From a virus (taxonomy: Duplodnaviria; Caudoviricetes): DNA of 57,728 nucleotides. Shown here piece after piece: positions 1 to 57,728 of this stretch. Position 1 is the stretch's first letter. Each line of letters begins with the position of its first letter. The stretch lies in the IMG/VR virus record IMGVR_UViG_3300025151_004898, positions 1 through 57,728 of that record; one strand, 5' to 3'. The position numbers and the translations under genes are program-made. The notes beneath the pieces were generated by a model, which worked only from the letters and a program-made list of their open reading frames with translations, was not told the origin of the DNA and did not search any database.

Positions 1-41
1 AATCTCCTTCCGAAGCCAAAAAATACATTACCAATTTAAGT

Positions 42-86
42 ACAGGGGAGTTCCCTGTGAAATTTAGTCCGAGGTAGTTCCTCGGG
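42..86 (+). promoter_or_regulatory. Tandem stem-loops in gp32 5' leader (candidate translational operator)
   Basis: ACAGGG-GAGTT-CCCTGT (42-58) and CCGAGG-TAGTT-CCTCGG (69-85), both with GG-NAGTT-CC loops, directly before SD-like AAGGA (88-92) and ATG at 100. Confidence 0.55.
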
Positions 87-99
87 AAAGGATACTGAT

Positions 100-972
100 A
101 TGGATTTTTCAGATTTTAAACGTAGGTCAAAGAGCAATCTTGACGAGCTTTCCAAGAAGATTCAGGAGAGTTCGGGTAGCAAGGATTCGTACAAGGATGA
201 TCGCTTCTGGCGACCAGAACTTGACAAGTCGAGCAATGGGTACGCAGTGATTCGTTTCCTGCCTGCTCCCCCGAACGAAGAACTTCCTTGGGCAAAGCTG
301 TACTCGCACGCATTCCAAGGTAAGGGTGGTTGGTTCATTGAGAACTCTCGTACCACTCTTGGTGAGAAGGATCCGGTTTCGGAGATGAACTCTGAACTCT
401 GGAACAGTGGTCAGGATACTGACAAGGATATTGCGCGTGCTCGTAAGCGTAAGCTCCAGTACATCTCCAACATTCTCGTGATTAGCGATCCAGCCAATCC
501 TCAGAATGAAGGTAAGGTGTTCCTCTACAAGTATGGTAAGCGAATCTTCGATAAGATTCAGGAAGCCATGGAACCTGAGTTCGCAGACGAAGAGAAGATC
601 AATCCGTTTGACTTCTGGTCTGGTGCGAACTTCAAACTGAAGGTCCGTAAGGTCGCTGGGTTCATCAATTATGACAAGTCTGAGTTCGATTCGCTGTCGG
701 AACTGTTTAGTGGGGACGATACGCAACTGGAAGAACTCTGGAAGAAGCAGTACCCCCTTAAGCCGTTTACTGATCCTTCCAACTTCAAGTCATATGACGA
801 ACTGAAGGAGCGTCTGAGCACTGTCATTGGTGATGATATCCGATTCACTGATGTCTCTACAAACACCGTAGAGAGCGTTCAGATGGATCAGGAGGAAACT
901 CCTGCTTCTACTCCGGAGGTTGGACCAGAGACTGATGCCATGGATTACTTTGCGAAGCTCTCGCAGGAGTAA
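100..972 (+). CDS. 32: Single-stranded DNA-binding protein, T4 gp32-like
   Basis: DDRFW, NGYAVIRFLP, HAFQG..GWFIENS, NPFDFWSGANFKLK, NYDKSEF motifs; acidic C-terminus ending YFAKLSQE. Confidence 0.97.
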   Translation: MDFSDFKRRSKSNLDELSKKIQESSGSKDSYKDDRFWRPELDKSSNGYAVIRFLPAPPNEELPWAKLYSHAFQGKGGWFIENSRTTLGEKDPVSEMNSELWNSGQDTDKDIARARKRKLQYISNILVISDPANPQNEGKVFLYKYGKRIFDKIQEAMEPEFADEEKINPFDFWSGANFKLKVRKVAGFINYDKSEFDSLSELFSGDDTQLEELWKKQYPLKPFTDPSNFKSYDELKERLSTVIGDDIRFTDVSTNTVESVQMDQEETPASTPEVGPETDAMDYFAKLSQE

Positions 973-1446
973 TCAAGCAAATCCGTAACGTGAATCTTTT
1001 AGATTTGCAGAAGAGGTTCTCAGAGTTGAGATACCGCCGGATGCACGAGGAATTGCCCCCGCAATGTTTGGGGGCAATTTTTCTGTTTCCATTTCACTTG
1101 GAAATCCGGGAGTTCCTTCTCGAATAAAGGCTTGTTCGCGGGATGTGATATCTGCTGCGTTGGGTGATGGTGGCTGAAGACCCATAGCATTCGCAGTCAA
1201 TACTTCTCTCATGGTTTCATTGAATCCGGTATTTGATTGTATTACTGTCTCCGATATCTTATCACTTGCAGAAAAATTAACTGCCTCATCTAATTCTTCT
1301 ATTGTTTCATTGAATGCAGGAGAAAAATCAGCGACATCTGGGGATTCTGTAGAAAGATCGGAAAATGAAATATTGTGATTTTCAATAGACAATGAACTTG
1401 ATATATCTTTAATGTCTACGTCATTTTCATTTTTTTCTTCTGCCAT
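973..1446 (-). CDS. Hypothetical acidic protein downstream of gp51
   Basis: 157-aa ORF whose start overlaps the gp51 stop (TAATG at 1446); no recognised motif. Confidence 0.7.
   Translation of the reverse strand: MAEEKNENDVDIKDISSSLSIENHNISFSDLSTESPDVADFSPAFNETIEELDEAVNFSASDKISETVIQSNTGFNETMREVLTANAMGLQPPSPNAADITSREQAFIREGTPGFPSEMETEKLPPNIAGAIPRASGGISTLRTSSANLKDSRYGFA
1051..1088 (+). terminator. Probable intrinsic terminator for gp32, inside the convergent ORF
   Basis: Perfect 10-bp inverted repeat AATTGCCCCC (1051-1060) / GGGGGCAATT (1070-1079) followed by TTTCTGTTT. Confidence 0.55.
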
Positions 1447-1640
1447 TAGTTATATCCTTTGCTTGCCAGTTTTTGTTGAATCTTTAAATTTTCATCCTGA
1501 ATATGTGTGTTTAGTAGGGACAAGAATATTTTTCTTTCCCATGGAATCATATTGTCGAGTTCAGTCAAGCTATATCCATGTATGTGCATTAACTGAAAAT
1601 TCAAAGCATAAAATGAGGCAATATTTACATTGCAAAACAC
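1446..1640 (-). CDS. 51: Baseplate hub assembly catalyst, gp51-like (possibly the -1 frameshift extension of gp26)
   Basis: YALNFQLMHIHGYSLTELDNMIPWERKIF matches the short gp51 of marine T4-like phages; weak GTG start. Confidence 0.85.
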   Translation of the reverse strand: MFCNVNIASFYALNFQLMHIHGYSLTELDNMIPWERKIFLSLLNTHIQDENLKIQQKLASKGYN

Positions 1641-2266
1641 AAGGTAAAAAAATCCTCTGCGCTCCTTATTGGAAGATTTCTTGTTTTATTTTCTGAAATA
1701 TAGTTCAGATTTTCTTCGTAATGTAATAACTCGTTACAACCATCAACAATGGCATTTCGAATGTTCAATGGGAGATTATCAATCATTGTTTCTTTTTGCT
1801 CTTCTGTCATTGTAGAAAAGTCTATTTTTTCGTTTGGGGTTTCTATGTAATCAATAGCAGAAGATAGACTCTCCTGCTTATCAGGAACTTTAACTTTTAT
1901 AGCATGATTCGATTCCTTTATTACATTTTCCCTCAAAGTACCTTTCAGTTTGAAGTTGTCTATGTTCAACTCCATTACTATGTTTTCATTGGTATACGGA
2001 CAAGTAAATTTTACCTTTACCTGTTCTCCGATTGAATATTTTCGTAGGTTCAAAATGCAATGAATTAGATCAGTCTGACTTAGATCTGACACTGGGACAT
2101 TTATTTTATTTTGCAATATATTCAAGAAAGTAATATACGAGTCAGTTTTTTTACCAGTTTCTCTTGCAGCAACGATTGCCTTTTCTTCTTTGACAATGAG
2201 GGGAGAAATTTCTATTCGTTTGTCTGTTGTGGGCAGAACCAGTTCATAAATTGGCAATTCAATCAT
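1625..2266 (-). CDS. 26: Baseplate hub assembly chaperone, gp26-like
   Basis: LPIYELVLP, PLIVKEEK, LRKYSIGE, FTCP motifs; C-terminal EDFF; synteny with gp51. Confidence 0.85.
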   Translation of the reverse strand: MIELPIYELVLPTTDKRIEISPLIVKEEKAIVAARETGKKTDSYITFLNILQNKINVPVSDLSQTDLIHCILNLRKYSIGEQVKVKFTCPYTNENIVMELNIDNFKLKGTLRENVIKESNHAIKVKVPDKQESLSSAIDYIETPNEKIDFSTMTEEQKETMIDNLPLNIRNAIVDGCNELLHYEENLNYISENKTRNLPIRSAEDFFTLCFAM

Positions 2267-2270
2267 TACA

Positions 2271-2813
2271 CTATCCTATCAATGATCCATTAACTTCGTT
2301 GTCAAAGTATCTATAGCTGAATTGTACACTGTAGATGAACGGTGCAAAGTCTTCAACAGGCTTTAGTTCTATTGGGTATAGCACACGAGGATAGCATTCT
2401 TCGAAAATCCATTTTAGGTTGGGATTATCACCAACCGTAACCTCTAACCTAGAATCAAATAGATCATTGTATGGATTTAGTGGACCGTCTGGCTGAACCA
2501 TGCTATTACACCATTGATTTAAGAAATTATATATGGAGTTTCGGTTATTTTTTGTCATATAAAATGATATGAATAATCCTTGATTCCAGTTCTTTCTAAA
2601 CGGCATGTATTTTATAGAACTCATCACTCCAGTTTCTACCACAGTACCAATATCCCATCCGGGAATTCTTACTGCAAATGCAGGAACATTATTTTTGTTA
2701 CCAGAATGTGGACTATACATGTCAATAGTAAATCTGTTAGAACGCATAATACCATCTTTAAATCCGGTATGTACGTTATTCAGCATTTGATCGATACTTG
2801 ATGGTAGAGCCAT
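2271..2813 (-). CDS. 54: Baseplate-tail tube initiator, gp54-like (tail tube fold)
   Basis: RSNRF, VRIPG, FEECYP, VQFSYRY tube-family motifs; position between gp4 and gp26. Confidence 0.7.
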   Translation of the reverse strand: MALPSSIDQMLNNVHTGFKDGIMRSNRFTIDMYSPHSGNKNNVPAFAVRIPGWDIGTVVETGVMSSIKYMPFRKNWNQGLFISFYMTKNNRNSIYNFLNQWCNSMVQPDGPLNPYNDLFDSRLEVTVGDNPNLKWIFEECYPRVLYPIELKPVEDFAPFIYSVQFSYRYFDNEVNGSLIG

Positions 2814-2815
2814 GG

Positions 2816-3253
2816 TTATCCCCTAAATATTTCTTTTTCTGTTAACAGCGTAAATTTCCAATCATTATTCTCACAAAGTTCCCGCGCAGCTTTCCACTTT
2901 GCAGTATTTACTGCATATGTTTTCATGTTTATATGGTAAGTTTTAGTTTTCCTTGATTTTGCTACAGGAGGTTTAGTTTGTTTATATGGCTTCACTTCTA
3001 TCAGATACTTCTGAATTTTACCATCCTTTGTCTTTATTTCTGCTAGAAAATCAGGATAATATTTGTGTGGCTTATTGTCCACTGGAGAGATGTATGGAAT
3101 TGCAATTTCTTCACTTGCCCATCTAAGTACATTTTCATTTTTATCCATGTACTTGCACATCTTCCGTTCCCATGTCGAACGACATATTATTTTGGTGGGA
3201 TCTCCAACATACTTGCCTGGATTTTCTGGTCGGTATTTGCTCTTATATGCCAT
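2816..3253 (-). CDS. 4: Head completion nuclease, gp4-like
   Basis: KYVGDP, RSTWE, WASEEIAIPY, YYPDF, IEVKP, NTAKW motifs. Confidence 0.93.
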   Translation of the reverse strand: MAYKSKYRPENPGKYVGDPTKIICRSTWERKMCKYMDKNENVLRWASEEIAIPYISPVDNKPHKYYPDFLAEIKTKDGKIQKYLIEVKPYKQTKPPVAKSRKTKTYHINMKTYAVNTAKWKAARELCENNDWKFTLLTEKEIFRG

Positions 3254-3255
3254 AG

Positions 3256-3263
3256 TATAAATA
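3256..3263 (+). promoter_or_regulatory. T4-type late promoter
   Basis: Exact TATAAATA upstream of SD GGAGG and the gp48 start at 3288. Confidence 0.85.
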
Positions 3264-3287
3264 TATATAATTGCTTGGAGGTAATTT

Positions 3288-4112
3288 ATGGCAGACTACG
3301 AATGGGGTTTTTCAAACAATGAGGCTCAAGCACCATATTATCTGTACTTTGAATGCTATCCATATCCCAGAACTTCACGAGAACGAGCCAATATAGGCAG
3401 TACACCAGTTGCTACATTTATATTACCCGGTGTTTCTGTAAATAGAGGTACTTCACATAGGTACTCTGAAGATGCACCCATGATGGAAAACATGGCCCAG
3501 GCACTTGGAACTGTATCCAATGCGTTTGATGTTACTGAGTTAGCTGGAATTAAGGATTTTGGTACATTGATGGCAAAGGTTGAGGATACATTCACTAAAC
3601 TTGGTTCTAGATACCAGCAGGATGCATTTGGTCAAATCACATCTACAATGGGTAGGTTGGAATTGCTCACCACAGAATCCGGATTTTTAGGATCTTCTAA
3701 GAGAAAATACAATTTTAACTGGAATCTAAAAAGTACTGGCGACAAGGCAAATACTTACTACGCAAGAAACCTTGCAAATGCACTAGAAACTTTCTCCATG
3801 CCAGTTGTTGGTGGGTTTGCTGGAGAAGGTAACATTGCCCAGGCAACAAGAATGAGACCTCCAAATGTATGGAAAATTTCAGCTTTTACTTTTGGTGGGG
3901 CAGACGTTACTCCCATGTGGTTGGGGAATCCAAAACTATGTGTGTTGATGCAGGTGTTACATGCATTAGATAACCAATCGTTTATTGATGCTGACGGAAC
4001 TCCATTTTCATATAACATAGTAGCCAACTTTGTTGAGTTGGAAAATGTGTTCAACTACGGTGGAGAAATTACTAGTAGGTCAGAATTCTTTAATGATTTG
4101 GGAGGTGGCTGA
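3288..4112 (+). CDS. 48: Baseplate tail tube cap, gp48-like
   Basis: RKYNFNWNL, PPNVWKI, FVELE motifs; divergent from gp4 and upstream of gp53 as in marine T4-like phages. Confidence 0.7.
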   Translation: MADYEWGFSNNEAQAPYYLYFECYPYPRTSRERANIGSTPVATFILPGVSVNRGTSHRYSEDAPMMENMAQALGTVSNAFDVTELAGIKDFGTLMAKVEDTFTKLGSRYQQDAFGQITSTMGRLELLTTESGFLGSSKRKYNFNWNLKSTGDKANTYYARNLANALETFSMPVVGGFAGEGNIAQATRMRPPNVWKISAFTFGGADVTPMWLGNPKLCVLMQVLHALDNQSFIDADGTPFSYNIVANFVELENVFNYGGEITSRSEFFNDLGGG

Positions 4113-5119
4113 TGTACTTCGCAAACAAGGCAAAAATTAAGTATGATTTTGGACCCAGCAATACTTCAAATGTGCATACAGTGGTTGATTTATTTAATCG
4201 TATAGTATTAAACGAACCCAAAAGTAATTACACATATACACAAATAACCACAACCCCAGATACGTTAGCGGGGGAGTTGTATGGTGATAATACCTTATTC
4301 TATACTAATTTATTACTAAACAACACATTATCCAAGAACGATTTACCCATAGATCAAGTTCGGTTTGAAACTGAAATAAATTCTTACCACTCCGGATTTG
4401 TATTTCATATATTAGAAGAACCAGAACAAACACTGAATCGTGGAGATATTATAGTCTTAACCTCTGATTTGGCTCTTGATTCGTGTACAAATCCAGATGA
4501 TTTGAACTGTCACATTAGCTATGCAGTAATAGAGGAGTGGGATCCTATTTTAAAGAAAATATGGTGCAAATATTATGCATTCGGTGCAGGAGGATCGAAG
4601 AGTGAGGATGAGTTATTTAGAAATCAAAATAAATTTAAAATATTCAAACAAGATACAATGGGAAGATTTGATTTAGACGGTGTACAGATTAAAAATGAAA
4701 GTGCTTTTAGTAGAGCAGTGACAGATAAGAAATACACATTTCAAGATGGAATTTTTACAATGAAGCGTGTTTCTAAATTTAGTAGCTCATTGGATTCATT
4801 TTATACTGAAGACGGAAACTATGTTATAAATCCACATGCTCTTAATGTCTCCAGTTCGGCTGGATCTAATATAGAACAGTTTGCACCAACATATAGTTCA
4901 AGTTTACTAAACACAGAGTGCTCTATTTTAGATGCTTATATACTTTCAGCAGCGAGCGAAAAGGATTACTCTAACACAAACTATAGAGTAAATTCTGATA
5001 TTCTGTTTAGATCGAGAATCAACCAATTCATGATAGATAATGATGATAAGAAAGAAATTAAGGTACTCAAGAAAAAAGCAGTAGGTAATGTTGCACAGAG
5101 TGTGTCAAGGTATAAGTAA
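4112..5119 (+). CDS. 53: Baseplate wedge protein, gp53-like
   Basis: N-terminal MYF, LysM-like TPDTLAGELYGD..LLLN, C-terminal NDDKKEIKVLK. Confidence 0.8.
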   Translation: MYFANKAKIKYDFGPSNTSNVHTVVDLFNRIVLNEPKSNYTYTQITTTPDTLAGELYGDNTLFYTNLLLNNTLSKNDLPIDQVRFETEINSYHSGFVFHILEEPEQTLNRGDIIVLTSDLALDSCTNPDDLNCHISYAVIEEWDPILKKIWCKYYAFGAGGSKSEDELFRNQNKFKIFKQDTMGRFDLDGVQIKNESAFSRAVTDKKYTFQDGIFTMKRVSKFSSSLDSFYTEDGNYVINPHALNVSSSAGSNIEQFAPTYSSSLLNTECSILDAYILSAASEKDYSNTNYRVNSDILFRSRINQFMIDNDDKKEIKVLKKKAVGNVAQSVSRYK

Positions 5120-7686
5120 TGAAAAATGATATTAGATTCAATGATATTTCAATAAAGCCTGTAAATGGATCTGAATTCGTAAGTATAATGGAAGACAACT
5201 CACAGGCAGCCAGTATGTTTGGTGGGATGTCGATAACCGAGGGATTATTTCATGGTGGTATCAGTGGATTTATAATTCTAAATGATCCGAATCCAGCCGA
5301 CGCAGCAGTTCGCTTGATTTCATTATCTGAACTATTAGATTCTGGCTCGATGATAAAATTTTCATTTTCTACTGATATGGAATTTGAGGGTCGTACAACG
5401 ACAACTAATGTTGAAGATTTAATCTTTTATGTTTATAATGTATCCATAGTCAGTAATATTGCTCCTGGCATAGCAAAATTAGGATCATCACAAGCAGTTA
5501 CATACCGAGTTGAATTTGCTTCTTACGAAGGTTCAGCCCTAAATTATCAACAATTTCCACTCATAGAAAATTCTGATTATGTCGCATCAATTAGCAATTT
5601 CTTTACAGATCTCACTGATAATGGTGGAGTAATGTCTCCACCAGCGCAGACAGAAGAGGATGATTCTGAAGTAAATATTGAAAATACTGCCCAGATAGCC
5701 CCTAACATTGTACCAACGCATAATGGAGTTTGGTTCAAGAGAAAACAATCACACTATCCATGGGGCAAGGAATCCTCAATGCCCGGAATAAATGGTATGA
5801 TATTGAGTTCTTTGAATTATGCTATTCCTGAAATTGTTCCCGATGATGATGATGATAATATATCACCTTCTGCCGGAGAAGAAAATAATCCGTCATACGT
5901 ATTCTTTCAGTCATTACCATATGGACAATGGAATTTTACTCCCATCGGAGGATCTCTTGGGTTATATGGACAAAGATTAACTGGTGATTCTGCACTAGAA
6001 TCTGAAACTTGGCATAACTATAACTTCACGATGGATGAAACTGTCAGTAATCGAGTAGAAAAATTTAAGATTGTTAAAAATGCTGATATACTTGAAATGG
6101 AAGAGGCTGGAGTTTTTGGATCTAGCTATACGTTAATAGAACCAAATTGGAAAGGTATATACAACGGTATAGTTGTAGAACCCAGTGAAGATGACGATCA
6201 GACAGCCGCAGACAACATCAATACATTGGGAATGAAACGAACTGCATACTATCATGATTTTATGAGTATATCTTCTCATCTGAGAATGGAACAAGTAAAT
6301 TATCATTACACTGATTTTTTCCCAGAGACAGAGGAGGAAGAGTCTGAAGATATTGTGCGGGGACCATTGCTGGGAGATAACCCACCAAATATAGGAAACA
6401 GCAATCCATCATTCAGTACTATAACTGATCCTGTTTACGGATATTTTGATGAGAGATATCTTAATCGCCCGACACCCACTATCGTTGATGATTACGCATC
6501 TTCCCGTGGAGATGAGTACATGTGGCAAACAATGTTTGACATGACAGAATTGCCATATTCTGATCAGGTTAACGAATCAGGTGAAATTGGAATAAAATAT
6601 ATTGTTGACAGCATAAGAGAACCACGCAGAAAAGCAAAAATGGCATATTCATTGTTGCATGATCTTAAGGAACAGTGGAATAGATATAGGCATTCAATTT
6701 GCTGTGGAACAGATCCAACAGATTTCTTTGCAATGATAGTCGGGTTCACTGGAGGAAATACAGCAGATCCAAACTACCTACCATATGGAATAACGGGATC
6801 TACGATGAATAATTTTCATAGGTATTCTTTTGTTGAGGTTGAGGTTTGGCCAAAAGTTCTACTTCCTCATGGTATTTCTGCGAGCGAATTTATTGAGGGT
6901 GCTGATGAAGAATTAGAATATTATGATTATATTCTGGGTAGCGCGGATATAAATCCAGCATCGGGAGAGCATGAGATATTCATTGCCGGCAATTCAGCAG
7001 AAAGTCGTGCAGATGGTATTACCTTTAAATTTGGGTTGGAAGAATCCAGTGCAACAAATCAAGATCAAGAGTTTGTTGTAATTCCTATTAAGGGTGGTAA
7101 ACGAGGTATGTTCACTGCGTATAACACAAATGAATTAACAAACAGTAAAATGTTTGCTGGTGCAGGAGTAAATACAGATGGATACAATTATCCATCCGGA
7201 TTCCAATTAATGCCTATTGGTGGAATGACTGCTGGTATAAGTGAAGAAGGCACAGCGGTGGCACCAACGTTCATGGGGTCGGTTGTTAAGATGTCAAGTT
7301 ACAATTCCAACCAGCTAATGGAACTGAAAACCAGAGACGATCTCATTGGTATTACTGGAGGATACACTGGACCGGCCGGTATAACTGGAGATGGTGCAAT
7401 GCAAGTGATAGGACTACTCAATACAATAATGGGAACCAAGAATTTACCAATACCATTCGGTGGCAGCACTCTTGATATTTCATATACCGAAACAGTAGAA
7501 AATGAAGATGACACAGAAAAAGATGAAATAGAATTTGTGTCGATAGATAGAGACGATTCTGATGTGCGACCTGATATCACAACAAACGCGGCCCCAATCA
7601 CCGGAAAATTGGGAGCAACAGCGAGTAATCAAACAATATACTTATTCTCTGCGGAAAATGATCACGATGGAAGGTGTTCTACATGA
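5119..7686 (+). CDS. Large baseplate hub protein (gp27-like N-terminal part) with Gly/Thr-rich insertions
   Basis: ITEGLFHGGISGFIILND and YVFFQ resemble hub proteins; follows gp53. Confidence 0.5.
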   Translation: MKNDIRFNDISIKPVNGSEFVSIMEDNSQAASMFGGMSITEGLFHGGISGFIILNDPNPADAAVRLISLSELLDSGSMIKFSFSTDMEFEGRTTTTNVEDLIFYVYNVSIVSNIAPGIAKLGSSQAVTYRVEFASYEGSALNYQQFPLIENSDYVASISNFFTDLTDNGGVMSPPAQTEEDDSEVNIENTAQIAPNIVPTHNGVWFKRKQSHYPWGKESSMPGINGMILSSLNYAIPEIVPDDDDDNISPSAGEENNPSYVFFQSLPYGQWNFTPIGGSLGLYGQRLTGDSALESETWHNYNFTMDETVSNRVEKFKIVKNADILEMEEAGVFGSSYTLIEPNWKGIYNGIVVEPSEDDDQTAADNINTLGMKRTAYYHDFMSISSHLRMEQVNYHYTDFFPETEEEESEDIVRGPLLGDNPPNIGNSNPSFSTITDPVYGYFDERYLNRPTPTIVDDYASSRGDEYMWQTMFDMTELPYSDQVNESGEIGIKYIVDSIREPRRKAKMAYSLLHDLKEQWNRYRHSICCGTDPTDFFAMIVGFTGGNTADPNYLPYGITGSTMNNFHRYSFVEVEVWPKVLLPHGISASEFIEGADEELEYYDYILGSADINPASGEHEIFIAGNSAESRADGITFKFGLEESSATNQDQEFVVIPIKGGKRGMFTAYNTNELTNSKMFAGAGVNTDGYNYPSGFQLMPIGGMTAGISEEGTAVAPTFMGSVVKMSSYNSNQLMELKTRDDLIGITGGYTGPAGITGDGAMQVIGLLNTIMGTKNLPIPFGGSTLDISYTETVENEDDTEKDEIEFVSIDRDDSDVRPDITTNAAPITGKLGATASNQTIYLFSAENDHDGRCST

Positions 7687-8342
7687 CCAAAAAATATCCA
7701 AAAATTAGAGCCGAAACTAGGCATATAGAAGGAAACGCTAGAGAAAGAAGTAATCTTAAATACATGGATTACTTTGATTGTGTGAATATTAATGGTCCGG
7801 TAGATAATAGTGATTGTGATTCTGAAAACTCGCTGTGCAATTGTCCATGCACAGGAGAAAATGGTGCGTCAGCAGTTCCTCTGTTTCGGGAACCAACAGA
7901 CGAAGAAATGCAATTTGCAAAAAATGCATTAAAACAATGCCAAACAAATGGTGATGATTATGATGGCTACTTTACTATAAACCCAGATGCATTGACCAGT
8001 AGTTGCGGGGTCCAGTGTCATGGTGATTACTTCTATAATGTGTTTCAAGTATCCAGAACATATTCTACCTTTTGGAAAACACCAAAGAAAGTTCCTCTGT
8101 ATAGAAACGCTCTCATAAATTTATACACCACAGAGCAAGCAGTAGCAATTATACCGGGAAACCTCCGTGTCAATGTAGGTGATTTTATATTTTTCCCTGA
8201 AGATGGAACACAGATAAATGCGAAGTATAGTGGTGGTTGGTTAGTTGCGAATATCGTACATGCTATTCCATCATTGCAGCAATATAAAATGATTTTAACC
8301 TTAATCCGAGACAGTAAAATAAACCACCCAGAAGGAAACTAG
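7683..8342 (+). CDS. Cys-rich protein carrying a hub-like C-terminal domain
   Basis: ATGA overlap at 7683-7686; IPGNLRVNVGD...YSGGWLVANIVH...LIRDS resembles the C-terminus of gp27-like hubs. Confidence 0.5.
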   Translation: MTKKYPKIRAETRHIEGNARERSNLKYMDYFDCVNINGPVDNSDCDSENSLCNCPCTGENGASAVPLFREPTDEEMQFAKNALKQCQTNGDDYDGYFTINPDALTSSCGVQCHGDYFYNVFQVSRTYSTFWKTPKKVPLYRNALINLYTTEQAVAIIPGNLRVNVGDFIFFPEDGTQINAKYSGGWLVANIVHAIPSLQQYKMILTLIRDSKINHPEGN

Positions 8343-8343
8343 T

Positions 8344-8763
8344 ATGTCTGAATATACATTTCAAGACTTGGATTCGCAGTGTAGGATCAACTCATTTACA
8401 GAAGATATTTCTGTTCAGAGAGACTTACAAGCAATTAGACAATCAATTACAAATTTGGTACTGACCAGAAAAAACGAACGACCATTTGCACTATCTGGTG
8501 CCGGGGTTGGTCTTCAAGATTTATTTTTTGAATTATCCAGCAACGAGATGACTCCAAAGAAGGTATACATCAGAGAAGAGGCGAAAAGAATCATAAATAG
8601 GTATGAACCCAGAGTCAAATACAAGGATTTTACCATTACAAAGTCACCAAATTCGCATGATGCAATTAATGTAACAATATCTTACACTGTAACTGCGTTC
8701 GATGTTGATTCTCGTTTGTCAGATGAAGTTGTCGATGGGGTCAGCCTAAACCTAGAAAGATAG
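8344..8763 (+). CDS. 25: Baseplate wedge subunit gp25
   Basis: AIRQSITNLVLTRKNERPF, LFFEL, RYEPRV motifs. Confidence 0.92.
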   Translation: MSEYTFQDLDSQCRINSFTEDISVQRDLQAIRQSITNLVLTRKNERPFALSGAGVGLQDLFFELSSNEMTPKKVYIREEAKRIINRYEPRVKYKDFTITKSPNSHDAINVTISYTVTAFDVDSRLSDEVVDGVSLNLER

Positions 8764-8767
8764 TCCA

Positions 8768-10402
8768 ATGATCAATAAAAAGCTAACTGAATTAGATTTT
8801 ACTGAAGTTAAAAGCAATTTGGCTGAATACATGCAGTCCAAAGAAAATACATTAGATTTTGATTGGACAGCAGATGGTTCTGTTGCAAATACTGTATTAG
8901 ATCTACTTGCATACAATACAATGTATTATGCATTCTATTCCAATATGCTTATCAATGAATCTTTTTTAGATACAGCACAGAGATTAGATAGCATTATATC
9001 CCTATCAAAACCATTAGATACTGAACTATCACATCGATTATCTGCGTCAGCAACACTGAATCTAGTAAATAATTCCTCTTCCACTATCACAATGCAACCA
9101 TACAAGACAACCTTTACCGGAGTTGCTCCAAATGGACTTACGTATGTGTTTTATTATACCGGAGGTGCCACAAATGAAGTTTTAGATCCTGACTTTGATC
9201 GGAATCAGTCATATAATCAGGTTGATGTTGCGCCAGATGAAACAATATCAGTAACAGTATACCAAGGGCAGAGAGTGTATTTAAATGTACCTGCTACTAA
9301 TTTTGACTATACCAATCAATATTTTTCTATCAATGATAAATCAATGGATCCACGCACACTGAGAGTATATGTCCAAGAAACATCTGATGGAACAAAGCAA
9401 TATTACAAAACAATTCAACAAGCAGATACAACCGCGAGCAGCAGAGTATATACTTTATCAACTACTCAAAAAGGTTATAATGTATTTTTTGGTGGGGAAC
9501 AATCATCTAGCGGATCTTACATAGGTCGAGGCGTTGGACCAGAGGAAACGGTATATTACAGCTATGTTTCCACGAGTGGTACAGTTGTTAATGGAGCACA
9601 AAAGTTCAAGTCAGGCAGTCTATTACAAGTAAAAAACCCGAACGTTATTGCTCGCGGAGGATACTCTACGCTTGATACAGAAACTGCTCGATTTATGGCA
9701 ATCCGTGGAGGAAAGGCACATAATGATAGACTGGTAACTGTATCTGATTTTTTATCCTACATTCTAGATTTAGGAAAAATAAACACAAATCCAAAGAAAC
9801 CAAATGCTAACATTTCTGTATACGGTAGTCCAGAATCCGCAGAAAAAACTAGCGGCACTATTTACTGGAGTGCTTATGATCAGATCACAGGAATAATCCC
9901 ATCAACATCTTCAGTTGTTACTGATATAGTTTCGGACATTGAAGACAAGGTAATGGCGGGACTAAAGTTTGAATATAAAGCACCAACAGAAATTAATTGG
10001 ACAATAACTCTGGTAGATAAAACTCAGCTATCAAAATTGTATGCCCAGTATCAGACTGGATTCAATTCCGTGCTAGTGGGAAGTGATATTGGTTGGAGTG
10101 CAGCAGCATTTAGTATCACGAAGATAGCATCAACACAAACAAAATTTGATATAAAAAATCCACTTAGCACGCTTGTAGTGACCGTACTAAAAGACGGAAC
10201 AAATCAAGAAGCTACGTTAAGTGGTGGCAATTTAGTTGTAGATGGAACAACAATCGGCACATATAGTTTGACTGCCGGTACTATTAGTCTTGATTCCACT
10301 ACGTTTACCTCGTTAGTCAGTATAACAGGAACAGCAGATCCAACACAATCAAATCTCAACGTTGCAAAACATGAAAATCTTGCAACAATCGCAGGTAATT
10401 AA
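8768..10402 (+). CDS. 6: Baseplate wedge subunit gp6
   Basis: LTELDF, DLLAYNT.Y..FY.NM..NESFLDTA, RLVTVSDF motifs. Confidence 0.9.
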   Translation: MINKKLTELDFTEVKSNLAEYMQSKENTLDFDWTADGSVANTVLDLLAYNTMYYAFYSNMLINESFLDTAQRLDSIISLSKPLDTELSHRLSASATLNLVNNSSSTITMQPYKTTFTGVAPNGLTYVFYYTGGATNEVLDPDFDRNQSYNQVDVAPDETISVTVYQGQRVYLNVPATNFDYTNQYFSINDKSMDPRTLRVYVQETSDGTKQYYKTIQQADTTASSRVYTLSTTQKGYNVFFGGEQSSSGSYIGRGVGPEETVYYSYVSTSGTVVNGAQKFKSGSLLQVKNPNVIARGGYSTLDTETARFMAIRGGKAHNDRLVTVSDFLSYILDLGKINTNPKKPNANISVYGSPESAEKTSGTIYWSAYDQITGIIPSTSSVVTDIVSDIEDKVMAGLKFEYKAPTEINWTITLVDKTQLSKLYAQYQTGFNSVLVGSDIGWSAAAFSITKIASTQTKFDIKNPLSTLVVTVLKDGTNQEATLSGGNLVVDGTTIGTYSLTAGTISLDSTTFTSLVSITGTADPTQSNLNVAKHENLATIAGN

Positions 10403-11847
10403 TGACACTACAATTCTACAATTCATTAGGATTTGATGGTAGCAATCCAGACGGTTCAGATGGGACCAATGAAAATACATCTGATAAGTTGTTACGAATT
10501 TCTAATAATCTTCCTAAAGAATATAACAATGCAGAATTCATAGAACTCCCAGTCATCAATAAGTATATTAGTGTAGAAACTCAATTACCACAATGGTTAG
10601 TAGAATCTAATAGAAATATTGACGCATTTCTTACTCAGATATTGCAGAATTATTATGATTGGTTATATGATAGCAATACTGGTAGTGGTTATTATCTAGA
10701 TGATAAATTTGCCACAATAAAGGATATTGAAGATATACCACCAGAATTAGTGGGGTATATTTTATCGAACTATCTTGCAGAATCTAGCTCACTAATGGAT
10801 GTGTATGTGCTGAGTTCAGAATTAAAGTTGGGAACTGTTTCTCTAAGAGAAGGTACAGTATTAATTGATCGCGGCGATACTGGCGTGGAGGTCATGGAAC
10901 ATGGTCTGATTATAAATGGTAATGTGCGAAATACGAAGGATGGTGGAATTTATTCTGCTCCGACGCAATCGACACAGGAAAGTGTATTAGTAATTTCTGA
11001 TATAAACTCACCATATGTTAATACCAAAACAAATCTATCGATTAATTCTTTTGGAAGAATAGTAGATAATTCAAATACTTCTGTGGAAGATAGTTTGGAC
11101 TCAGCGACGACTGATACTGCTCCAGTGGAAGTTGAAATATTACCACTAGTAACAACACAATCTGCTAGACGTTTTATGCTTAATATTACTGAGCAATTTT
11201 ATAATAACAAAGGAACGGCAAAAGGAATTTCATATTTTTTCAATACCTTGTTAGGAACAGAATCAGTTGAAGTCGTTTATGATGGAAAATCATCATACGA
11301 ATTAGTTCTGAATTGGAAAAATTATACTATACCCAAACACTACTATGAAGATTTCTACCTCACATATGTTCACCCCGTTGGTACTGCATATACACTAAAC
11401 CAACAGGTGTCTACAGACTTCCCATCAAGACCGGCACTTGGTGGTGGGGATTCTGGAGGCAATTCTGGTGATATACCACAATTTAGTGCATGGGAAGAAT
11501 TGACGTATGGAGACGGTGCATACGATACTACAGGCACAGGACAAGAAATTTCTGTTATTGGTAATTATTTCCCCTATACATTAGGGGATACTGGAGACAT
11601 AGCCGTTACAGCAGGTTGCTCCGGAGCAACCGTGAGTGGAATCACCAATGGTGCAACAGGTAATACGTATACAAATATGATAACATTTGCTTTCCCTGAC
11701 TGGAGTACCGCAGTTGAAATTGCTGGTTCAACCTTTGGTTTGATAAATATATACGAGTTTGCACACTTAGATGCAGCTTCAGGAAGCACTTCTCCAAATG
11801 ATGGACGAGTAGCAAATTATAGTTGTCCAGTAGGAGGATACACTTAA
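10402..11847 (+). CDS. 7: Baseplate wedge initiator, gp7-like (short)
   Basis: QLPQW, YYDWL, FYNNKGTAKGISYFF, VHPVG motifs; between gp6 and gp8. Confidence 0.7.
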   Translation: MTLQFYNSLGFDGSNPDGSDGTNENTSDKLLRISNNLPKEYNNAEFIELPVINKYISVETQLPQWLVESNRNIDAFLTQILQNYYDWLYDSNTGSGYYLDDKFATIKDIEDIPPELVGYILSNYLAESSSLMDVYVLSSELKLGTVSLREGTVLIDRGDTGVEVMEHGLIINGNVRNTKDGGIYSAPTQSTQESVLVISDINSPYVNTKTNLSINSFGRIVDNSNTSVEDSLDSATTDTAPVEVEILPLVTTQSARRFMLNITEQFYNNKGTAKGISYFFNTLLGTESVEVVYDGKSSYELVLNWKNYTIPKHYYEDFYLTYVHPVGTAYTLNQQVSTDFPSRPALGGGDSGGNSGDIPQFSAWEELTYGDGAYDTTGTGQEISVIGNYFPYTLGDTGDIAVTAGCSGATVSGITNGATGNTYTNMITFAFPDWSTAVEIAGSTFGLINIYEFAHLDAASGSTSPNDGRVANYSCPVGGYT

Positions 11848-13724
11848 TGTCTAATATCAGAAAAATATTGAACACCGGAACAAATAAGTACCAAAATGCC
11901 GTTAGAGAAATGAAACGAGCAATCTATTCTGATAATGTGTATGTGTCATTGCACGCAAATAGTCTGTCATCAAATGTTGACAATACATTAGAAAGTTTGA
12001 ATGAGTTCTGGATGTCTTCTGTTTTTATGCAAAGAGTAGTCCGTGATAATTATAGACTGTGCTTTCCTCGTGTAAATTGGACAAAATCAGAGCAATATGA
12101 TCGATATAACCCAGAGGAAAATCCCCAAACACAGAATTGTGTGATATTTGACGATAAAATCGGCAACGGTGTTTTGTTTTTGTGTGTAGGAAATAATATC
12201 CACAATAGAACCGATTATGCTAATTCTTCTGTATACAGACCTAGCTTTGGGTATACTAGCGTTGCAGATTTACCCTCGGGGGTAATAGAACATGCTGATG
12301 GGTATAGATGGATACCACTGGCGCAGACTGATGTTCGTTTTACTGATAGTGCATGGGTGTCATTGGAGGTTCGTGATGGTATCAGCTTCTTCGGTTCCGA
12401 TGAAGGTAATTACATTGATGATGGTGTCACCCTTCTAGATTTTAAAACAGCAGTTGCTGGAGGATCAGCCAGTGGTATTTCCTTTGGTCAAACTGGTGCC
12501 GTAAACTTTTATGCAGTAAATAACGAATATGACCAGACAGCATCGTCGGAAGTTCCGTCCGGATCAGTACTGTTCTCAACACAGAACATGGAAAGATATG
12601 ATGCCTTCCTGTTCCAACAAGCACTAAAGTTAAAAGGAAATGATACGCAGATCAGGTTTGATTCTGGTAATTCCTCTGGAGCATTGCCTTCCAGTATTAC
12701 CCCAGTACCACTTTATGATCAAATTGTAAATTCGCCATTTAGTGTAACATCACCTGTTGGTTGGTATAATAAACGAGTACGTGAATGGGAAGATAAAGCT
12801 GGATCTGTTGAGATGATCTACTTAGATCCCAAGGCTGGTAATTTGTCAGGTACAGATTTTAGATTTACTGGTTTAACAGCCCCATCAATAGAAGCAAAGG
12901 GAAATGGAACTTCACCTGTCGTAGATTTTATTACCACAAAGATAAATGATAATACATGGGAGATTAGAGGTGTTGAAGTTACAACCAATCTATCTACAAA
13001 CGAAAGAAACGTAGGTGTTGGTAATACTCGAATTGAGTTTGTAGTAGAAAATACTGATAATAATCTTGGGTTTGAAAATTCTATTAAGTATTTGCTCACA
13101 CCGTATGGTGGACTATTAAAGGAAGAAAACCTATATGGTCCAGTCATTCCGATAAACTCATTCATGATGAATGTAACCATAGACGAGAATGATATAGAAA
13201 CTACACTTGATAGAGCAGCAAGTAATATTAGTAGCCCAACACAGTTTGATGCATATTCTCTCATTGTTGACGCTAAAAATTATGCAAATGATAGAGAATT
13301 GGGAATGGATCTTCCTGCAAATAAAACAGAATTTTTAGATCAAACTCTGGTTGCAGACTTTTCGTTCAGTGGAGTAACAATTCCTGCTGCTGGAGATTTG
13401 ATTTATGAAGGCAACCCAAAGATAGGAACAGGGGTATCCCGTGGTTCTTTATTGGGTGTAGTACAAACCATAGAGTCTCCGGCACCCCCATTGAGTCCAT
13501 ATAACATTCAATTTACCACATCGCAACCTAGTGCATTTGGTTCTGGTAAAACTTTTTATATTGGATCAGGAACTTCTTTCAAAGAATACACCCAAGTCAC
13601 AACGACAAAAAATCCAGATGTCAAAGCCCTAACTGGAACGGTTGTTCATATGGGCAAATCAAGTTTTGATCTCAGTTCAGCAACAACTAAAAGAATAACA
13701 ATTAAATATATAACAAGGGTATAA
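11847..13724 (+). CDS. 8: Baseplate wedge subunit gp8-like
   Basis: PRVNW....YDRY, LFLCVGNN, DGYRW motifs; start moved to ATG 11847 (TAATG coupling). Confidence 0.75.
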   Translation: MSNIRKILNTGTNKYQNAVREMKRAIYSDNVYVSLHANSLSSNVDNTLESLNEFWMSSVFMQRVVRDNYRLCFPRVNWTKSEQYDRYNPEENPQTQNCVIFDDKIGNGVLFLCVGNNIHNRTDYANSSVYRPSFGYTSVADLPSGVIEHADGYRWIPLAQTDVRFTDSAWVSLEVRDGISFFGSDEGNYIDDGVTLLDFKTAVAGGSASGISFGQTGAVNFYAVNNEYDQTASSEVPSGSVLFSTQNMERYDAFLFQQALKLKGNDTQIRFDSGNSSGALPSSITPVPLYDQIVNSPFSVTSPVGWYNKRVREWEDKAGSVEMIYLDPKAGNLSGTDFRFTGLTAPSIEAKGNGTSPVVDFITTKINDNTWEIRGVEVTTNLSTNERNVGVGNTRIEFVVENTDNNLGFENSIKYLLTPYGGLLKEENLYGPVIPINSFMMNVTIDENDIETTLDRAASNISSPTQFDAYSLIVDAKNYANDRELGMDLPANKTEFLDQTLVADFSFSGVTIPAAGDLIYEGNPKIGTGVSRGSLLGVVQTIESPAPPLSPYNIQFTTSQPSAFGSGKTFYIGSGTSFKEYTQVTTTKNPDVKALTGTVVHMGKSSFDLSSATTKRITIKYITRV

Positions 13725-13736
13725 AAGGAAAACCAA

Positions 13737-14387
13737 ATGGGCGTAGAAGACAATCAATATCAAATCCCTAATCTAGATGCAAACACATCATTCTTTGCGT
13801 GGTATACCAAAGAAAATGATGAAGTCATTGCAAAGCTCAATAAACTTAAGTTATATGACATTGACATACCCGGTTCTCTTGCACAGGGCATCAGTGCTCA
13901 ACGTGGATCATCTGGCGGACAAACTTCTGGGTTCGTAGGATTTGCAATTGCCGGTTCAATTCCTCATGGGATAACACTTCAAGGTAATTTGGTGGTAACC
14001 GGAGATAATCTATTCACTGTAGAACACAAGACAGCATCAGTTACTGCTGGTATAACAAAAGGTAAGTTTGTATGTTTTGATCAATCTGGAGGAATAACAC
14101 TCACAAATGGAGCAACTTCCGGGATCACAACATCACCTTTCCATAAGAACGAAACAATTGGTGTTGTACACTCTATTGTAGGGAATACAGTTACTATTGC
14201 TGGTTCTGGTAAATATTCCGGCTTTACTGGATTAACCGTAGGTCAGGCATATTATCTTGACCCAACAACACTGGGCGGGTATACTACGAATGTACCAACA
14301 AACTCAGGCGAAACAAAGAAGAAATTATTCCTTTCAACAGGAACGGCAGAAGCTGTAATTCAAATTGGAGATTCTGACATAGTATAG
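13737..14387 (+). CDS. Virion structural protein, Gly/Thr-rich
   Basis: SD AAGGA; SFFAWYTKEN N-terminus; FTGLTVGQAYYL motif of the type seen in virion fibre/cement proteins; in late operon. Confidence 0.55.
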   Translation: MGVEDNQYQIPNLDANTSFFAWYTKENDEVIAKLNKLKLYDIDIPGSLAQGISAQRGSSGGQTSGFVGFAIAGSIPHGITLQGNLVVTGDNLFTVEHKTASVTAGITKGKFVCFDQSGGITLTNGATSGITTSPFHKNETIGVVHSIVGNTVTIAGSGKYSGFTGLTVGQAYYLDPTTLGGYTTNVPTNSGETKKKLFLSTGTAEAVIQIGDSDIV

Positions 14388-14388
14388 T

Positions 14389-14919
14389 ATGAATAGATCG
14401 TGTAAGCAGTGTAGCTCAAGAAAAATTACTTATTCCTTAGATGATGATTCGGGCAGACCGCCCGTAGATACGGAGATTAATAATATGGTTCGAAAAGGTT
14501 TTAGTATGGTGCAATCGTTTGCAACTTCGATGATTTCTCGTGGATTATCAAATAAGAAAACAAACAGACCCACAAAAAGACTTAGAGTTATTAGTTGCTT
14601 TGGTGATAGCTCAATTGGTGGGAATATCTCCCCGTGTGCAGGATTAATGTCAAGCAATGTAGAAAAAGGTAAATTCTACTGCGGTAAGTGTGGGTGTGGT
14701 GACAGAAAACAAACTTGGTTGATTGCTGATGGAGAATCATATTCAAAATTAGATTATCCCAAACTAAATTGTCCGCTATCCATGCCAGGATTTACTAACT
14801 ATAAACCATCAGAAAATAAAACAGACGATTCACGAAAGCGTGAAATTGAGCAATATGATATGGAAAAACTACAACAAATCACCATTAGCCTTCCATCCAA
14901 TGATGATATTGTAAAATAA
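14389..14919 (+). CDS. Cys-rich hypothetical protein, probably metal-binding
   Basis: CKQC, SCFG, PC, CGKCGCG, LNCP. Confidence 0.65.
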   Translation: MNRSCKQCSSRKITYSLDDDSGRPPVDTEINNMVRKGFSMVQSFATSMISRGLSNKKTNRPTKRLRVISCFGDSSIGGNISPCAGLMSSNVEKGKFYCGKCGCGDRKQTWLIADGESYSKLDYPKLNCPLSMPGFTNYKPSENKTDDSRKREIEQYDMEKLQQITISLPSNDDIVK

Positions 14920-14941
14920 AAATATTTGCACATCTAGATTC

Positions 14942-14949
14942 GATAAATA
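14942..14949 (+). promoter_or_regulatory. Late promoter variant
   Basis: GATAAATA in the intergenic gap before SD GAGGTG of gp13. Confidence 0.6.
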
Positions 14950-14964
14950 TCTAAGAGGTGTAAA

Positions 14965-15777
14965 ATGACAACAAGACCAAATTCCAGAGAAACTCTAATA
15001 GATTATGCTTTTAGAAGACTAGGTTCACCTGTGGTTGACATAAATGTTGACTATGCACAGGCAGAAGAAAGATTGGATGATGCACTAGAATACTTCGCAG
15101 AAAGACACTTTGATGGTGTAGAGCGTTGTATTTTCTCATATCAAGTACAGGATGAAGATATAGCAAATCAATATATTGATACAAAAAATATTGGTTTAGC
15201 GATGGGATTTACTGGAGCAGCCAGCCCAACTGGAAAGGATATGCTTTCCGTAACACGAGTATATAAGTTTGGCGCATTAGCAAATCAAAATATGTTTGAC
15301 ATTAGATATCAGTTAGCATTGACTGATTATTTTGGAATAAACAGGGGTCTTGGTTATAGCAGTTCTCTTGGCTTAGCTGGATACGATAGTACAATGAGAT
15401 ATATCAAGATGGTAGAACAGTTCTTTAATCCAGAACATGTGCTGCACTTTAGTAAAGTTACTGATAGATTAATAATGGACACAAAGTTAAGTAGTGAATT
15501 GACCCCCGGAAATTTCATTGTGATAGAGGGATATGCGGCATTAAATCCGACAGATTTCCCAAAGATTTTCAATGATCGTTACCTGAAAGAATATGTTACT
15601 GCCTTAATAAAACGTCAGTGGGGACAGAATTTATCCAAGTTTGATGGTGTCCAATTGACAGGTGGAGTTACATTGCGAGGTGGTCAGCTATATCAGGAAG
15701 CTCTTGCTGAAGTGGCACAAATAGAACAGAAAATGCAATCGGAATACGAACTACCAATCAACTTCATAACGGGATAA
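14965..15777 (+). CDS. 13: Neck protein gp13
   Basis: RRLGSPVVDINV, HFDG, LKEYVTALIKRQWGQNLSKF, GGVTL motifs. Confidence 0.95.
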   Translation: MTTRPNSRETLIDYAFRRLGSPVVDINVDYAQAEERLDDALEYFAERHFDGVERCIFSYQVQDEDIANQYIDTKNIGLAMGFTGAASPTGKDMLSVTRVYKFGALANQNMFDIRYQLALTDYFGINRGLGYSSSLGLAGYDSTMRYIKMVEQFFNPEHVLHFSKVTDRLIMDTKLSSELTPGNFIVIEGYAALNPTDFPKIFNDRYLKEYVTALIKRQWGQNLSKFDGVQLTGGVTLRGGQLYQEALAEVAQIEQKMQSEYELPINFITG

Positions 15778-15778
15778 C

Positions 15779-16762
15779 ATGCCAAGAAATCCATACATCC
15801 GAGATAACCAACGAGAACAGAAACTTCTTGAAGATCTTAACGTTGAAACAATACGTTCAATGGGGAGAGATGTATATTATATACCAAGAACGCTTAATGA
15901 CCAAGATAAAATTCTTGGTGAAGATAGCACTTCATCATTCAATTCTGCATACTTGATTGATATGTATCATGAGGATTCGCAGGCGTTTGGTGGAGAGGGT
16001 GATATAATTGGTAAATTTGGTATTGATGTAAAGGATCGGGCTTCTTTTAGGGTTGCACGAAGAACTTTCATGCAGGAAGTTACAAAACGCAATAGTTTCA
16101 TTGATCGTCCACGGGAGGGCGATTTGATCTATTACCCCCTCTCTGGTAGTTTGTTCGAAATAACATTTGTTGAGCATGAGAACCCACTATACCAACTAGG
16201 TCAATTGTATTCGTTCGTTCTGTTTGTTGAGACATTTGCATACAATAATGAAGATTTTGCAACTGGGATATGTGATATTGATGAATGCTTTGAAGCTGCA
16301 AGGAAACAACGAGCGCAGGTACTTACTCTTGGGGAGTTTACTAACATTCCCGGATACACAGAGAACTACTTTAAAGGTGAAATTGTATATCAAGTTGATG
16401 GAGCATCGGGTACTGATGAAGATGCCATTATAGGAAATGCAACCGCAACAGCAGAGGTTATTGATTGGAATCCAGAGACACTAGAACTTACTGTTGGCAA
16501 TATTGATGGTACATTTAAGCCAACTGATGATGGTGGTATTGGGATTCCAAAACCCCAAACGATTAGAGGCAATAGTAGCAATGCGGAAAGAGTCTTACCA
16601 GCAGCCGGACTTGAACCGATAGCTGATGCAGACTTCTTTACTCAAATCAATACTGTTACTGATGAACTAGATGGTGATAATGAAGAAATTAATTTGGAAA
16701 TAGAAAAAGATGATTTGGTTGATTTTGATGATAACAACCCATTCTCGGAAGGTAGCTATTAA
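15779..16762 (+). CDS. 14: Neck protein gp14
   Basis: DVYYIPR, KFGIDV, RPREGDLIYYP, LFEITFVEHENP, C-terminal DFDDNNPF. Confidence 0.95.
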   Translation: MPRNPYIRDNQREQKLLEDLNVETIRSMGRDVYYIPRTLNDQDKILGEDSTSSFNSAYLIDMYHEDSQAFGGEGDIIGKFGIDVKDRASFRVARRTFMQEVTKRNSFIDRPREGDLIYYPLSGSLFEITFVEHENPLYQLGQLYSFVLFVETFAYNNEDFATGICDIDECFEAARKQRAQVLTLGEFTNIPGYTENYFKGEIVYQVDGASGTDEDAIIGNATATAEVIDWNPETLELTVGNIDGTFKPTDDGGIGIPKPQTIRGNSSNAERVLPAAGLEPIADADFFTQINTVTDELDGDNEEINLEIEKDDLVDFDDNNPFSEGSY

Positions 16763-17430
16763 TGTTTGAGTTTTTTAGTAACGAATCTTTGAGAAAACTG
16801 GTAGTTGGATTTGGAAACCTATTCAACGATGTGTATGTCGGAAAATTTAACGATAATGGTGAACTTCTGGAAAAAAATAGAGTACCTATCACATATGGTC
16901 CAAAAGAGAAGTTTATCAGAAGAATACAGGAGCCAAGTACGATTTCTGAAGATGTTAGAGTCGAAGTAACATTGCCTAGATTGGGATTTGAAATGCTAGG
17001 AATGAACTATGATCCAACAAGAAAAGTCAATAAACTGAGGCAAACATACTTATTGGATGATAATGGAAATCCAGTCATTGATGAAAATGGTATGCTGGCA
17101 TTTAATTATTCTGAGGTTCCTTATTTGGTAAATTTTGGACTATACGCATTTACCAGAACAATAGAAGAAAACTTGCAAATAGTTGAACAGGTTGCTTCTA
17201 TATTCTCTCCAGAATTTGTTATTTCTTTAAATTTCAATAAATTGAATAGAGGAGTAAATGTTCCTGTAATATTGACGAGCACTGGCATGTCAGAGTTATA
17301 CGAGGGTAGTTTTTTAGAAAAGCGTCTTGTAACAACTAGTTTTAGTTTTCTTGCAAAGAGCTTCATCTATGGCGAGGAAAAAACGAAACCAGCAATAGAG
17401 AATCCATTAATAAATCTTGACGGTGAATAA
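16762..17430 (+). CDS. 15: Tail sheath stabilizer/terminator gp15
   Basis: FGNLFND, VPITYGPKEKF, LPRLGFEM, YDPTRK, QIVEQ motifs. Confidence 0.95.
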   Translation: MFEFFSNESLRKLVVGFGNLFNDVYVGKFNDNGELLEKNRVPITYGPKEKFIRRIQEPSTISEDVRVEVTLPRLGFEMLGMNYDPTRKVNKLRQTYLLDDNGNPVIDENGMLAFNYSEVPYLVNFGLYAFTRTIEENLQIVEQVASIFSPEFVISLNFNKLNRGVNVPVILTSTGMSELYEGSFLEKRLVTTSFSFLAKSFIYGEEKTKPAIENPLINLDGE

Positions 17431-17435
17431 AAATT

Positions 17436-19596
<2,161 letters not shown>

Positions 19597-19632
19597 ACAT
19601 AGACAAAAGTATCTTCTCTGGTAGGGAATAAA

Positions 19633-20862
19633 ATGGCAATAAATATCACACAGAACTTTTCGACTGAATCTAATCTTAGAATAGCACCCACCACAACAGC
19701 AGCACCCAGTCCATTCATGGCAGCTCTTGTTGGACCTTCATCATCGTCATTTGTAAATGCAGTCGGAACAAAAGAAGAAAAATCAGAAAATATTGTTAAA
19801 ATTGGTAGTATTACTGAATTATATTCTAGATTGAGTGAGAATAATGTAGATCCAACCACTGCTGATTGGGGTGGGGTTTTTTATTCCGCACTAAGTTATT
19901 TGATGTATGGTGGAATACTTTATGTTATCGGTTCCGGAGATCCGTATTCCCTATTAGAACGAAGTGATTTGTCCGTTCAGGCAGTGTTTAGTCATGATGC
20001 ATCATCAAATATCAATAACAGAATACAGCAGATTGCAACAGCAAAAAGAATAGTGGGTATATCTGCCCACTATCAGACCGAGTATATTGGGGATACTCCA
20101 AATAGTAAAAATTCTTTAAACCCAACAACCCCATCAGTTACTTCCGGTGATATGTACGGAACCCATGTAGTTGGTGAGAAAAACCAAACTTCATATAATG
20201 GAGCAACAACTGTATCTTCTCTATTATCAGCAGATTTTGCTGGGTTAATGGCAGAAAAGCAGCAGAAGTCTAATGTTGCAAGTTCTCCCGCAGGAATAGA
20301 ATCGGTATTGAGAAATGGTCAGTTAAAGTTCACCATCGATCCAGTAACTGAAAATTACCTATCAAATCAGAAGATAAATTATTTTAAAACCATAGATGGA
20401 AATGCAGTTCTATGGGGAGATACAACGAGAAATCCACAGGCAAACACACCATTGTCCCATGTTGGTGGTGTGCGTACTTATATGGAGATATCTAGGGGGT
20501 TAGAAAAAATCTCTGATGAAGCTATGTTTAAAGCAAATGATAGCCAAGTTCGAACAGTATGGTCAACTAAAGCAAATTCTATGCTAAAACGAATGCTCAA
20601 TTCGAATTTACTTACCGGATACAATGTTGTGTGTGACGAAACAAATAATCCTCCCAATATAGTTAATAGCAACCTATTAAGAGCATTTGTTTCGTTTACT
20701 CTTAGTGGATATGTTACATCAATCGAGTTGCTTATGAATACCAATACAAGAAATACTACAACAACAATAACACCCACAACCACATCCACATCTAGCACAA
20801 CGACATCTACCAGATCGACATCTACCAGATCGACATCAAGTAGCTCTGGATCATCATACTAG
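19633..20862 (+). CDS. 18: Tail sheath protein, gp18-like (short, divergent, Thr/Ser-rich C-terminal tail)
   Basis: SYLMYGG, SPAG, LWGD, VRTY, YNVVCDETNNPP sheath motifs; between gp17 and gp19. Confidence 0.85.
   Translation: MAINITQNFSTESNLRIAPTTTAAPSPFMAALVGPSSSSFVNAVGTKEEKSENIVKIGSITELYSRLSENNVDPTTADWGGVFYSALSYLMYGGILYVIGSGDPYSLLERSDLSVQAVFSHDASSNINNRIQQIATAKRIVGISAHYQTEYIGDTPNSKNSLNPTTPSVTSGDMYGTHVVGEKNQTSYNGATTVSSLLSADFAGLMAEKQQKSNVASSPAGIESVLRNGQLKFTIDPVTENYLSNQKINYFKTIDGNAVLWGDTTRNPQANTPLSHVGGVRTYMEISRGLEKISDEAMFKANDSQVRTVWSTKANSMLKRMLNSNLLTGYNVVCDETNNPPNIVNSNLLRAFVSFTLSGYVTSIELLMNTNTRNTTTTITPTTTSTSSTTTSTRSTSTRSTSSSSGSSY
20801..20837 (+). repeat. 15-bp tandem repeat (about 2.5 copies) encoding TSTRS
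   Basis: CGACATCTACCAGAT x2 followed by CGACATC. Confidence 0.9.
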
Positions 20863-20873
20863 GAGACAGTAAC

Positions 20874-21404
20874 TTGGGAAGTAACAGCCTACAAGACTTT
20901 ATAAATGACTTTAAGGGCGGTAATAGAGGTCACCGTTATGATGTGGTAATGGATTATCCTACACAGATTACTGGGACTAGTGCTACTGATTTGAATAGAT
21001 TTTTTGTTCGGTCTGCTGCATTACCAGCAAGTCAAATAAATCCAATAAGGATACCATATAGAGGAAGAGTTTTAAAGTACCCTGGCGATAGGATTTTCTA
21101 TCCATGGACATTTAGGGTTCTAGATCAAAATGACGGTGAAAATAAATCCATATGGAATAATTTTAATGCATGGAGCAATTACATCAATGAATACGAAGCA
21201 AATACGCATAATGATGACTGGGATAGCATCACTACTGAGTGGAAAATAAAACAAACAGATGCACAGGGTGAAGATGCAAAAACTGCAACACTTTACGGTT
21301 GTTGGCCAACAGTCGTTGGACCAATAACGCTCGATTCTAACGCCATAGATACTTTAGTAGAATTTACAGTAACTGTAGAATATCAATGGGCAGAAATCGA
21401 TTAA
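20874..21404 (+). CDS. 19: Tail tube protein gp19
   Basis: AALPAS, IPYRGR...PGDR.F.PW, GCWP, EFTVT motifs; TTG start 8 nt after AGGAG. Confidence 0.93.
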   Translation: MGSNSLQDFINDFKGGNRGHRYDVVMDYPTQITGTSATDLNRFFVRSAALPASQINPIRIPYRGRVLKYPGDRIFYPWTFRVLDQNDGENKSIWNNFNAWSNYINEYEANTHNDDWDSITTEWKIKQTDAQGEDAKTATLYGCWPTVVGPITLDSNAIDTLVEFTVTVEYQWAEID

Positions 21405-21425
21405 TATTATGGAGAACGATAAAAA

Positions 21426-22961
21426 ATGGCATTAAATATACTCGGATTTACAATAGGTAGAACCCCTGATGGAGAAACTGTCGAACCAATAAAGGAGACA
21501 GAAAAATCTCCAATTGTACCGGATGAATATGATGGCTCGTATATGTACGAAACAGGAGGAATCCTTGGTACATACGTAGATTTTAGTGGTGCAGTACGTG
21601 ATGAAAATGCACTTATTCAGCAGTATAGAGGAATTGCGCTTTACCCAGAAGTAGATAATGCCATCGAAGACATCTGCAATGATGCTATTGTTATGGGTAG
21701 TGATAGAAAACCCGTTAAACTGAGTCTAGATAAGACAGATCTGTCAGATACAATCAAAAACAAAATATACAATGAATTTGATTATGTTCTAAGGTTGATG
21801 GATTTCCATACAAAGGCATATGAAATATTTAGACGTTGGTACGTCGATTCTAAATTGTTCTATCATATGGTAATTGATGACGAAAATCCTATAAGGGGTA
21901 TTACAGAATTGCGTCCGATTGATCCTACCAAGATTAAGCGGGTAAGAAAAATAATCAAAGATAGAAAATCACCGAATAGTACTGAGACACCTATGGTTTC
22001 TGCTATCGAAGAATTTTTCATGTACACGAACACGGATAAGGATTCAATTTACCAAACACCATCTTCCGGTTTGAGAATTACGAAAGATTCTGTTGCATAT
22101 GCAAACTCTGGCTTAGTTGATGCAAATTCGAAGCGTGTTGTTGGGTATCTTCAAAAGGCAATTCGACCTGTAAACATGCTTCGTCAAATTGAGGATGCTG
22201 TTGTTGTCTATAGAATTTCTCGCGCACCGGAAAGAAGAATATTTTATATTGATGTGGGTAACCTCCCCAAACAAAAGGCAGAGCAATATCTTCGCGAGAT
22301 CATGCAAAGATACCGAACGAAGATGATTTACGATCAGTCTACTGGACAGATTCAAGACAGCAGAAACCACATGTCCATGCTCGAAGACTATTGGCTTCCT
22401 CGTAGAGAAGGTGGTAGAGGAACGGAAATTAGTACTCTATCCGGGGGACAGAATCTCGGTCAGATGGAAGATGTAGAATACCTTCTTCGCAAGGTGTATA
22501 ATGCATTGAACGTACCAGTGACTAGAATGCTTCCGGACAGCGGTTTTAACATGGGCAGAGCAGCAGAAATTACCCGTGATGAAGTTAAGTTTTATAAGTA
22601 CATTGAACGACTTCGAAGTAGATTTGGTACAGTTTTCCTTTCTATACTACGAGTACAGTGCATTCTAAAGGGTATTATCACAGAAGAAGATTGGAATGAA
22701 CTGAGTCCAACTATAGAGCTGGAATTTAATAGAGATTCCTACTTCACCGAACTAAAAGAAAATGAAATATTAACTAATAGACTACAGATGCTCAACAGCA
22801 TTCAGCCTCTTATTGGGCAGTATTTCTCAAATAATTATGTGAAAAAGAATATCCTTCGTATGTCTGATGAAGAAATAATCAAGATGGATAACGAAATACA
22901 AGTAGAAATGGCACAGCAACCACAACAATTCGCAATGCCACCAGAGGAAATACAAGGATGA
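21426..22961 (+). CDS. 20: Portal vertex protein gp20
   Basis: YRISRAPERRIFYIDVGNLPK, EDYWLPRREGGRGTEI, EITRDE motifs. Confidence 0.98.
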   Translation: MALNILGFTIGRTPDGETVEPIKETEKSPIVPDEYDGSYMYETGGILGTYVDFSGAVRDENALIQQYRGIALYPEVDNAIEDICNDAIVMGSDRKPVKLSLDKTDLSDTIKNKIYNEFDYVLRLMDFHTKAYEIFRRWYVDSKLFYHMVIDDENPIRGITELRPIDPTKIKRVRKIIKDRKSPNSTETPMVSAIEEFFMYTNTDKDSIYQTPSSGLRITKDSVAYANSGLVDANSKRVVGYLQKAIRPVNMLRQIEDAVVVYRISRAPERRIFYIDVGNLPKQKAEQYLREIMQRYRTKMIYDQSTGQIQDSRNHMSMLEDYWLPRREGGRGTEISTLSGGQNLGQMEDVEYLLRKVYNALNVPVTRMLPDSGFNMGRAAEITRDEVKFYKYIERLRSRFGTVFLSILRVQCILKGIITEEDWNELSPTIELEFNRDSYFTELKENEILTNRLQMLNSIQPLIGQYFSNNYVKKNILRMSDEEIIKMDNEIQVEMAQQPQQFAMPPEEIQG

Positions 22962-23371
22962 ATTCACTCAAAGCAATACAGAGTTTACTAGAGGAAAATC
23001 TTGATGAATTCAAGAATAATGTAAATTCCATTATCAAAAATAAAATGAAAGAGAACGCCGTACATTCTTCATTTGAGATTGTCGAAGGCATTTTTAAAAA
23101 TGAAAATAATCTAAATAATGATGGAATACTGCATTTAAATGTGGTTGAGGTATTACAGGAAAGTATTAGACAGAAATCTAATATTACTTTAGAACTATCT
23201 GATCTATCCGAAGTAACACTTAAGCCATATCAAAGTGAAAAGGTATTGCGAGTATTCGATGATGTAAACGAAGAAAATCAAAAATCTCTTATAGAGAATT
23301 TGATTTCTTCAAAAATTGGTTTCGAAAAATCAATAGATTTCTGTTCTAAGTACAAGAGAAAGGCAAACTAA
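22958..23371 (+). CDS. Hypothetical protein at the prohead core (gp67/gp68) position
   Basis: 137-aa ORF overlapping the gp20 stop; synteny only. Confidence 0.6.
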   Translation: MNSLKAIQSLLEENLDEFKNNVNSIIKNKMKENAVHSSFEIVEGIFKNENNLNNDGILHLNVVEVLQESIRQKSNITLELSDLSEVTLKPYQSEKVLRVFDDVNEENQKSLIENLISSKIGFEKSIDFCSKYKRKAN

Positions 23372-23544
23372 TGTCGCACAGTTTAGATATAATCAAACAC
23401 ATTCTTGATGAAAATCTTATCGATGCAAAAAGAGCAACCGAGGATTATCTCAATGATATTCTTTCCGGTTCATTAAAAGAGCAATACAAAGAAGTTGCTC
23501 CCGAAATGTTCAACGATGAAGTTGAGCAAGAAGTCGAAGATTAA
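23371..23544 (+). CDS. Small acidic prohead core protein, gp67-like (missing from the ORF track)
   Basis: MSHSLDIIKHILDENLIDAKRATEDYLNDILSGSLKEQYKEVAPEMFNDEVEQEVED; TAATG coupling; fills the gap before gp21. Confidence 0.7.
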   Translation: MSHSLDIIKHILDENLIDAKRATEDYLNDILSGSLKEQYKEVAPEMFNDEVEQEVED

Positions 23545-23564
23545 AGAGAAAGGTAAGCATAAAG

Positions 23565-24206
23565 ATGAAACTCATCACGGAAATGGTAGAAGACGTAGAG
23601 TGTCTTGTTGAGGGTAAAAACGACTCAAAGGAGTATTACATTCAAGGCATCTTTATGCAAGCTGAACAAAAGAATCGTAATGGTAGGATTTATCCAATGA
23701 AACATATTAACCCTGCCATTGAAAAATACATTACTGAATATGTAGACCAAAATCGTGCTCTTGGGGAATTGAATCACCCATCAGGACCAACGGTAAATCT
23801 TGATAAAGTGTCACACATCATCAAAGAACTGCATTCTGATGGTAATAATTTTATGGGTAAGGCAAAAGTTATTGACACCCCCATGGGCAGAATTGTAAAG
23901 AATTTGATCGAAGAGGGAGCAAAACTTGGTGTTTCCTCTCGCGGTATGGGCTCACTCAAGAAAACAGGTGGTTTAAACGAAGTACAAAATGATTTTATTC
24001 TTTCTGCGGTAGACATTGTTGCAGATCCATCAGCTCCTGATGCCTTTGTTAATGGTATTTTAGAGGGAAAGGAATGGATATGGGATAACGGATTACTACG
24101 TGAACAAGAAATTGCTCGATATGAAAAACAGATAAAAGAATCGTCACGTAGAAAACTAGAAGAAACAACTCTGAATGCGTTCAGAGACTTTATCTCAAAA
24201 TTATAA
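23565..24206 (+). CDS. 21: Prohead protease gp21
   Basis: MKLITE, NRNGRIYP, ALGELNHP, GVSSRGMGSL, DIVADPSAPDAFV. Confidence 0.97.
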   Translation: MKLITEMVEDVECLVEGKNDSKEYYIQGIFMQAEQKNRNGRIYPMKHINPAIEKYITEYVDQNRALGELNHPSGPTVNLDKVSHIIKELHSDGNNFMGKAKVIDTPMGRIVKNLIEEGAKLGVSSRGMGSLKKTGGLNEVQNDFILSAVDIVADPSAPDAFVNGILEGKEWIWDNGLLREQEIARYEKQIKESSRRKLEETTLNAFRDFISKL

Positions 24207-24209
24207 TTT

Positions 24210-24217
24210 TATAAATA
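24210..24217 (+). promoter_or_regulatory. T4-type late promoter
   Basis: Exact TATAAATA between gp21 and gp22, followed by SD AAGGAG. Confidence 0.88.
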
Positions 24218-24245
24218 GGAAGAATAGGCTAAAAGGAGCTTTCTA

Positions 24246-25193
24246 ATGCCAGAAGAAACAAACACAGAACTTACAGAAAATGTAGAGAACTACGGTTCAG
24301 AAGATTACGATACCTCTGGTAGAGGCTCACACGACGCCTCTGGTAAGGGTGATATGACCGCCGGTACGGAAGTAATTCCTGATGGTGTCGCACAGGGTAA
24401 TATGGCTTCGGTTGCTGCAAAGGCACCAGCATATGATCCCGCTACTGTTTACGTCCCAACCATGGGTGCAGAAGAAGTAGCAGAACATCTTGATGCCATG
24501 TTTGATGGTCAAGAGCTTTCAGAAGAATTTATGACAAAGGCAGGAACCATTTTTGAAGCTGCTGTTAACAGCAAAATCAATGAGGTTGCCGAACAACTCG
24601 ACGAGACTTATCGTCAAATCCTCTCGGAACAGCTAGAAGAAGTAGTTGGTAATCTTGCTGAGAAGCTCGATGAATATCTCAACTATGTTGTTGAAGAATG
24701 GATGGATAAGAATGAGGTCGCTGTTGAGCGTGGGATTAAGACTGATGTTGCTGAGTCATTCATCAAGGGACTCAAGAGTCTCTTCGAAGCTCACTATGTC
24801 AACATTCCTGACGAACGGTATGATGTTCTTGACGAACTTTTTGAAGCCAATGAACAGCTACAGAAAGAACTCAATGAGCAGATCGAAACCAATGTTGGAA
24901 TGCGTGGTCAGTTAAATGAAACTGCAAAGCATCAGATTTTCAATCACTATGCTTCAGATCTAGCTGATACTGAAATTGAAAAGTTTTCAGTATTAGCAGA
25001 AAACGTTTCGTTTGATGATGCTGAGTCATTTGCAAATAAACTTGCAACAATCAAAGAGTCGTACTTCCAAGGAAATGTACTAGTATCACAACCTGTAGAA
25101 CTAATCGAAGAAACTACTAACCCAAGAATTTCAAATGGTTCGGTAATGGACAACTATGTTGACACTGTTGCTTTCCAGATGAGAAATAAATAA
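24246..25193 (+). CDS. 22: Prohead core scaffold gp22
   Basis: LSEEF..KAGTIFEAAV, YLNYVVEEWM..N, KLATIKESYF. Confidence 0.95.
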   Translation: MPEETNTELTENVENYGSEDYDTSGRGSHDASGKGDMTAGTEVIPDGVAQGNMASVAAKAPAYDPATVYVPTMGAEEVAEHLDAMFDGQELSEEFMTKAGTIFEAAVNSKINEVAEQLDETYRQILSEQLEEVVGNLAEKLDEYLNYVVEEWMDKNEVAVERGIKTDVAESFIKGLKSLFEAHYVNIPDERYDVLDELFEANEQLQKELNEQIETNVGMRGQLNETAKHQIFNHYASDLADTEIEKFSVLAENVSFDDAESFANKLATIKESYFQGNVLVSQPVELIEETTNPRISNGSVMDNYVDTVAFQMRNK

Positions 25194-25213
25194 ACACTAA
25201 GGAGAAATCTAAA

Positions 25214-26707
25214 ATGGATTTTGATAACACAACACCATATGATGCTCTCTGCGAAAAGTGGGATCCCCTACTAGAGCACGAAGCATTACCAAGAATCGAA
25301 GATTCTTATAAGAAGAAGGTCACTTCTGTCCTTCTAGAAAACCAAGAAAAGGCTCTTCGTGAGCAGTACATTACCGAAGCAGGACCCGCCAACCAAATGG
25401 GCGGCAACTTCTCTGATCCACAAGTTGGTGCAGTAGCAGGTAAGCTCGCTGGTTACGATCCCGTCCTTATCAGCCTCGTTCGTCGTGCTATGCCAAACCT
25501 AATGGCTTACGACATTGCTGGTGTTCAGCCCATGAGCGCCCCCACTGGACTCATCTTCGCGATGCGTGCTCGTTACACTGAGCAAGCAGCAGCAGGATCC
25601 GGTGTCGGACAGAACGTCACTCCAGATAGTAGTGATGGTCAGGAAGCTCTCTTCCAAGAAGCACAGACTATGTTCGGTGGTTCGGGTAACACTTCGGGTA
25701 ACAAGGCAGCATTCAGTGCAACTGGTGGTGTAAACCCATCTGGTATTACTGGTGGCTTTACTGGTGCTACATTCGGATCTGATCCCCGTGCTGCAAACAC
25801 CCCTCTTGCTAACACCATGCGTGGAATGCTTACTGGTACTGCCGAGCTTCTCGGTACTGATGGACAGAACAACTTCCAACAGATGGCGTTCAACATTGAT
25901 CGCGTTGCTGTTGAAGCACGTTCCAGAGCACTCAAGGCTGAGTACACCACTGAGCTTGCTCAGGATCTCAAGGCTGTTCACGGACTTGATGCAGAGACTG
26001 AACTTGCTAACATTCTTAGCACCGAAATTCTCTCCGAAATCAACCGCGAACTCGTTCGTAGTATCTACTACAACGCAGAACTTGGCGCACAGCAGAGAGA
26101 CCTTGCTGGTAGGAACGGCGCAGACATCACCCTCGCAGCCGGTGGTATCTACGACCTCAACGCTGACTCTGACGGTCGATGGAGCGCAGAACGCTTCCGT
26201 GGACTCATGTATCAGATTGAGCGCGAAGCCAACATTATCGCCAAGGAAACTCGCCGTGGTAAGGGTAACTTCATCATCTGCTCGTCTGATGTTGCAAGTG
26301 CTCTCGCAATGGGTGGCTTCCTTAACATCTCACCAGCCCTCAACACTCAGCTCGATGTTGATGACACTGGTAACACCTTTGCTGGTGTTCTCAATGGTAA
26401 GATGAGAGTCTACATTGATCCTTACTCCACCACAACTGGTACTGACTTCGTTTGTGTCGGTTATAAGGGTGCGAGTCCATACGACGCTGGTATGTTCTAC
26501 TGTCCCTACGTCCCACTCCAGATGGTACGTGCGGTTGGTCAAGACACCTTCCAGCCCAAGATCGGATTCAAGACTCGGTACGGAATGGTCAACAACCCAT
26601 TCGCTCGTTCCGATGGTTCCGGTGAAGTCTTCAACACCTCTGCCGGTGGTAACTTCTACTACCGTCTCTTCGGTGTTACTAACCTTCACGGTAACGCACC
26701 TGTCTGA
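25214..26707 (+). CDS. 23: Major capsid protein gp23
   Basis: LLENQE, LVRRAMPNL, GVQPMSAPTGLIFAMR, SRALKAEYTTELAQDLKAVHGLDAE, YCPYVPL, FQPKIGFKTRYG. Confidence 0.99.
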   Translation: MDFDNTTPYDALCEKWDPLLEHEALPRIEDSYKKKVTSVLLENQEKALREQYITEAGPANQMGGNFSDPQVGAVAGKLAGYDPVLISLVRRAMPNLMAYDIAGVQPMSAPTGLIFAMRARYTEQAAAGSGVGQNVTPDSSDGQEALFQEAQTMFGGSGNTSGNKAAFSATGGVNPSGITGGFTGATFGSDPRAANTPLANTMRGMLTGTAELLGTDGQNNFQQMAFNIDRVAVEARSRALKAEYTTELAQDLKAVHGLDAETELANILSTEILSEINRELVRSIYYNAELGAQQRDLAGRNGADITLAAGGIYDLNADSDGRWSAERFRGLMYQIEREANIIAKETRRGKGNFIICSSDVASALAMGGFLNISPALNTQLDVDDTGNTFAGVLNGKMRVYIDPYSTTTGTDFVCVGYKGASPYDAGMFYCPYVPLQMVRAVGQDTFQPKIGFKTRYGMVNNPFARSDGSGEVFNTSAGGNFYYRLFGVTNLHGNAPV

Positions 26708-26737
26708 TCTTGATCTTAGGATCTCAATTAGAATAAG

Positions 26738-26770
26738 CAGCGAGGGTCTTCGGACCCTCGTTGTTTTTTT
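26738..26770 (+). terminator. Intrinsic terminator after gp23 (cUUCGg tetraloop)
   Basis: CAGCGAGGGTC-TTCG-GACCCTCGTTG followed by T7. Confidence 0.95.
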
Positions 26771-26771
26771 A

Positions 26772-26779
26772 TATAAATA
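26772..26779 (+). promoter_or_regulatory. T4-type late promoter (probably leaderless gp3 mRNA)
   Basis: Exact TATAAATA 5 nt before ATG 26785; no SD. Confidence 0.85.
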
Positions 26780-26784
26780 CTAGT

Positions 26785-27282
26785 ATGAGCGATCAACCAA
26801 GAACAAATAACTATCTCGCAACCAACTTTTTTCAGTTGGAAATTACCAATTTCCCAACAGTGACATATTTTTGTCAATCTGTAAACTTACCATCGTTAAC
26901 GGCATCAGTCGTGGAAGTTCCTGTTGTTGGTATGGGATTACCAGTAAAATCCCCTGTTGGTAGATATTCGTATGAGAATATGTCTGTATCTTTCCTTGTT
27001 GATGAAAACATGGAAAATTGGTTGGAAGTGTATAATTGGATGACAGAAATGCGAGCATTTGATACTGATTGTGCAGAAAAAGATTATGAAGACTTGTTTT
27101 CTGATGCAACTTTAAAGATAATGGACGGATCGTATACACCAATTAAAACGGTAACAGTGCAGGACATGTTCCCAGTTGGTATTAGTGGTGTACAATTTTC
27201 ATCAGTTGTTGTTGATACTGAACCAGTTATCGCAACAGCAACATTTGCTTTCACAAAATATGAAATAGAGAATGCTACATGA
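26785..27282 (+). CDS. 3: Tail completion/tube terminator, gp3-like
   Basis: YFCQSVNLP, FLVDENMENW.EVYNW, SDATL, FP motifs; start moved to ATG 26785. Confidence 0.88.
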   Translation: MSDQPRTNNYLATNFFQLEITNFPTVTYFCQSVNLPSLTASVVEVPVVGMGLPVKSPVGRYSYENMSVSFLVDENMENWLEVYNWMTEMRAFDTDCAEKDYEDLFSDATLKIMDGSYTPIKTVTVQDMFPVGISGVQFSSVVVDTEPVIATATFAFTKYEIENAT

Positions 27283-27713
27283 ATCTAAATGATCTATATG
27301 AGATGGTACAGCAAGATTTAGACATTGATAAAACAGAACTTGACACAGAATCACTAAAGACTCCACAACTACATAACAAATACCTAATTCTACATAGCCA
27401 AGAAAAGCTAAAGCTAGAGCAATTGTTTTCTGAGAAGAAAATTAAAAGAAAGAATAAATGGTTATATTACACTGGCAAAATGTCAGAAGAACAGTTACGA
27501 TTTCATGGCTGGGAGCCATTCGATCTAACTATTCTAAAAACCGATGTAGATCGGTTTATTGATGCTGATGATGATATGATCAAATTATCAGCTAAAATAA
27601 CATTACAGCAAGAAGTGGTAGATTACCTAGAGAGTGTTGTAAAACTTATATCAAACAGACAGTGGAATATCCGAGCTGCATTAGATTGGATCAAATTCAC
27701 ACAGGGTGTATAG
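27279..27713 (+). CDS. uvsY: Recombination mediator UvsY
   Basis: ESLKTPQLHNKY, YYTGK, DADDD, NRQWNIRAALDW. Confidence 0.92.
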   Translation: MNLNDLYEMVQQDLDIDKTELDTESLKTPQLHNKYLILHSQEKLKLEQLFSEKKIKRKNKWLYYTGKMSEEQLRFHGWEPFDLTILKTDVDRFIDADDDMIKLSAKITLQQEVVDYLESVVKLISNRQWNIRAALDWIKFTQGV

Positions 27714-27716
27714 TGA

Positions 27717-27724
27717 CATAAATA
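27717..27724 (+). promoter_or_regulatory. Late promoter variant before uvsW
   Basis: CATAAATA 4 nt before ATG 27729; no SD. Confidence 0.6.
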
Positions 27725-27728
27725 AAGT

Positions 27729-29210
27729 ATGAGCGATATATCGGTATCTAAAATTGATGCGGTGGATTTAAAGATTGAGTGTGATGACTCGATAGCAAAA
27801 GAACTAAATCAATTTTTCACTTTCTATGTGCCTAATTATGAATTCACACCCGCATACAAAAATAAAAAGTGGGACGGTAAAATACGACTGTTCAATTTGT
27901 ATTCTCGAAAGTTGTATATTGGACTATTAGATTATCTAGTACAATTTGCAAAAGATAGAAAATATACCATTGATCATGAAATAGTAAACGATGATGCAAT
28001 AACAATTGATGATGTATCTGCAATTGTATCTGAATTACAAATTGAATCAAGAGGTAAGCCTATCACACCACACGATTATCAAATTGATGCCATATTACAC
28101 GCCATTAAGAAAAAACGAACTCTTCTTCTCTCACCAACAGGTAGTGGAAAATCTTTAATAATTTATTCACTTGTTAGATATCATCTAAGCCAATTGCAGC
28201 AAGATGAAAAGATTTTAATTGTTGTGCCTACCACTGGTCTTGTGTCGCAGATGTATAATGATTTTCGAGACTATGCAGGAAAAAACTGGGACGTAGAAAA
28301 AAACTGCCATGTTATATTCTCTGGTCAAGACAAGATCACACACAAACAGGTAGTAATTTCTACATGGCAGAGTATATACAAAATGCCCAAAGATTTCTTT
28401 AATAGCTATAAAGTGGTATTTGGTGATGAGTGTCATTTGTTCAAAGCAAAATCCCTAACAACACTAATGACAAAATTAACAGAGGCAGATGTTCGAATAG
28501 GGACAACAGGTACTCTGGATGGAACTCAAGTACATAAACTAGTGATTGAGGGATTGTTTGGTAGAGTTCGTAATGTGACAACCACCAAGACATTGATGGA
28601 AAGGCATGTTCTTTCTAATTTACAAATAGATTGCCTTGTGTTACAATATAGCCAATCAGAAATACAAGAAATAAAAAGAGCTTCGTATATGGATGAAATG
28701 AAGTGGATAATCGCAAATCCAAAAAGAAACAAATTTATAACGGATTTATGTGGAAAGATTCAAGGAAACACGTTAGTACTATTTAACTATGTGGAACTCC
28801 ATGGAAAACCTCTTTATGAGATGATAACAAAAACATATCCAGATAAAAAGGTATTTTTCATATACGGAGGAACAGATGCCGATCAAAGAGAAAAAATCCG
28901 ACAAATCGTCGATAAAGAAAAGGAAGCTATTCTTGTCGCTTCTTATGGAACCTGCTCTACCGGGATTAATATTCGCAACATTAATAACATTGTTTTTACT
29001 TCACCATCTAAATCAGTGGTTCGAGTCCTACAGTCGATAGGAAGAGGACTCAGACGCTCTGAGAGCAAGGACAGCGTAAAGCTGTATGACATTGCAGATA
29101 ATCTTTCTCATAAAAAATACAGAAACCATACAATGAAGCATTTAGACGAAAGAATCAAAATATATACTAATGAACATTTTGATTATAAATTGATTCCCAT
29201 TACGCTATAA
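27729..29210 (+). CDS. uvsW: SF2 RNA-DNA/DNA helicase UvsW
   Basis: WDGKIRLF, SPTGSGKS, DECH, TTGTL, LQSIGRGLR. Confidence 0.97.
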   Translation: MSDISVSKIDAVDLKIECDDSIAKELNQFFTFYVPNYEFTPAYKNKKWDGKIRLFNLYSRKLYIGLLDYLVQFAKDRKYTIDHEIVNDDAITIDDVSAIVSELQIESRGKPITPHDYQIDAILHAIKKKRTLLLSPTGSGKSLIIYSLVRYHLSQLQQDEKILIVVPTTGLVSQMYNDFRDYAGKNWDVEKNCHVIFSGQDKITHKQVVISTWQSIYKMPKDFFNSYKVVFGDECHLFKAKSLTTLMTKLTEADVRIGTTGTLDGTQVHKLVIEGLFGRVRNVTTTKTLMERHVLSNLQIDCLVLQYSQSEIQEIKRASYMDEMKWIIANPKRNKFITDLCGKIQGNTLVLFNYVELHGKPLYEMITKTYPDKKVFFIYGGTDADQREKIRQIVDKEKEAILVASYGTCSTGINIRNINNIVFTSPSKSVVRVLQSIGRGLRRSESKDSVKLYDIADNLSHKKYRNHTMKHLDERIKIYTNEHFDYKLIPITL

Positions 29211-29219
29211 GGAGATCCA

Positions 29220-29843
29220 ATGAATTCATCATACCGTGTTCTTAAACTTCAAAGTGGTGAAGAAATTATTGCAAAAATAAAAGGACGAGAAAAAGGAAGA
29301 ATCATTCTTGATAGTCCCATGATATTTCAAACAACTTCTCGTAGTGATGCATTTGGTCAAACTAAAGAGATTACATTTTTAAAGGATTGGTTATCTAATA
29401 CATCTGAAAATACTATTGATATTCCAGAAAACTTTATTATCAGTTGGTTAAAACCATCTCAGAATGTTACTAAGTTATATGATATTGAAAGAAAGCTGAA
29501 ACAAGAAGATAATTTGCAAAATAAGTTTCATCCACCCACCAAAAAACCACCAACACCACCATTTAATATGGACAAGTTAATGGAAGCAATGGATGCCCTT
29601 GATAATGATAATGATGAAGACAAACCTCTTTTCATGCACATGATGATTCCTCCGGACATGGTAAAGGAACTCTTTGAACAGGGTTTATTAGATGATATTG
29701 AAGATGAACTGGAGGATGCCTTAGATGGGTTCTATGAAGAAATAAATGATCACAAGTATACAGGTGATGAAAAAGATGACCCAAACTATGGCAATAGGTG
29801 GACTGATTGGAACCCAGATCCTCGTGATGATGAGTACCTTTAA
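29220..29843 (+). CDS. Hypothetical protein between uvsW and gp55 (Sm-like N-terminus, acidic C-terminus)
   Basis: LKLQSGEEIIA motif typical of this locus in marine T4-like phages; SD AAGGAG. Confidence 0.7.
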   Translation: MNSSYRVLKLQSGEEIIAKIKGREKGRIILDSPMIFQTTSRSDAFGQTKEITFLKDWLSNTSENTIDIPENFIISWLKPSQNVTKLYDIERKLKQEDNLQNKFHPPTKKPPTPPFNMDKLMEAMDALDNDNDEDKPLFMHMMIPPDMVKELFEQGLLDDIEDELEDALDGFYEEINDHKYTGDEKDDPNYGNRWTDWNPDPRDDEYL

Positions 29844-29881
29844 GTAACTTTATATTATCCTTTTCTCCCCCTACACAGGGG

Positions 29882-29909
29882 ATTATAAGGGTGTTTTGTA
29901 TTTTGTCAA
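29882..29909 (-). promoter_or_regulatory. Consensus sigma70 promoter firing antisense toward uvsW
   Basis: Minus strand TTGACA (29909-29904), 16-nt spacer, TATAAT (29887-29882). Confidence 0.75.
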
Positions 29910-29917
29910 ATAAAAAA

Positions 29918-29945
29918 TTGTATTTTGTAGGAAAGTAGTTATACT
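29918..29945 (+). promoter_or_regulatory. Sigma70-like promoter for gp55 (probably leaderless)
   Basis: TTGTAT-N16-TATACT, then 6 nt, then ATG 29952; no SD. Confidence 0.6.
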
Positions 29946-29951
29946 CATAGC

Positions 29952-30482
29952 ATGTCAAAGAAAAAGAATCATTACATAGACAACAAAGAGTTTTATGAAG
30001 CAATGTGTCAGTGGAAATCTGAAATACATGAGGCGGAAGATCAAGGTGATAAACGTCCTCCAATATCAGAGTACATAGGATCATGCTTTATCAAGATAGC
30101 AGAGCACTTAGCACAGAAGCCAAATTTTACAAATTATCCATATAAGGATGAAATGATAAATGACTCTATTGAAAACTGCTTGATGTATGCTCATAATTTC
30201 GATCCAGAAAAATCAAAAAATCCATTTTCATATTTTACTCAGATAATATATTATGCTTTTTTGCGAAGAATAGAGAAAGAGAAGAAGCAGAATTATATAA
30301 AATATAAATTAGCTGAAATTCAAGATGATGGTAGCATGAGCACATGGTTCAAAGAAAACTATTTTGAGAAAGATAATGTTCGCGTTGCAATGAGAGAACA
30401 TTTTAATCTGTCCGAGGAGGATGTTAAAAGAATGACTCCAAAGAGCAAGTCAAAAAAAGGAACCACGGGACCATTTGAATGA
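29952..30482 (+). CDS. 55: Late-transcription sigma factor gp55
   Basis: HYIDNKEF, YIGSCFIKIA, NF.NY.YKDEMI.D, NPFSYFTQIIYYAFLRRI. Confidence 0.97.
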   Translation: MSKKKNHYIDNKEFYEAMCQWKSEIHEAEDQGDKRPPISEYIGSCFIKIAEHLAQKPNFTNYPYKDEMINDSIENCLMYAHNFDPEKSKNPFSYFTQIIYYAFLRRIEKEKKQNYIKYKLAEIQDDGSMSTWFKENYFEKDNVRVAMREHFNLSEEDVKRMTPKSKSKKGTTGPFE

Positions 30483-31534
30483 AGATAGCAATTCTAAATG
30501 ACACCCATTTTGGTGCAAGGAATGATTCTTCTATATTCTTAGATCACTTTCTAGACTTTTTTGAAGATCAATTTTTTCCATATTGTGTAAAAAACAATAT
30601 AGATCAGATCTTACATCTTGGCGATTTAATGGATCGTCGGAAATATGTAAATTTCAATACTCTCCGTGAGGTCAGGAAAAGATTCTTTGAGCACCTTGAG
30701 TCTAATAGATTGCACATGCATTGTATTGTGGGTAATCATGATACATTCTATAAAAACACAAACGAGGTTAATTCACTAAAGGAATTATTCACTGGTAAAA
30801 ATGAATACTTTCATTTATATGAGCGACCAACAGCGGTAGAATTTGATGGACTTTGCATTGGACTTGTGCCATGGATGTCTCCGGAGATGCAGGAAGAATG
30901 TACAGAGTTTTTAAAAACTTGTAGTTGTCCGATCATTGGTGGTCATTTTGAATTGAACGGATATGAAATAATGCGCGGCGTTAAGTTCAAACATGGTATG
31001 TCAGATGAGTTATTGCAACGATTTGAAATGGTATTGTCTGGTCACTTTCATAGTAAGAGCACAAAGAAAAATGTGCATTACTTAGGAACCCAATATCAAA
31101 TCACCTTTAGTGACTTGCACGACAAAAAGGGGTTTCATGTTCTCGATACAGAAACTCGCGAATTAGAATTTATAGAGAATAAGCGACGTAAATTCTACCA
31201 CATAGAATATGATGATGAGAATCCGGAGATGTTAGTCAATCTAGATTTCAAACAATATAAGGATTGTTATCTAAAGATCATTATCAAGAACAAAACAAAG
31301 AGAAAATTGTTTGATGCTTTCCTTGATACTCTATACAAGCACAAGGTAGTTGATGTCACTGTTGTGGAAGATATGACTGATTTCACAATCGAGGAGTCTG
31401 ATATTGACATGGCTAAAGATACTCTTACAATCATTAATGATGAAGTTGATTCCGATACCGAGATTAAAGATAAATCAGAAATCAAACAAATTATTCGTGA
31501 CTTGTACATGGAAGGTTTGAGTAGCTGGGAATAG
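30479..31534 (+). CDS. 47: Recombination endonuclease subunit gp47 (Mre11/SbcD-like)
   Basis: DTHFG, LGD..DRRK, GNHD, GHFE, SGHFH. Confidence 0.96.
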   Translation: MKIAILNDTHFGARNDSSIFLDHFLDFFEDQFFPYCVKNNIDQILHLGDLMDRRKYVNFNTLREVRKRFFEHLESNRLHMHCIVGNHDTFYKNTNEVNSLKELFTGKNEYFHLYERPTAVEFDGLCIGLVPWMSPEMQEECTEFLKTCSCPIIGGHFELNGYEIMRGVKFKHGMSDELLQRFEMVLSGHFHSKSTKKNVHYLGTQYQITFSDLHDKKGFHVLDTETRELEFIENKRRKFYHIEYDDENPEMLVNLDFKQYKDCYLKIIIKNKTKRKLFDAFLDTLYKHKVVDVTVVEDMTDFTIEESDIDMAKDTLTIINDEVDSDTEIKDKSEIKQIIRDLYMEGLSSWE

Positions 31535-31535
31535 T

Positions 31536-33251
31536 ATGCTAACATTTGAAACTGTGAGATTTAAAAACTTTGGTTCATTTGGTAATGTGTTTACAGAAAT
31601 AAAAATGAACAAGCATAATACTGTGTTGGTATCAGGAAGGAATGGTCATGGTAAATCATTCGCGCTTCTTGATGCTATTACCTTTGGTCTATTTGGTAAA
31701 CCATTTCGTAAGGTGAATATTCCACAGTTAGTGAATACGGTTAACCAAAAGGATTGTTTGGTTGAGGTTGAATTCTCTACACCCAAACATAAGTACAGAG
31801 TTGTTCGTGGATTGCAACCAAAGGTATTTGAGATCTACAAGGACGGGGATCTTCTTCCACAGAATGCAAAGGCAAAAGATTATCAGCGACTGCTAGAAGA
31901 GCAGATTCTGAGAATGAACTATAAGTCGTTCACTCAGATTGTTATTCTAGGATCTTCGTCCTTTGTCCCATTCATGCAGCTTACTCCTGCGGATCGTAGG
32001 GAAGTTATTGAGGATATTCTTGATATCAAGATCTTTAGTGTGATGAATGGATTACTGAAGTCAAAGGTGTCTGAACTCAAAGAGAATTTGAATATTATTC
32101 AGAATAAAATTGATATTGCAAATGAGAAAATAACTCTTCAAGAGAGTCATGTTGATACGCTTGAGATGAAGAGTCAGGAACGAATCGATAAAAATAGGAA
32201 CAAAATAGAATCTTTGATTGAAGAAGGAAAATCTACACAGAATAGTATAACGAAGATAACAGATCATATTGACATTCTTCAAAGTAAACTTCCACAAAAA
32301 GAGCAGTTTATGGTTAGTTTAAAGAATGTTGAAAAAACTGAAAGTACACTTGAAGGTGATCTGAAACGTTTGCGTAAGGATATTGCTTTCTATACTTCTA
32401 ACACAAGCTGTCCTTCTTGTAGACAGGATATTGATGAGGATTTTAGACAAAGTATCCTTAATCAACGAGCAACAGAAAAGATAAATCTGGAGGAGCGGTT
32501 AGAGGGTGTTGGAGTGCTCATACGGGATACTCTCGACAAGATAAATTCTATTCAAGATGTGGAGACTGACATTCAAAAGCAGGAGAAGAGAATCATTGAA
32601 CTAGAAAGTACGATGAAATCTTTGTATTCTCAGATTCAGTATATCGAGCAAGAGATAAATGATCTAGAAACGAATAGAGGTAATATTGATGATGAGAAAT
32701 TAAAGCTACAGGAATTCTTACATAATAAAGAGGAATCTTTGGCTGAGAAGGAACAAGTTCTTAATCAGAAATATAATTATGACATCGTTCATGATCTACT
32801 GAAGGATGCAGGAATCAAGTCGAAGATTATTAAGTATTATCTTCCTATCATGAATAAGTTGATCAATAAGTATCTTTCCTCAATGAACTTCTTTGCAAAC
32901 TTTACTCTCGATGAAGAATTCAATGAGACGATTAAAAGTAGGCATAGAGACACGTTTAGTTACATGAGTTTTAGTGAGGGTGAAAAACTACGAATCGATC
33001 TTGCTTTAATTCTATCGTGGAGAGAGATTGCAAAGATTAAGAACAGTGCAAACTGCAACCTACTTATTTTAGACGAAGTGTTTGACTCCTCCCTTGACTC
33101 CATGGGTACTGATGATCTTATGAAACTACTAGAGGATCTTTCTATAAATACTAATATATTTGTTATTAGTCACAAGTCAGATCAGTTAGCAGATAAGTTT
33201 TCGAACTATCTGGTTTTTGAAAAGAAAAATAATTTTAGTAGAATAAAGTAA
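31536..33251 (+). CDS. 46: Recombination ATPase subunit gp46 (Rad50/SbcC-like)
   Basis: GRNGHGKS, CPSC zinc hook, SFSEGEK signature, ILDEVFD, ISH. Confidence 0.97.
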   Translation: MLTFETVRFKNFGSFGNVFTEIKMNKHNTVLVSGRNGHGKSFALLDAITFGLFGKPFRKVNIPQLVNTVNQKDCLVEVEFSTPKHKYRVVRGLQPKVFEIYKDGDLLPQNAKAKDYQRLLEEQILRMNYKSFTQIVILGSSSFVPFMQLTPADRREVIEDILDIKIFSVMNGLLKSKVSELKENLNIIQNKIDIANEKITLQESHVDTLEMKSQERIDKNRNKIESLIEEGKSTQNSITKITDHIDILQSKLPQKEQFMVSLKNVEKTESTLEGDLKRLRKDIAFYTSNTSCPSCRQDIDEDFRQSILNQRATEKINLEERLEGVGVLIRDTLDKINSIQDVETDIQKQEKRIIELESTMKSLYSQIQYIEQEINDLETNRGNIDDEKLKLQEFLHNKEESLAEKEQVLNQKYNYDIVHDLLKDAGIKSKIIKYYLPIMNKLINKYLSSMNFFANFTLDEEFNETIKSRHRDTFSYMSFSEGEKLRIDLALILSWREIAKIKNSANCNLLILDEVFDSSLDSMGTDDLMKLLEDLSINTNIFVISHKSDQLADKFSNYLVFEKKNNFSRIK

Positions 33252-34000
33252 TGCCAAGTCTTTTTGATTATGATCTGGGCGATTGGAAAGATCCATACCC
33301 CCCACCTGTGATGGAGGAGCACGAAGAATTTATCATTGTTCGTGATGATTTTCTTGATGGTGGATCAAAGATGCGTTTTGCAGATTATTTAATACACAAT
33401 GAAACGGAGATAGAAGAATGGGTATATGGGAGTTCTCCCGCAACTGGGTACGCACAGATTTCTCTTTCGTGCTTATGCCGCAAATATGGTAAGAAGTCAG
33501 TAATTTTTATGGCTGATCGTGCGAAGGATAAATTACATGAATATCAGTTGCGTGCTATAGATAGTGGAGCTACAATGAAATGGGTTCCAAATGGTATGCT
33601 GTCAGTGACAGAGAAAAGAGCAAGAGATTATGTGCAAGAAGATCCTATCAAGCGTAGATTACTTCCTATTGGTTTTGATCATCCTAGTGTTATCGCTTCC
33701 GTTACTAGGGTTGCTCGCAATATGGATGTCTCCCCAACCGAAGTATGGACAGTTGGATCTTCCGGAACCCTCACTAGAGGATTACAGCAAGCATGGCCAG
33801 ATGCATCGTTCCATTGTGTTTCTGTTGGACACAAGGGAGACTACGGAAGAGCAAAAGTCTACAGATGCGAAATCCCCTTCAACAGAGAAACAAAAGTAAA
33901 ACCTCCCTTTCCCTCTGCACCAACGTATGATGCAAAGGCGTGGGAATTCATGAAAGAACATGCTTCACCCGGAGCATTATTTTGGAACGTAGGAGCTTAG
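33251..34000 (+). CDS. PLP-dependent enzyme, fold type II (Trp synthase beta / ACC deaminase-like)
   Basis: VRDD....GGSKMR (PLP lysine), VGSSGT phosphate loop, YDAKAW and LFWNVG. Confidence 0.75.
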   Translation: MPSLFDYDLGDWKDPYPPPVMEEHEEFIIVRDDFLDGGSKMRFADYLIHNETEIEEWVYGSSPATGYAQISLSCLCRKYGKKSVIFMADRAKDKLHEYQLRAIDSGATMKWVPNGMLSVTEKRARDYVQEDPIKRRLLPIGFDHPSVIASVTRVARNMDVSPTEVWTVGSSGTLTRGLQQAWPDASFHCVSVGHKGDYGRAKVYRCEIPFNRETKVKPPFPSAPTYDAKAWEFMKEHASPGALFWNVGA

Positions 34001-34003
34001 GAA

Positions 34004-35065
34004 ATGTATAAACTCGATTATGTGTGGTTAGATGGATACGATGTAAAAAACATGCGAATGAAGACTCGTTATTTTAATGGGTATGAATTGGACATGTCAG
34101 ATCTTCCTGTGTGGGGGTTTGATGGTTCTAGCACTAAACAAGCAGAAGGACATTCTAGTGATTGTGTTCTAGAACCAATTAAGTTATATAAGAATCCACT
34201 AGATCCAATGGGAATGTCTAATATTGTTCTTTGTGAGGTAATGAATCCTGATGGGACTCCTCATGCATCAAACACTCGCGCACAGCTTAGATCAATAATT
34301 GATAATTGTGGTGGGTTAGAAACTGTTGCCAAGGATATGATGTTTGGTATCGAACAGGAATATGTCATTTTTGACAAGAATACGGGTAGACCTAGTGGAT
34401 GGCCATCTAATGGATTTCCCCCACCACAAGGAAGATATTACTGTGGTGTTGGTGGAGATGTCGTAGAGCATCGTGACTTGGTAGATGAACACGCTGAAAT
34501 GTGTAATCGCATTGGTATTCCTGTACAGGGAACTAATGCCGAAGTAATGCTTTCTCAGTGGGAATATCAAGTTGGTCCTTCCAATGTTATTGATGTTTGT
34601 GATCATTTGTGGACGGCAAGATTTATTCTAGAAATGCTCGCAGAGAAGAGGGGTCTTTATATTAAATTTGACCCTAAGCCTGTTGCTGGTGACTGGAACG
34701 GGTCTGGTGCTCATATCAACTTCTCTAGTAAGTTTATGCGGGAAGAAGCTACCATCGATGATATTGATGATATTTGCAGAGAGATCGGTAAGTATGGACA
34801 TGAAATGCTTTCTGTGTATGGTAAGGACAACGACAAGCGGTTGACAGGCAGTCATGAAACTGCTCATATTGAAGACTATACATGGGGAGTTTCTGATAGG
34901 AGTGCTTCTATTCGTATTCCTATGTCAACGGCAAATAAGGGAAGAGGTCATCTAGAAGACAGGCGACCGGCAGCAAATATTGATCCGTATGAGGCTGTCG
35001 GGGTTATTACCAAGTACTTGAATATTATTGAAAAAGAAGTTGCACAACCTTCATTGTTCGTGTAA
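34004..35065 (+). CDS. Glutamine synthetase, type II (GlnII-like)
   Basis: YVWLDG, WGFDGSST, FGIEQEY, QGRYYCGVG, NAEV..SQWEYQVGP, DWNGSGAH, RLTGSHET, LEDRRPAAN.DPY. Confidence 0.95.
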   Translation: MYKLDYVWLDGYDVKNMRMKTRYFNGYELDMSDLPVWGFDGSSTKQAEGHSSDCVLEPIKLYKNPLDPMGMSNIVLCEVMNPDGTPHASNTRAQLRSIIDNCGGLETVAKDMMFGIEQEYVIFDKNTGRPSGWPSNGFPPPQGRYYCGVGGDVVEHRDLVDEHAEMCNRIGIPVQGTNAEVMLSQWEYQVGPSNVIDVCDHLWTARFILEMLAEKRGLYIKFDPKPVAGDWNGSGAHINFSSKFMREEATIDDIDDICREIGKYGHEMLSVYGKDNDKRLTGSHETAHIEDYTWGVSDRSASIRIPMSTANKGRGHLEDRRPAANIDPYEAVGVITKYLNIIEKEVAQPSLFV

Positions 35066-35066
35066 T

Positions 35067-36656
35067 ATGTCTGATATGAAAAAGTTCTACGAACGAAACG
35101 ACCATGTTATCAATAGCGATGTGAATGTCTTGTTCGAAGAGCTATTAGATATGAATCCCCAGAAGTTCGAGGAATGGGTCATCCGTATGCGGAGAGAGAT
35201 AACACGCGCATGGGATGCATACGGATGCCCTCCTCGAACGGGGAAAAACGAAAAAGATATTATAGATTCTTTTAACAGATTGGAATCTTACCCAGTTCAT
35301 CAGTTCACCCATACTGATGAGCTTTCTGACGTTGATAATGATGTTATAATTAATAAGTCTCGTGCCGGTGTAGAGGTGGATCAATGGTTCTCTAATATGT
35401 TTAAAACGAGAATTAATTACAACGAAAAGGATGATGGGTATTCAATATATGACCTGGTCGCAGATTCAGACTATTTATCTCGTGTTGTGCGCGGTGCAAG
35501 TCGCCACCTTCGTCGCGATTCCTTCTATTCTCATGCTCTTTCTGCTATTAAGCACAGTAAAAAGTATTCTATCGTCGATGTTTCTTCGGGTGACGAATGG
35601 ATGGATGCGTATTTTAAAAACCCTGAGTTGTTTAAGGGATATGATTTCATGCTCGAAGAGGTCAAGATCCGAGATGGACTGAACAGTAGTTATTTCCAAC
35701 TTGAGCAGTCCGACATTCTACAGCTAACAGATTACCAAGTAGAGATGTGGAAAGATTTACTTTCCTATAGACATCATTCTACCTTTGATATTGAGAACAT
35801 GTCCAATGAAAAACTCTATGCCATCCGTATTTACAAAAAGGGAAATCGGATATTTCCTTCTGGCTTTAAATGCTTTAGAATTGGTTATATACAGCCTGCT
35901 GTTAATTTTCCTCCAATGACAGCTAAATATCTCTATGAGAGGTTTACTGATGATATCAAGTCACAAGAAACAATTAAAATCTTTGACCCCAGTTCAGGCT
36001 GGGGTGGTAGAATTCTTGGCGCTATGTGCTGTCGGGATGATCGCAATATTCTTTATATTGGTACTGATCCCAATCCTGATAATTTCTACAGTGATCGTAG
36101 CTCTAAGTATGGTGATGTTGCCGATTTTTACAATACTAGAACGTATCGGGGTAATCCCTTCTTCAGTTCTACAAACAATTACGAGATTTATCAGTTAGGT
36201 TCTGAGGAGATTCATAAAAATGAAGATTTTCAAAAACACCGGGGATCGATTGACTTGGTTTTCACTTCACCTCCTTATTTCAATAGAGAGGCGTATAGTG
36301 AAGATGCGAATCAGTCTTACAAAAAGTATGGATCGTCGTATCAATCATGGAGAGACGGATTTCTTCGTCCTACCTTAAAGAATTGTGTTGACTGGTTGCG
36401 TCCTGATCGGTATCTTCTTTGGAACGTAGCAGACATCAAAGTGAAAAATGATTATCTGCCACTAGAAGAAGATTCAAAAAATATTCTTGAAGAGTATGGA
36501 ATGGTATATAAATATACACTGAAAATGGCAATGGAATCCATGCCTGGTCAGAACAGACTTGATGAGAATGGAATTCCTAAGTGTAAGAATTTTTGTAAAG
36601 TTGACGGACGTTATCTCAAATATGAACCTGTGTTTGTTTTTTGGAAACCAAAATGA
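35067..36656 (+). CDS. Amino-DNA methyltransferase (SPPY type, m4C or m6A) with long N-terminal region
   Basis: Motif I FDPSSGWGG and motif IV FTSPPY; start moved to ATG 35067. Confidence 0.8.
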   Translation: MSDMKKFYERNDHVINSDVNVLFEELLDMNPQKFEEWVIRMRREITRAWDAYGCPPRTGKNEKDIIDSFNRLESYPVHQFTHTDELSDVDNDVIINKSRAGVEVDQWFSNMFKTRINYNEKDDGYSIYDLVADSDYLSRVVRGASRHLRRDSFYSHALSAIKHSKKYSIVDVSSGDEWMDAYFKNPELFKGYDFMLEEVKIRDGLNSSYFQLEQSDILQLTDYQVEMWKDLLSYRHHSTFDIENMSNEKLYAIRIYKKGNRIFPSGFKCFRIGYIQPAVNFPPMTAKYLYERFTDDIKSQETIKIFDPSSGWGGRILGAMCCRDDRNILYIGTDPNPDNFYSDRSSKYGDVADFYNTRTYRGNPFFSSTNNYEIYQLGSEEIHKNEDFQKHRGSIDLVFTSPPYFNREAYSEDANQSYKKYGSSYQSWRDGFLRPTLKNCVDWLRPDRYLLWNVADIKVKNDYLPLEEDSKNILEEYGMVYKYTLKMAMESMPGQNRLDENGIPKCKNFCKVDGRYLKYEPVFVFWKPK

Positions 36657-37336
36657 TCTCTGAAACAGCGTGTATTGTGGAAAAGTGGATTGATGAGTAC
36701 ATCCAAGCTCTTCAGTCCAATGATAGTGTAGTAAGAAGAAACGTAAAGGCTCTTATAGCAACCAATCAAGTAAAGCCACGAGAAGCAAAGCAAATTGCAA
36801 ATCATTTTGATGCTTTACTTTCCGAAATTAATGCTGTTCTGGGTAAGGTAGATGATGATCTGGTGGAAGGGTGGTCATACCTTAACACGACTAAACTCAA
36901 AAGGCTACAATCCTATCTAGAAGTGATTGTTAGTGAGTTTACTGCAAAGGGAACAATCAAGAGGCGAAAGCGTAAGATTAAACCAGAGCAAATGATCAAG
37001 AATCTAAAGTATCTCAGCGAGTTTGAAGGTATAGGTTCTAGTGTAGACCCAAAGAATATTATTGGGGCTAAACATGTTTTGTTGTATAATGTAAAGCAGA
37101 AGAAGATTGCATTGTATACGTCTACTTCTGGGATGCAAGTCAAGGGTAGTACCCTTAAGGGATATGATTCTGCTATAATCAAGACATGTGGTCGTAAGGG
37201 ATTTTCGTGGATACAGTCATTGGTTTCCTGTCCTATTGTTAGGGTGGTTAATGAAATAAATAATATTAGTTCTAAAGAGCAGGATTCTACAGGAAGAATT
37301 AACAAAGACACGCTAATATTAAGAGCAGTGAAATGA
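36653..37336 (+). CDS. Hypothetical protein of a type seen in T4-like phages
   Basis: SVDPKNIIGA, VKGSTL, C-terminal TGRINKDTLILR; ATGA overlap start. Confidence 0.7.
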   Translation: MISETACIVEKWIDEYIQALQSNDSVVRRNVKALIATNQVKPREAKQIANHFDALLSEINAVLGKVDDDLVEGWSYLNTTKLKRLQSYLEVIVSEFTAKGTIKRRKRKIKPEQMIKNLKYLSEFEGIGSSVDPKNIIGAKHVLLYNVKQKKIALYTSTSGMQVKGSTLKGYDSAIIKTCGRKGFSWIQSLVSCPIVRVVNEINNISSKEQDSTGRINKDTLILRAVK

Positions 37337-37650
37337 GCAATATCAATATCAGAGGAAATTTTACGTATAGGGGAGATTTTGAGGCTATGCTTCCTAGTGG
37401 CTCTCCTGTAAATTATGCTGTAAATGATTTGGTATTATTTGAAGGTAAATTGTTCATTGCAACGGCATCAATTTCTGGTCACTCTCCTGACACCAGCAGT
37501 GATTGGGTTCCATGGGGTAATTCTAGAATTTCTTTTAGATCCACGATTCCGCCAGAGGCAAAAGTTGGGGATACGTGGGTAAACACAAATACAGGTAGGT
37601 TTTACACATTTTTAAATGATGGTGATACAGAACAATGGGTTGAGTTATAA
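37333..37650 (+). CDS. Small protein with a CBM5/12-like aromatic motif and a GDxW fibre-type motif
   Basis: YAVNDLVLFEGKLFIA...SP...DW; PP...VGDTWVNTNTGRFY...QWVEL. Confidence 0.55.
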   Translation: MSNINIRGNFTYRGDFEAMLPSGSPVNYAVNDLVLFEGKLFIATASISGHSPDTSSDWVPWGNSRISFRSTIPPEAKVGDTWVNTNTGRFYTFLNDGDTEQWVEL

Positions 37651-37832
37651 TGAAAAAAGAAAATAGTAAACGTCAGCAAAGATGGTATAATGAAGAACCA
37701 AAAATAAAAAAAGAGAAGAATGTCAAGAAAAAGAAACGACATTCATCGAAAGAAAATTTACGGGATATTGTACAAGGAAATCTAGATTATGATGAGTATA
37801 TGGAAATGGAAGACTGGAGTGATTCACGGTGA
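37650..37832 (+). CDS. Small hypothetical protein (basic N-terminus, acidic C-terminus)
   Basis: 60-aa ORF coupled to both neighbours. Confidence 0.6.
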   Translation: MKKENSKRQQRWYNEEPKIKKEKNVKKKKRHSSKENLRDIVQGNLDYDEYMEMEDWSDSR

Positions 37833-38500
37833 AATTTAGCAAGAAGACATTTGAAATTCTTAAGAACTTTTCTACAATTAACTCAAATATTTTGGTCAAG
37901 CCTGGAAACAAGTTAGCTACCATAACTGGTGCTAAGAATGTTATGGCTGAAGCCGTGGTGAATGAGGAGTTTGATGTTGAGTTTGGTATTTGGGATCTTT
38001 CCAAGTTTCTTGGAACTATTTCTCTTTTTCAGGATCCAGAATTTGAATTTGAAGATAAGTATGTTCTAATCAAGAGTTCAACTGGATCATGTGTAAAATA
38101 CTATTACTCGGAACCATCGTTGCTGACGGTTCCTCAGAACCGTCTAACTATGCCCGAAACTGTAGTTTCTTTTGGGTTGACGCAGGCAGTCTTTAGTGAA
38201 ATTCAACGCGCTGCAAGCGTTTTGCAACTCCCCGATCTTGCTATTCGTTCAGTGGATGGTGCTATTGTTGCTACGGTTCTTGATATTAACGAACCAACGA
38301 GCAACGATTACGCGATTGTTGTTGGTGTAAACGACACTGGTGCTGAGTTTGATTTTCACTTTAAGATTGAAAACCTAAAGATTGTCCCCGGAGATTATAC
38401 TGTAAATATTACAGATAAGATTGTCAGTGAGTTTGTCAACACTGCTGTTGATGTGACTTATTGGGTTGCACTTGAGTCAACTAGTAACTATAGTGGATAA
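37829..38500 (+). CDS. 45: Sliding clamp gp45
   Basis: ILKNFSTINSNI, FGIWDL..FL, FKIENLK..PGDY, YWVALE; GTG start with GGAG. Confidence 0.96.
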   Translation: MKFSKKTFEILKNFSTINSNILVKPGNKLATITGAKNVMAEAVVNEEFDVEFGIWDLSKFLGTISLFQDPEFEFEDKYVLIKSSTGSCVKYYYSEPSLLTVPQNRLTMPETVVSFGLTQAVFSEIQRAASVLQLPDLAIRSVDGAIVATVLDINEPTSNDYAIVVGVNDTGAEFDFHFKIENLKIVPGDYTVNITDKIVSEFVNTAVDVTYWVALESTSNYSG

Positions 38501-38502
38501 TC

Positions 38503-39435
38503 ATGCAAGGTCTACTCGTAGAAAAGTATCGTCCACGGACGATTGATGATTGTATTCTTCCTATTGCTTTGAAGTCTACCTTCAAGGACATTGTTAAGAC
38601 TGGTGAGTGTCAGAACCTGCTCCTGACGGGGGGAGCGGGGTGTGGTAAGACAAGTGTTGCTCGTGCGCTTTGCAATGAGCTTGGTGCAGATAATATTCTC
38701 ATTAACTGCTCTGAAGATGGAAACATTGACACGCTCCGGACTAAAATTAGAACTTTTGCGAGCACTGTTTCTCTGAGCGGTAACAAGAAAATTGTTATTC
38801 TTGATGAGTTTGATTACAGCAACGCACAGAGTATTCAGCCTGCTCTCCGTGGAGCAATCGAGGAGTTCGCAAACAACTGTCGGTTTATTATTACTTGTAA
38901 TTACAAGAATCGAATTATTTCTCCAATCCATTCTCGGTGTACAAACATTGAGTTTACTATTCCTTCAGAAGAGCGTCCGACTCTTGCTGGGGAGTTTATG
39001 GAGAGGGTTCGTTACATTCTTGACACGGAAAATATTCCATATGAGAGTGCGGTTCTTGCACAGTTGATTACAAAGTATTTTCCTGATTTCCGACGAGTTC
39101 TCAATGAGCTTCAGCGGTATTCGGTAGCTGGCATCATTGATGTTGGTATTCTTTCTCAAGTTGGTCAGGTGCAGGTCAAGGAACTTGCATCCGCCATGAA
39201 GAGTAAGAATTTCACCGAGGCTAGGAAATGGGTGGTTTCTAATCTAGATAACTCCCAGACAGAATTGTTCCGAAAAATATATGATGGATTGCATGACCAT
39301 GTACAGCCTTCGTCTATTCCGCAAGCAATTCTGATCCTAGCCGATTATCAGTACAAGTCTGCCTTTGTTGCAGATCAAGAAATTAATCTTACGGCGTGTA
39401 TCGTCGAACTTATGATGGAGTGTGAATTTAAATGA
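38503..39435 (+). CDS. 44: Clamp loader large subunit gp44
   Basis: VEKYRP, GAGCGKT, ILDEFD, HSRC, FPDFRR. Confidence 0.97.
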   Translation: MQGLLVEKYRPRTIDDCILPIALKSTFKDIVKTGECQNLLLTGGAGCGKTSVARALCNELGADNILINCSEDGNIDTLRTKIRTFASTVSLSGNKKIVILDEFDYSNAQSIQPALRGAIEEFANNCRFIITCNYKNRIISPIHSRCTNIEFTIPSEERPTLAGEFMERVRYILDTENIPYESAVLAQLITKYFPDFRRVLNELQRYSVAGIIDVGILSQVGQVQVKELASAMKSKNFTEARKWVVSNLDNSQTELFRKIYDGLHDHVQPSSIPQAILILADYQYKSAFVADQEINLTACIVELMMECEFK

Positions 39436-39785
39436 CATATAAACCTTTACCGGATAATGTGACAATAAAGAATTCTGGAATTCATGGGTTGGGTCTATTT
39501 ACCACAGTGGATATTCAGAGAGGTCATAATTTTGGTATTTCTCATGTGAGTAGTGTTAGGTTTGAGAATGGATATATTAGAACTCCACTTGGTGGGTTTG
39601 TTAACCATTCAGAAGAACCAAATTGTGAATTCCAAAAAGAGGAATCTGGATTCCCGGCGGTATTTAAGGAGTGTGGTGATTTTCTTTATATGAAAGCAAT
39701 AAAGTTTATTCCTGCAAACACAGAACTGACTACAAAATATTTTATGTACAATATAGAAGATGGGAGCATAACAGTAGATGAGTAA
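39432..39785 (+). CDS. SET-domain protein (putative lysine methyltransferase)
   Basis: SGIHGLGLF, GGFVNHSEEPN, ELTTKY SET signature motifs. Confidence 0.85.
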   Translation: MTYKPLPDNVTIKNSGIHGLGLFTTVDIQRGHNFGISHVSSVRFENGYIRTPLGGFVNHSEEPNCEFQKEESGFPAVFKECGDFLYMKAIKFIPANTELTTKYFMYNIEDGSITVDE

Positions 39786-40071
39786 ATTTAAAGCATATGG
39801 TAATTGGGTGGCACTTAGAACGGTTTTTCGAGAAGAACATGTGAGTGAGGCTGGAATTCTTTATAAGGATGATCTCCCTGAAAACATGATGACATGGAGT
39901 GAAGTTGTTTCTGTTGGTCCTGATGTGAACGAGGACATTCTAGAGGGGGATCATGTATACTGGAAGTATGGAGCAGATCCCGGTTGCTTCTACAAGGACA
40001 ATGAGGAGTCTCTTGACCTTGTACAGGCCCATAATCTACTCGCAGTGAAACGTCCAGATGAAGCTAAGTGA
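39778..40071 (+). CDS. GroES-like co-chaperonin
   Basis: GNWVAL, SEAGIL mobile loop, EVVSVGPDV, GDHV, LLAV; 97 aa. Confidence 0.75.
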   Translation: MSKFKAYGNWVALRTVFREEHVSEAGILYKDDLPENMMTWSEVVSVGPDVNEDILEGDHVYWKYGADPGCFYKDNEESLDLVQAHNLLAVKRPDEAK

Positions 40072-40453
40072 ATATCTAAACGCGATTAATCATACAAAAA
40101 TCGACCTTCTTGACACTGAGGATGAGAGTGTCGAGAAGGGATATACTCCATTTGTAGTTAATCGTTGTCTTTCGTACTTTATCGATACTATTCTGTATGC
40201 CAATGAAATGAACCGTCTACCACATACAGATAAAAAGATGCAGTTTGACTATCTTTTGAAATCTATTAGAAAGAACAAGCGGTATAGTAGGTGGCTTAAG
40301 AGAGAATCTGAAGAAAATCTGGATCTAGTAAAGCAATTTTACAACTATTCTGACTCAAAGGCTCGGGATATTCTTGATATATTGACAGATGATGATATTA
40401 TCTGGATGAAACAGATGCTTGATAATGGGGGTGTGAGTAAGCCAAATAAATAA
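40058..40453 (+). CDS. 62: Clamp loader small subunit gp62
   Basis: YLNAIN, Y.PFVVNRCLS, ANEMN, QFDYL, KRYSRW. Confidence 0.95.
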   Translation: MKLSEYLNAINHTKIDLLDTEDESVEKGYTPFVVNRCLSYFIDTILYANEMNRLPHTDKKMQFDYLLKSIRKNKRYSRWLKRESEENLDLVKQFYNYSDSKARDILDILTDDDIIWMKQMLDNGGVSKPNK

Positions 40454-40488
40454 ATACCTGTGTATGTTATGATATACGGAGTAATTAG

Positions 40489-40887
40489 ATGGAAGATATT
40501 TTTAATGGTCATGGAATAGAGATCGATATAAAAGAAAAGGATGATTTCTTAAAAATACGAGAAACACTAACTAGAATGGGAGTTTCTTCTAGAAAAGAAA
40601 ACAAACTATTCCAATCTTGTCATATATTACACAAGCGCGGTCGATATGCTATCATGCACTTCAAAGAGCTGTTTTTGATGGATGGTCTACAGTCTGATAT
40701 AACAGATAACGATCTGGAAAGAAGAAATACCATTGTTGGTCTGTTAGAAGAGTGGGAATTGTTGGAAATACTCGATGAAAATTACGATGATCTTCCAAAG
40801 GCAAGTTTAGCTCAGATAAAAATTATTCCTCACAAAGAAAAGGCGGAATGGGAATTGATTCCAAAATACCATATAGGTAAAAAATAA
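40489..40887 (+). CDS. regA: Translational repressor RegA
   Basis: DDFLKIRETLTRMGVSS, LFQSCHILHKRGRY, HFKELF, WELIPKY. Confidence 0.97.
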   Translation: MEDIFNGHGIEIDIKEKDDFLKIRETLTRMGVSSRKENKLFQSCHILHKRGRYAIMHFKELFLMDGLQSDITDNDLERRNTIVGLLEEWELLEILDENYDDLPKASLAQIKIIPHKEKAEWELIPKYHIGKK

Positions 40888-41528
40888 TGAATTTTAAAGT
40901 GATTAGTTATTATTGTGATGTAGATGAATCTAAATATTACGAAAAATCATACCATAGACTGAAGAACAAATTGGATGAATATGGGTATGATTATCACATT
41001 GAGCATTTACAAAGTCTTGGTTCATATAAAGAAAATTGCAGAAGAAAAATAGACTTTATAATTGAAAAGATTAATCAATTCGATGAGAATTTATTGTGGC
41101 TCGATATTGATACCATACTACTCAAGCGAATGGAACAATTGGAGAGCTTGATTGAGGGACCTGATTTGGTTTTTGCTGGTAGTAGTAAAGATTTGATATC
41201 AATGAAAGCCTCGCCGATACTGTTCATTAATAATGAAAACTCCAGAAAGTTTCTACAGGGATGGAAATCTCTAATAGATATTACTAGAGAAAATGGTGAT
41301 GAGTGTTTTGATCATGAGGTTATGTTCAAATCAATTTTTGATGCAAAGGATTATTGTACATTTGCTGCTGTTGGTTATGAGTACTGCACATGGCCGGGAC
41401 ACGAGAATGAAGATACTGTGATATTGATGGGTCTTTCTGATGTTGATTCTAAGAAAGAGTCTCTACGAAAAATGGGCTTCCAAGAGGGAGCAATAGATTG
41501 GCAAACTGTGGGATTATATAATGAATGA
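40887..41528 (+). CDS. Putative GT-A glycosyltransferase (DxD)
   Basis: K..FI, LLWLDID and DHE motifs of nucleotide-diphospho-sugar transferases; first gene of the glycan cluster. Confidence 0.6.
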   Translation: MNFKVISYYCDVDESKYYEKSYHRLKNKLDEYGYDYHIEHLQSLGSYKENCRRKIDFIIEKINQFDENLLWLDIDTILLKRMEQLESLIEGPDLVFAGSSKDLISMKASPILFINNENSRKFLQGWKSLIDITRENGDECFDHEVMFKSIFDAKDYCTFAAVGYEYCTWPGHENEDTVILMGLSDVDSKKESLRKMGFQEGAIDWQTVGLYNE

Positions 41529-42348
41529 AATAATGTGTGTTGGTCAACCCTTTACTGTTAGTCACTCTTCTTGCTCTGACTTGACACCAGAGTTATTTCG
41601 ATGGACCAGTAAACCTAGTAATACCGATATTGTTGTGTGTATTGATGCTGCAATTGTTGGTGGCTTTGATAGTGATGATTTACCAGAAAATAGATTTGGT
41701 TGGTTGTGTGAGTCTCCGGTTATAATTCCGGACATGTATAGAACTGTGTCTGAGTACGCAGATGCTTTGCTCGAATACTATACCGCACTATTTACATGTG
41801 ATAGTGAGCTTGCTGACGAACACGATAGAATACATCTGATTTCTTCTGGTAGTAATTTGCCATGGACTAAAGATTTTAATGTATACGAAAAAAGTAAAAA
41901 TGTATCGTTGGTCGCTTCTCATAAAAACTTTACAGAGGGGCACAAGTTGCGACATGCATTAGTGGAAGAACATGCTGATGCATTTGATGTTATTGGATCA
42001 ATTAATGGTGAGCGTATTGGTGGTAGTTTGTTTGATAAGATGGAAGGATATCGTGACTATAGGTTCACAGTAGTTGTAGAGAACTGCAAACATGATACCT
42101 ATTATACAGAAAAACTAACTGATGCATTTGCAACTGGGACAATTCCTGTGTACTGGGGATCAGAGAAGGTGCGTGATATTTTTAATCCCGATGGTATTAT
42201 TATGCTAACAGATGATTTTGATTTCTCTCAACTAACAGAGGAACTTTATCAAGAAAAACTAGATGCAGTTAAAGATAATTTTGAACGTGTGAAAAACTTA
42301 AAAATGGCTGATGATGAACTCTACGAAATCATACAAACCTATTGTTAA
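41521..42348 (+). CDS. GT10 (alpha-1,3-fucosyltransferase-like) glycosyltransferase
   Basis: YRFTVVVEN...YYTEKL.DAF..GTIPVYWG. Confidence 0.85.
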   Translation: MNEIMCVGQPFTVSHSSCSDLTPELFRWTSKPSNTDIVVCIDAAIVGGFDSDDLPENRFGWLCESPVIIPDMYRTVSEYADALLEYYTALFTCDSELADEHDRIHLISSGSNLPWTKDFNVYEKSKNVSLVASHKNFTEGHKLRHALVEEHADAFDVIGSINGERIGGSLFDKMEGYRDYRFTVVVENCKHDTYYTEKLTDAFATGTIPVYWGSEKVRDIFNPDGIIMLTDDFDFSQLTEELYQEKLDAVKDNFERVKNLKMADDELYEIIQTYC

Positions 42349-43180
42349 AAATGGTAATTACTTATTTTCCTCTAGTATAGAATTTCCGCAACCTGTTGAA
42401 ATTCATTTTGTTCGTATAGAGGAGTTTGACAATTCCGATGCATATAAGGTCTTAGTGCTCTCTAGTGAGAGCGTTCTTTCTCCAAACAGAGAGAGTCTTG
42501 CTTCTGTTGTAGAAAATGCTTCGCGTTATGATTTGATTTTGTGTGCAGATGATGAAATAGTTGATTCATGTCCTAATGCCATATTATTTCCATATGGTTC
42601 TACTTGGCTGAATCGTGGCGAACTTAATCACCCAGACGGGCTTGGATACTTTGATCCAGAAGTACCTACATTCCATAAGCGTGATAGAACAATAAATGAT
42701 GTTAGTTTTCTTGCGTCTTGGTATGATACGGATCGTCAGGGATACAATATAAGAAAAGAAATATGGGACAGACAGGAAGAAATTAATATTCCAATTATGT
42801 TCCATACAAGTAGAAAATCTTTCCTGAATGCCCCAAATCCATTACCCACAGGCGAAAAGGAAGATCTTTTTTATTCTATGTTCCACATCTGCATAGAAAA
42901 TCAATCCGTGCGACATTATTTCACCGAGAAAATTGTTGATGCATTTTTAACATATACAATTCCTGTGTATTGGGGATGTCCAAATATTGGCTCGTATTTT
43001 CATACAGAGGGCATGATTCTGTTTGATACGGTTGATGAACTTATACCAAAATTAAATGAATTGACATATGAATATTATTATGATAAACTAGCATTTGTGG
43101 AAAAAAATAGAAAGATCGCAGAGTCTTATGCCAACTTCGGTGAAAGAATAGCCGAAGCAATCAATACAAAATTAAATTGA
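42311..43180 (+). CDS. GT10 (fucosyltransferase-like) glycosyltransferase, second paralog
   Basis: FHICIEN....YFTEKIVDAF...TIPVYWG. Confidence 0.85.
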   Translation: MMNSTKSYKPIVKNGNYLFSSSIEFPQPVEIHFVRIEEFDNSDAYKVLVLSSESVLSPNRESLASVVENASRYDLILCADDEIVDSCPNAILFPYGSTWLNRGELNHPDGLGYFDPEVPTFHKRDRTINDVSFLASWYDTDRQGYNIRKEIWDRQEEINIPIMFHTSRKSFLNAPNPLPTGEKEDLFYSMFHICIENQSVRHYFTEKIVDAFLTYTIPVYWGCPNIGSYFHTEGMILFDTVDELIPKLNELTYEYYYDKLAFVEKNRKIAESYANFGERIAEAINTKLN

Positions 43181-43197
43181 TATTTAGTGGGAATTTG

Positions 43198-43221
43198 TCA
43201 ATGGAAGAAATTCTAAAACTA
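43198..43221 (+). repeat. 24-bp direct repeat, left copy
   Basis: TCAATGGAAGAAATTCTAAAACTA, identical to 44498-44521. Confidence 0.95.
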
Positions 43222-44535
43222 GTAGAAGAGTATATTACAAAAAAGAATAACGAGAAGACTTGGGTTCCCGGTAAAGATATAGTCCAATATGCTGGACCTT
43301 ATTTTGGTACTGAGGAGTACACCGAGTCAGTTAAGACTCTGTTGAATGGTTGGCTCGTTCTTGGTCAGTCTGGTATTAAGTTTGAAAGAAAGTTTCCTCG
43401 ATTGATGGGTAAGGATTTTGGTATTCTTACCAATAGTGGTAGTAGTTCCAATCTTCTTATGATGTCGGCTCTTACTTCGAAGCGTGGAGCCAATTTACCA
43501 AAGGGAACCAAGGTTATCACTCCCATTGCTGGGTTCCCCACAACAATCAATCCAATTTTTCAAGTGGGGTTCGAGCCAGCGTTTGTTGATATTGACATAG
43601 ACACATTGAACCTAAACTTAGATCAGGTAGAGGAGAGAGCAAAGGAGGGGTGTAAGGTTATTACGTTTGCTCACGTTCTTGGTAACCCACCAAACATGGA
43701 TCGACTCATGGAGATTGTTGATGAGTACGGGTTGATTCTTCTTGAGGACTGCTGTGATGCACTTGGTTCTACTTATCGAGGTAGACCTCTTGGTAGCTAT
43801 GGAGACTATGCATCATGCTCGTTCTACCCTGCCCACCATATCACTATGGGTGAGGGAGGTTTTGTTGCTTGTAATACAAAGAATCAGGAGATCGTTGCTA
43901 GGAGTTTCCGTGAGTGGGGTAGGGGATGTTACTGCGTTGGACAGAAGCAAGGTCTTCTCAAGAATGGTATGTGCAGAAATCGATTTTCTAACTGGTTACC
44001 CGCACTTCCTGATGAAATTTTTGACCATAAGTATGTCTATGATGAGATCGGATACAATCTAAAGCCTACAGATCTACAGGCAGCAATGGGACTTGTTCAA
44101 TTGGAAAGATTGCCTGAGATTATTGAGAAGAGAAAGTATAATCACAAGCGTCTTTGTGATATTTTCTCTCGGTACGAAGAGTACTTTATTATTCCGGAGA
44201 AGACCGATCATTCTGATCCAGCATGGTTTGCTTTTGCACTAACAATACGTGACGGCGCTCCATTTAAGAGAAGAGATATTATTGATTATCTAGAGAACAA
44301 TAAGATACAGACTCGTCCATATTTTGCTGGAAACATAATGTTGCAACCAGCTTACGAGGGATTGATGGATCAGAATGAGGTGATCGAGAAGTATCCCAAT
44401 GCTCGTAAGATTACAACTGATACGTTCTTTTTAGGAACAAGTCCAGTGATAACCGATAATCAGTTGGATTATATTTCTGACGTAATTGATGGATTTATCA
44501 ATGGAAGAAATTCTAAAACTAAAGGGGAGTTATAA
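43201..44535 (+). CDS. rfbH: CDP-4-keto-6-deoxy-glucose 3-dehydrase (RfbH/DdhC, E1)-like
   Basis: NSGSSSNL, FAHVLGNP, EDCCDALG, SFYPAHHITMGEGG (His at the usual Lys position), WGRGCYC, FDHKY, GYNLK; start moved to ATG 43201. Confidence 0.9.
   Translation: MEEILKLVEEYITKKNNEKTWVPGKDIVQYAGPYFGTEEYTESVKTLLNGWLVLGQSGIKFERKFPRLMGKDFGILTNSGSSSNLLMMSALTSKRGANLPKGTKVITPIAGFPTTINPIFQVGFEPAFVDIDIDTLNLNLDQVEERAKEGCKVITFAHVLGNPPNMDRLMEIVDEYGLILLEDCCDALGSTYRGRPLGSYGDYASCSFYPAHHITMGEGGFVACNTKNQEIVARSFREWGRGCYCVGQKQGLLKNGMCRNRFSNWLPALPDEIFDHKYVYDEIGYNLKPTDLQAAMGLVQLERLPEIIEKRKYNHKRLCDIFSRYEEYFIIPEKTDHSDPAWFAFALTIRDGAPFKRRDIIDYLENNKIQTRPYFAGNIMLQPAYEGLMDQNEVIEKYPNARKITTDTFFLGTSPVITDNQLDYISDVIDGFINGRNSKTKGEL
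44498..44521 (+). repeat. 24-bp direct repeat, right copy
   Basis: Identical to 43198-43221, offset 1300 bp. Confidence 0.95.
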
Positions 44536-44537
44536 TA

Positions 44538-45458
44538 ATGAAAATTACATTTTACAATAGATTCCATCGTGGAGATATACACTTTTCTAGATCGTTTGTA
44601 GAACACACAATTCGTTCTTTGCATAATATTCGTGATGATATTGAGTTTTCGTATATACATGAAAACTCTGCCGATACATTGTCAGATATTCCAAACCTGA
44701 TAGAAATTCCTAACCAAACTATTACTTCAGACATCTGGCCAGATAAATGTATGATGGTTGTTAATAGATCAAATGAAGATGGTGAATTGAGTCTTGGTAT
44801 TAATACGTGGATTGCATCCAATGATCATATATTCAGATCGAATTGTGGCTGTTGTTTCGCTGGAAATTTGGTTATGTGGCAGATGATCTGGAAAATTCTT
44901 GACAATGACCATGGTTTGAAAGTGATGCCCCCAGAAAACCCTCATGATCTATTACCAAAGATTGATTATGATCATTACAATCATTGTTCATTCGTTGATG
45001 ATCATATTAAAAATACAGATGAAAAATATAGGAAACGTATTTTTGTCTCAAATGGTCCTGTATTATCAGGCCAAGCGATTAATTTTGATTTCGATCCAAT
45101 TATAGGTAAGGTTGTAGAAGAGAACCCAGACTGTGTATTTTATTTAACAGACAGTACTAGTCTAGAGGCACCAAATATATACAGTACAAGGGGGCTTATC
45201 AATAAAGACGGATGTGATTTAAATGAGAATTCATACTTGAGCACGTTTTGTGATGTTATTATCGGCCGAGCTTCTGGACCATTTGCATATTCTTGTTGTC
45301 ATACTAACTTCATGGATGAAAATAAAAAGTTTTGTATATTTACGAACGGGGTAGAAGAGGGTGCATGGTTTACTGGTGGTAAATGTAACTATGAATGGTG
45401 CAAGAGTGAAGATATTGCACAGGTAGAAAATATTATTAGAACTAGTATAGGAGAATAA
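44538..45458 (+). CDS. Putative GT-B glycosyltransferase (GT9-like)
   Basis: N-terminal HRGD and C-terminal CDVIIGRASGP resemble GT9 GD and IGxDSGP motifs; cluster context. Confidence 0.45.
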   Translation: MKITFYNRFHRGDIHFSRSFVEHTIRSLHNIRDDIEFSYIHENSADTLSDIPNLIEIPNQTITSDIWPDKCMMVVNRSNEDGELSLGINTWIASNDHIFRSNCGCCFAGNLVMWQMIWKILDNDHGLKVMPPENPHDLLPKIDYDHYNHCSFVDDHIKNTDEKYRKRIFVSNGPVLSGQAINFDFDPIIGKVVEENPDCVFYLTDSTSLEAPNIYSTRGLINKDGCDLNENSYLSTFCDVIIGRASGPFAYSCCHTNFMDENKKFCIFTNGVEEGAWFTGGKCNYEWCKSEDIAQVENIIRTSIGE

Positions 45459-45459
45459 A

Positions 45460-45807
45460 ATGGAATTTACTAATACACTTGAGGATTTAATTAAAGATCA
45501 TGTTGATGCAATTTGTTCTGAAAGAGCCATGGTGGAGCTACCAGATAATCTTATTGCAACAGATAATTTGGCGGAAGTGATTGAGAAACTTGTTATTCTT
45601 CATATCCGAACATGGATGTTGGAGGACAGAGTTGGTGTTGCGACTGAGGATTCTGAGGTTGCGTCACTTAAAAAGAAAATTGATATTTGTTTCAAACAGA
45701 AGCGTCCCTCCTATATTGAAGCAATCAATAGAATGATTGATGATGCCATCATTAATCGCACACCTTTAGTGGAGGACAGCGTAAAGTCATATGAAGGACA
45801 TGAGTGA
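45460..45807 (+). CDS. Small helical protein, DUF4254-like
   Basis: LAEVIEKLVILHIRTWMLED...KKKID...R; SD AGGAG. Confidence 0.45.
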   Translation: MEFTNTLEDLIKDHVDAICSERAMVELPDNLIATDNLAEVIEKLVILHIRTWMLEDRVGVATEDSEVASLKKKIDICFKQKRPSYIEAINRMIDDAIINRTPLVEDSVKSYEGHE

Positions 45808-46561
45808 TTGTTTAGTGGTAGGAGATACATCTCAGATATCTCACTGCCTTCCTTCTTCGTTTTCTCGTGTTTCTTCTAGAAATTTTGATGCAGATTTAGT
45901 TGATGATTATGATAGAATCTTTATCTGTTTTGCGGAGCAGAGAACATTTGACAACTCATTAGACTTCATGGAAGTAAACTATGATTATACTTTGTCAATG
46001 ATCGATGATTTATTGCCCAAGTGTAATGAACTAGTTTTTTATTCGACTGCTATGTTATGGGAAAAACGTAAATCATATTCGATTGATGATGATTATGCAT
46101 ATGATAAACGAAATAATTATTTGGTTTCTAAACAGAAGATAACAGATGAGTTGAAGGGGAAGGATAGTGTGTTGATTCATTATCCATGCAATTTCAATTC
46201 AACTAAACGTAAAGATGGATATTTGTTTTCTAAATTGATTGATGCGTGTGCAGGTAATCCCATAATAACGGGCAATCTGGATTTTAATCGAGAGCTAGTA
46301 CATGCCTCTTATGTTGCGAATACCTCATTGTATTCGGACGAATCTAGGATTATTGCTCCTGGCTATCTTACAAATGTACGTAAGTATTTTCATGATGTCA
46401 TGGAACATTTTGGTGCTTCTCCCGAACTAATAACAGAAAATGCATCGGCAAAGTATATGCCTAAACCAAATTCTATGCACTCGGTTGTTGATAAAACGTA
46501 TGGGTATGATAGACTAGTTGAAGATACAATCATAGACATTGGGAGACATCTTAGTGATTAA
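45791..46561 (+). CDS. Degenerate NAD-dependent epimerase/reductase (SDR-like)
   Basis: LVVGDTSQI, FYST, YLVSK (YxxxK), NFNS, RELVH; start may be 45800. Confidence 0.6.
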   Translation: MKDMSDCLVVGDTSQISHCLPSSFSRVSSRNFDADLVDDYDRIFICFAEQRTFDNSLDFMEVNYDYTLSMIDDLLPKCNELVFYSTAMLWEKRKSYSIDDDYAYDKRNNYLVSKQKITDELKGKDSVLIHYPCNFNSTKRKDGYLFSKLIDACAGNPIITGNLDFNRELVHASYVANTSLYSDESRIIAPGYLTNVRKYFHDVMEHFGASPELITENASAKYMPKPNSMHSVVDKTYGYDRLVEDTIIDIGRHLSD

Positions 46562-47705
46562 TCTTGTAGAAGATACAATCTGTTCTGACGATATACAGTC
46601 ATTGATATCGTGGTTAGAAACCAATCCTCGTTTGACAAAGGGTGAGCAGACAACTTTATTTGAACAAGAGTGGTCGGCGTTTACTGGAGTTAAGCATTCG
46701 GTTTTTGTTAATTCTGGTTCTTCTGCTAATCTTGGGATTATATCTGCCTTGGTTCAGTCTAATAAGTTAAAGAACAAAAAGGTTCTTGTGCCAGCAGTAT
46801 CTTGGTCAACTACAGTTGCTCCTGTAATACAGTGTGGACTTACACCAATTCTGGTTGATGCTGACGAGAATAATTTGGGTATTTGTATTGCTGATCTGGA
46901 AAGAAAACTCAATGAGCATGAGCCAGCGGCGTGTGTGCTTGTCCATGTACTTGGATTTCCTTGTCACATGAAAGAGATTATGTCTCTTTGTGAATATCAC
47001 GATACGCTTGTGATTGAGGACAGTTGTGAAAGTATTGGTTCTGTTTATCAGGGTAAGAAAACTGGGTGCTTTGGACTAGCATCTTCGTTTTCGTTTTACT
47101 TTGGTCACCATATGTCCACTATTGAGGGTGGGATGATATGCACGAATGATGATGAATTTTATGATTTACTAAAATCAATTCGTTCTCATGGTTGGGACAG
47201 GGACATCCATCCCACCAAACAAAAAGAACTTCGTCAAAAATATAATGTTGATGATTTTACTGCGCTGTATACATTCTATCACGATGGATTCAATCTAAGG
47301 TCAACCGATCTCCAAGCATTTATTGGTAGAAGGCAGTTAACTAAACTGTCCCACATAATTTCCAACAGACAACGAAATTTTTATTACTATGATACTATGT
47401 CCAATCAAGAGTGGAAACCCAAACCTGTTGGTGAAGTCATTTCTAATTTTGCATATCCAATAATTTCTAAGAACAAGAAACTTCTGATTTCAAATCTGAA
47501 GGAAGCAGGAGTGGAGTGTAGACCTCTTGTGTGTGGGTCCATTGGAAAGCAGCCATTTTGGGTGAATAAATATGGTGAATGCTCATTACCAGTGGCTGAT
47601 AGAGTTCATAAGTACGGTCTATATGTACCAAACCATCCGGGAATGTCATTGCATGACGTAGAAAAAGTTTGTGATGTTATTAATAAAACAGAAGGATGTG
47701 ACTAG
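46554..47705 (+). CDS. ColD-like NDP-4-keto-6-deoxyhexose 3-dehydratase (DegT family)
   Basis: VNSGSSANL, AVSWSTT, EDSCES, SFYFGHHMSTIEGG (His at the usual Lys position), RSHGW, GFNLR; GTG start with GGAG. Confidence 0.8.
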   Translation: MINLVEDTICSDDIQSLISWLETNPRLTKGEQTTLFEQEWSAFTGVKHSVFVNSGSSANLGIISALVQSNKLKNKKVLVPAVSWSTTVAPVIQCGLTPILVDADENNLGICIADLERKLNEHEPAACVLVHVLGFPCHMKEIMSLCEYHDTLVIEDSCESIGSVYQGKKTGCFGLASSFSFYFGHHMSTIEGGMICTNDDEFYDLLKSIRSHGWDRDIHPTKQKELRQKYNVDDFTALYTFYHDGFNLRSTDLQAFIGRRQLTKLSHIISNRQRNFYYYDTMSNQEWKPKPVGEVISNFAYPIISKNKKLLISNLKEAGVECRPLVCGSIGKQPFWVNKYGECSLPVADRVHKYGLYVPNHPGMSLHDVEKVCDVINKTEGCD

Positions 47706-47708
47706 ATT

Positions 47709-48662
47709 ATGAAAATTGTATACGTTACTGGATGTTTGGGCTTTATTGGTTCGTATGTAACTAGGATGTGTCTTGATCGTGGTTGGTATGTCAAGGGTGT
47801 TGACAGCATGACATATGCTGCTAATAATAATCTGCTCGACGAATTCCAGCAGTATGAAAATTTTTCATTCGTCCACTGCGACATAAATGAATTGAAGTTT
47901 TTGTATGATTGTGATTACATCATCAATACTGCCGCAGAAACACATGTAGGTAACTCTATTGCAAACAGTGATGATTTTGTAGCGTCGAACATCAACGGTG
48001 TTCATAATATTTTGGAGTTGATTAAAAACTATCGCCAAGAACATAGTAAGGTTCCAACCCTTTTACATTTTAGCACAGATGAGGTTTATGGTGATATTGT
48101 AGATGGGGCACATACAGAAACTGATGTGCTAAAGCCATCCAATCCATACTCCGCAACCAAAGCAGCAGCGGATATGTTGGTATTAGCATGGGCAAGAACA
48201 TATGATATTCCATATGTCATATTGCGTCCCACCAACAACTATGGTATCGGTCAGTATGTTGAAAAACTAATACCGAAAACCTGTAAGTTTCTTAAATTGG
48301 GAAGAAAGATTCCATTACACAACAATGGCACTCCAATACGAAATTGGTTACATGCCGAGGACACAGCGAATGCGGTAATTAAGATTATCGAAGCGGAAGT
48401 GACTAATGAAATTTACAATATCGCTGGTGGATTTGAACAAAGTAATATGGATACTGTTTGTAAACTTATTAGCGTGTTGACAGACGGTGCAGATTACGAT
48501 ATACTAGACTACGTTGATACCTCGTTCTCAAGGGTCGGTCAGGATTTGAGATATGCTCTCGATGACTCCAAACTAAGATCACTAGGATGGGAACCCAGCA
48601 AAGTTTTTGATGAAGAAATAATCGATATAGTAAATTACTATAAAAATAAGTTTATTTGGTGA
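47709..48662 (+). CDS. NDP-glucose 4,6-dehydratase (RmlB-like)
   Basis: VTGCLGFIG, AAETHV, STDEVYG, PYSATK, NNYG, EKLIP, YALD. Confidence 0.88.
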   Translation: MKIVYVTGCLGFIGSYVTRMCLDRGWYVKGVDSMTYAANNNLLDEFQQYENFSFVHCDINELKFLYDCDYIINTAAETHVGNSIANSDDFVASNINGVHNILELIKNYRQEHSKVPTLLHFSTDEVYGDIVDGAHTETDVLKPSNPYSATKAAADMLVLAWARTYDIPYVILRPTNNYGIGQYVEKLIPKTCKFLKLGRKIPLHNNGTPIRNWLHAEDTANAVIKIIEAEVTNEIYNIAGGFEQSNMDTVCKLISVLTDGADYDILDYVDTSFSRVGQDLRYALDDSKLRSLGWEPSKVFDEEIIDIVNYYKNKFIW

Positions 48663-48666
48663 CCAC

Positions 48667-49692
48667 ATGTCAATTGATTTAAAAATTCTAGACTGCACTC
48701 TAAGAGATGGTGGTTATGTTAATAGTTTTTCGTTTGGTGAAGAAAACATAAGAAAGATTGTTGATGGATTAACTTCCAGTGGAGTAGACATTATTGAGAT
48801 TGGTTTTCTGAAAGACGGAAACCACGGTGCAAACCAAACACTATTCAATAGAGTTTCAGAAGCAGAAAAGTTTACTACAGACAATCAAGAATATTGTTTG
48901 ATGATTAGACCAGACTGGTATGACATTGAACAGTTGGAGTCTTGCACGGGAAACATTGCCAATCTTCGTTTTGCTTTTCATTATACAGATATGGAACTAG
49001 CATTAGACCACGCAAAGTTTGCTAGAGAACTCGGTTACAATATTTTCTTTAACCCTGTGTCTATTTTAAATTATAGCAAAGCAGAACTAAAAGATATGTT
49101 AACTCGTTTGAATGAGTTCTCTCCTGCCGGTGTTAGCATAGTAGATACATTTGGTTCTCTCGTTCCGTCTGATCTTCACGATATGTTTTCAACATTCAAT
49201 GAGTTTTTGGACGATCATATTGGTCTGGGGTTACATCTACACGAAAACCTCTCCTTATCGATGTCACTTGCCACGCACTTCATTGAGTTAATGAAAAACT
49301 CTATACGAACAGCATACCTTGACTCCTCCGTTCTTGGTATGGGGAGAGTTCCCGGTAACCTATGCACTGAATTACTACTACCATATGTGAACCGAGTAGT
49401 TCAAGATAAATATGACTTAAGTGAAATCTACAAACTAATAGATGATCCCATTTCAACTATTAGAGAAACTGTGTCATGGGGGTATATGCCAGCATATGCA
49501 ATCACAGGGTTCCTTAACATCCACAGATCATATGCAGAACATTTGATGGATAAACGAGATATATCTCTTGAATCTATTAATATTATTTTAGACAAAGTGG
49601 CAAGAAGCGGGAATGGTGAAAACTTTACTGAATCTCTGGTGGACGAGATCTATGAGGAATGTATGAATGAGAAAAACTGTCAAAGTATCTGA
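48667..49692 (+). CDS. HMGL-like (DRE-TIM) aldolase
   Basis: ILDCTLRDGG, IIEIGF, VDTFG, LHLHENL, GMGRVPGN. Confidence 0.85.
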   Translation: MSIDLKILDCTLRDGGYVNSFSFGEENIRKIVDGLTSSGVDIIEIGFLKDGNHGANQTLFNRVSEAEKFTTDNQEYCLMIRPDWYDIEQLESCTGNIANLRFAFHYTDMELALDHAKFARELGYNIFFNPVSILNYSKAELKDMLTRLNEFSPAGVSIVDTFGSLVPSDLHDMFSTFNEFLDDHIGLGLHLHENLSLSMSLATHFIELMKNSIRTAYLDSSVLGMGRVPGNLCTELLLPYVNRVVQDKYDLSEIYKLIDDPISTIRETVSWGYMPAYAITGFLNIHRSYAEHLMDKRDISLESINIILDKVARSGNGENFTESLVDEIYEECMNEKNCQSI

Positions 49693-51457
49693 TTATATTG
49701 TTGACTTTTTTGTAAACAACAATATTAATAAATGTTTCGTCGTCACCGGAGGCGGTGCTATGCACATGAATGATAGTTTCGGACACAGTAAAGATGTTCA
49801 GTGTATTTACAACCACCACGAACAAGCGTCTGCTATGTCCGCTGAAGGATACACTAGGGTGTCGGGCAACCCCGCCATTGTATCTGTTACATCCGGACCC
49901 GGAACAACGAACGCACTAACTGGTGTTCTGGGTGCTTGGTTGGACTCTATTCCTATGGTGATTTTATCTGGTCAAATGAATTTTGACACTACGATTGAGT
50001 CAACACCAGTTCCACTTCGACAACTTGGATTCCAAGAATTCAACATTATCGATAGTGTTAAACCAATGACAAAATATGCAGAGATGGTAGAAGATCCCAG
50101 ATACATTGCCTATCATTTGGAAAAAGCACTGTTCTTATCACAGAACGGCAGGAAGGGCCCGGTGTGGTTGGACATTCCGCTCAATGTTCAGTCTGCTGTT
50201 ATTGATGTAGATGATCTCATTCATTATAAATCCCCTAGTTTATTTTCGGGTGATTTTGATATGGATTTAATTTTTGATAAACTTAATCAGGCAAAGAAAC
50301 CAGTTTTGTTTGCAGGGTATGGTGTAAGAATGTCTGATTCATATAAAACCTTCTTGAAGGTTGTGTCTAAACTTAAGATACCAGTCGTGACTGAATGGAA
50401 CTCGAATGATTTAATTTGGTCAGATCACGACTATTATGCAGGTCGAGCAGGAACAATAGGAGACAGAGGAGGAAATTTTGTGGTTCAAAATTCTGACTTA
50501 CTTCTTTGTGTTGGTTGTCAATTTTCTATAAGACAATTGAGTTATCGCTGGGAAAATTTTGCTAAGGGTGCATATAAGATAGCAGTAGATGTAGATGAGA
50601 ATGAACTCGTTAAACCAATTGTCAAGATTGATTATCCAATACACTCTGATGTTGGAGTCTTTTTGGATTCTGTTCTTCTCAGCGACAATTCCTCCGTTCA
50701 TGATTATTCATCTAAGTGGAATACATGGACAAGAGACATCAACAACAAATATCCTGTGGTTTCTGATAGACACCTTTCACAGAAGTCTCCTCTGAGTATC
50801 TACTCTTTTATGAAATCTTTATCTGAATGTCTTACCGAGGACGATGTTGTTGTTATCGCAAATGGTGCCGCTTGTGTCGCTGGTCTCCAAGCGATCAACA
50901 TAAAAGAGGGGCAACGGGTGTTCACAAATGCAGGGGCATCCAGTATGGGCTACGGCATCGCTGCGGCAATTGGTTCTTGTTACGCCAAAGAAAAGGTAAT
51001 CTGCATCGAGGGCGATGGTTCTATTCAGATGAATCTACAAGAACTACAGACTATCGCACACAATAATCTTAATGTAAAAATTATTTGGATTAACAACGAT
51101 GGGTATCAGTCCATCAAACAAACACAGGCATCTATGTTCGAGGCAGAAAAACGAGGTTATTGTGGGGCAAACTGCGACAGTGGAATTGGATTCCCTTCGG
51201 CGGAAAAGATAGCAAAAGCATATGGGTTGAATTTTTATAAGATAGATCATGTAGATGATATGAAATCTACCCTAGAAATATTTTACGATTCTGATGGACC
51301 AGCAATATGTGAGGTTGTCACTATCCCTGATGAAAAGTTTGAACCAAAGTTGCAGTCCAAACTCCTAAACGATGGTACATTCCAAACACCATCTCTTGAG
51401 GACATGTATCCGTTTCTGTCTAGAGATGAAATGGAAGAAAACATCTTCATTCCATGA
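49667..51457 (+). CDS. Thiamine-diphosphate enzyme, acetolactate synthase-like (YerE-like)
   Basis: HHEQ, TSGPGTTN, GPVWLDIP, SMGYG, GDGSIQMNLQEL...INNDGY (GDG..NN ThDP motif). Confidence 0.9.
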   Translation: MRKTVKVSDYIVDFFVNNNINKCFVVTGGGAMHMNDSFGHSKDVQCIYNHHEQASAMSAEGYTRVSGNPAIVSVTSGPGTTNALTGVLGAWLDSIPMVILSGQMNFDTTIESTPVPLRQLGFQEFNIIDSVKPMTKYAEMVEDPRYIAYHLEKALFLSQNGRKGPVWLDIPLNVQSAVIDVDDLIHYKSPSLFSGDFDMDLIFDKLNQAKKPVLFAGYGVRMSDSYKTFLKVVSKLKIPVVTEWNSNDLIWSDHDYYAGRAGTIGDRGGNFVVQNSDLLLCVGCQFSIRQLSYRWENFAKGAYKIAVDVDENELVKPIVKIDYPIHSDVGVFLDSVLLSDNSSVHDYSSKWNTWTRDINNKYPVVSDRHLSQKSPLSIYSFMKSLSECLTEDDVVVIANGAACVAGLQAINIKEGQRVFTNAGASSMGYGIAAAIGSCYAKEKVICIEGDGSIQMNLQELQTIAHNNLNVKIIWINNDGYQSIKQTQASMFEAEKRGYCGANCDSGIGFPSAEKIAKAYGLNFYKIDHVDDMKSTLEIFYDSDGPAICEVVTIPDEKFEPKLQSKLLNDGTFQTPSLEDMYPFLSRDEMEENIFIP

Positions 51458-52794
51458 GAAAAGATATAGACAATGATGTAAGATTGTTTTTCCCAAACAA
51501 GACTAGGTTATTGCTCTTTGGGGGGAACTGTTTACTTGCAAAACGATTATATGAAATCATTAAACGAGATCTATTTGTCAGAAGAATAGACTACAGCGAA
51601 AACAACTCCGTTACGAAAATAAAAAGTCTATTAGAATATCAGGATGGGGATACTCTGATTTTCACTAGTGAGTTATTGCTTTTTTTATCAGATGAGGAAT
51701 ACTTAAATTTTACGGAAACTCTTGTAGACATAAAAACAAACACTAATACTAAATTGGTTTTTATTTCTATTACCGATCCTCTCCACATGGAAAAGCAGGG
51801 TGATAGTTATCTGTTAAAAAATATGAGGTGTGATGAAACCTATGTATCCCGTGTGGATCGCATAACAGATACACTCAACGATACAGATCTTATCTATGAG
51901 GTTCCTTCTTACTACACATATGTAGAATCCAATTTACAAATCAATCCCGTAACATTTGAAGGTAACTTAATCACACCAGAGAAACACGCTAAAGCATCTT
52001 ATTTTTTCTTTAGTGATGATATCATATCTGATGTGGTAAAGAAAATAAATGATGTGGGGTGGACAACCCCCTATTGGGATTCACCAGATAAAATGACACC
52101 AAGTGAATTCATGCTCAAGTTAAATACACCTGATTCTGAATACTCAAAGGTTGTTAATCAAACAAAGTGTTCATTGACAATACTATATCGTAAAGATTCA
52201 TATGATATGTCTAACGGTGGAACTGTAGCAAACTTTAGAGTTAATCTTGGTAAGTCTCTATGTAAGAAAATACCATTCTCTATCAGAGAAAAACTCGATA
52301 TGATTATCCCTGTTCCAGAGACGGGTAAGTATTATGCACAGGGATTGGCATCAGAACTTAATAAAAATTATGTCGAAGCGATATACAAAAAGGTAGAAGT
52401 TGGTAGGAGTTTTGATGTCTCTGATGTAAGTAAAAGAAACAAAATAATTAAATCTAAACTGGGTTTACATAAAAATATGGTGAAGGGGAAAACAATAGGA
52501 ATAGTGGATGAGGCAATATTCACAGGTTCGACTTTAAAGATTGTAAGCGACATGCTGAGAGAAGCGAAGGCAAGAGAAGTTTATTTTTTCATACCAAGTC
52601 CCACCTGTAAGAGTAGATGTAAATACAACATGCAACCCGATAGAGAACTTCTTTTACAAAAAATAAATGAAAAGGATTTAATTTCCTACTTCAACGTGGA
52701 TGGTATATTTTTTCAAGACAGTGAAGCATATGATAGTTCCATATCAAAGACAAACTACACATGCTCCGAGTGTTTTCATAAAGAGCAATTATGA
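51454..52794 (+). CDS. Fusion of a degenerate Rossmann-like N-domain and a PurF-type phosphoribosyltransferase domain (no glutaminase domain)
   Basis: N-terminal LLFGGNCLL; C-half RVNLG..L, IPVPETG, IVDEAIFTGST, CKSRC, CSECF. Confidence 0.7.
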   Translation: MRKDIDNDVRLFFPNKTRLLLFGGNCLLAKRLYEIIKRDLFVRRIDYSENNSVTKIKSLLEYQDGDTLIFTSELLLFLSDEEYLNFTETLVDIKTNTNTKLVFISITDPLHMEKQGDSYLLKNMRCDETYVSRVDRITDTLNDTDLIYEVPSYYTYVESNLQINPVTFEGNLITPEKHAKASYFFFSDDIISDVVKKINDVGWTTPYWDSPDKMTPSEFMLKLNTPDSEYSKVVNQTKCSLTILYRKDSYDMSNGGTVANFRVNLGKSLCKKIPFSIREKLDMIIPVPETGKYYAQGLASELNKNYVEAIYKKVEVGRSFDVSDVSKRNKIIKSKLGLHKNMVKGKTIGIVDEAIFTGSTLKIVSDMLREAKAREVYFFIPSPTCKSRCKYNMQPDRELLLQKINEKDLISYFNVDGIFFQDSEAYDSSISKTNYTCSECFHKEQL

Positions 52795-53381
52795 ATTTAT
52801 TGAACGATAATTACTACAGGCATGTTATTTTTGATTTAGACGGAACCCTAATTAATTCCGCTCCCTCTATATTGAATTCTATGGGGTCAGCGATAAAGGA
52901 AAGTGGATATACCCCCCTGCTAAGTTTAGACTCGTCTTTAATTGGGCCACCGCTATATGAGACAATTGCAAATGTGACGGGGCTCACCGAGTCATGTGAA
53001 CTGAATTTAATTGTTGATAGATTTAAAAAGCAATACGACGAGAAAGATTGTTTAGATGTAACTTGTTTTTCTGGTGCTTCATCTATTTTGGAAAGAATTA
53101 AGTTGGACAGCAATCTAATCTTAGCAACAAATAAAAGATTAATTCCAACAGAAAAAATATTGAAACACTTGGAGTGGGATGATATGTTTAACTCCATCTA
53201 CACGCTCGATACATTCGATCCCCCCTTGAAAAATAAAACAGAACTTCTAAGAAAAGTTATTTCAGAGGAGGAGATAAATACAGATGAGGCGGTATACATT
53301 GGTGACAGATTAGATGACGAATTTGCCGCAAAAGAAAATAAAATTTCATTTATTATGGTTGATTGGAGTTATTCGATATGA
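52791..53381 (+). CDS. HAD-family phosphatase
   Basis: FDLDGTL, ATNK, K, YIGDRLDD. Confidence 0.9.
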   Translation: MNLLNDNYYRHVIFDLDGTLINSAPSILNSMGSAIKESGYTPLLSLDSSLIGPPLYETIANVTGLTESCELNLIVDRFKKQYDEKDCLDVTCFSGASSILERIKLDSNLILATNKRLIPTEKILKHLEWDDMFNSIYTLDTFDPPLKNKTELLRKVISEEEINTDEAVYIGDRLDDEFAAKENKISFIMVDWSYSI

Positions 53382-54229
53382 TAGTACAAATTACTCTTAC
53401 CCGAGACGAATTGTTTTTAATTAAAGAGATGTTACCACAGTGGCAAAAGTACGCAGATGCTTTTGTTTTCATGGTTGATAGATCCGTTGATGGGACATAT
53501 GAGTTCTTAATGGAAAATAAAGAAAAGTACAATATTCTCAGTGTTCTACAAACTAACTGGGAGATGGATGGGTTAACTGTAGAAACTGATGAGAGGCAAA
53601 GATTATATGATGAAGCATTCAAACACAGTGGAAAAATCATATGTCTTGATACTGATGAATATATTGATGGTAATGTCACCAAGGAACAACTGGAAGGTGT
53701 CTTGGAACAAAATAAAAATTCTTTGTTTATGGCACCATGGATTCAATATACAGGAAAAAATAATATAAGAGTGGACGGTCCTTGGAGAACTAATTACAAG
53801 GATAGAATTGGTTCTTATGAAAAGAGAGGTGAGTTCGCAGACGCAGTACGTCACTCGGAACATATGCCATTGAGCGACAATACATACAGCTTTCAATATC
53901 CACAATTATTCATATCACATCTTCAGTGGTTAGATAAAGTTACCGTTGCTGTTAAGCAATATTATTGGAAGATTTCTGATTATGTTGCTAATCATGAGCA
54001 TGGAGCAGAAATAATTCCCTCTTACTTATATGATCAGTCCGTCAATAATTTTGAATGGGAATATGCAGAAATAGATTTTCCTTTGTTAGTTGACGAGCAC
54101 ATTTATGATAAGAATGATTTGGAAAATAGTTTTAAGTATCAATATATTAAAAATAATGTCGAGAAGTATGATATTCCAAACATGAATGATTGGGGACTAG
54201 GTATTCACTCTGGGGAGCTGTTCAAATGA
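53378..54229 (+). CDS. GT2-like glycosyltransferase
   Basis: TRDE, VDRSVDGT, CLDTDE motifs; start moved to ATG 53378. Confidence 0.75.
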   Translation: MIVQITLTRDELFLIKEMLPQWQKYADAFVFMVDRSVDGTYEFLMENKEKYNILSVLQTNWEMDGLTVETDERQRLYDEAFKHSGKIICLDTDEYIDGNVTKEQLEGVLEQNKNSLFMAPWIQYTGKNNIRVDGPWRTNYKDRIGSYEKRGEFADAVRHSEHMPLSDNTYSFQYPQLFISHLQWLDKVTVAVKQYYWKISDYVANHEHGAEIIPSYLYDQSVNNFEWEYAEIDFPLLVDEHIYDKNDLENSFKYQYIKNNVEKYDIPNMNDWGLGIHSGELFK

Positions 54230-55014
54230 GAGTTTTAGTAACAGGAGCGAACGGGTATGTTGCTAGGAGTTTAATTCAAAATTTTTCCAACAAATATGAT
54301 ATGGTCGGGATATCAAGAGATGATTTTGATTTGACTGATACAAGAGCTACGTGTGAGTGGTTCGCAGATAATCATTTTGATGTAGTGCTGCACACCGCAA
54401 TTGTTGGTGGGAATAGATTGAATCAAGACACGCATGATGTTACTGATCAGAATTTGTTGATGTATTATAACTTACTGGGTAACAGAGAAAGCTATGGTAA
54501 GTTTATAAATTTTGGTTCTGGTGCAGAACAATTTCAACCACATTCTCCTTATGGAATAAGTAAAAAAATAATAGCCGATTCTGTTGCTAATACAGAAGAT
54601 TTTTATAACATACGCATATTTGGTGTTTTCGATGAGAATGAATTGGATCGACGTTTTATTCTTTCGAATATGCTTCGTTATCTCAATAAAGAGTCAATGA
54701 TTATTCATGAAAATAAGTTGATGGATTTTTTCTACATGAAGGATCTGGTTTCGGTAGTGGAGTATTACATCGAACACTCTCAGTTATCCAAGCAGGTTAA
54801 TTGTTGTTATAATGAAAAATATACTCTTTACTCCATAGCTCAGATGATAAATCAGTTGAGTGATTATGACGTTCCTATTGAGGTTCCGAGTAAGAGTGTG
54901 AGTAGCTATTACTGTGGAGAGTCTATTTTACCTCCTATAAATATTATTGGATTGCAGTCCGGAATACTAAATATGTTTGAACAATTACAAAAAGGATATA
55001 GTTATTATGAGTAA
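54226..55014 (+). CDS. NAD-dependent epimerase/4-reductase (extended SDR)
   Basis: VLVTGANGYVA, FGSGAE, YGISK, RIFGVF; start moved to ATG 54226. Confidence 0.88.
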   Translation: MRVLVTGANGYVARSLIQNFSNKYDMVGISRDDFDLTDTRATCEWFADNHFDVVLHTAIVGGNRLNQDTHDVTDQNLLMYYNLLGNRESYGKFINFGSGAEQFQPHSPYGISKKIIADSVANTEDFYNIRIFGVFDENELDRRFILSNMLRYLNKESMIIHENKLMDFFYMKDLVSVVEYYIEHSQLSKQVNCCYNEKYTLYSIAQMINQLSDYDVPIEVPSKSVSSYYCGESILPPINIIGLQSGILNMFEQLQKGYSYYE

Positions 55015-56257
55015 ACCCACAGTTACATTGTGCATGATTGTAAAGGATGAGACACATGTTATTGAGCAGTGTCTTCGCTCCATGGCAAAATATGTGGATA
55101 GATATGACATCACTGATACTGGATCGACTGATGGAACACCAGAACTTATTGAGAAGGTAATGAATGAACTTGGAGTTCCCGGTAAGGTGTACCTTTCTGA
55201 CTGGAAGGGGTTTGGTGATCATGCAAATCGAATTGGTTCTAGAACAGAGGCATTCCATAATGCAGAAGCTGGTGGTGCGGACTATGCGTGGGTGATTGAT
55301 GCTGATGATTACATTGAGGGTGAGTTTCAGTATCCTGAAAACATGACATCTGATGGGTATACTCTATTAATCAAGCGGGGTGATTTCAGTTGGTGGAGGA
55401 ATCAGATTTTCCGGTTGGATCTTGGTTGGCGATATGTTGGCGTTCTTCATGAATATGCAGATGCAACCAAGAAGAGTCCTGCTGCATTTGCAAAGATAGA
55501 GGGGAACTATCACGTTACCGCCAGAACAGAGGGAGCAAGGAACGTTGGTATTACTCCTTTTGAGAAATATGCTAGGGACGCAGAATTATTGGAGAAAGCG
55601 TTAGAGGATGAGCCAGACAATGCTAGGTATCAATTCTATCTTGGGCAGAGTTATTTTGATTCTCAGCAGTGGGAAAAATCAAAGGAAGCATATAGGAAGC
55701 GGGTCGAGATGGGTGGTTGGCCAGAAGAGGTTTTCTATTCCCAGTTCCGAGTTGGTTTGTTGTGTGGGTTCACTAAGGATCCATTTGAGGTTATTGTCAA
55801 GGAATTGATAGAAGCATATAACATTCGCCCAACTCGTGCTGAACCGTTGGTTGAATTGTCGAGGATTTATAGGATGACAGATAAACCTTCTGCTGCATAC
55901 ATCTTTGCAAAACTTGCCGCCGAAACACCATATCCTGCGGATGATATTCTGTTTATAAGTGATGATGTTTATAGGTTTGGTGCTTTGGATGAGCTTGGTG
56001 CTGTTGCATATTATGCAGGGAGACCTCTCGAAGGATATAACGCATGTAAGATGCTCGTAGAAGAAAATAGAGCACCAGCAGACCATGCGGAAAGAGTCAA
56101 GACAAATCTAAAGCAGTATGAGGATGTTATTCAACAAATGGCACCAGCAAATCAACCAGAAGTCATACACAAAAAGCTAGATACTCTAAAGGAAAAACAA
56201 AAAGAGCTAAAAACTTCAGCTAAAAATTTTAAGAAAAAGAAAGTAAAAAGTAGGTAA
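55007..56257 (+). CDS. GT2 glycosyltransferase with C-terminal TPR repeats
   Basis: LCMIVKDE, DTGSTDGT, IDADD, GVLHE, then TPR-like RYQFYLGQSY, PTRAEPL; start moved to ATG 55007. Confidence 0.9.
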   Translation: MSKPTVTLCMIVKDETHVIEQCLRSMAKYVDRYDITDTGSTDGTPELIEKVMNELGVPGKVYLSDWKGFGDHANRIGSRTEAFHNAEAGGADYAWVIDADDYIEGEFQYPENMTSDGYTLLIKRGDFSWWRNQIFRLDLGWRYVGVLHEYADATKKSPAAFAKIEGNYHVTARTEGARNVGITPFEKYARDAELLEKALEDEPDNARYQFYLGQSYFDSQQWEKSKEAYRKRVEMGGWPEEVFYSQFRVGLLCGFTKDPFEVIVKELIEAYNIRPTRAEPLVELSRIYRMTDKPSAAYIFAKLAAETPYPADDILFISDDVYRFGALDELGAVAYYAGRPLEGYNACKMLVEENRAPADHAERVKTNLKQYEDVIQQMAPANQPEVIHKKLDTLKEKQKELKTSAKNFKKKKVKSR

Positions 56258-57525
56258 TGTCCGACATAGAAACTGAGTCATACATTATACTGGAGACTAT
56301 CCACAACGAACTGCAAGAGGGTACTGTTGTAGAGAAAGTTGAGGATTCTGTACGTGCAGATTATAATGTTGTACTTGGTGTCGGTCTGGATTCCGTTAAA
56401 TTTATAAGTGAAAATGGAAATGTTTTTAAATTATCTGGATCAAAACAAAAGATTCTATCCATAGCAGAGCCTCTAATATCAAATAAAAAGGAGGCCGCTC
56501 CTTCGCCTGTTATCAATATTCAAGAAGTTCGGGGAGTTGACGGTGCAAGAGGAAAACGTGGTTTGCAGGGACCGCCTGGTCCACAGGGTCCACAGGGTCC
56601 ACAGGGCGAGATTGGACCACAGGGCCCTCGTGGTGACCGTGGAGAACTTGGGGAATCTGGTTCTGATGGTGCATCTGGTGTCGGAGTTGGGTTTGTAGAT
56701 AATTTAGATCAGGATACAATGCTTGTTCGTCTAACGGACAATACTGTTTTTGAAGTCAAGCTACCCAAAGGGGCCCCCGGTCTAAACGGGGTTCCCGGTG
56801 TAGCTGGTCCAACTGGTGATAGTGGTTCGGACGGTAAAGATGGTAAAGATGGTAAAGATGGTGAACGGGGAATTGATGGTAAGCCGGGTAAGGACGGTAA
56901 GTCGGGTAAGGACGGTAAGCCGGGTAATGACGGTAAACCGGGTAACGCGGGTAAACCGGGCAAAGATGGTAAACCGGGGAAAGACGGCAAGAATGGTCTT
57001 GATGGTAAGGATGGTAAGGACGGGGATATTGGTCCCCAAGGGATACGTGGTGAACGCGGACCAGCTGGTGAGAAAGGTGAGCCGGGTGTTGATGGGAAGG
57101 ATGGCAATGATGGTTCCTCTGGTGTTGTTAGCGCAAGATTCCCACTGAAGTATGATGAAACAAAACAAGAATTAACTTTTGATTCTAAATCACTAGAAAA
57201 GGTTCTTTCAATACCAAATGTGGATCCCATGGCTATTAATAATTTACTTACAGCTATTGGTGGTGGTGGTGCTGTTGGAATTAAGCACGATGGTAGGATG
57301 TTAATTAAATCTGTTTCCGACATACAGGTGAAGCGAGGATTGGATGCTGTTCGTCGAGGTAAGAATGTAGATTTAGAATTGGATGTTGATGTACCTTTTA
57401 GTTTTTCTGGAACTACAATATCAGGACAAAAAAATGAATCTGAATTAGGTACTGGTGACTTTTGGTTTAATACCACTTTAGGCAAATTGTTTTTTAGAAT
57501 TGATGCTAGTTGGATAGAAGTATGA
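56257..57525 (+). CDS. Collagen-like (Gly-X-Y) fibre protein
   Basis: Two Gly-X-Y tracts (GPQ, GKD, GKP); C-terminal [13 protein letters not shown]. Confidence 0.88.
56770..57120 (+). repeat. 9/18-bp periodic repeats encoding collagen triplets
   Basis: GGTAAAGAT x3 and GGTAAG(C/T)CG-GGTAAGGAC units. Confidence 0.85.
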
Positions 57526-57531
57526 TAAATA
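57524..57531 (+). promoter_or_regulatory. Late promoter variant
   Basis: GATAAATA before SD AAGGA and ATG 57551. Confidence 0.6.
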
Positions 57532-57550
57532 CAATAAAGGATAAAATCAA

Positions 57551-57728
57551 ATGAGTGCGTATTTCCCTAAAAATCCATCAGACGGAGAAAAAGTTACCAT
57601 TGGATCAAAGCAATGGGAATTTTCATCAACTTATGGTGTTTGGAATAAGGTTGGTGGGGACGGTTCTACAGGAGCCACAGGAGCCGCTGGTGTCACAGGT
57701 GCCACTGGTGCCACGGGTGCAACTGGTG
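57551..57728 (+). CDS. Collagen-like G-x-T repeat fibre protein, truncated by the window end
   Basis: MSAYFPKNPSDGEKVTIGSKQWEFSSTYGVWNKVGGDGSTGATGAAGVTGATGATGATG...; open to the end. Confidence 0.85.
   Translation, partial: MSAYFPKNPSDGEKVTIGSKQWEFSSTYGVWNKVGGDGSTGATGAAGVTGATGATGATG

Follow-up and report, generated by a model that had tools for sequence, protein, structure and literature searches.

The window analysed here is the whole of a 57,728-nucleotide stretch of viral DNA (IMG/VR record IMGVR_UViG_3300025151_004898). It is a fragment of a marine T4-like myovirus, carrying genes for gp32, baseplate, TerL, portal, gp23, UvsW, gp46/47 and the clamp loader, and its gp23 is at most 56% identical to those of deposited phages. 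One tightly packed, co-directional glycan operon starts near position 40887 and extends to 57525 or beyond, the record stopping at 57728; its genes are as follows.

40887..41528, + strand: 213-aa ORF of unknown family, first gene after regA; no Pfam or NCBIfam match
41521..42348, + strand: GT10-like (fucosyltransferase-type) glycosyltransferase; PF00852, 40 bits, cut-off 23.9
42311..43180, + strand: second GT10-like glycosyltransferase; PF00852, 23.9 bits, at the cut-off
43177..44535, + strand: E1/RfbH-type PMP-dependent NDP-4-keto-6-deoxyhexose 3-dehydrase; NF011936, 470 bits, cut-off 423
44538..45458, + strand: viral GT9-like (GT-B) glycosyltransferase, a lead from the ESM Atlas; no Pfam match
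45460..45807, + strand: 115-aa ORF of unknown function; weak DUF4254 match alone, E 0.0013
45791..46561, + strand: 256-aa ORF of unknown function; no family match
46539..47705, + strand: ColD-like sugar 3-dehydratase (DegT fold, His for Lys); best PDB match ColD/WbdK 2gms, 207 bits
47709..48662, + strand: RmlB-like NDP-hexose 4,6-dehydratase; TIGR01181, 290.7 bits, cut-off 365
48667..49692, + strand: HMGL-type (DmpG/BphI-like) class II pyruvate aldolase; PF00682, 74.3 bits, cut-off 29
49667..51457, + strand: YerE/JanthE-like ThDP-dependent carboligase (putative branching enzyme); all three ThDP domains
51454..52794, + strand: fusion of a divergent extended-SDR/RmlD-like domain and a PurF-type phosphoribosyltransferase; PF00156, 34.9 bits
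52791..53381, + strand: HAD-family phosphatase (COG0546/PGP-like); HAD_2, 88.8 bits
53363..54229, + strand: GT-A-like glycosyltransferase, weak GT2 signature; Glyco_tranf_2_4, E 0.027
54190..55014, + strand: extended SDR; PF01370, 66 bits, RmlD_sub_bind, 40.8
54977..56257, + strand: GT2 glycosyltransferase fused to TPR repeats; PF00535, 27.2 bits, with TPR matches
56257..57525, + strand: collagen-like repeat protein; PF01391, 98.6 bits

An earlier sequence-only reading of positions 47709 to 55014 had listed a 4,6-dehydratase, an E1-like enzyme, a ThDP enzyme, two further SDRs and an HMGL-like aldolase overlapping the ThDP gene. The dehydratase, the ThDP enzyme and the aldolase, whose gene shares 26 nt with the ThDP gene, are found where that reading placed them. 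The E1-like enzyme is also present but lies upstream of that interval, and only one of the two SDRs stands alone (54190), the other being the N-terminal half of the fusion at 51454. The HAD phosphatase and the GT-A-like gene fall within the interval and had not been mentioned, and a second, ColD-like dehydratase lies outside it.

The RmlB-like dehydratase scores 69 bits to the CDP-glucose dehydratase model and 50 to Gmd and, judged by its sequence, is of the dTDP type and not the CDP type. The E1-type enzyme matches Yersinia E1 (3bcx) over its full length with 370 bits; its motif YPAHHITMGEGG has His at the position of the aminotransferase Lys, and its CxC...C cysteines align with those of Yersinia E1. 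In the ColD-like enzyme the motif GHHMST is aligned to SHHIAT of ColD. Profile searches found no E3-type reductase in the window, and three related phage records with a completeness rating of 100% also lack one (0 of 3 with NAD_binding_1). The window likewise yielded no nucleotidyltransferase, and of those three records one has it.

The ThDP enzyme (ORF 49667) falls below every acetolactate-synthase (AHAS) equivalog cut-off, the best score being 302 bits against 538 (TIGR00118), and profile searches of the window detected no small regulatory AHAS subunit. Its closest solved relative, over the full length, is JanthE of Janthinobacterium sp. HH01 (PDB 8rph/8rpi/8rpj), with 380 bits for 8rph compared to 256 for PpYerE (5ahk) and 224 for E. 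coli AHAS I, or 507, 333 and 300 as family-profile scores. PpYerE, the sole YerE homolog compared, is a distant relative that scores only slightly above AHAS I. The C-terminal tail of ORF 49667 is alignable with JanthE only and is missing from PpYerE and AHAS, whereas the ThDP motif is the canonical GDG...NDG in the phage enzyme and CDG in JanthE. JanthE has been characterised as a lyase that accepts ketones and takes a wide range of 2-oxo-acid donors, and passages of two papers describe it as a YerE-like lyase using C3-C6 2-oxo acids including 4-hydroxy-2-oxovalerate (PMC12188165; PMC12247030).

The phylogeny suggested by the sequence-only reading bears out its warning against an ilvB label. 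In a FastTree phylogeny of 99 rows, 89 sugar-cluster ThDP enzymes including ORF 49667 form one clade (support 100) that excludes E. coli IlvB, IlvI and Gcl as well as IlvB-type paralogs from three bacterial genomes that also contribute to the clade, and an IQ-TREE analysis of 57 rows agrees (support 100); neither tree includes YerE, ErwE or MMAR_2332. With phmmer, ORF 49667 gives 404-993 bits against members of the clade and no more than 224.5 bits against the remaining sequences. JanthE, just below the 404-bit floor of this phage and bacterial clade, counts as a neighbour and not as a tree-placed member. At the level of sequence, then, ORF 49667 is not an IlvB, and ThDP enzymes of this kind usually go mislabelled as acetolactate synthase.

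The aldolase scores 94 bits to NF006049 and 83 to TIGR03217, both below the cut-offs (83 versus 286), and its PDB matches are 3dxi (84.7 bits), 4lrs (60) and 1nvm (59.6). It keeps the DxTLRDG and HxH motifs, with Tyr replacing the His of DmpG 'RDGSH', the DmpG/BphI His beside the metal site. An HMGL aldolase homolog adjoins the ThDP gene in all eight viral loci of the window's lineage; since these loci are one lineage, their synteny counts as one observation. HMGL aldolases are also found in 14 of 29 bacterial loci. The HMGL-linked ThDP enzymes all fall in one 16-row clade (support 92) and most HpcH-linked viral ones in another (support 100), so that aldolase type and ThDP clade vary together. 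Aldolase 48667 is proposed as the maker of the 2-oxo-acid donor. Profile searches of the window found no ErwJ-like acylating aldehyde dehydrogenase to partner it.

Relatives of the ThDP enzyme occur at 254 places in IMG/VR, and T4-type capsid genes are present in four related records with a completeness rating of 100%. Among 78 IMG/VR loci, homologs of the SDR (72 loci), dehydratase (59-71), E1 (49-61) and aldolase (49, comprising 8 HMGL and 41 HpcH) all lie on the strand of the ThDP gene. Dehydratase homologs with at least 45% identity are present in 59 loci, and in 56 the gene lies upstream of the ThDP gene at a distance of at most 5 kb. The SDR homolog starts at most 150 bp from the ThDP stop in 43 loci and at most 3.5 kb downstream in 70. 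SDR 54190, the conserved partner of the ThDP enzyme, would act like YerF/ErwF as a reductase of the side chain or of C4. A variable set of genes (HMGL aldolase, HpcH aldolase, DHQS-like, DJ-1/cupin) separates the dehydratase from the ThDP enzyme, and the fusion and HAD phosphatase are additions of the window's lineage. Loci from Smithella and Butyrivibrio also contain a nucleotidyltransferase and a dehydratase, and Smithella an E1-like gene as well. Related modules in many uncultured phages are new; the chemistry itself is already known from bacteria.

The fusion comprises an SDR/RmlD-like domain (about residues 15-243) and a PurF-type domain (about 245-446; purF TIGR01134, 95 bits, residues 229-443). 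Its AF2 model (pLDDT 87, pTM 0.79) resembles PurF with Z 24.3 and rmsd 2.4 over 199 aa, and extended SDRs with Z 14-15.5. All 32 sequences share the PRPP motif D352 E353 ... T357 G358 x T360 without change, and 31-32 of them keep cysteines 239, 389 and 440. Homologs occur in the same 8 of 78 viral loci that have the HMGL aldolase. The HAD phosphatase has 3mc1 as best PDB match (62 bits); HAD_2-type homologs occur in 4 of the 78 viral loci, and in 21 a small HAD-like ORF lies beside the gene for the ThDP enzyme, the aldolase or the PRT. A PRPP-binding transferase and a HAD phosphatase likewise come together in a glycan cluster in the case of the PRPP-dependent ribofuranosyltransferases (gPRT plus HAD-type PRP; prototype PDB 7shg). 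The PRT domain of the phage protein, however, shows homology to PurF (Z 24) and none detectable to 7shg, its partner domain is SDR-like and N-terminal, and the HAD is a separate generic PGP-type gene. The fusion and HAD probably work together to attach a ribosyl group from PRPP and afterwards strip its phosphate, the least certain step of the pathway.

Three bacterial systems offer comparisons. The erwiniose gene cluster of Pectobacterium atrosepticum encodes an aldolase (ErwI), an acetaldehyde dehydrogenase (ErwJ), a ThDP lyase (ErwE) and a reductase (ErwF; Steitz et al. 2022, PMC9306805). As in the phage, a BphI/DmpG (HMGL) class II pyruvate aldolase adjoins a ThDP carboligase and reductase within a cluster for a 3,6-dideoxyhexose; the donor is what the aldolase makes, and the branch exceeds C2, the same logic as proposed here. 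The phage-borne cluster differs in having no ErwJ-like dehydrogenase and no E3, an aldolase that belongs to the 3dxi subtype and has Tyr in place of the DmpG His, a dTDP-type instead of a CDP-type dehydratase, and the added fusion and HAD phosphatase; the likeness to ErwE is judged from cluster make-up. Caryophyllose in Mycobacterium marinum involves MMAR_2331 (aldolase/citrate-lyase family) with MMAR_2332 (PMC9306805). The HpcH/HpaI class reported for MMAR_2331 is that of the second viral group (e.g. L053, L057), whereas the window's aldolase is HMGL; the mycobacterial enzymes are likened by reported family. Yersiniose A in Yersinia pseudotuberculosis (E1/E3, YerE, YerF) shares with the phage an E1-type His-for-Lys 3-dehydrase and a ThDP enzyme of the AHAS-like decarboxylase superfamily paired with a reductase. 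YerE, however, makes a C2 branch from pyruvate, whereas the phage enzyme is coupled to an aldolase, and the window has neither E3 nor cytidylyltransferase. The suggestion that the aldolase supplies a longer 2-oxo acid gains support from precedent, being the published mechanism for erwiniose (ErwI and ErwE) and caryophyllose (PMC9306805), and further because aldolase type tracks ThDP clade across phages and bacteria.

The reading favoured, with moderate confidence, is that the operon builds a glycan with a C-acyl-branched deoxyhexose. We infer each chemical step of this route from gene content, together with the product, donor acid, nucleotide carrier, E1 electron source and glycan acceptor. 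Because the window has no nucleotidyltransferase, the NDP-hexose would come from the host, and dehydratase 47709 would convert it to NDP-4-keto-6-deoxyhexose. The PMP/Fe-S dehydrase E1, with electrons from a host reductase, would strip the 3-hydroxyl to give NDP-4-keto-3,6-dideoxyhexose, although a CDP-sugar is the substrate of characterised E1 and the dehydratase is of the dTDP-glucose type. The aldolase would join pyruvate and an aldehyde into a 4-hydroxy-2-oxo acid, which the ThDP enzyme would decarboxylate, adding the acyl-anion equivalent to the C4 ketone to leave a tertiary alcohol with a side chain longer than C2. SDR 54190 would reduce the side-chain ketone, and about six glycosyltransferases would assemble the glycan.

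It is unlikely that the ThDP enzyme uses pyruvate to make a two-carbon branch of the yersiniose type, leaving the aldolase to another task such as making a distinct keto-deoxy acid sugar or carrying out an aldol extension once the branch is in place. Passages of PMC12188165 report pyruvate as a JanthE donor, which means that the donor could be something other than the aldolase product; 29 of the 78 viral loci keep the ThDP-SDR pair with no detectable aldolase, and HAD phosphatases near the aldolase would fit a KDO/KDN-like route via a phosphorylated intermediate. Against this, the aldolase gene overlaps the ThDP gene and adjoins it throughout the lineage, aldolase type follows ThDP clade, and the order 'branch first, aldol later' failed when tested for ErwE, which does not accept pyruvate (PMC9306805). 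Equally improbable is correct branching on another acceptor, either NDP-4-keto-6-deoxyhexose directly or the GDP-4-keto-3,6-dideoxymannose of the ColD-like enzyme. The window does hold two different 3-dehydratases and no detected E3, related loci L045 and L053 have a true GDP-mannose 4,6-dehydratase (471-472 bits), GT10-like transferases point to GDP-L-sugar donors, and E1 (at least 38% identity) is detected in only 49 of the 78 loci. Many E1-less loci are cut contigs, however, it is the RmlB-like dehydratase and not GMD that lies near the aldolase/ThDP pair, and in passages of PMC12247030 the characterised YerE-like sugar enzymes all use a 3,6-dideoxy-4-keto acceptor. An ordinary auxiliary metabolic gene of the IlvB/AlsS-like kind, serving acetoin or branched-chain amino acid metabolism and merely located beside sugar genes, would match the JGI annotation of homologs ('acetolactate synthase-1/2/3 large subunit') and the placing of 'acetolactate synthase' under amino-acid synthesis in passages of prasinovirus papers (PMC5454428), but is very hard to credit given the AHAS scores, the missing small subunit, the clade separate from IlvB and the co-directional, overlapping position within a sugar operon across phages and bacteria.

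Among the remaining operon genes, homologs of each GT10-like gene occur in 28 of the 78 viral loci, of the GT-A-like gene in 20 (26.9 and 27.8 bits in L045 and L053), of the GT2-TPR gene in 16 and of the 115-aa ORF in one, while the 256-aa ORF has none among these loci; by tblastn, the 213-aa ORF has homologs at the same position in three. In the ESM Atlas, ORF 44538 resembles viral clusters by features (0.98) and Glyco_transf_9 clusters by structure (TM 0.66). The GT2-TPR protein, with 28.6 bits to SunS-family TIGR04195 (below cut-off), is a candidate protein-directed transferase, and the collagen-like protein is a possible glycan acceptor or fibre. In six related viral loci, collagen-like ORFs lie directly 3' of GT2-TPR, and the sugar cluster is often trailed by collagen-like genes.

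By the CheckV estimate, the 57,728 bases of the window represent about 31% of a genome. The phage is a T4-like myovirus by PHROG and Pfam matches, which include gp32, baseplate wedge proteins, gp25, gp15, large terminase, sheath, portal, prohead protease, scaffold, gp23, UvsY, UvsW, gp46/47, gp45, gp44, gp62 and RegA. No deposited phage exceeds 56% identity to its gp23; Pelagibacter phage Mosig and marine cyanomyoviruses are the top matches. Near-identical short contigs are carried by four other marine metagenome runs; no RNA run with the window sequence was found among the 24 runs listed, and the contigs are short pieces, none of which spans a gene junction. Directly after regA begin 17 co-directional ORFs (40887 to 57525), which overlap by at most 40 nt or leave gaps of no more than 4 nt and have the same G+C as the remaining phage sequence.

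ORFs of the sugar operon (start coordinate, strand, assignment)
40887, plus, unknown ORF
41521, plus, GT10-like transferase
42311, plus, second GT10-like transferase
43177, plus, E1/RfbH 3-dehydrase
44538, plus, GT9-like transferase
45460, plus, unknown ORF
45791, plus, unknown ORF
46539, plus, ColD-like 3-dehydratase
47709, plus, RmlB-like 4,6-dehydratase
48667, plus, HMGL-type aldolase
49667, plus, ThDP enzyme
51454, plus, PRT-domain protein
52791, plus, HAD phosphatase
53363, plus, GT-A-like ORF
54190, plus, extended SDR
54977, plus, GT2-TPR protein
56257, plus, collagen-like protein

A sequence-only reading of the interval 47709..55014 had proposed that a YerE-like ThDP enzyme and an aldolase make a C4-branched 3,6-dideoxysugar there. 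Its gene inventory is right in substance; E1 lies outside that interval (43177), the "two further SDRs" come down to one stand-alone SDR (54190), and the PRT, HAD and GT genes within the interval were overlooked. ORF 45791-46561 was also considered as kin of a truncated SDR in the viral locus L053 and was dropped, as the compared sequences have no similarity. Scans of the window detected no nucleotidyltransferase, E3-type reductase, AHAS small subunit, Wzx/Wzy or polyprenyl-phosphate transferase.

The ThDP enzyme is predicted to be a YerE-like carboligase that would add a 2-oxo acid to an NDP-4-keto-3,6-dideoxyhexose, and several lines of comparison support the YerE-like assignment. It carries TPP_N, TPP_M and TPP_C domains, and its HHEQ and EGDGS...NNDGY stretches line up with JanthE (PDB 8rph, from Janthinobacterium sp. 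HH01), PpYerE and AHAS at the catalytic Glu and the GDG-X(24-27)-N cofactor motif. JanthE has CDG at this position, whereas the phage enzyme has the canonical GDG...NDG together with the catalytic Glu. Against solved structures, the enzyme scores 380 bits with JanthE, 256 with 5ahk, 224 with E. coli AHAS I and about 197 with plant AHAS, and a 24-member family profile widens the gap (507, 333 and 300 bits for JanthE, 5ahk and AHAS I). The entry 5ahk, with the PDB title "acetolactate synthase II", is presumably PpYerE, and its margin over AHAS I is small (256 vs 224 bits). The phage enzyme and JanthE also have a C-terminal tail in common (residues 564-591), where 5ahk and AHAS I do not align. 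JanthE is described in passages of two sources as a YerE-like lyase that takes pyruvate, 2-oxobutanoate, 2-oxovalerate, 4-methyl-2-oxovalerate and 4-hydroxy-2-oxovalerate as donors (PMC12188165, PMC12247030).

Public annotations label homologs of the enzyme "acetolactate synthase", and an identity as IlvB, IlvI or IlvG was considered and rejected on the equivalog cut-off, the tree grouping and the adjacent small subunit. The best score among acetolactate-synthase models is 302 bits with TIGR00118, for which the cut-off is 538, and the best 25 of 54 NCBIfam matches all lie under their own cut-offs. A FastTree phylogeny of 99 rows comprised the window enzyme, 59 non-identical viral enzymes, 29 bacterial enzymes, five E. 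coli enzymes and five in-genome paralogs; all 80 metagenome loci, sequences shorter than 520 or longer than 700 aa, exact duplicates and the loci L030, L033 and L037-L039 were excluded. In this tree the 89 sugar-cluster enzymes, including that of the window, form one clade (support 100), and IlvB, IlvI, Gcl and the paralogs form the other (support 97). An IQ-TREE analysis (LG+G4, quick search) of 57 hand-chosen representative rows recovered the same two clades with support of 100 and 98. With the window enzyme as query, phmmer scored clade members at 404-993 bits and nothing else above 224.5 bits; the 380 bits of JanthE fall just below the clade floor of 404. Three bacterial genomes with a 45-51% identical copy also encode separate IlvB-type paralogs that are just 27-30% identical. 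No AHAS small subunit (IlvN/IlvH) domain was found in the scanned window ORFs, in contrast to E. coli ilvI-ilvH. The contention that this gene is not ilvB is thus borne out by scores under the acetolactate-synthase cut-offs and by a separate clade in both trees. In the window the ThDP gene also sits in a deoxysugar cluster with 4,6-dehydratase, 3-dehydrase and reductase genes, and its relatives in the bacterial loci L003 and L019 lie in sugar clusters as well. The name "YerE-like" is a prediction from sequence that draws on JanthE, this context and exclusion from AHAS, the trees having been built from rows other than YerE, ErwE, MMAR_2332 and JanthE.

Bacterial precedents exist for the pairing with an aldolase. 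In the erwiniose cluster, ErwE adjoins the BphI-like pyruvate aldolase ErwI, the acetaldehyde dehydrogenase ErwJ and the reductase ErwF, and takes 4-hydroxy-2-oxo acids while refusing pyruvate (Steitz et al. 2022, PMC9306805). For caryophyllose, MMAR_2332 lies beside MMAR_2331, a member of the aldolase/citrate-lyase family (PMC9306805). Given these precedents, the earlier suggestion that the aldolase supplies a longer 2-oxo-acid donor reproduces a known bacterial mechanism; by analogy, the phage pair would follow the same logic as ErwI/ErwE and MMAR_2331/MMAR_2332 (PMC9306805).

The window aldolase is an HMGL-like TIM barrel (PF00682, 74 bits) whose Asp and HxH metal site, in DCTLRDG and HLHENLSL, matches DmpG and 4lrs in alignment. 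It scores 83 bits against TIGR03217 (cut-off 286) and so misses the equivalog level. It reads RDGGY, as 3dxi does, whereas DmpG has RDGSH, in which we take the His after RDG to have a catalytic role. The window aldolase belongs to the uncharacterised 3dxi subtype, with the metal ligands kept and Tyr in place of the DmpG His. No acylating aldehyde dehydrogenase partner (DmpF/BphJ/ErwJ) was found in the window ORFs scanned. Compared with the erwiniose cluster, the window has neither an ErwJ-like partner nor E3, and its dehydratase is of the dTDP type.

The E1 assignment of ORF 43177 is given by 470 bits against NF011936 (E1/RfbH), over the cut-off of 423. Its AHH, in which His stands for the PLP-binding Lys, lines up with AHH of Yersinia E1 and with AKH of the H220K mutant entry 3bb8. 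CYC and a later Cys also align with Yersinia E1, the "EDCCDALGS" motif is retained, and the [2Fe-2S] ligands are presumably among these cysteines. No E3 partner with a Fer2, FAD_binding_6 or NAD_binding_1 domain was found in the window ORFs scanned; ORF 44538-45458, right after E1, was considered for this role and resembles a GT9-type transferase instead. Among three searched related phage records rated 100% complete, an E3-type NAD_binding_1 domain was found in none and a nucleotidyltransferase in one. A true GDP-mannose 4,6-dehydratase (471-472 bits) adjoins GT2-TPR in the viral loci L045 (14378-15430) and L053 (15608-16660). The window has no such enzyme, yet its ColD-like dehydratase would need that enzyme's product.

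A DNA search with 47709-55014 against deposited phages gave no matches, and tblastn of that collection with the ThDP enzyme gave matches of at most 30% identity, most of them to contigs of bacterial origin deposited under phage names. In IMG/VR, a scan with the single protein returned no relatives, whereas an alignment-based scan found 254 stretches encoding relatives of the ThDP enzyme, of which 78 loci were kept.

Features on the ThDP strand at 78 viral loci (tblastn with window proteins)
Partner SDR: 72 of 78
SDR start within 150 bp of ThDP stop: 43 of 78
SDR within 3.5 kb downstream: 70 of 78
RmlB-like dehydratase, any match: 71 of 78
RmlB-like dehydratase, at least 45% identity: 59 of 78
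Dehydratase within 5 kb upstream: 56 of 78
E1, any match: 61 of 78
E1, at least 38% identity: 49 of 78
GT10-like: 28 of 78
GT-A-like: 20 of 78
GT2-TPR: 16 of 78
HMGL aldolase: 8 of 78
PRT: 8 of 78 (the same 8 loci as HMGL aldolase)
HpcH/HpaI aldolase: 41 of 78
Small HAD-like ORFs: 21 of 78

The gp44-gp62-regA flank of the window recurs at five or six of the 78 loci. T4-type Gp23 is present in six of eight large related records; four of these six are rated 100% complete, three of them with terminal repeats. In five IMG/VR records with the window's layout, which are fragments 5-34% complete, gp23 was not found. Capsid_NCLDV gave no match in five large related records, but with the control likewise silent this result is uninformative. 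The ThDP-SDR module is also present in L067 (358 kb, 89% complete), for which neither T4 Gp23 nor, with the NCLDV control also silent, an NCLDV capsid gave a match; this record may come from a large virus of another type.

In bacteria, a genome scan found 29 loci encoding proteins 42-51% identical to the ThDP enzyme, in Smithella, Armatimonadota, Clostridia, Lachnospiraceae, Treponema and others. An HMGL aldolase homolog occurs in 14 of these, a 4,6-dehydratase in 14, a DegT/E1-like gene in 13, HAD in four and PRT in none of the 29. The Smithella locus carries NTP-transferase, dehydratase, E1-like, GT2, epimerase and GT87 genes on one strand and ThDP, HMGL, short SDR, DHQS-like and GtrA genes on the other. 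In Butyrivibrio, the order is ThDP, short SDR, DHQS-like, FGGY kinase, HMGL, GT2, epimerase, NTP-transferase and HAD. Both are cell-envelope sugar clusters.

Pfam annotation of four viral loci shows that the genes between dehydratase and ThDP enzyme vary.

Genes between dehydratase and ThDP enzyme
Window and L045: HMGL aldolase
L053: HpcH/HpaI aldolase and a small HAD-like ORF
L057: HpcH aldolase, short-chain SDR and AroB-related DHQS-like enzyme
L100: DJ-1/PfpI protein, cupin and a small HAD-like ORF

One 16-row clade of the ThDP tree (support 92) takes in every HMGL-linked row, whether viral or bacterial, most HpcH-linked viral rows form a separate one (support 100), and the aldolase state changes seven times on the 57-row tree. 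Aldolase class tracks the ThDP tree as donor-specific co-evolution would give, and shared ancestry contributes too. An AroB-related DHQS-like gene (TIGR04425, 320 bits in L057) and a short-chain SDR recur beside the ThDP enzyme in the viral locus L057 (9004-10020) and the bacterial loci L003 (14039-15097) and L019 (12485-13591); their recurrence suggests an unrecognised route from sugar phosphate to donor. The T4-like phage locus L053 carries a methyltransferase and a sulfotransferase (11500-13481) between the ThDP enzyme and its SDR, a hint that the branched sugar may be methylated or sulfated.

In ORF 51454, the sole domain seen by sequence is a PurF-like PRT (residues 229-443). Its AF2 model, built from a 32-sequence alignment (pLDDT 87, pTM 0.79), has two domains. 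The C-terminal one resembles the PRT domain of PurF (Foldseek E 1e-13; VIA Z 24.3, rmsd 2.4 over 199 residues), and residues 15-243 resemble NDP-sugar epimerases, dehydratases and RmlD (Z 14-15.5), with which an ESM Atlas model concurs. None of the 32 sequences departs from the PRPP-loop residues D352 E353 ... T357 G358 x T360, and 31-32 of them retain cysteines 239, 389 and 440. The SDR-like domain has no YxxxK and its glycine motif is degenerate, so this modelled domain may bind a sugar nucleotide and not catalyse. Relatives retain the PRT domain and vary in their N-terminal parts; the family is small, with 135 proteins at E of at most 1e-5, all metagenomic and with uninformative names. PRPP-dependent ribofuranosyltransferases are described in parts of two sources as gPRT plus PRP (PMC11127046, PMC11294581), an arrangement that ORF 51454 and the adjacent HAD call to mind. 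The gPRT/PRP prototype, 7shg, is neither among the PDB sequence matches listed for PRT or HAD nor among the fold matches listed for ORF 51454, which are PurF and SDRs. PRPP-dependent ribosylation of a sugar or glycan is the likeliest role for ORF 51454, and it is put forward tentatively. No prior description of this SDR-like/PurF-like fusion architecture was found in the sources searched.

The many soluble transferases, the GT2-TPR fusion and the lack of lipid-carrier and export genes argue for a soluble glycan acceptor. In the window, the collagen-like gene lies directly 3' of GT2-TPR. At six related loci, GT2-TPR is followed by an ORF of 133-154 aa and then a collagen-like ORF; among the 78 loci, collagen-like ORFs are confined to these six, and the viral loci L075 and L110 carry a second one further downstream. 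Four loci with sufficient downstream sequence are missing the collagen-like ORF. The pairing fits glycosylation of a virion fibre, though it could also be mere conserved gene order. Modification of host LPS and glycosylation of DNA are possible alternative fates of the glycan.

A wider reading can be assembled from these parts, and we consider it rather unlikely that all of them hold together. Aquatic T4-like phages would carry a modular sugar-inventing kit with a fixed core of dehydratase, E1, YerE-like lyase and reductase. A swappable "donor cassette" between dehydratase and lyase (HMGL aldolase, HpcH aldolase, DHQS-like enzyme with short SDR, or DJ-1 with cupin) would diversify the side chain of the branched deoxysugar. 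In the lineage of the window, the SDR-like/PurF-type fusion and the HAD phosphatase would ribosylate the sugar from PRPP, and GT2-TPR and other transferases would load the glycan onto the phage's collagen-like fibre, not host LPS, so that the phage would wear a variable coat of glycan, much as giant viruses bear glycosylated fibrils. The prasinovirus genes named "acetolactate synthase", which have DHQ synthase, an aminotransferase and dTDP-glucose dehydratase as neighbours, would represent this module as well.

To our knowledge, acyl-branched sugars (yersiniose, erwiniose, caryophyllose) are known only from bacterial envelopes. More than 200 YerE-like clusters were reportedly surveyed in silico in Krug 2024, and JanthE is said to be the subject of Lanza 2024. 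No phage-encoded branched-sugar ThDP pathway was found in the literature searched, a scope outside which the viral content of these two works lies. Viruses are still listed as unexplored for YerE-like enzymes in a passage of a 2025 review (PMC12247030). Gene-table entries for the virus OtV5 include 035f glycosyltransferase, 037f "acetolactate synthase", 039f 3-dehydroquinate synthase, 041r epimerase/dehydratase, 042f aminotransferase and 043f dTDP-glucose 4,6-dehydratase (PMC2386258), so that the name pair acetolactate synthase and 3-dehydroquinate synthase appears there also. For a Micromonas virus, an excerpt files acetaldehyde dehydrogenase, acetolactate synthase and aminotransferase under amino-acid synthesis (PMC5454428). 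By gene names alone, the entries seen for both viruses resemble L057 and the erwiniose cluster.

The sequence-only finding is real, and its interpretation is supported as far as sequence can reach. Branching chemistry of this kind is already known. Within the literature searched, which does not extend to Krug 2024 and Lanza 2024, what is new is the viral setting and how widespread it is, together with the swappable cassettes and the fusion of SDR-like and PurF-like domains. IMG/VR contigs encode this bacterial-type enzyme logic at 254 places, and T4-type capsid genes are present in four related records with a completeness rating of 100%. If the chemistry holds, phages produce rare sugars with a tertiary alcohol and a side chain that varies from lineage to lineage, which would matter for how virions are glycosylated, how receptors are masked and how phage and host recognise each other. 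The viral enzymes would then also offer asymmetric synthesis a large and so far unused supply of ThDP carboligases that accept ketones, and tallies of "amino-acid AMGs" in viruses would need correction wherever these genes are counted.

Other parts of the window hold further genes of note. Three neighbouring genes between gp46/47 and the clamp genes (33251-36656) could be a candidate DNA base-hypermodification module; they encode a PALP-like PLP enzyme (23.6 bits, under its cut-off), a glutamine-synthetase-like protein (Gln-synt_C, 81.8 bits) and a 542-aa protein with an N6/N4 DNA methylase domain at its C-terminus. Within the replication module, a 117-aa SET-domain protein (39432-39785; PF00856, 34.2 bits) is encoded between gp44 and a Cpn10-like ORF (39778-40071). 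On the opposite strand, adjoining a T4 baseplate gene, 2816-3253 encodes a protein with a TnsA-like endonuclease N-terminal domain (84.8 bits), which may be a homing or mobile endonuclease.
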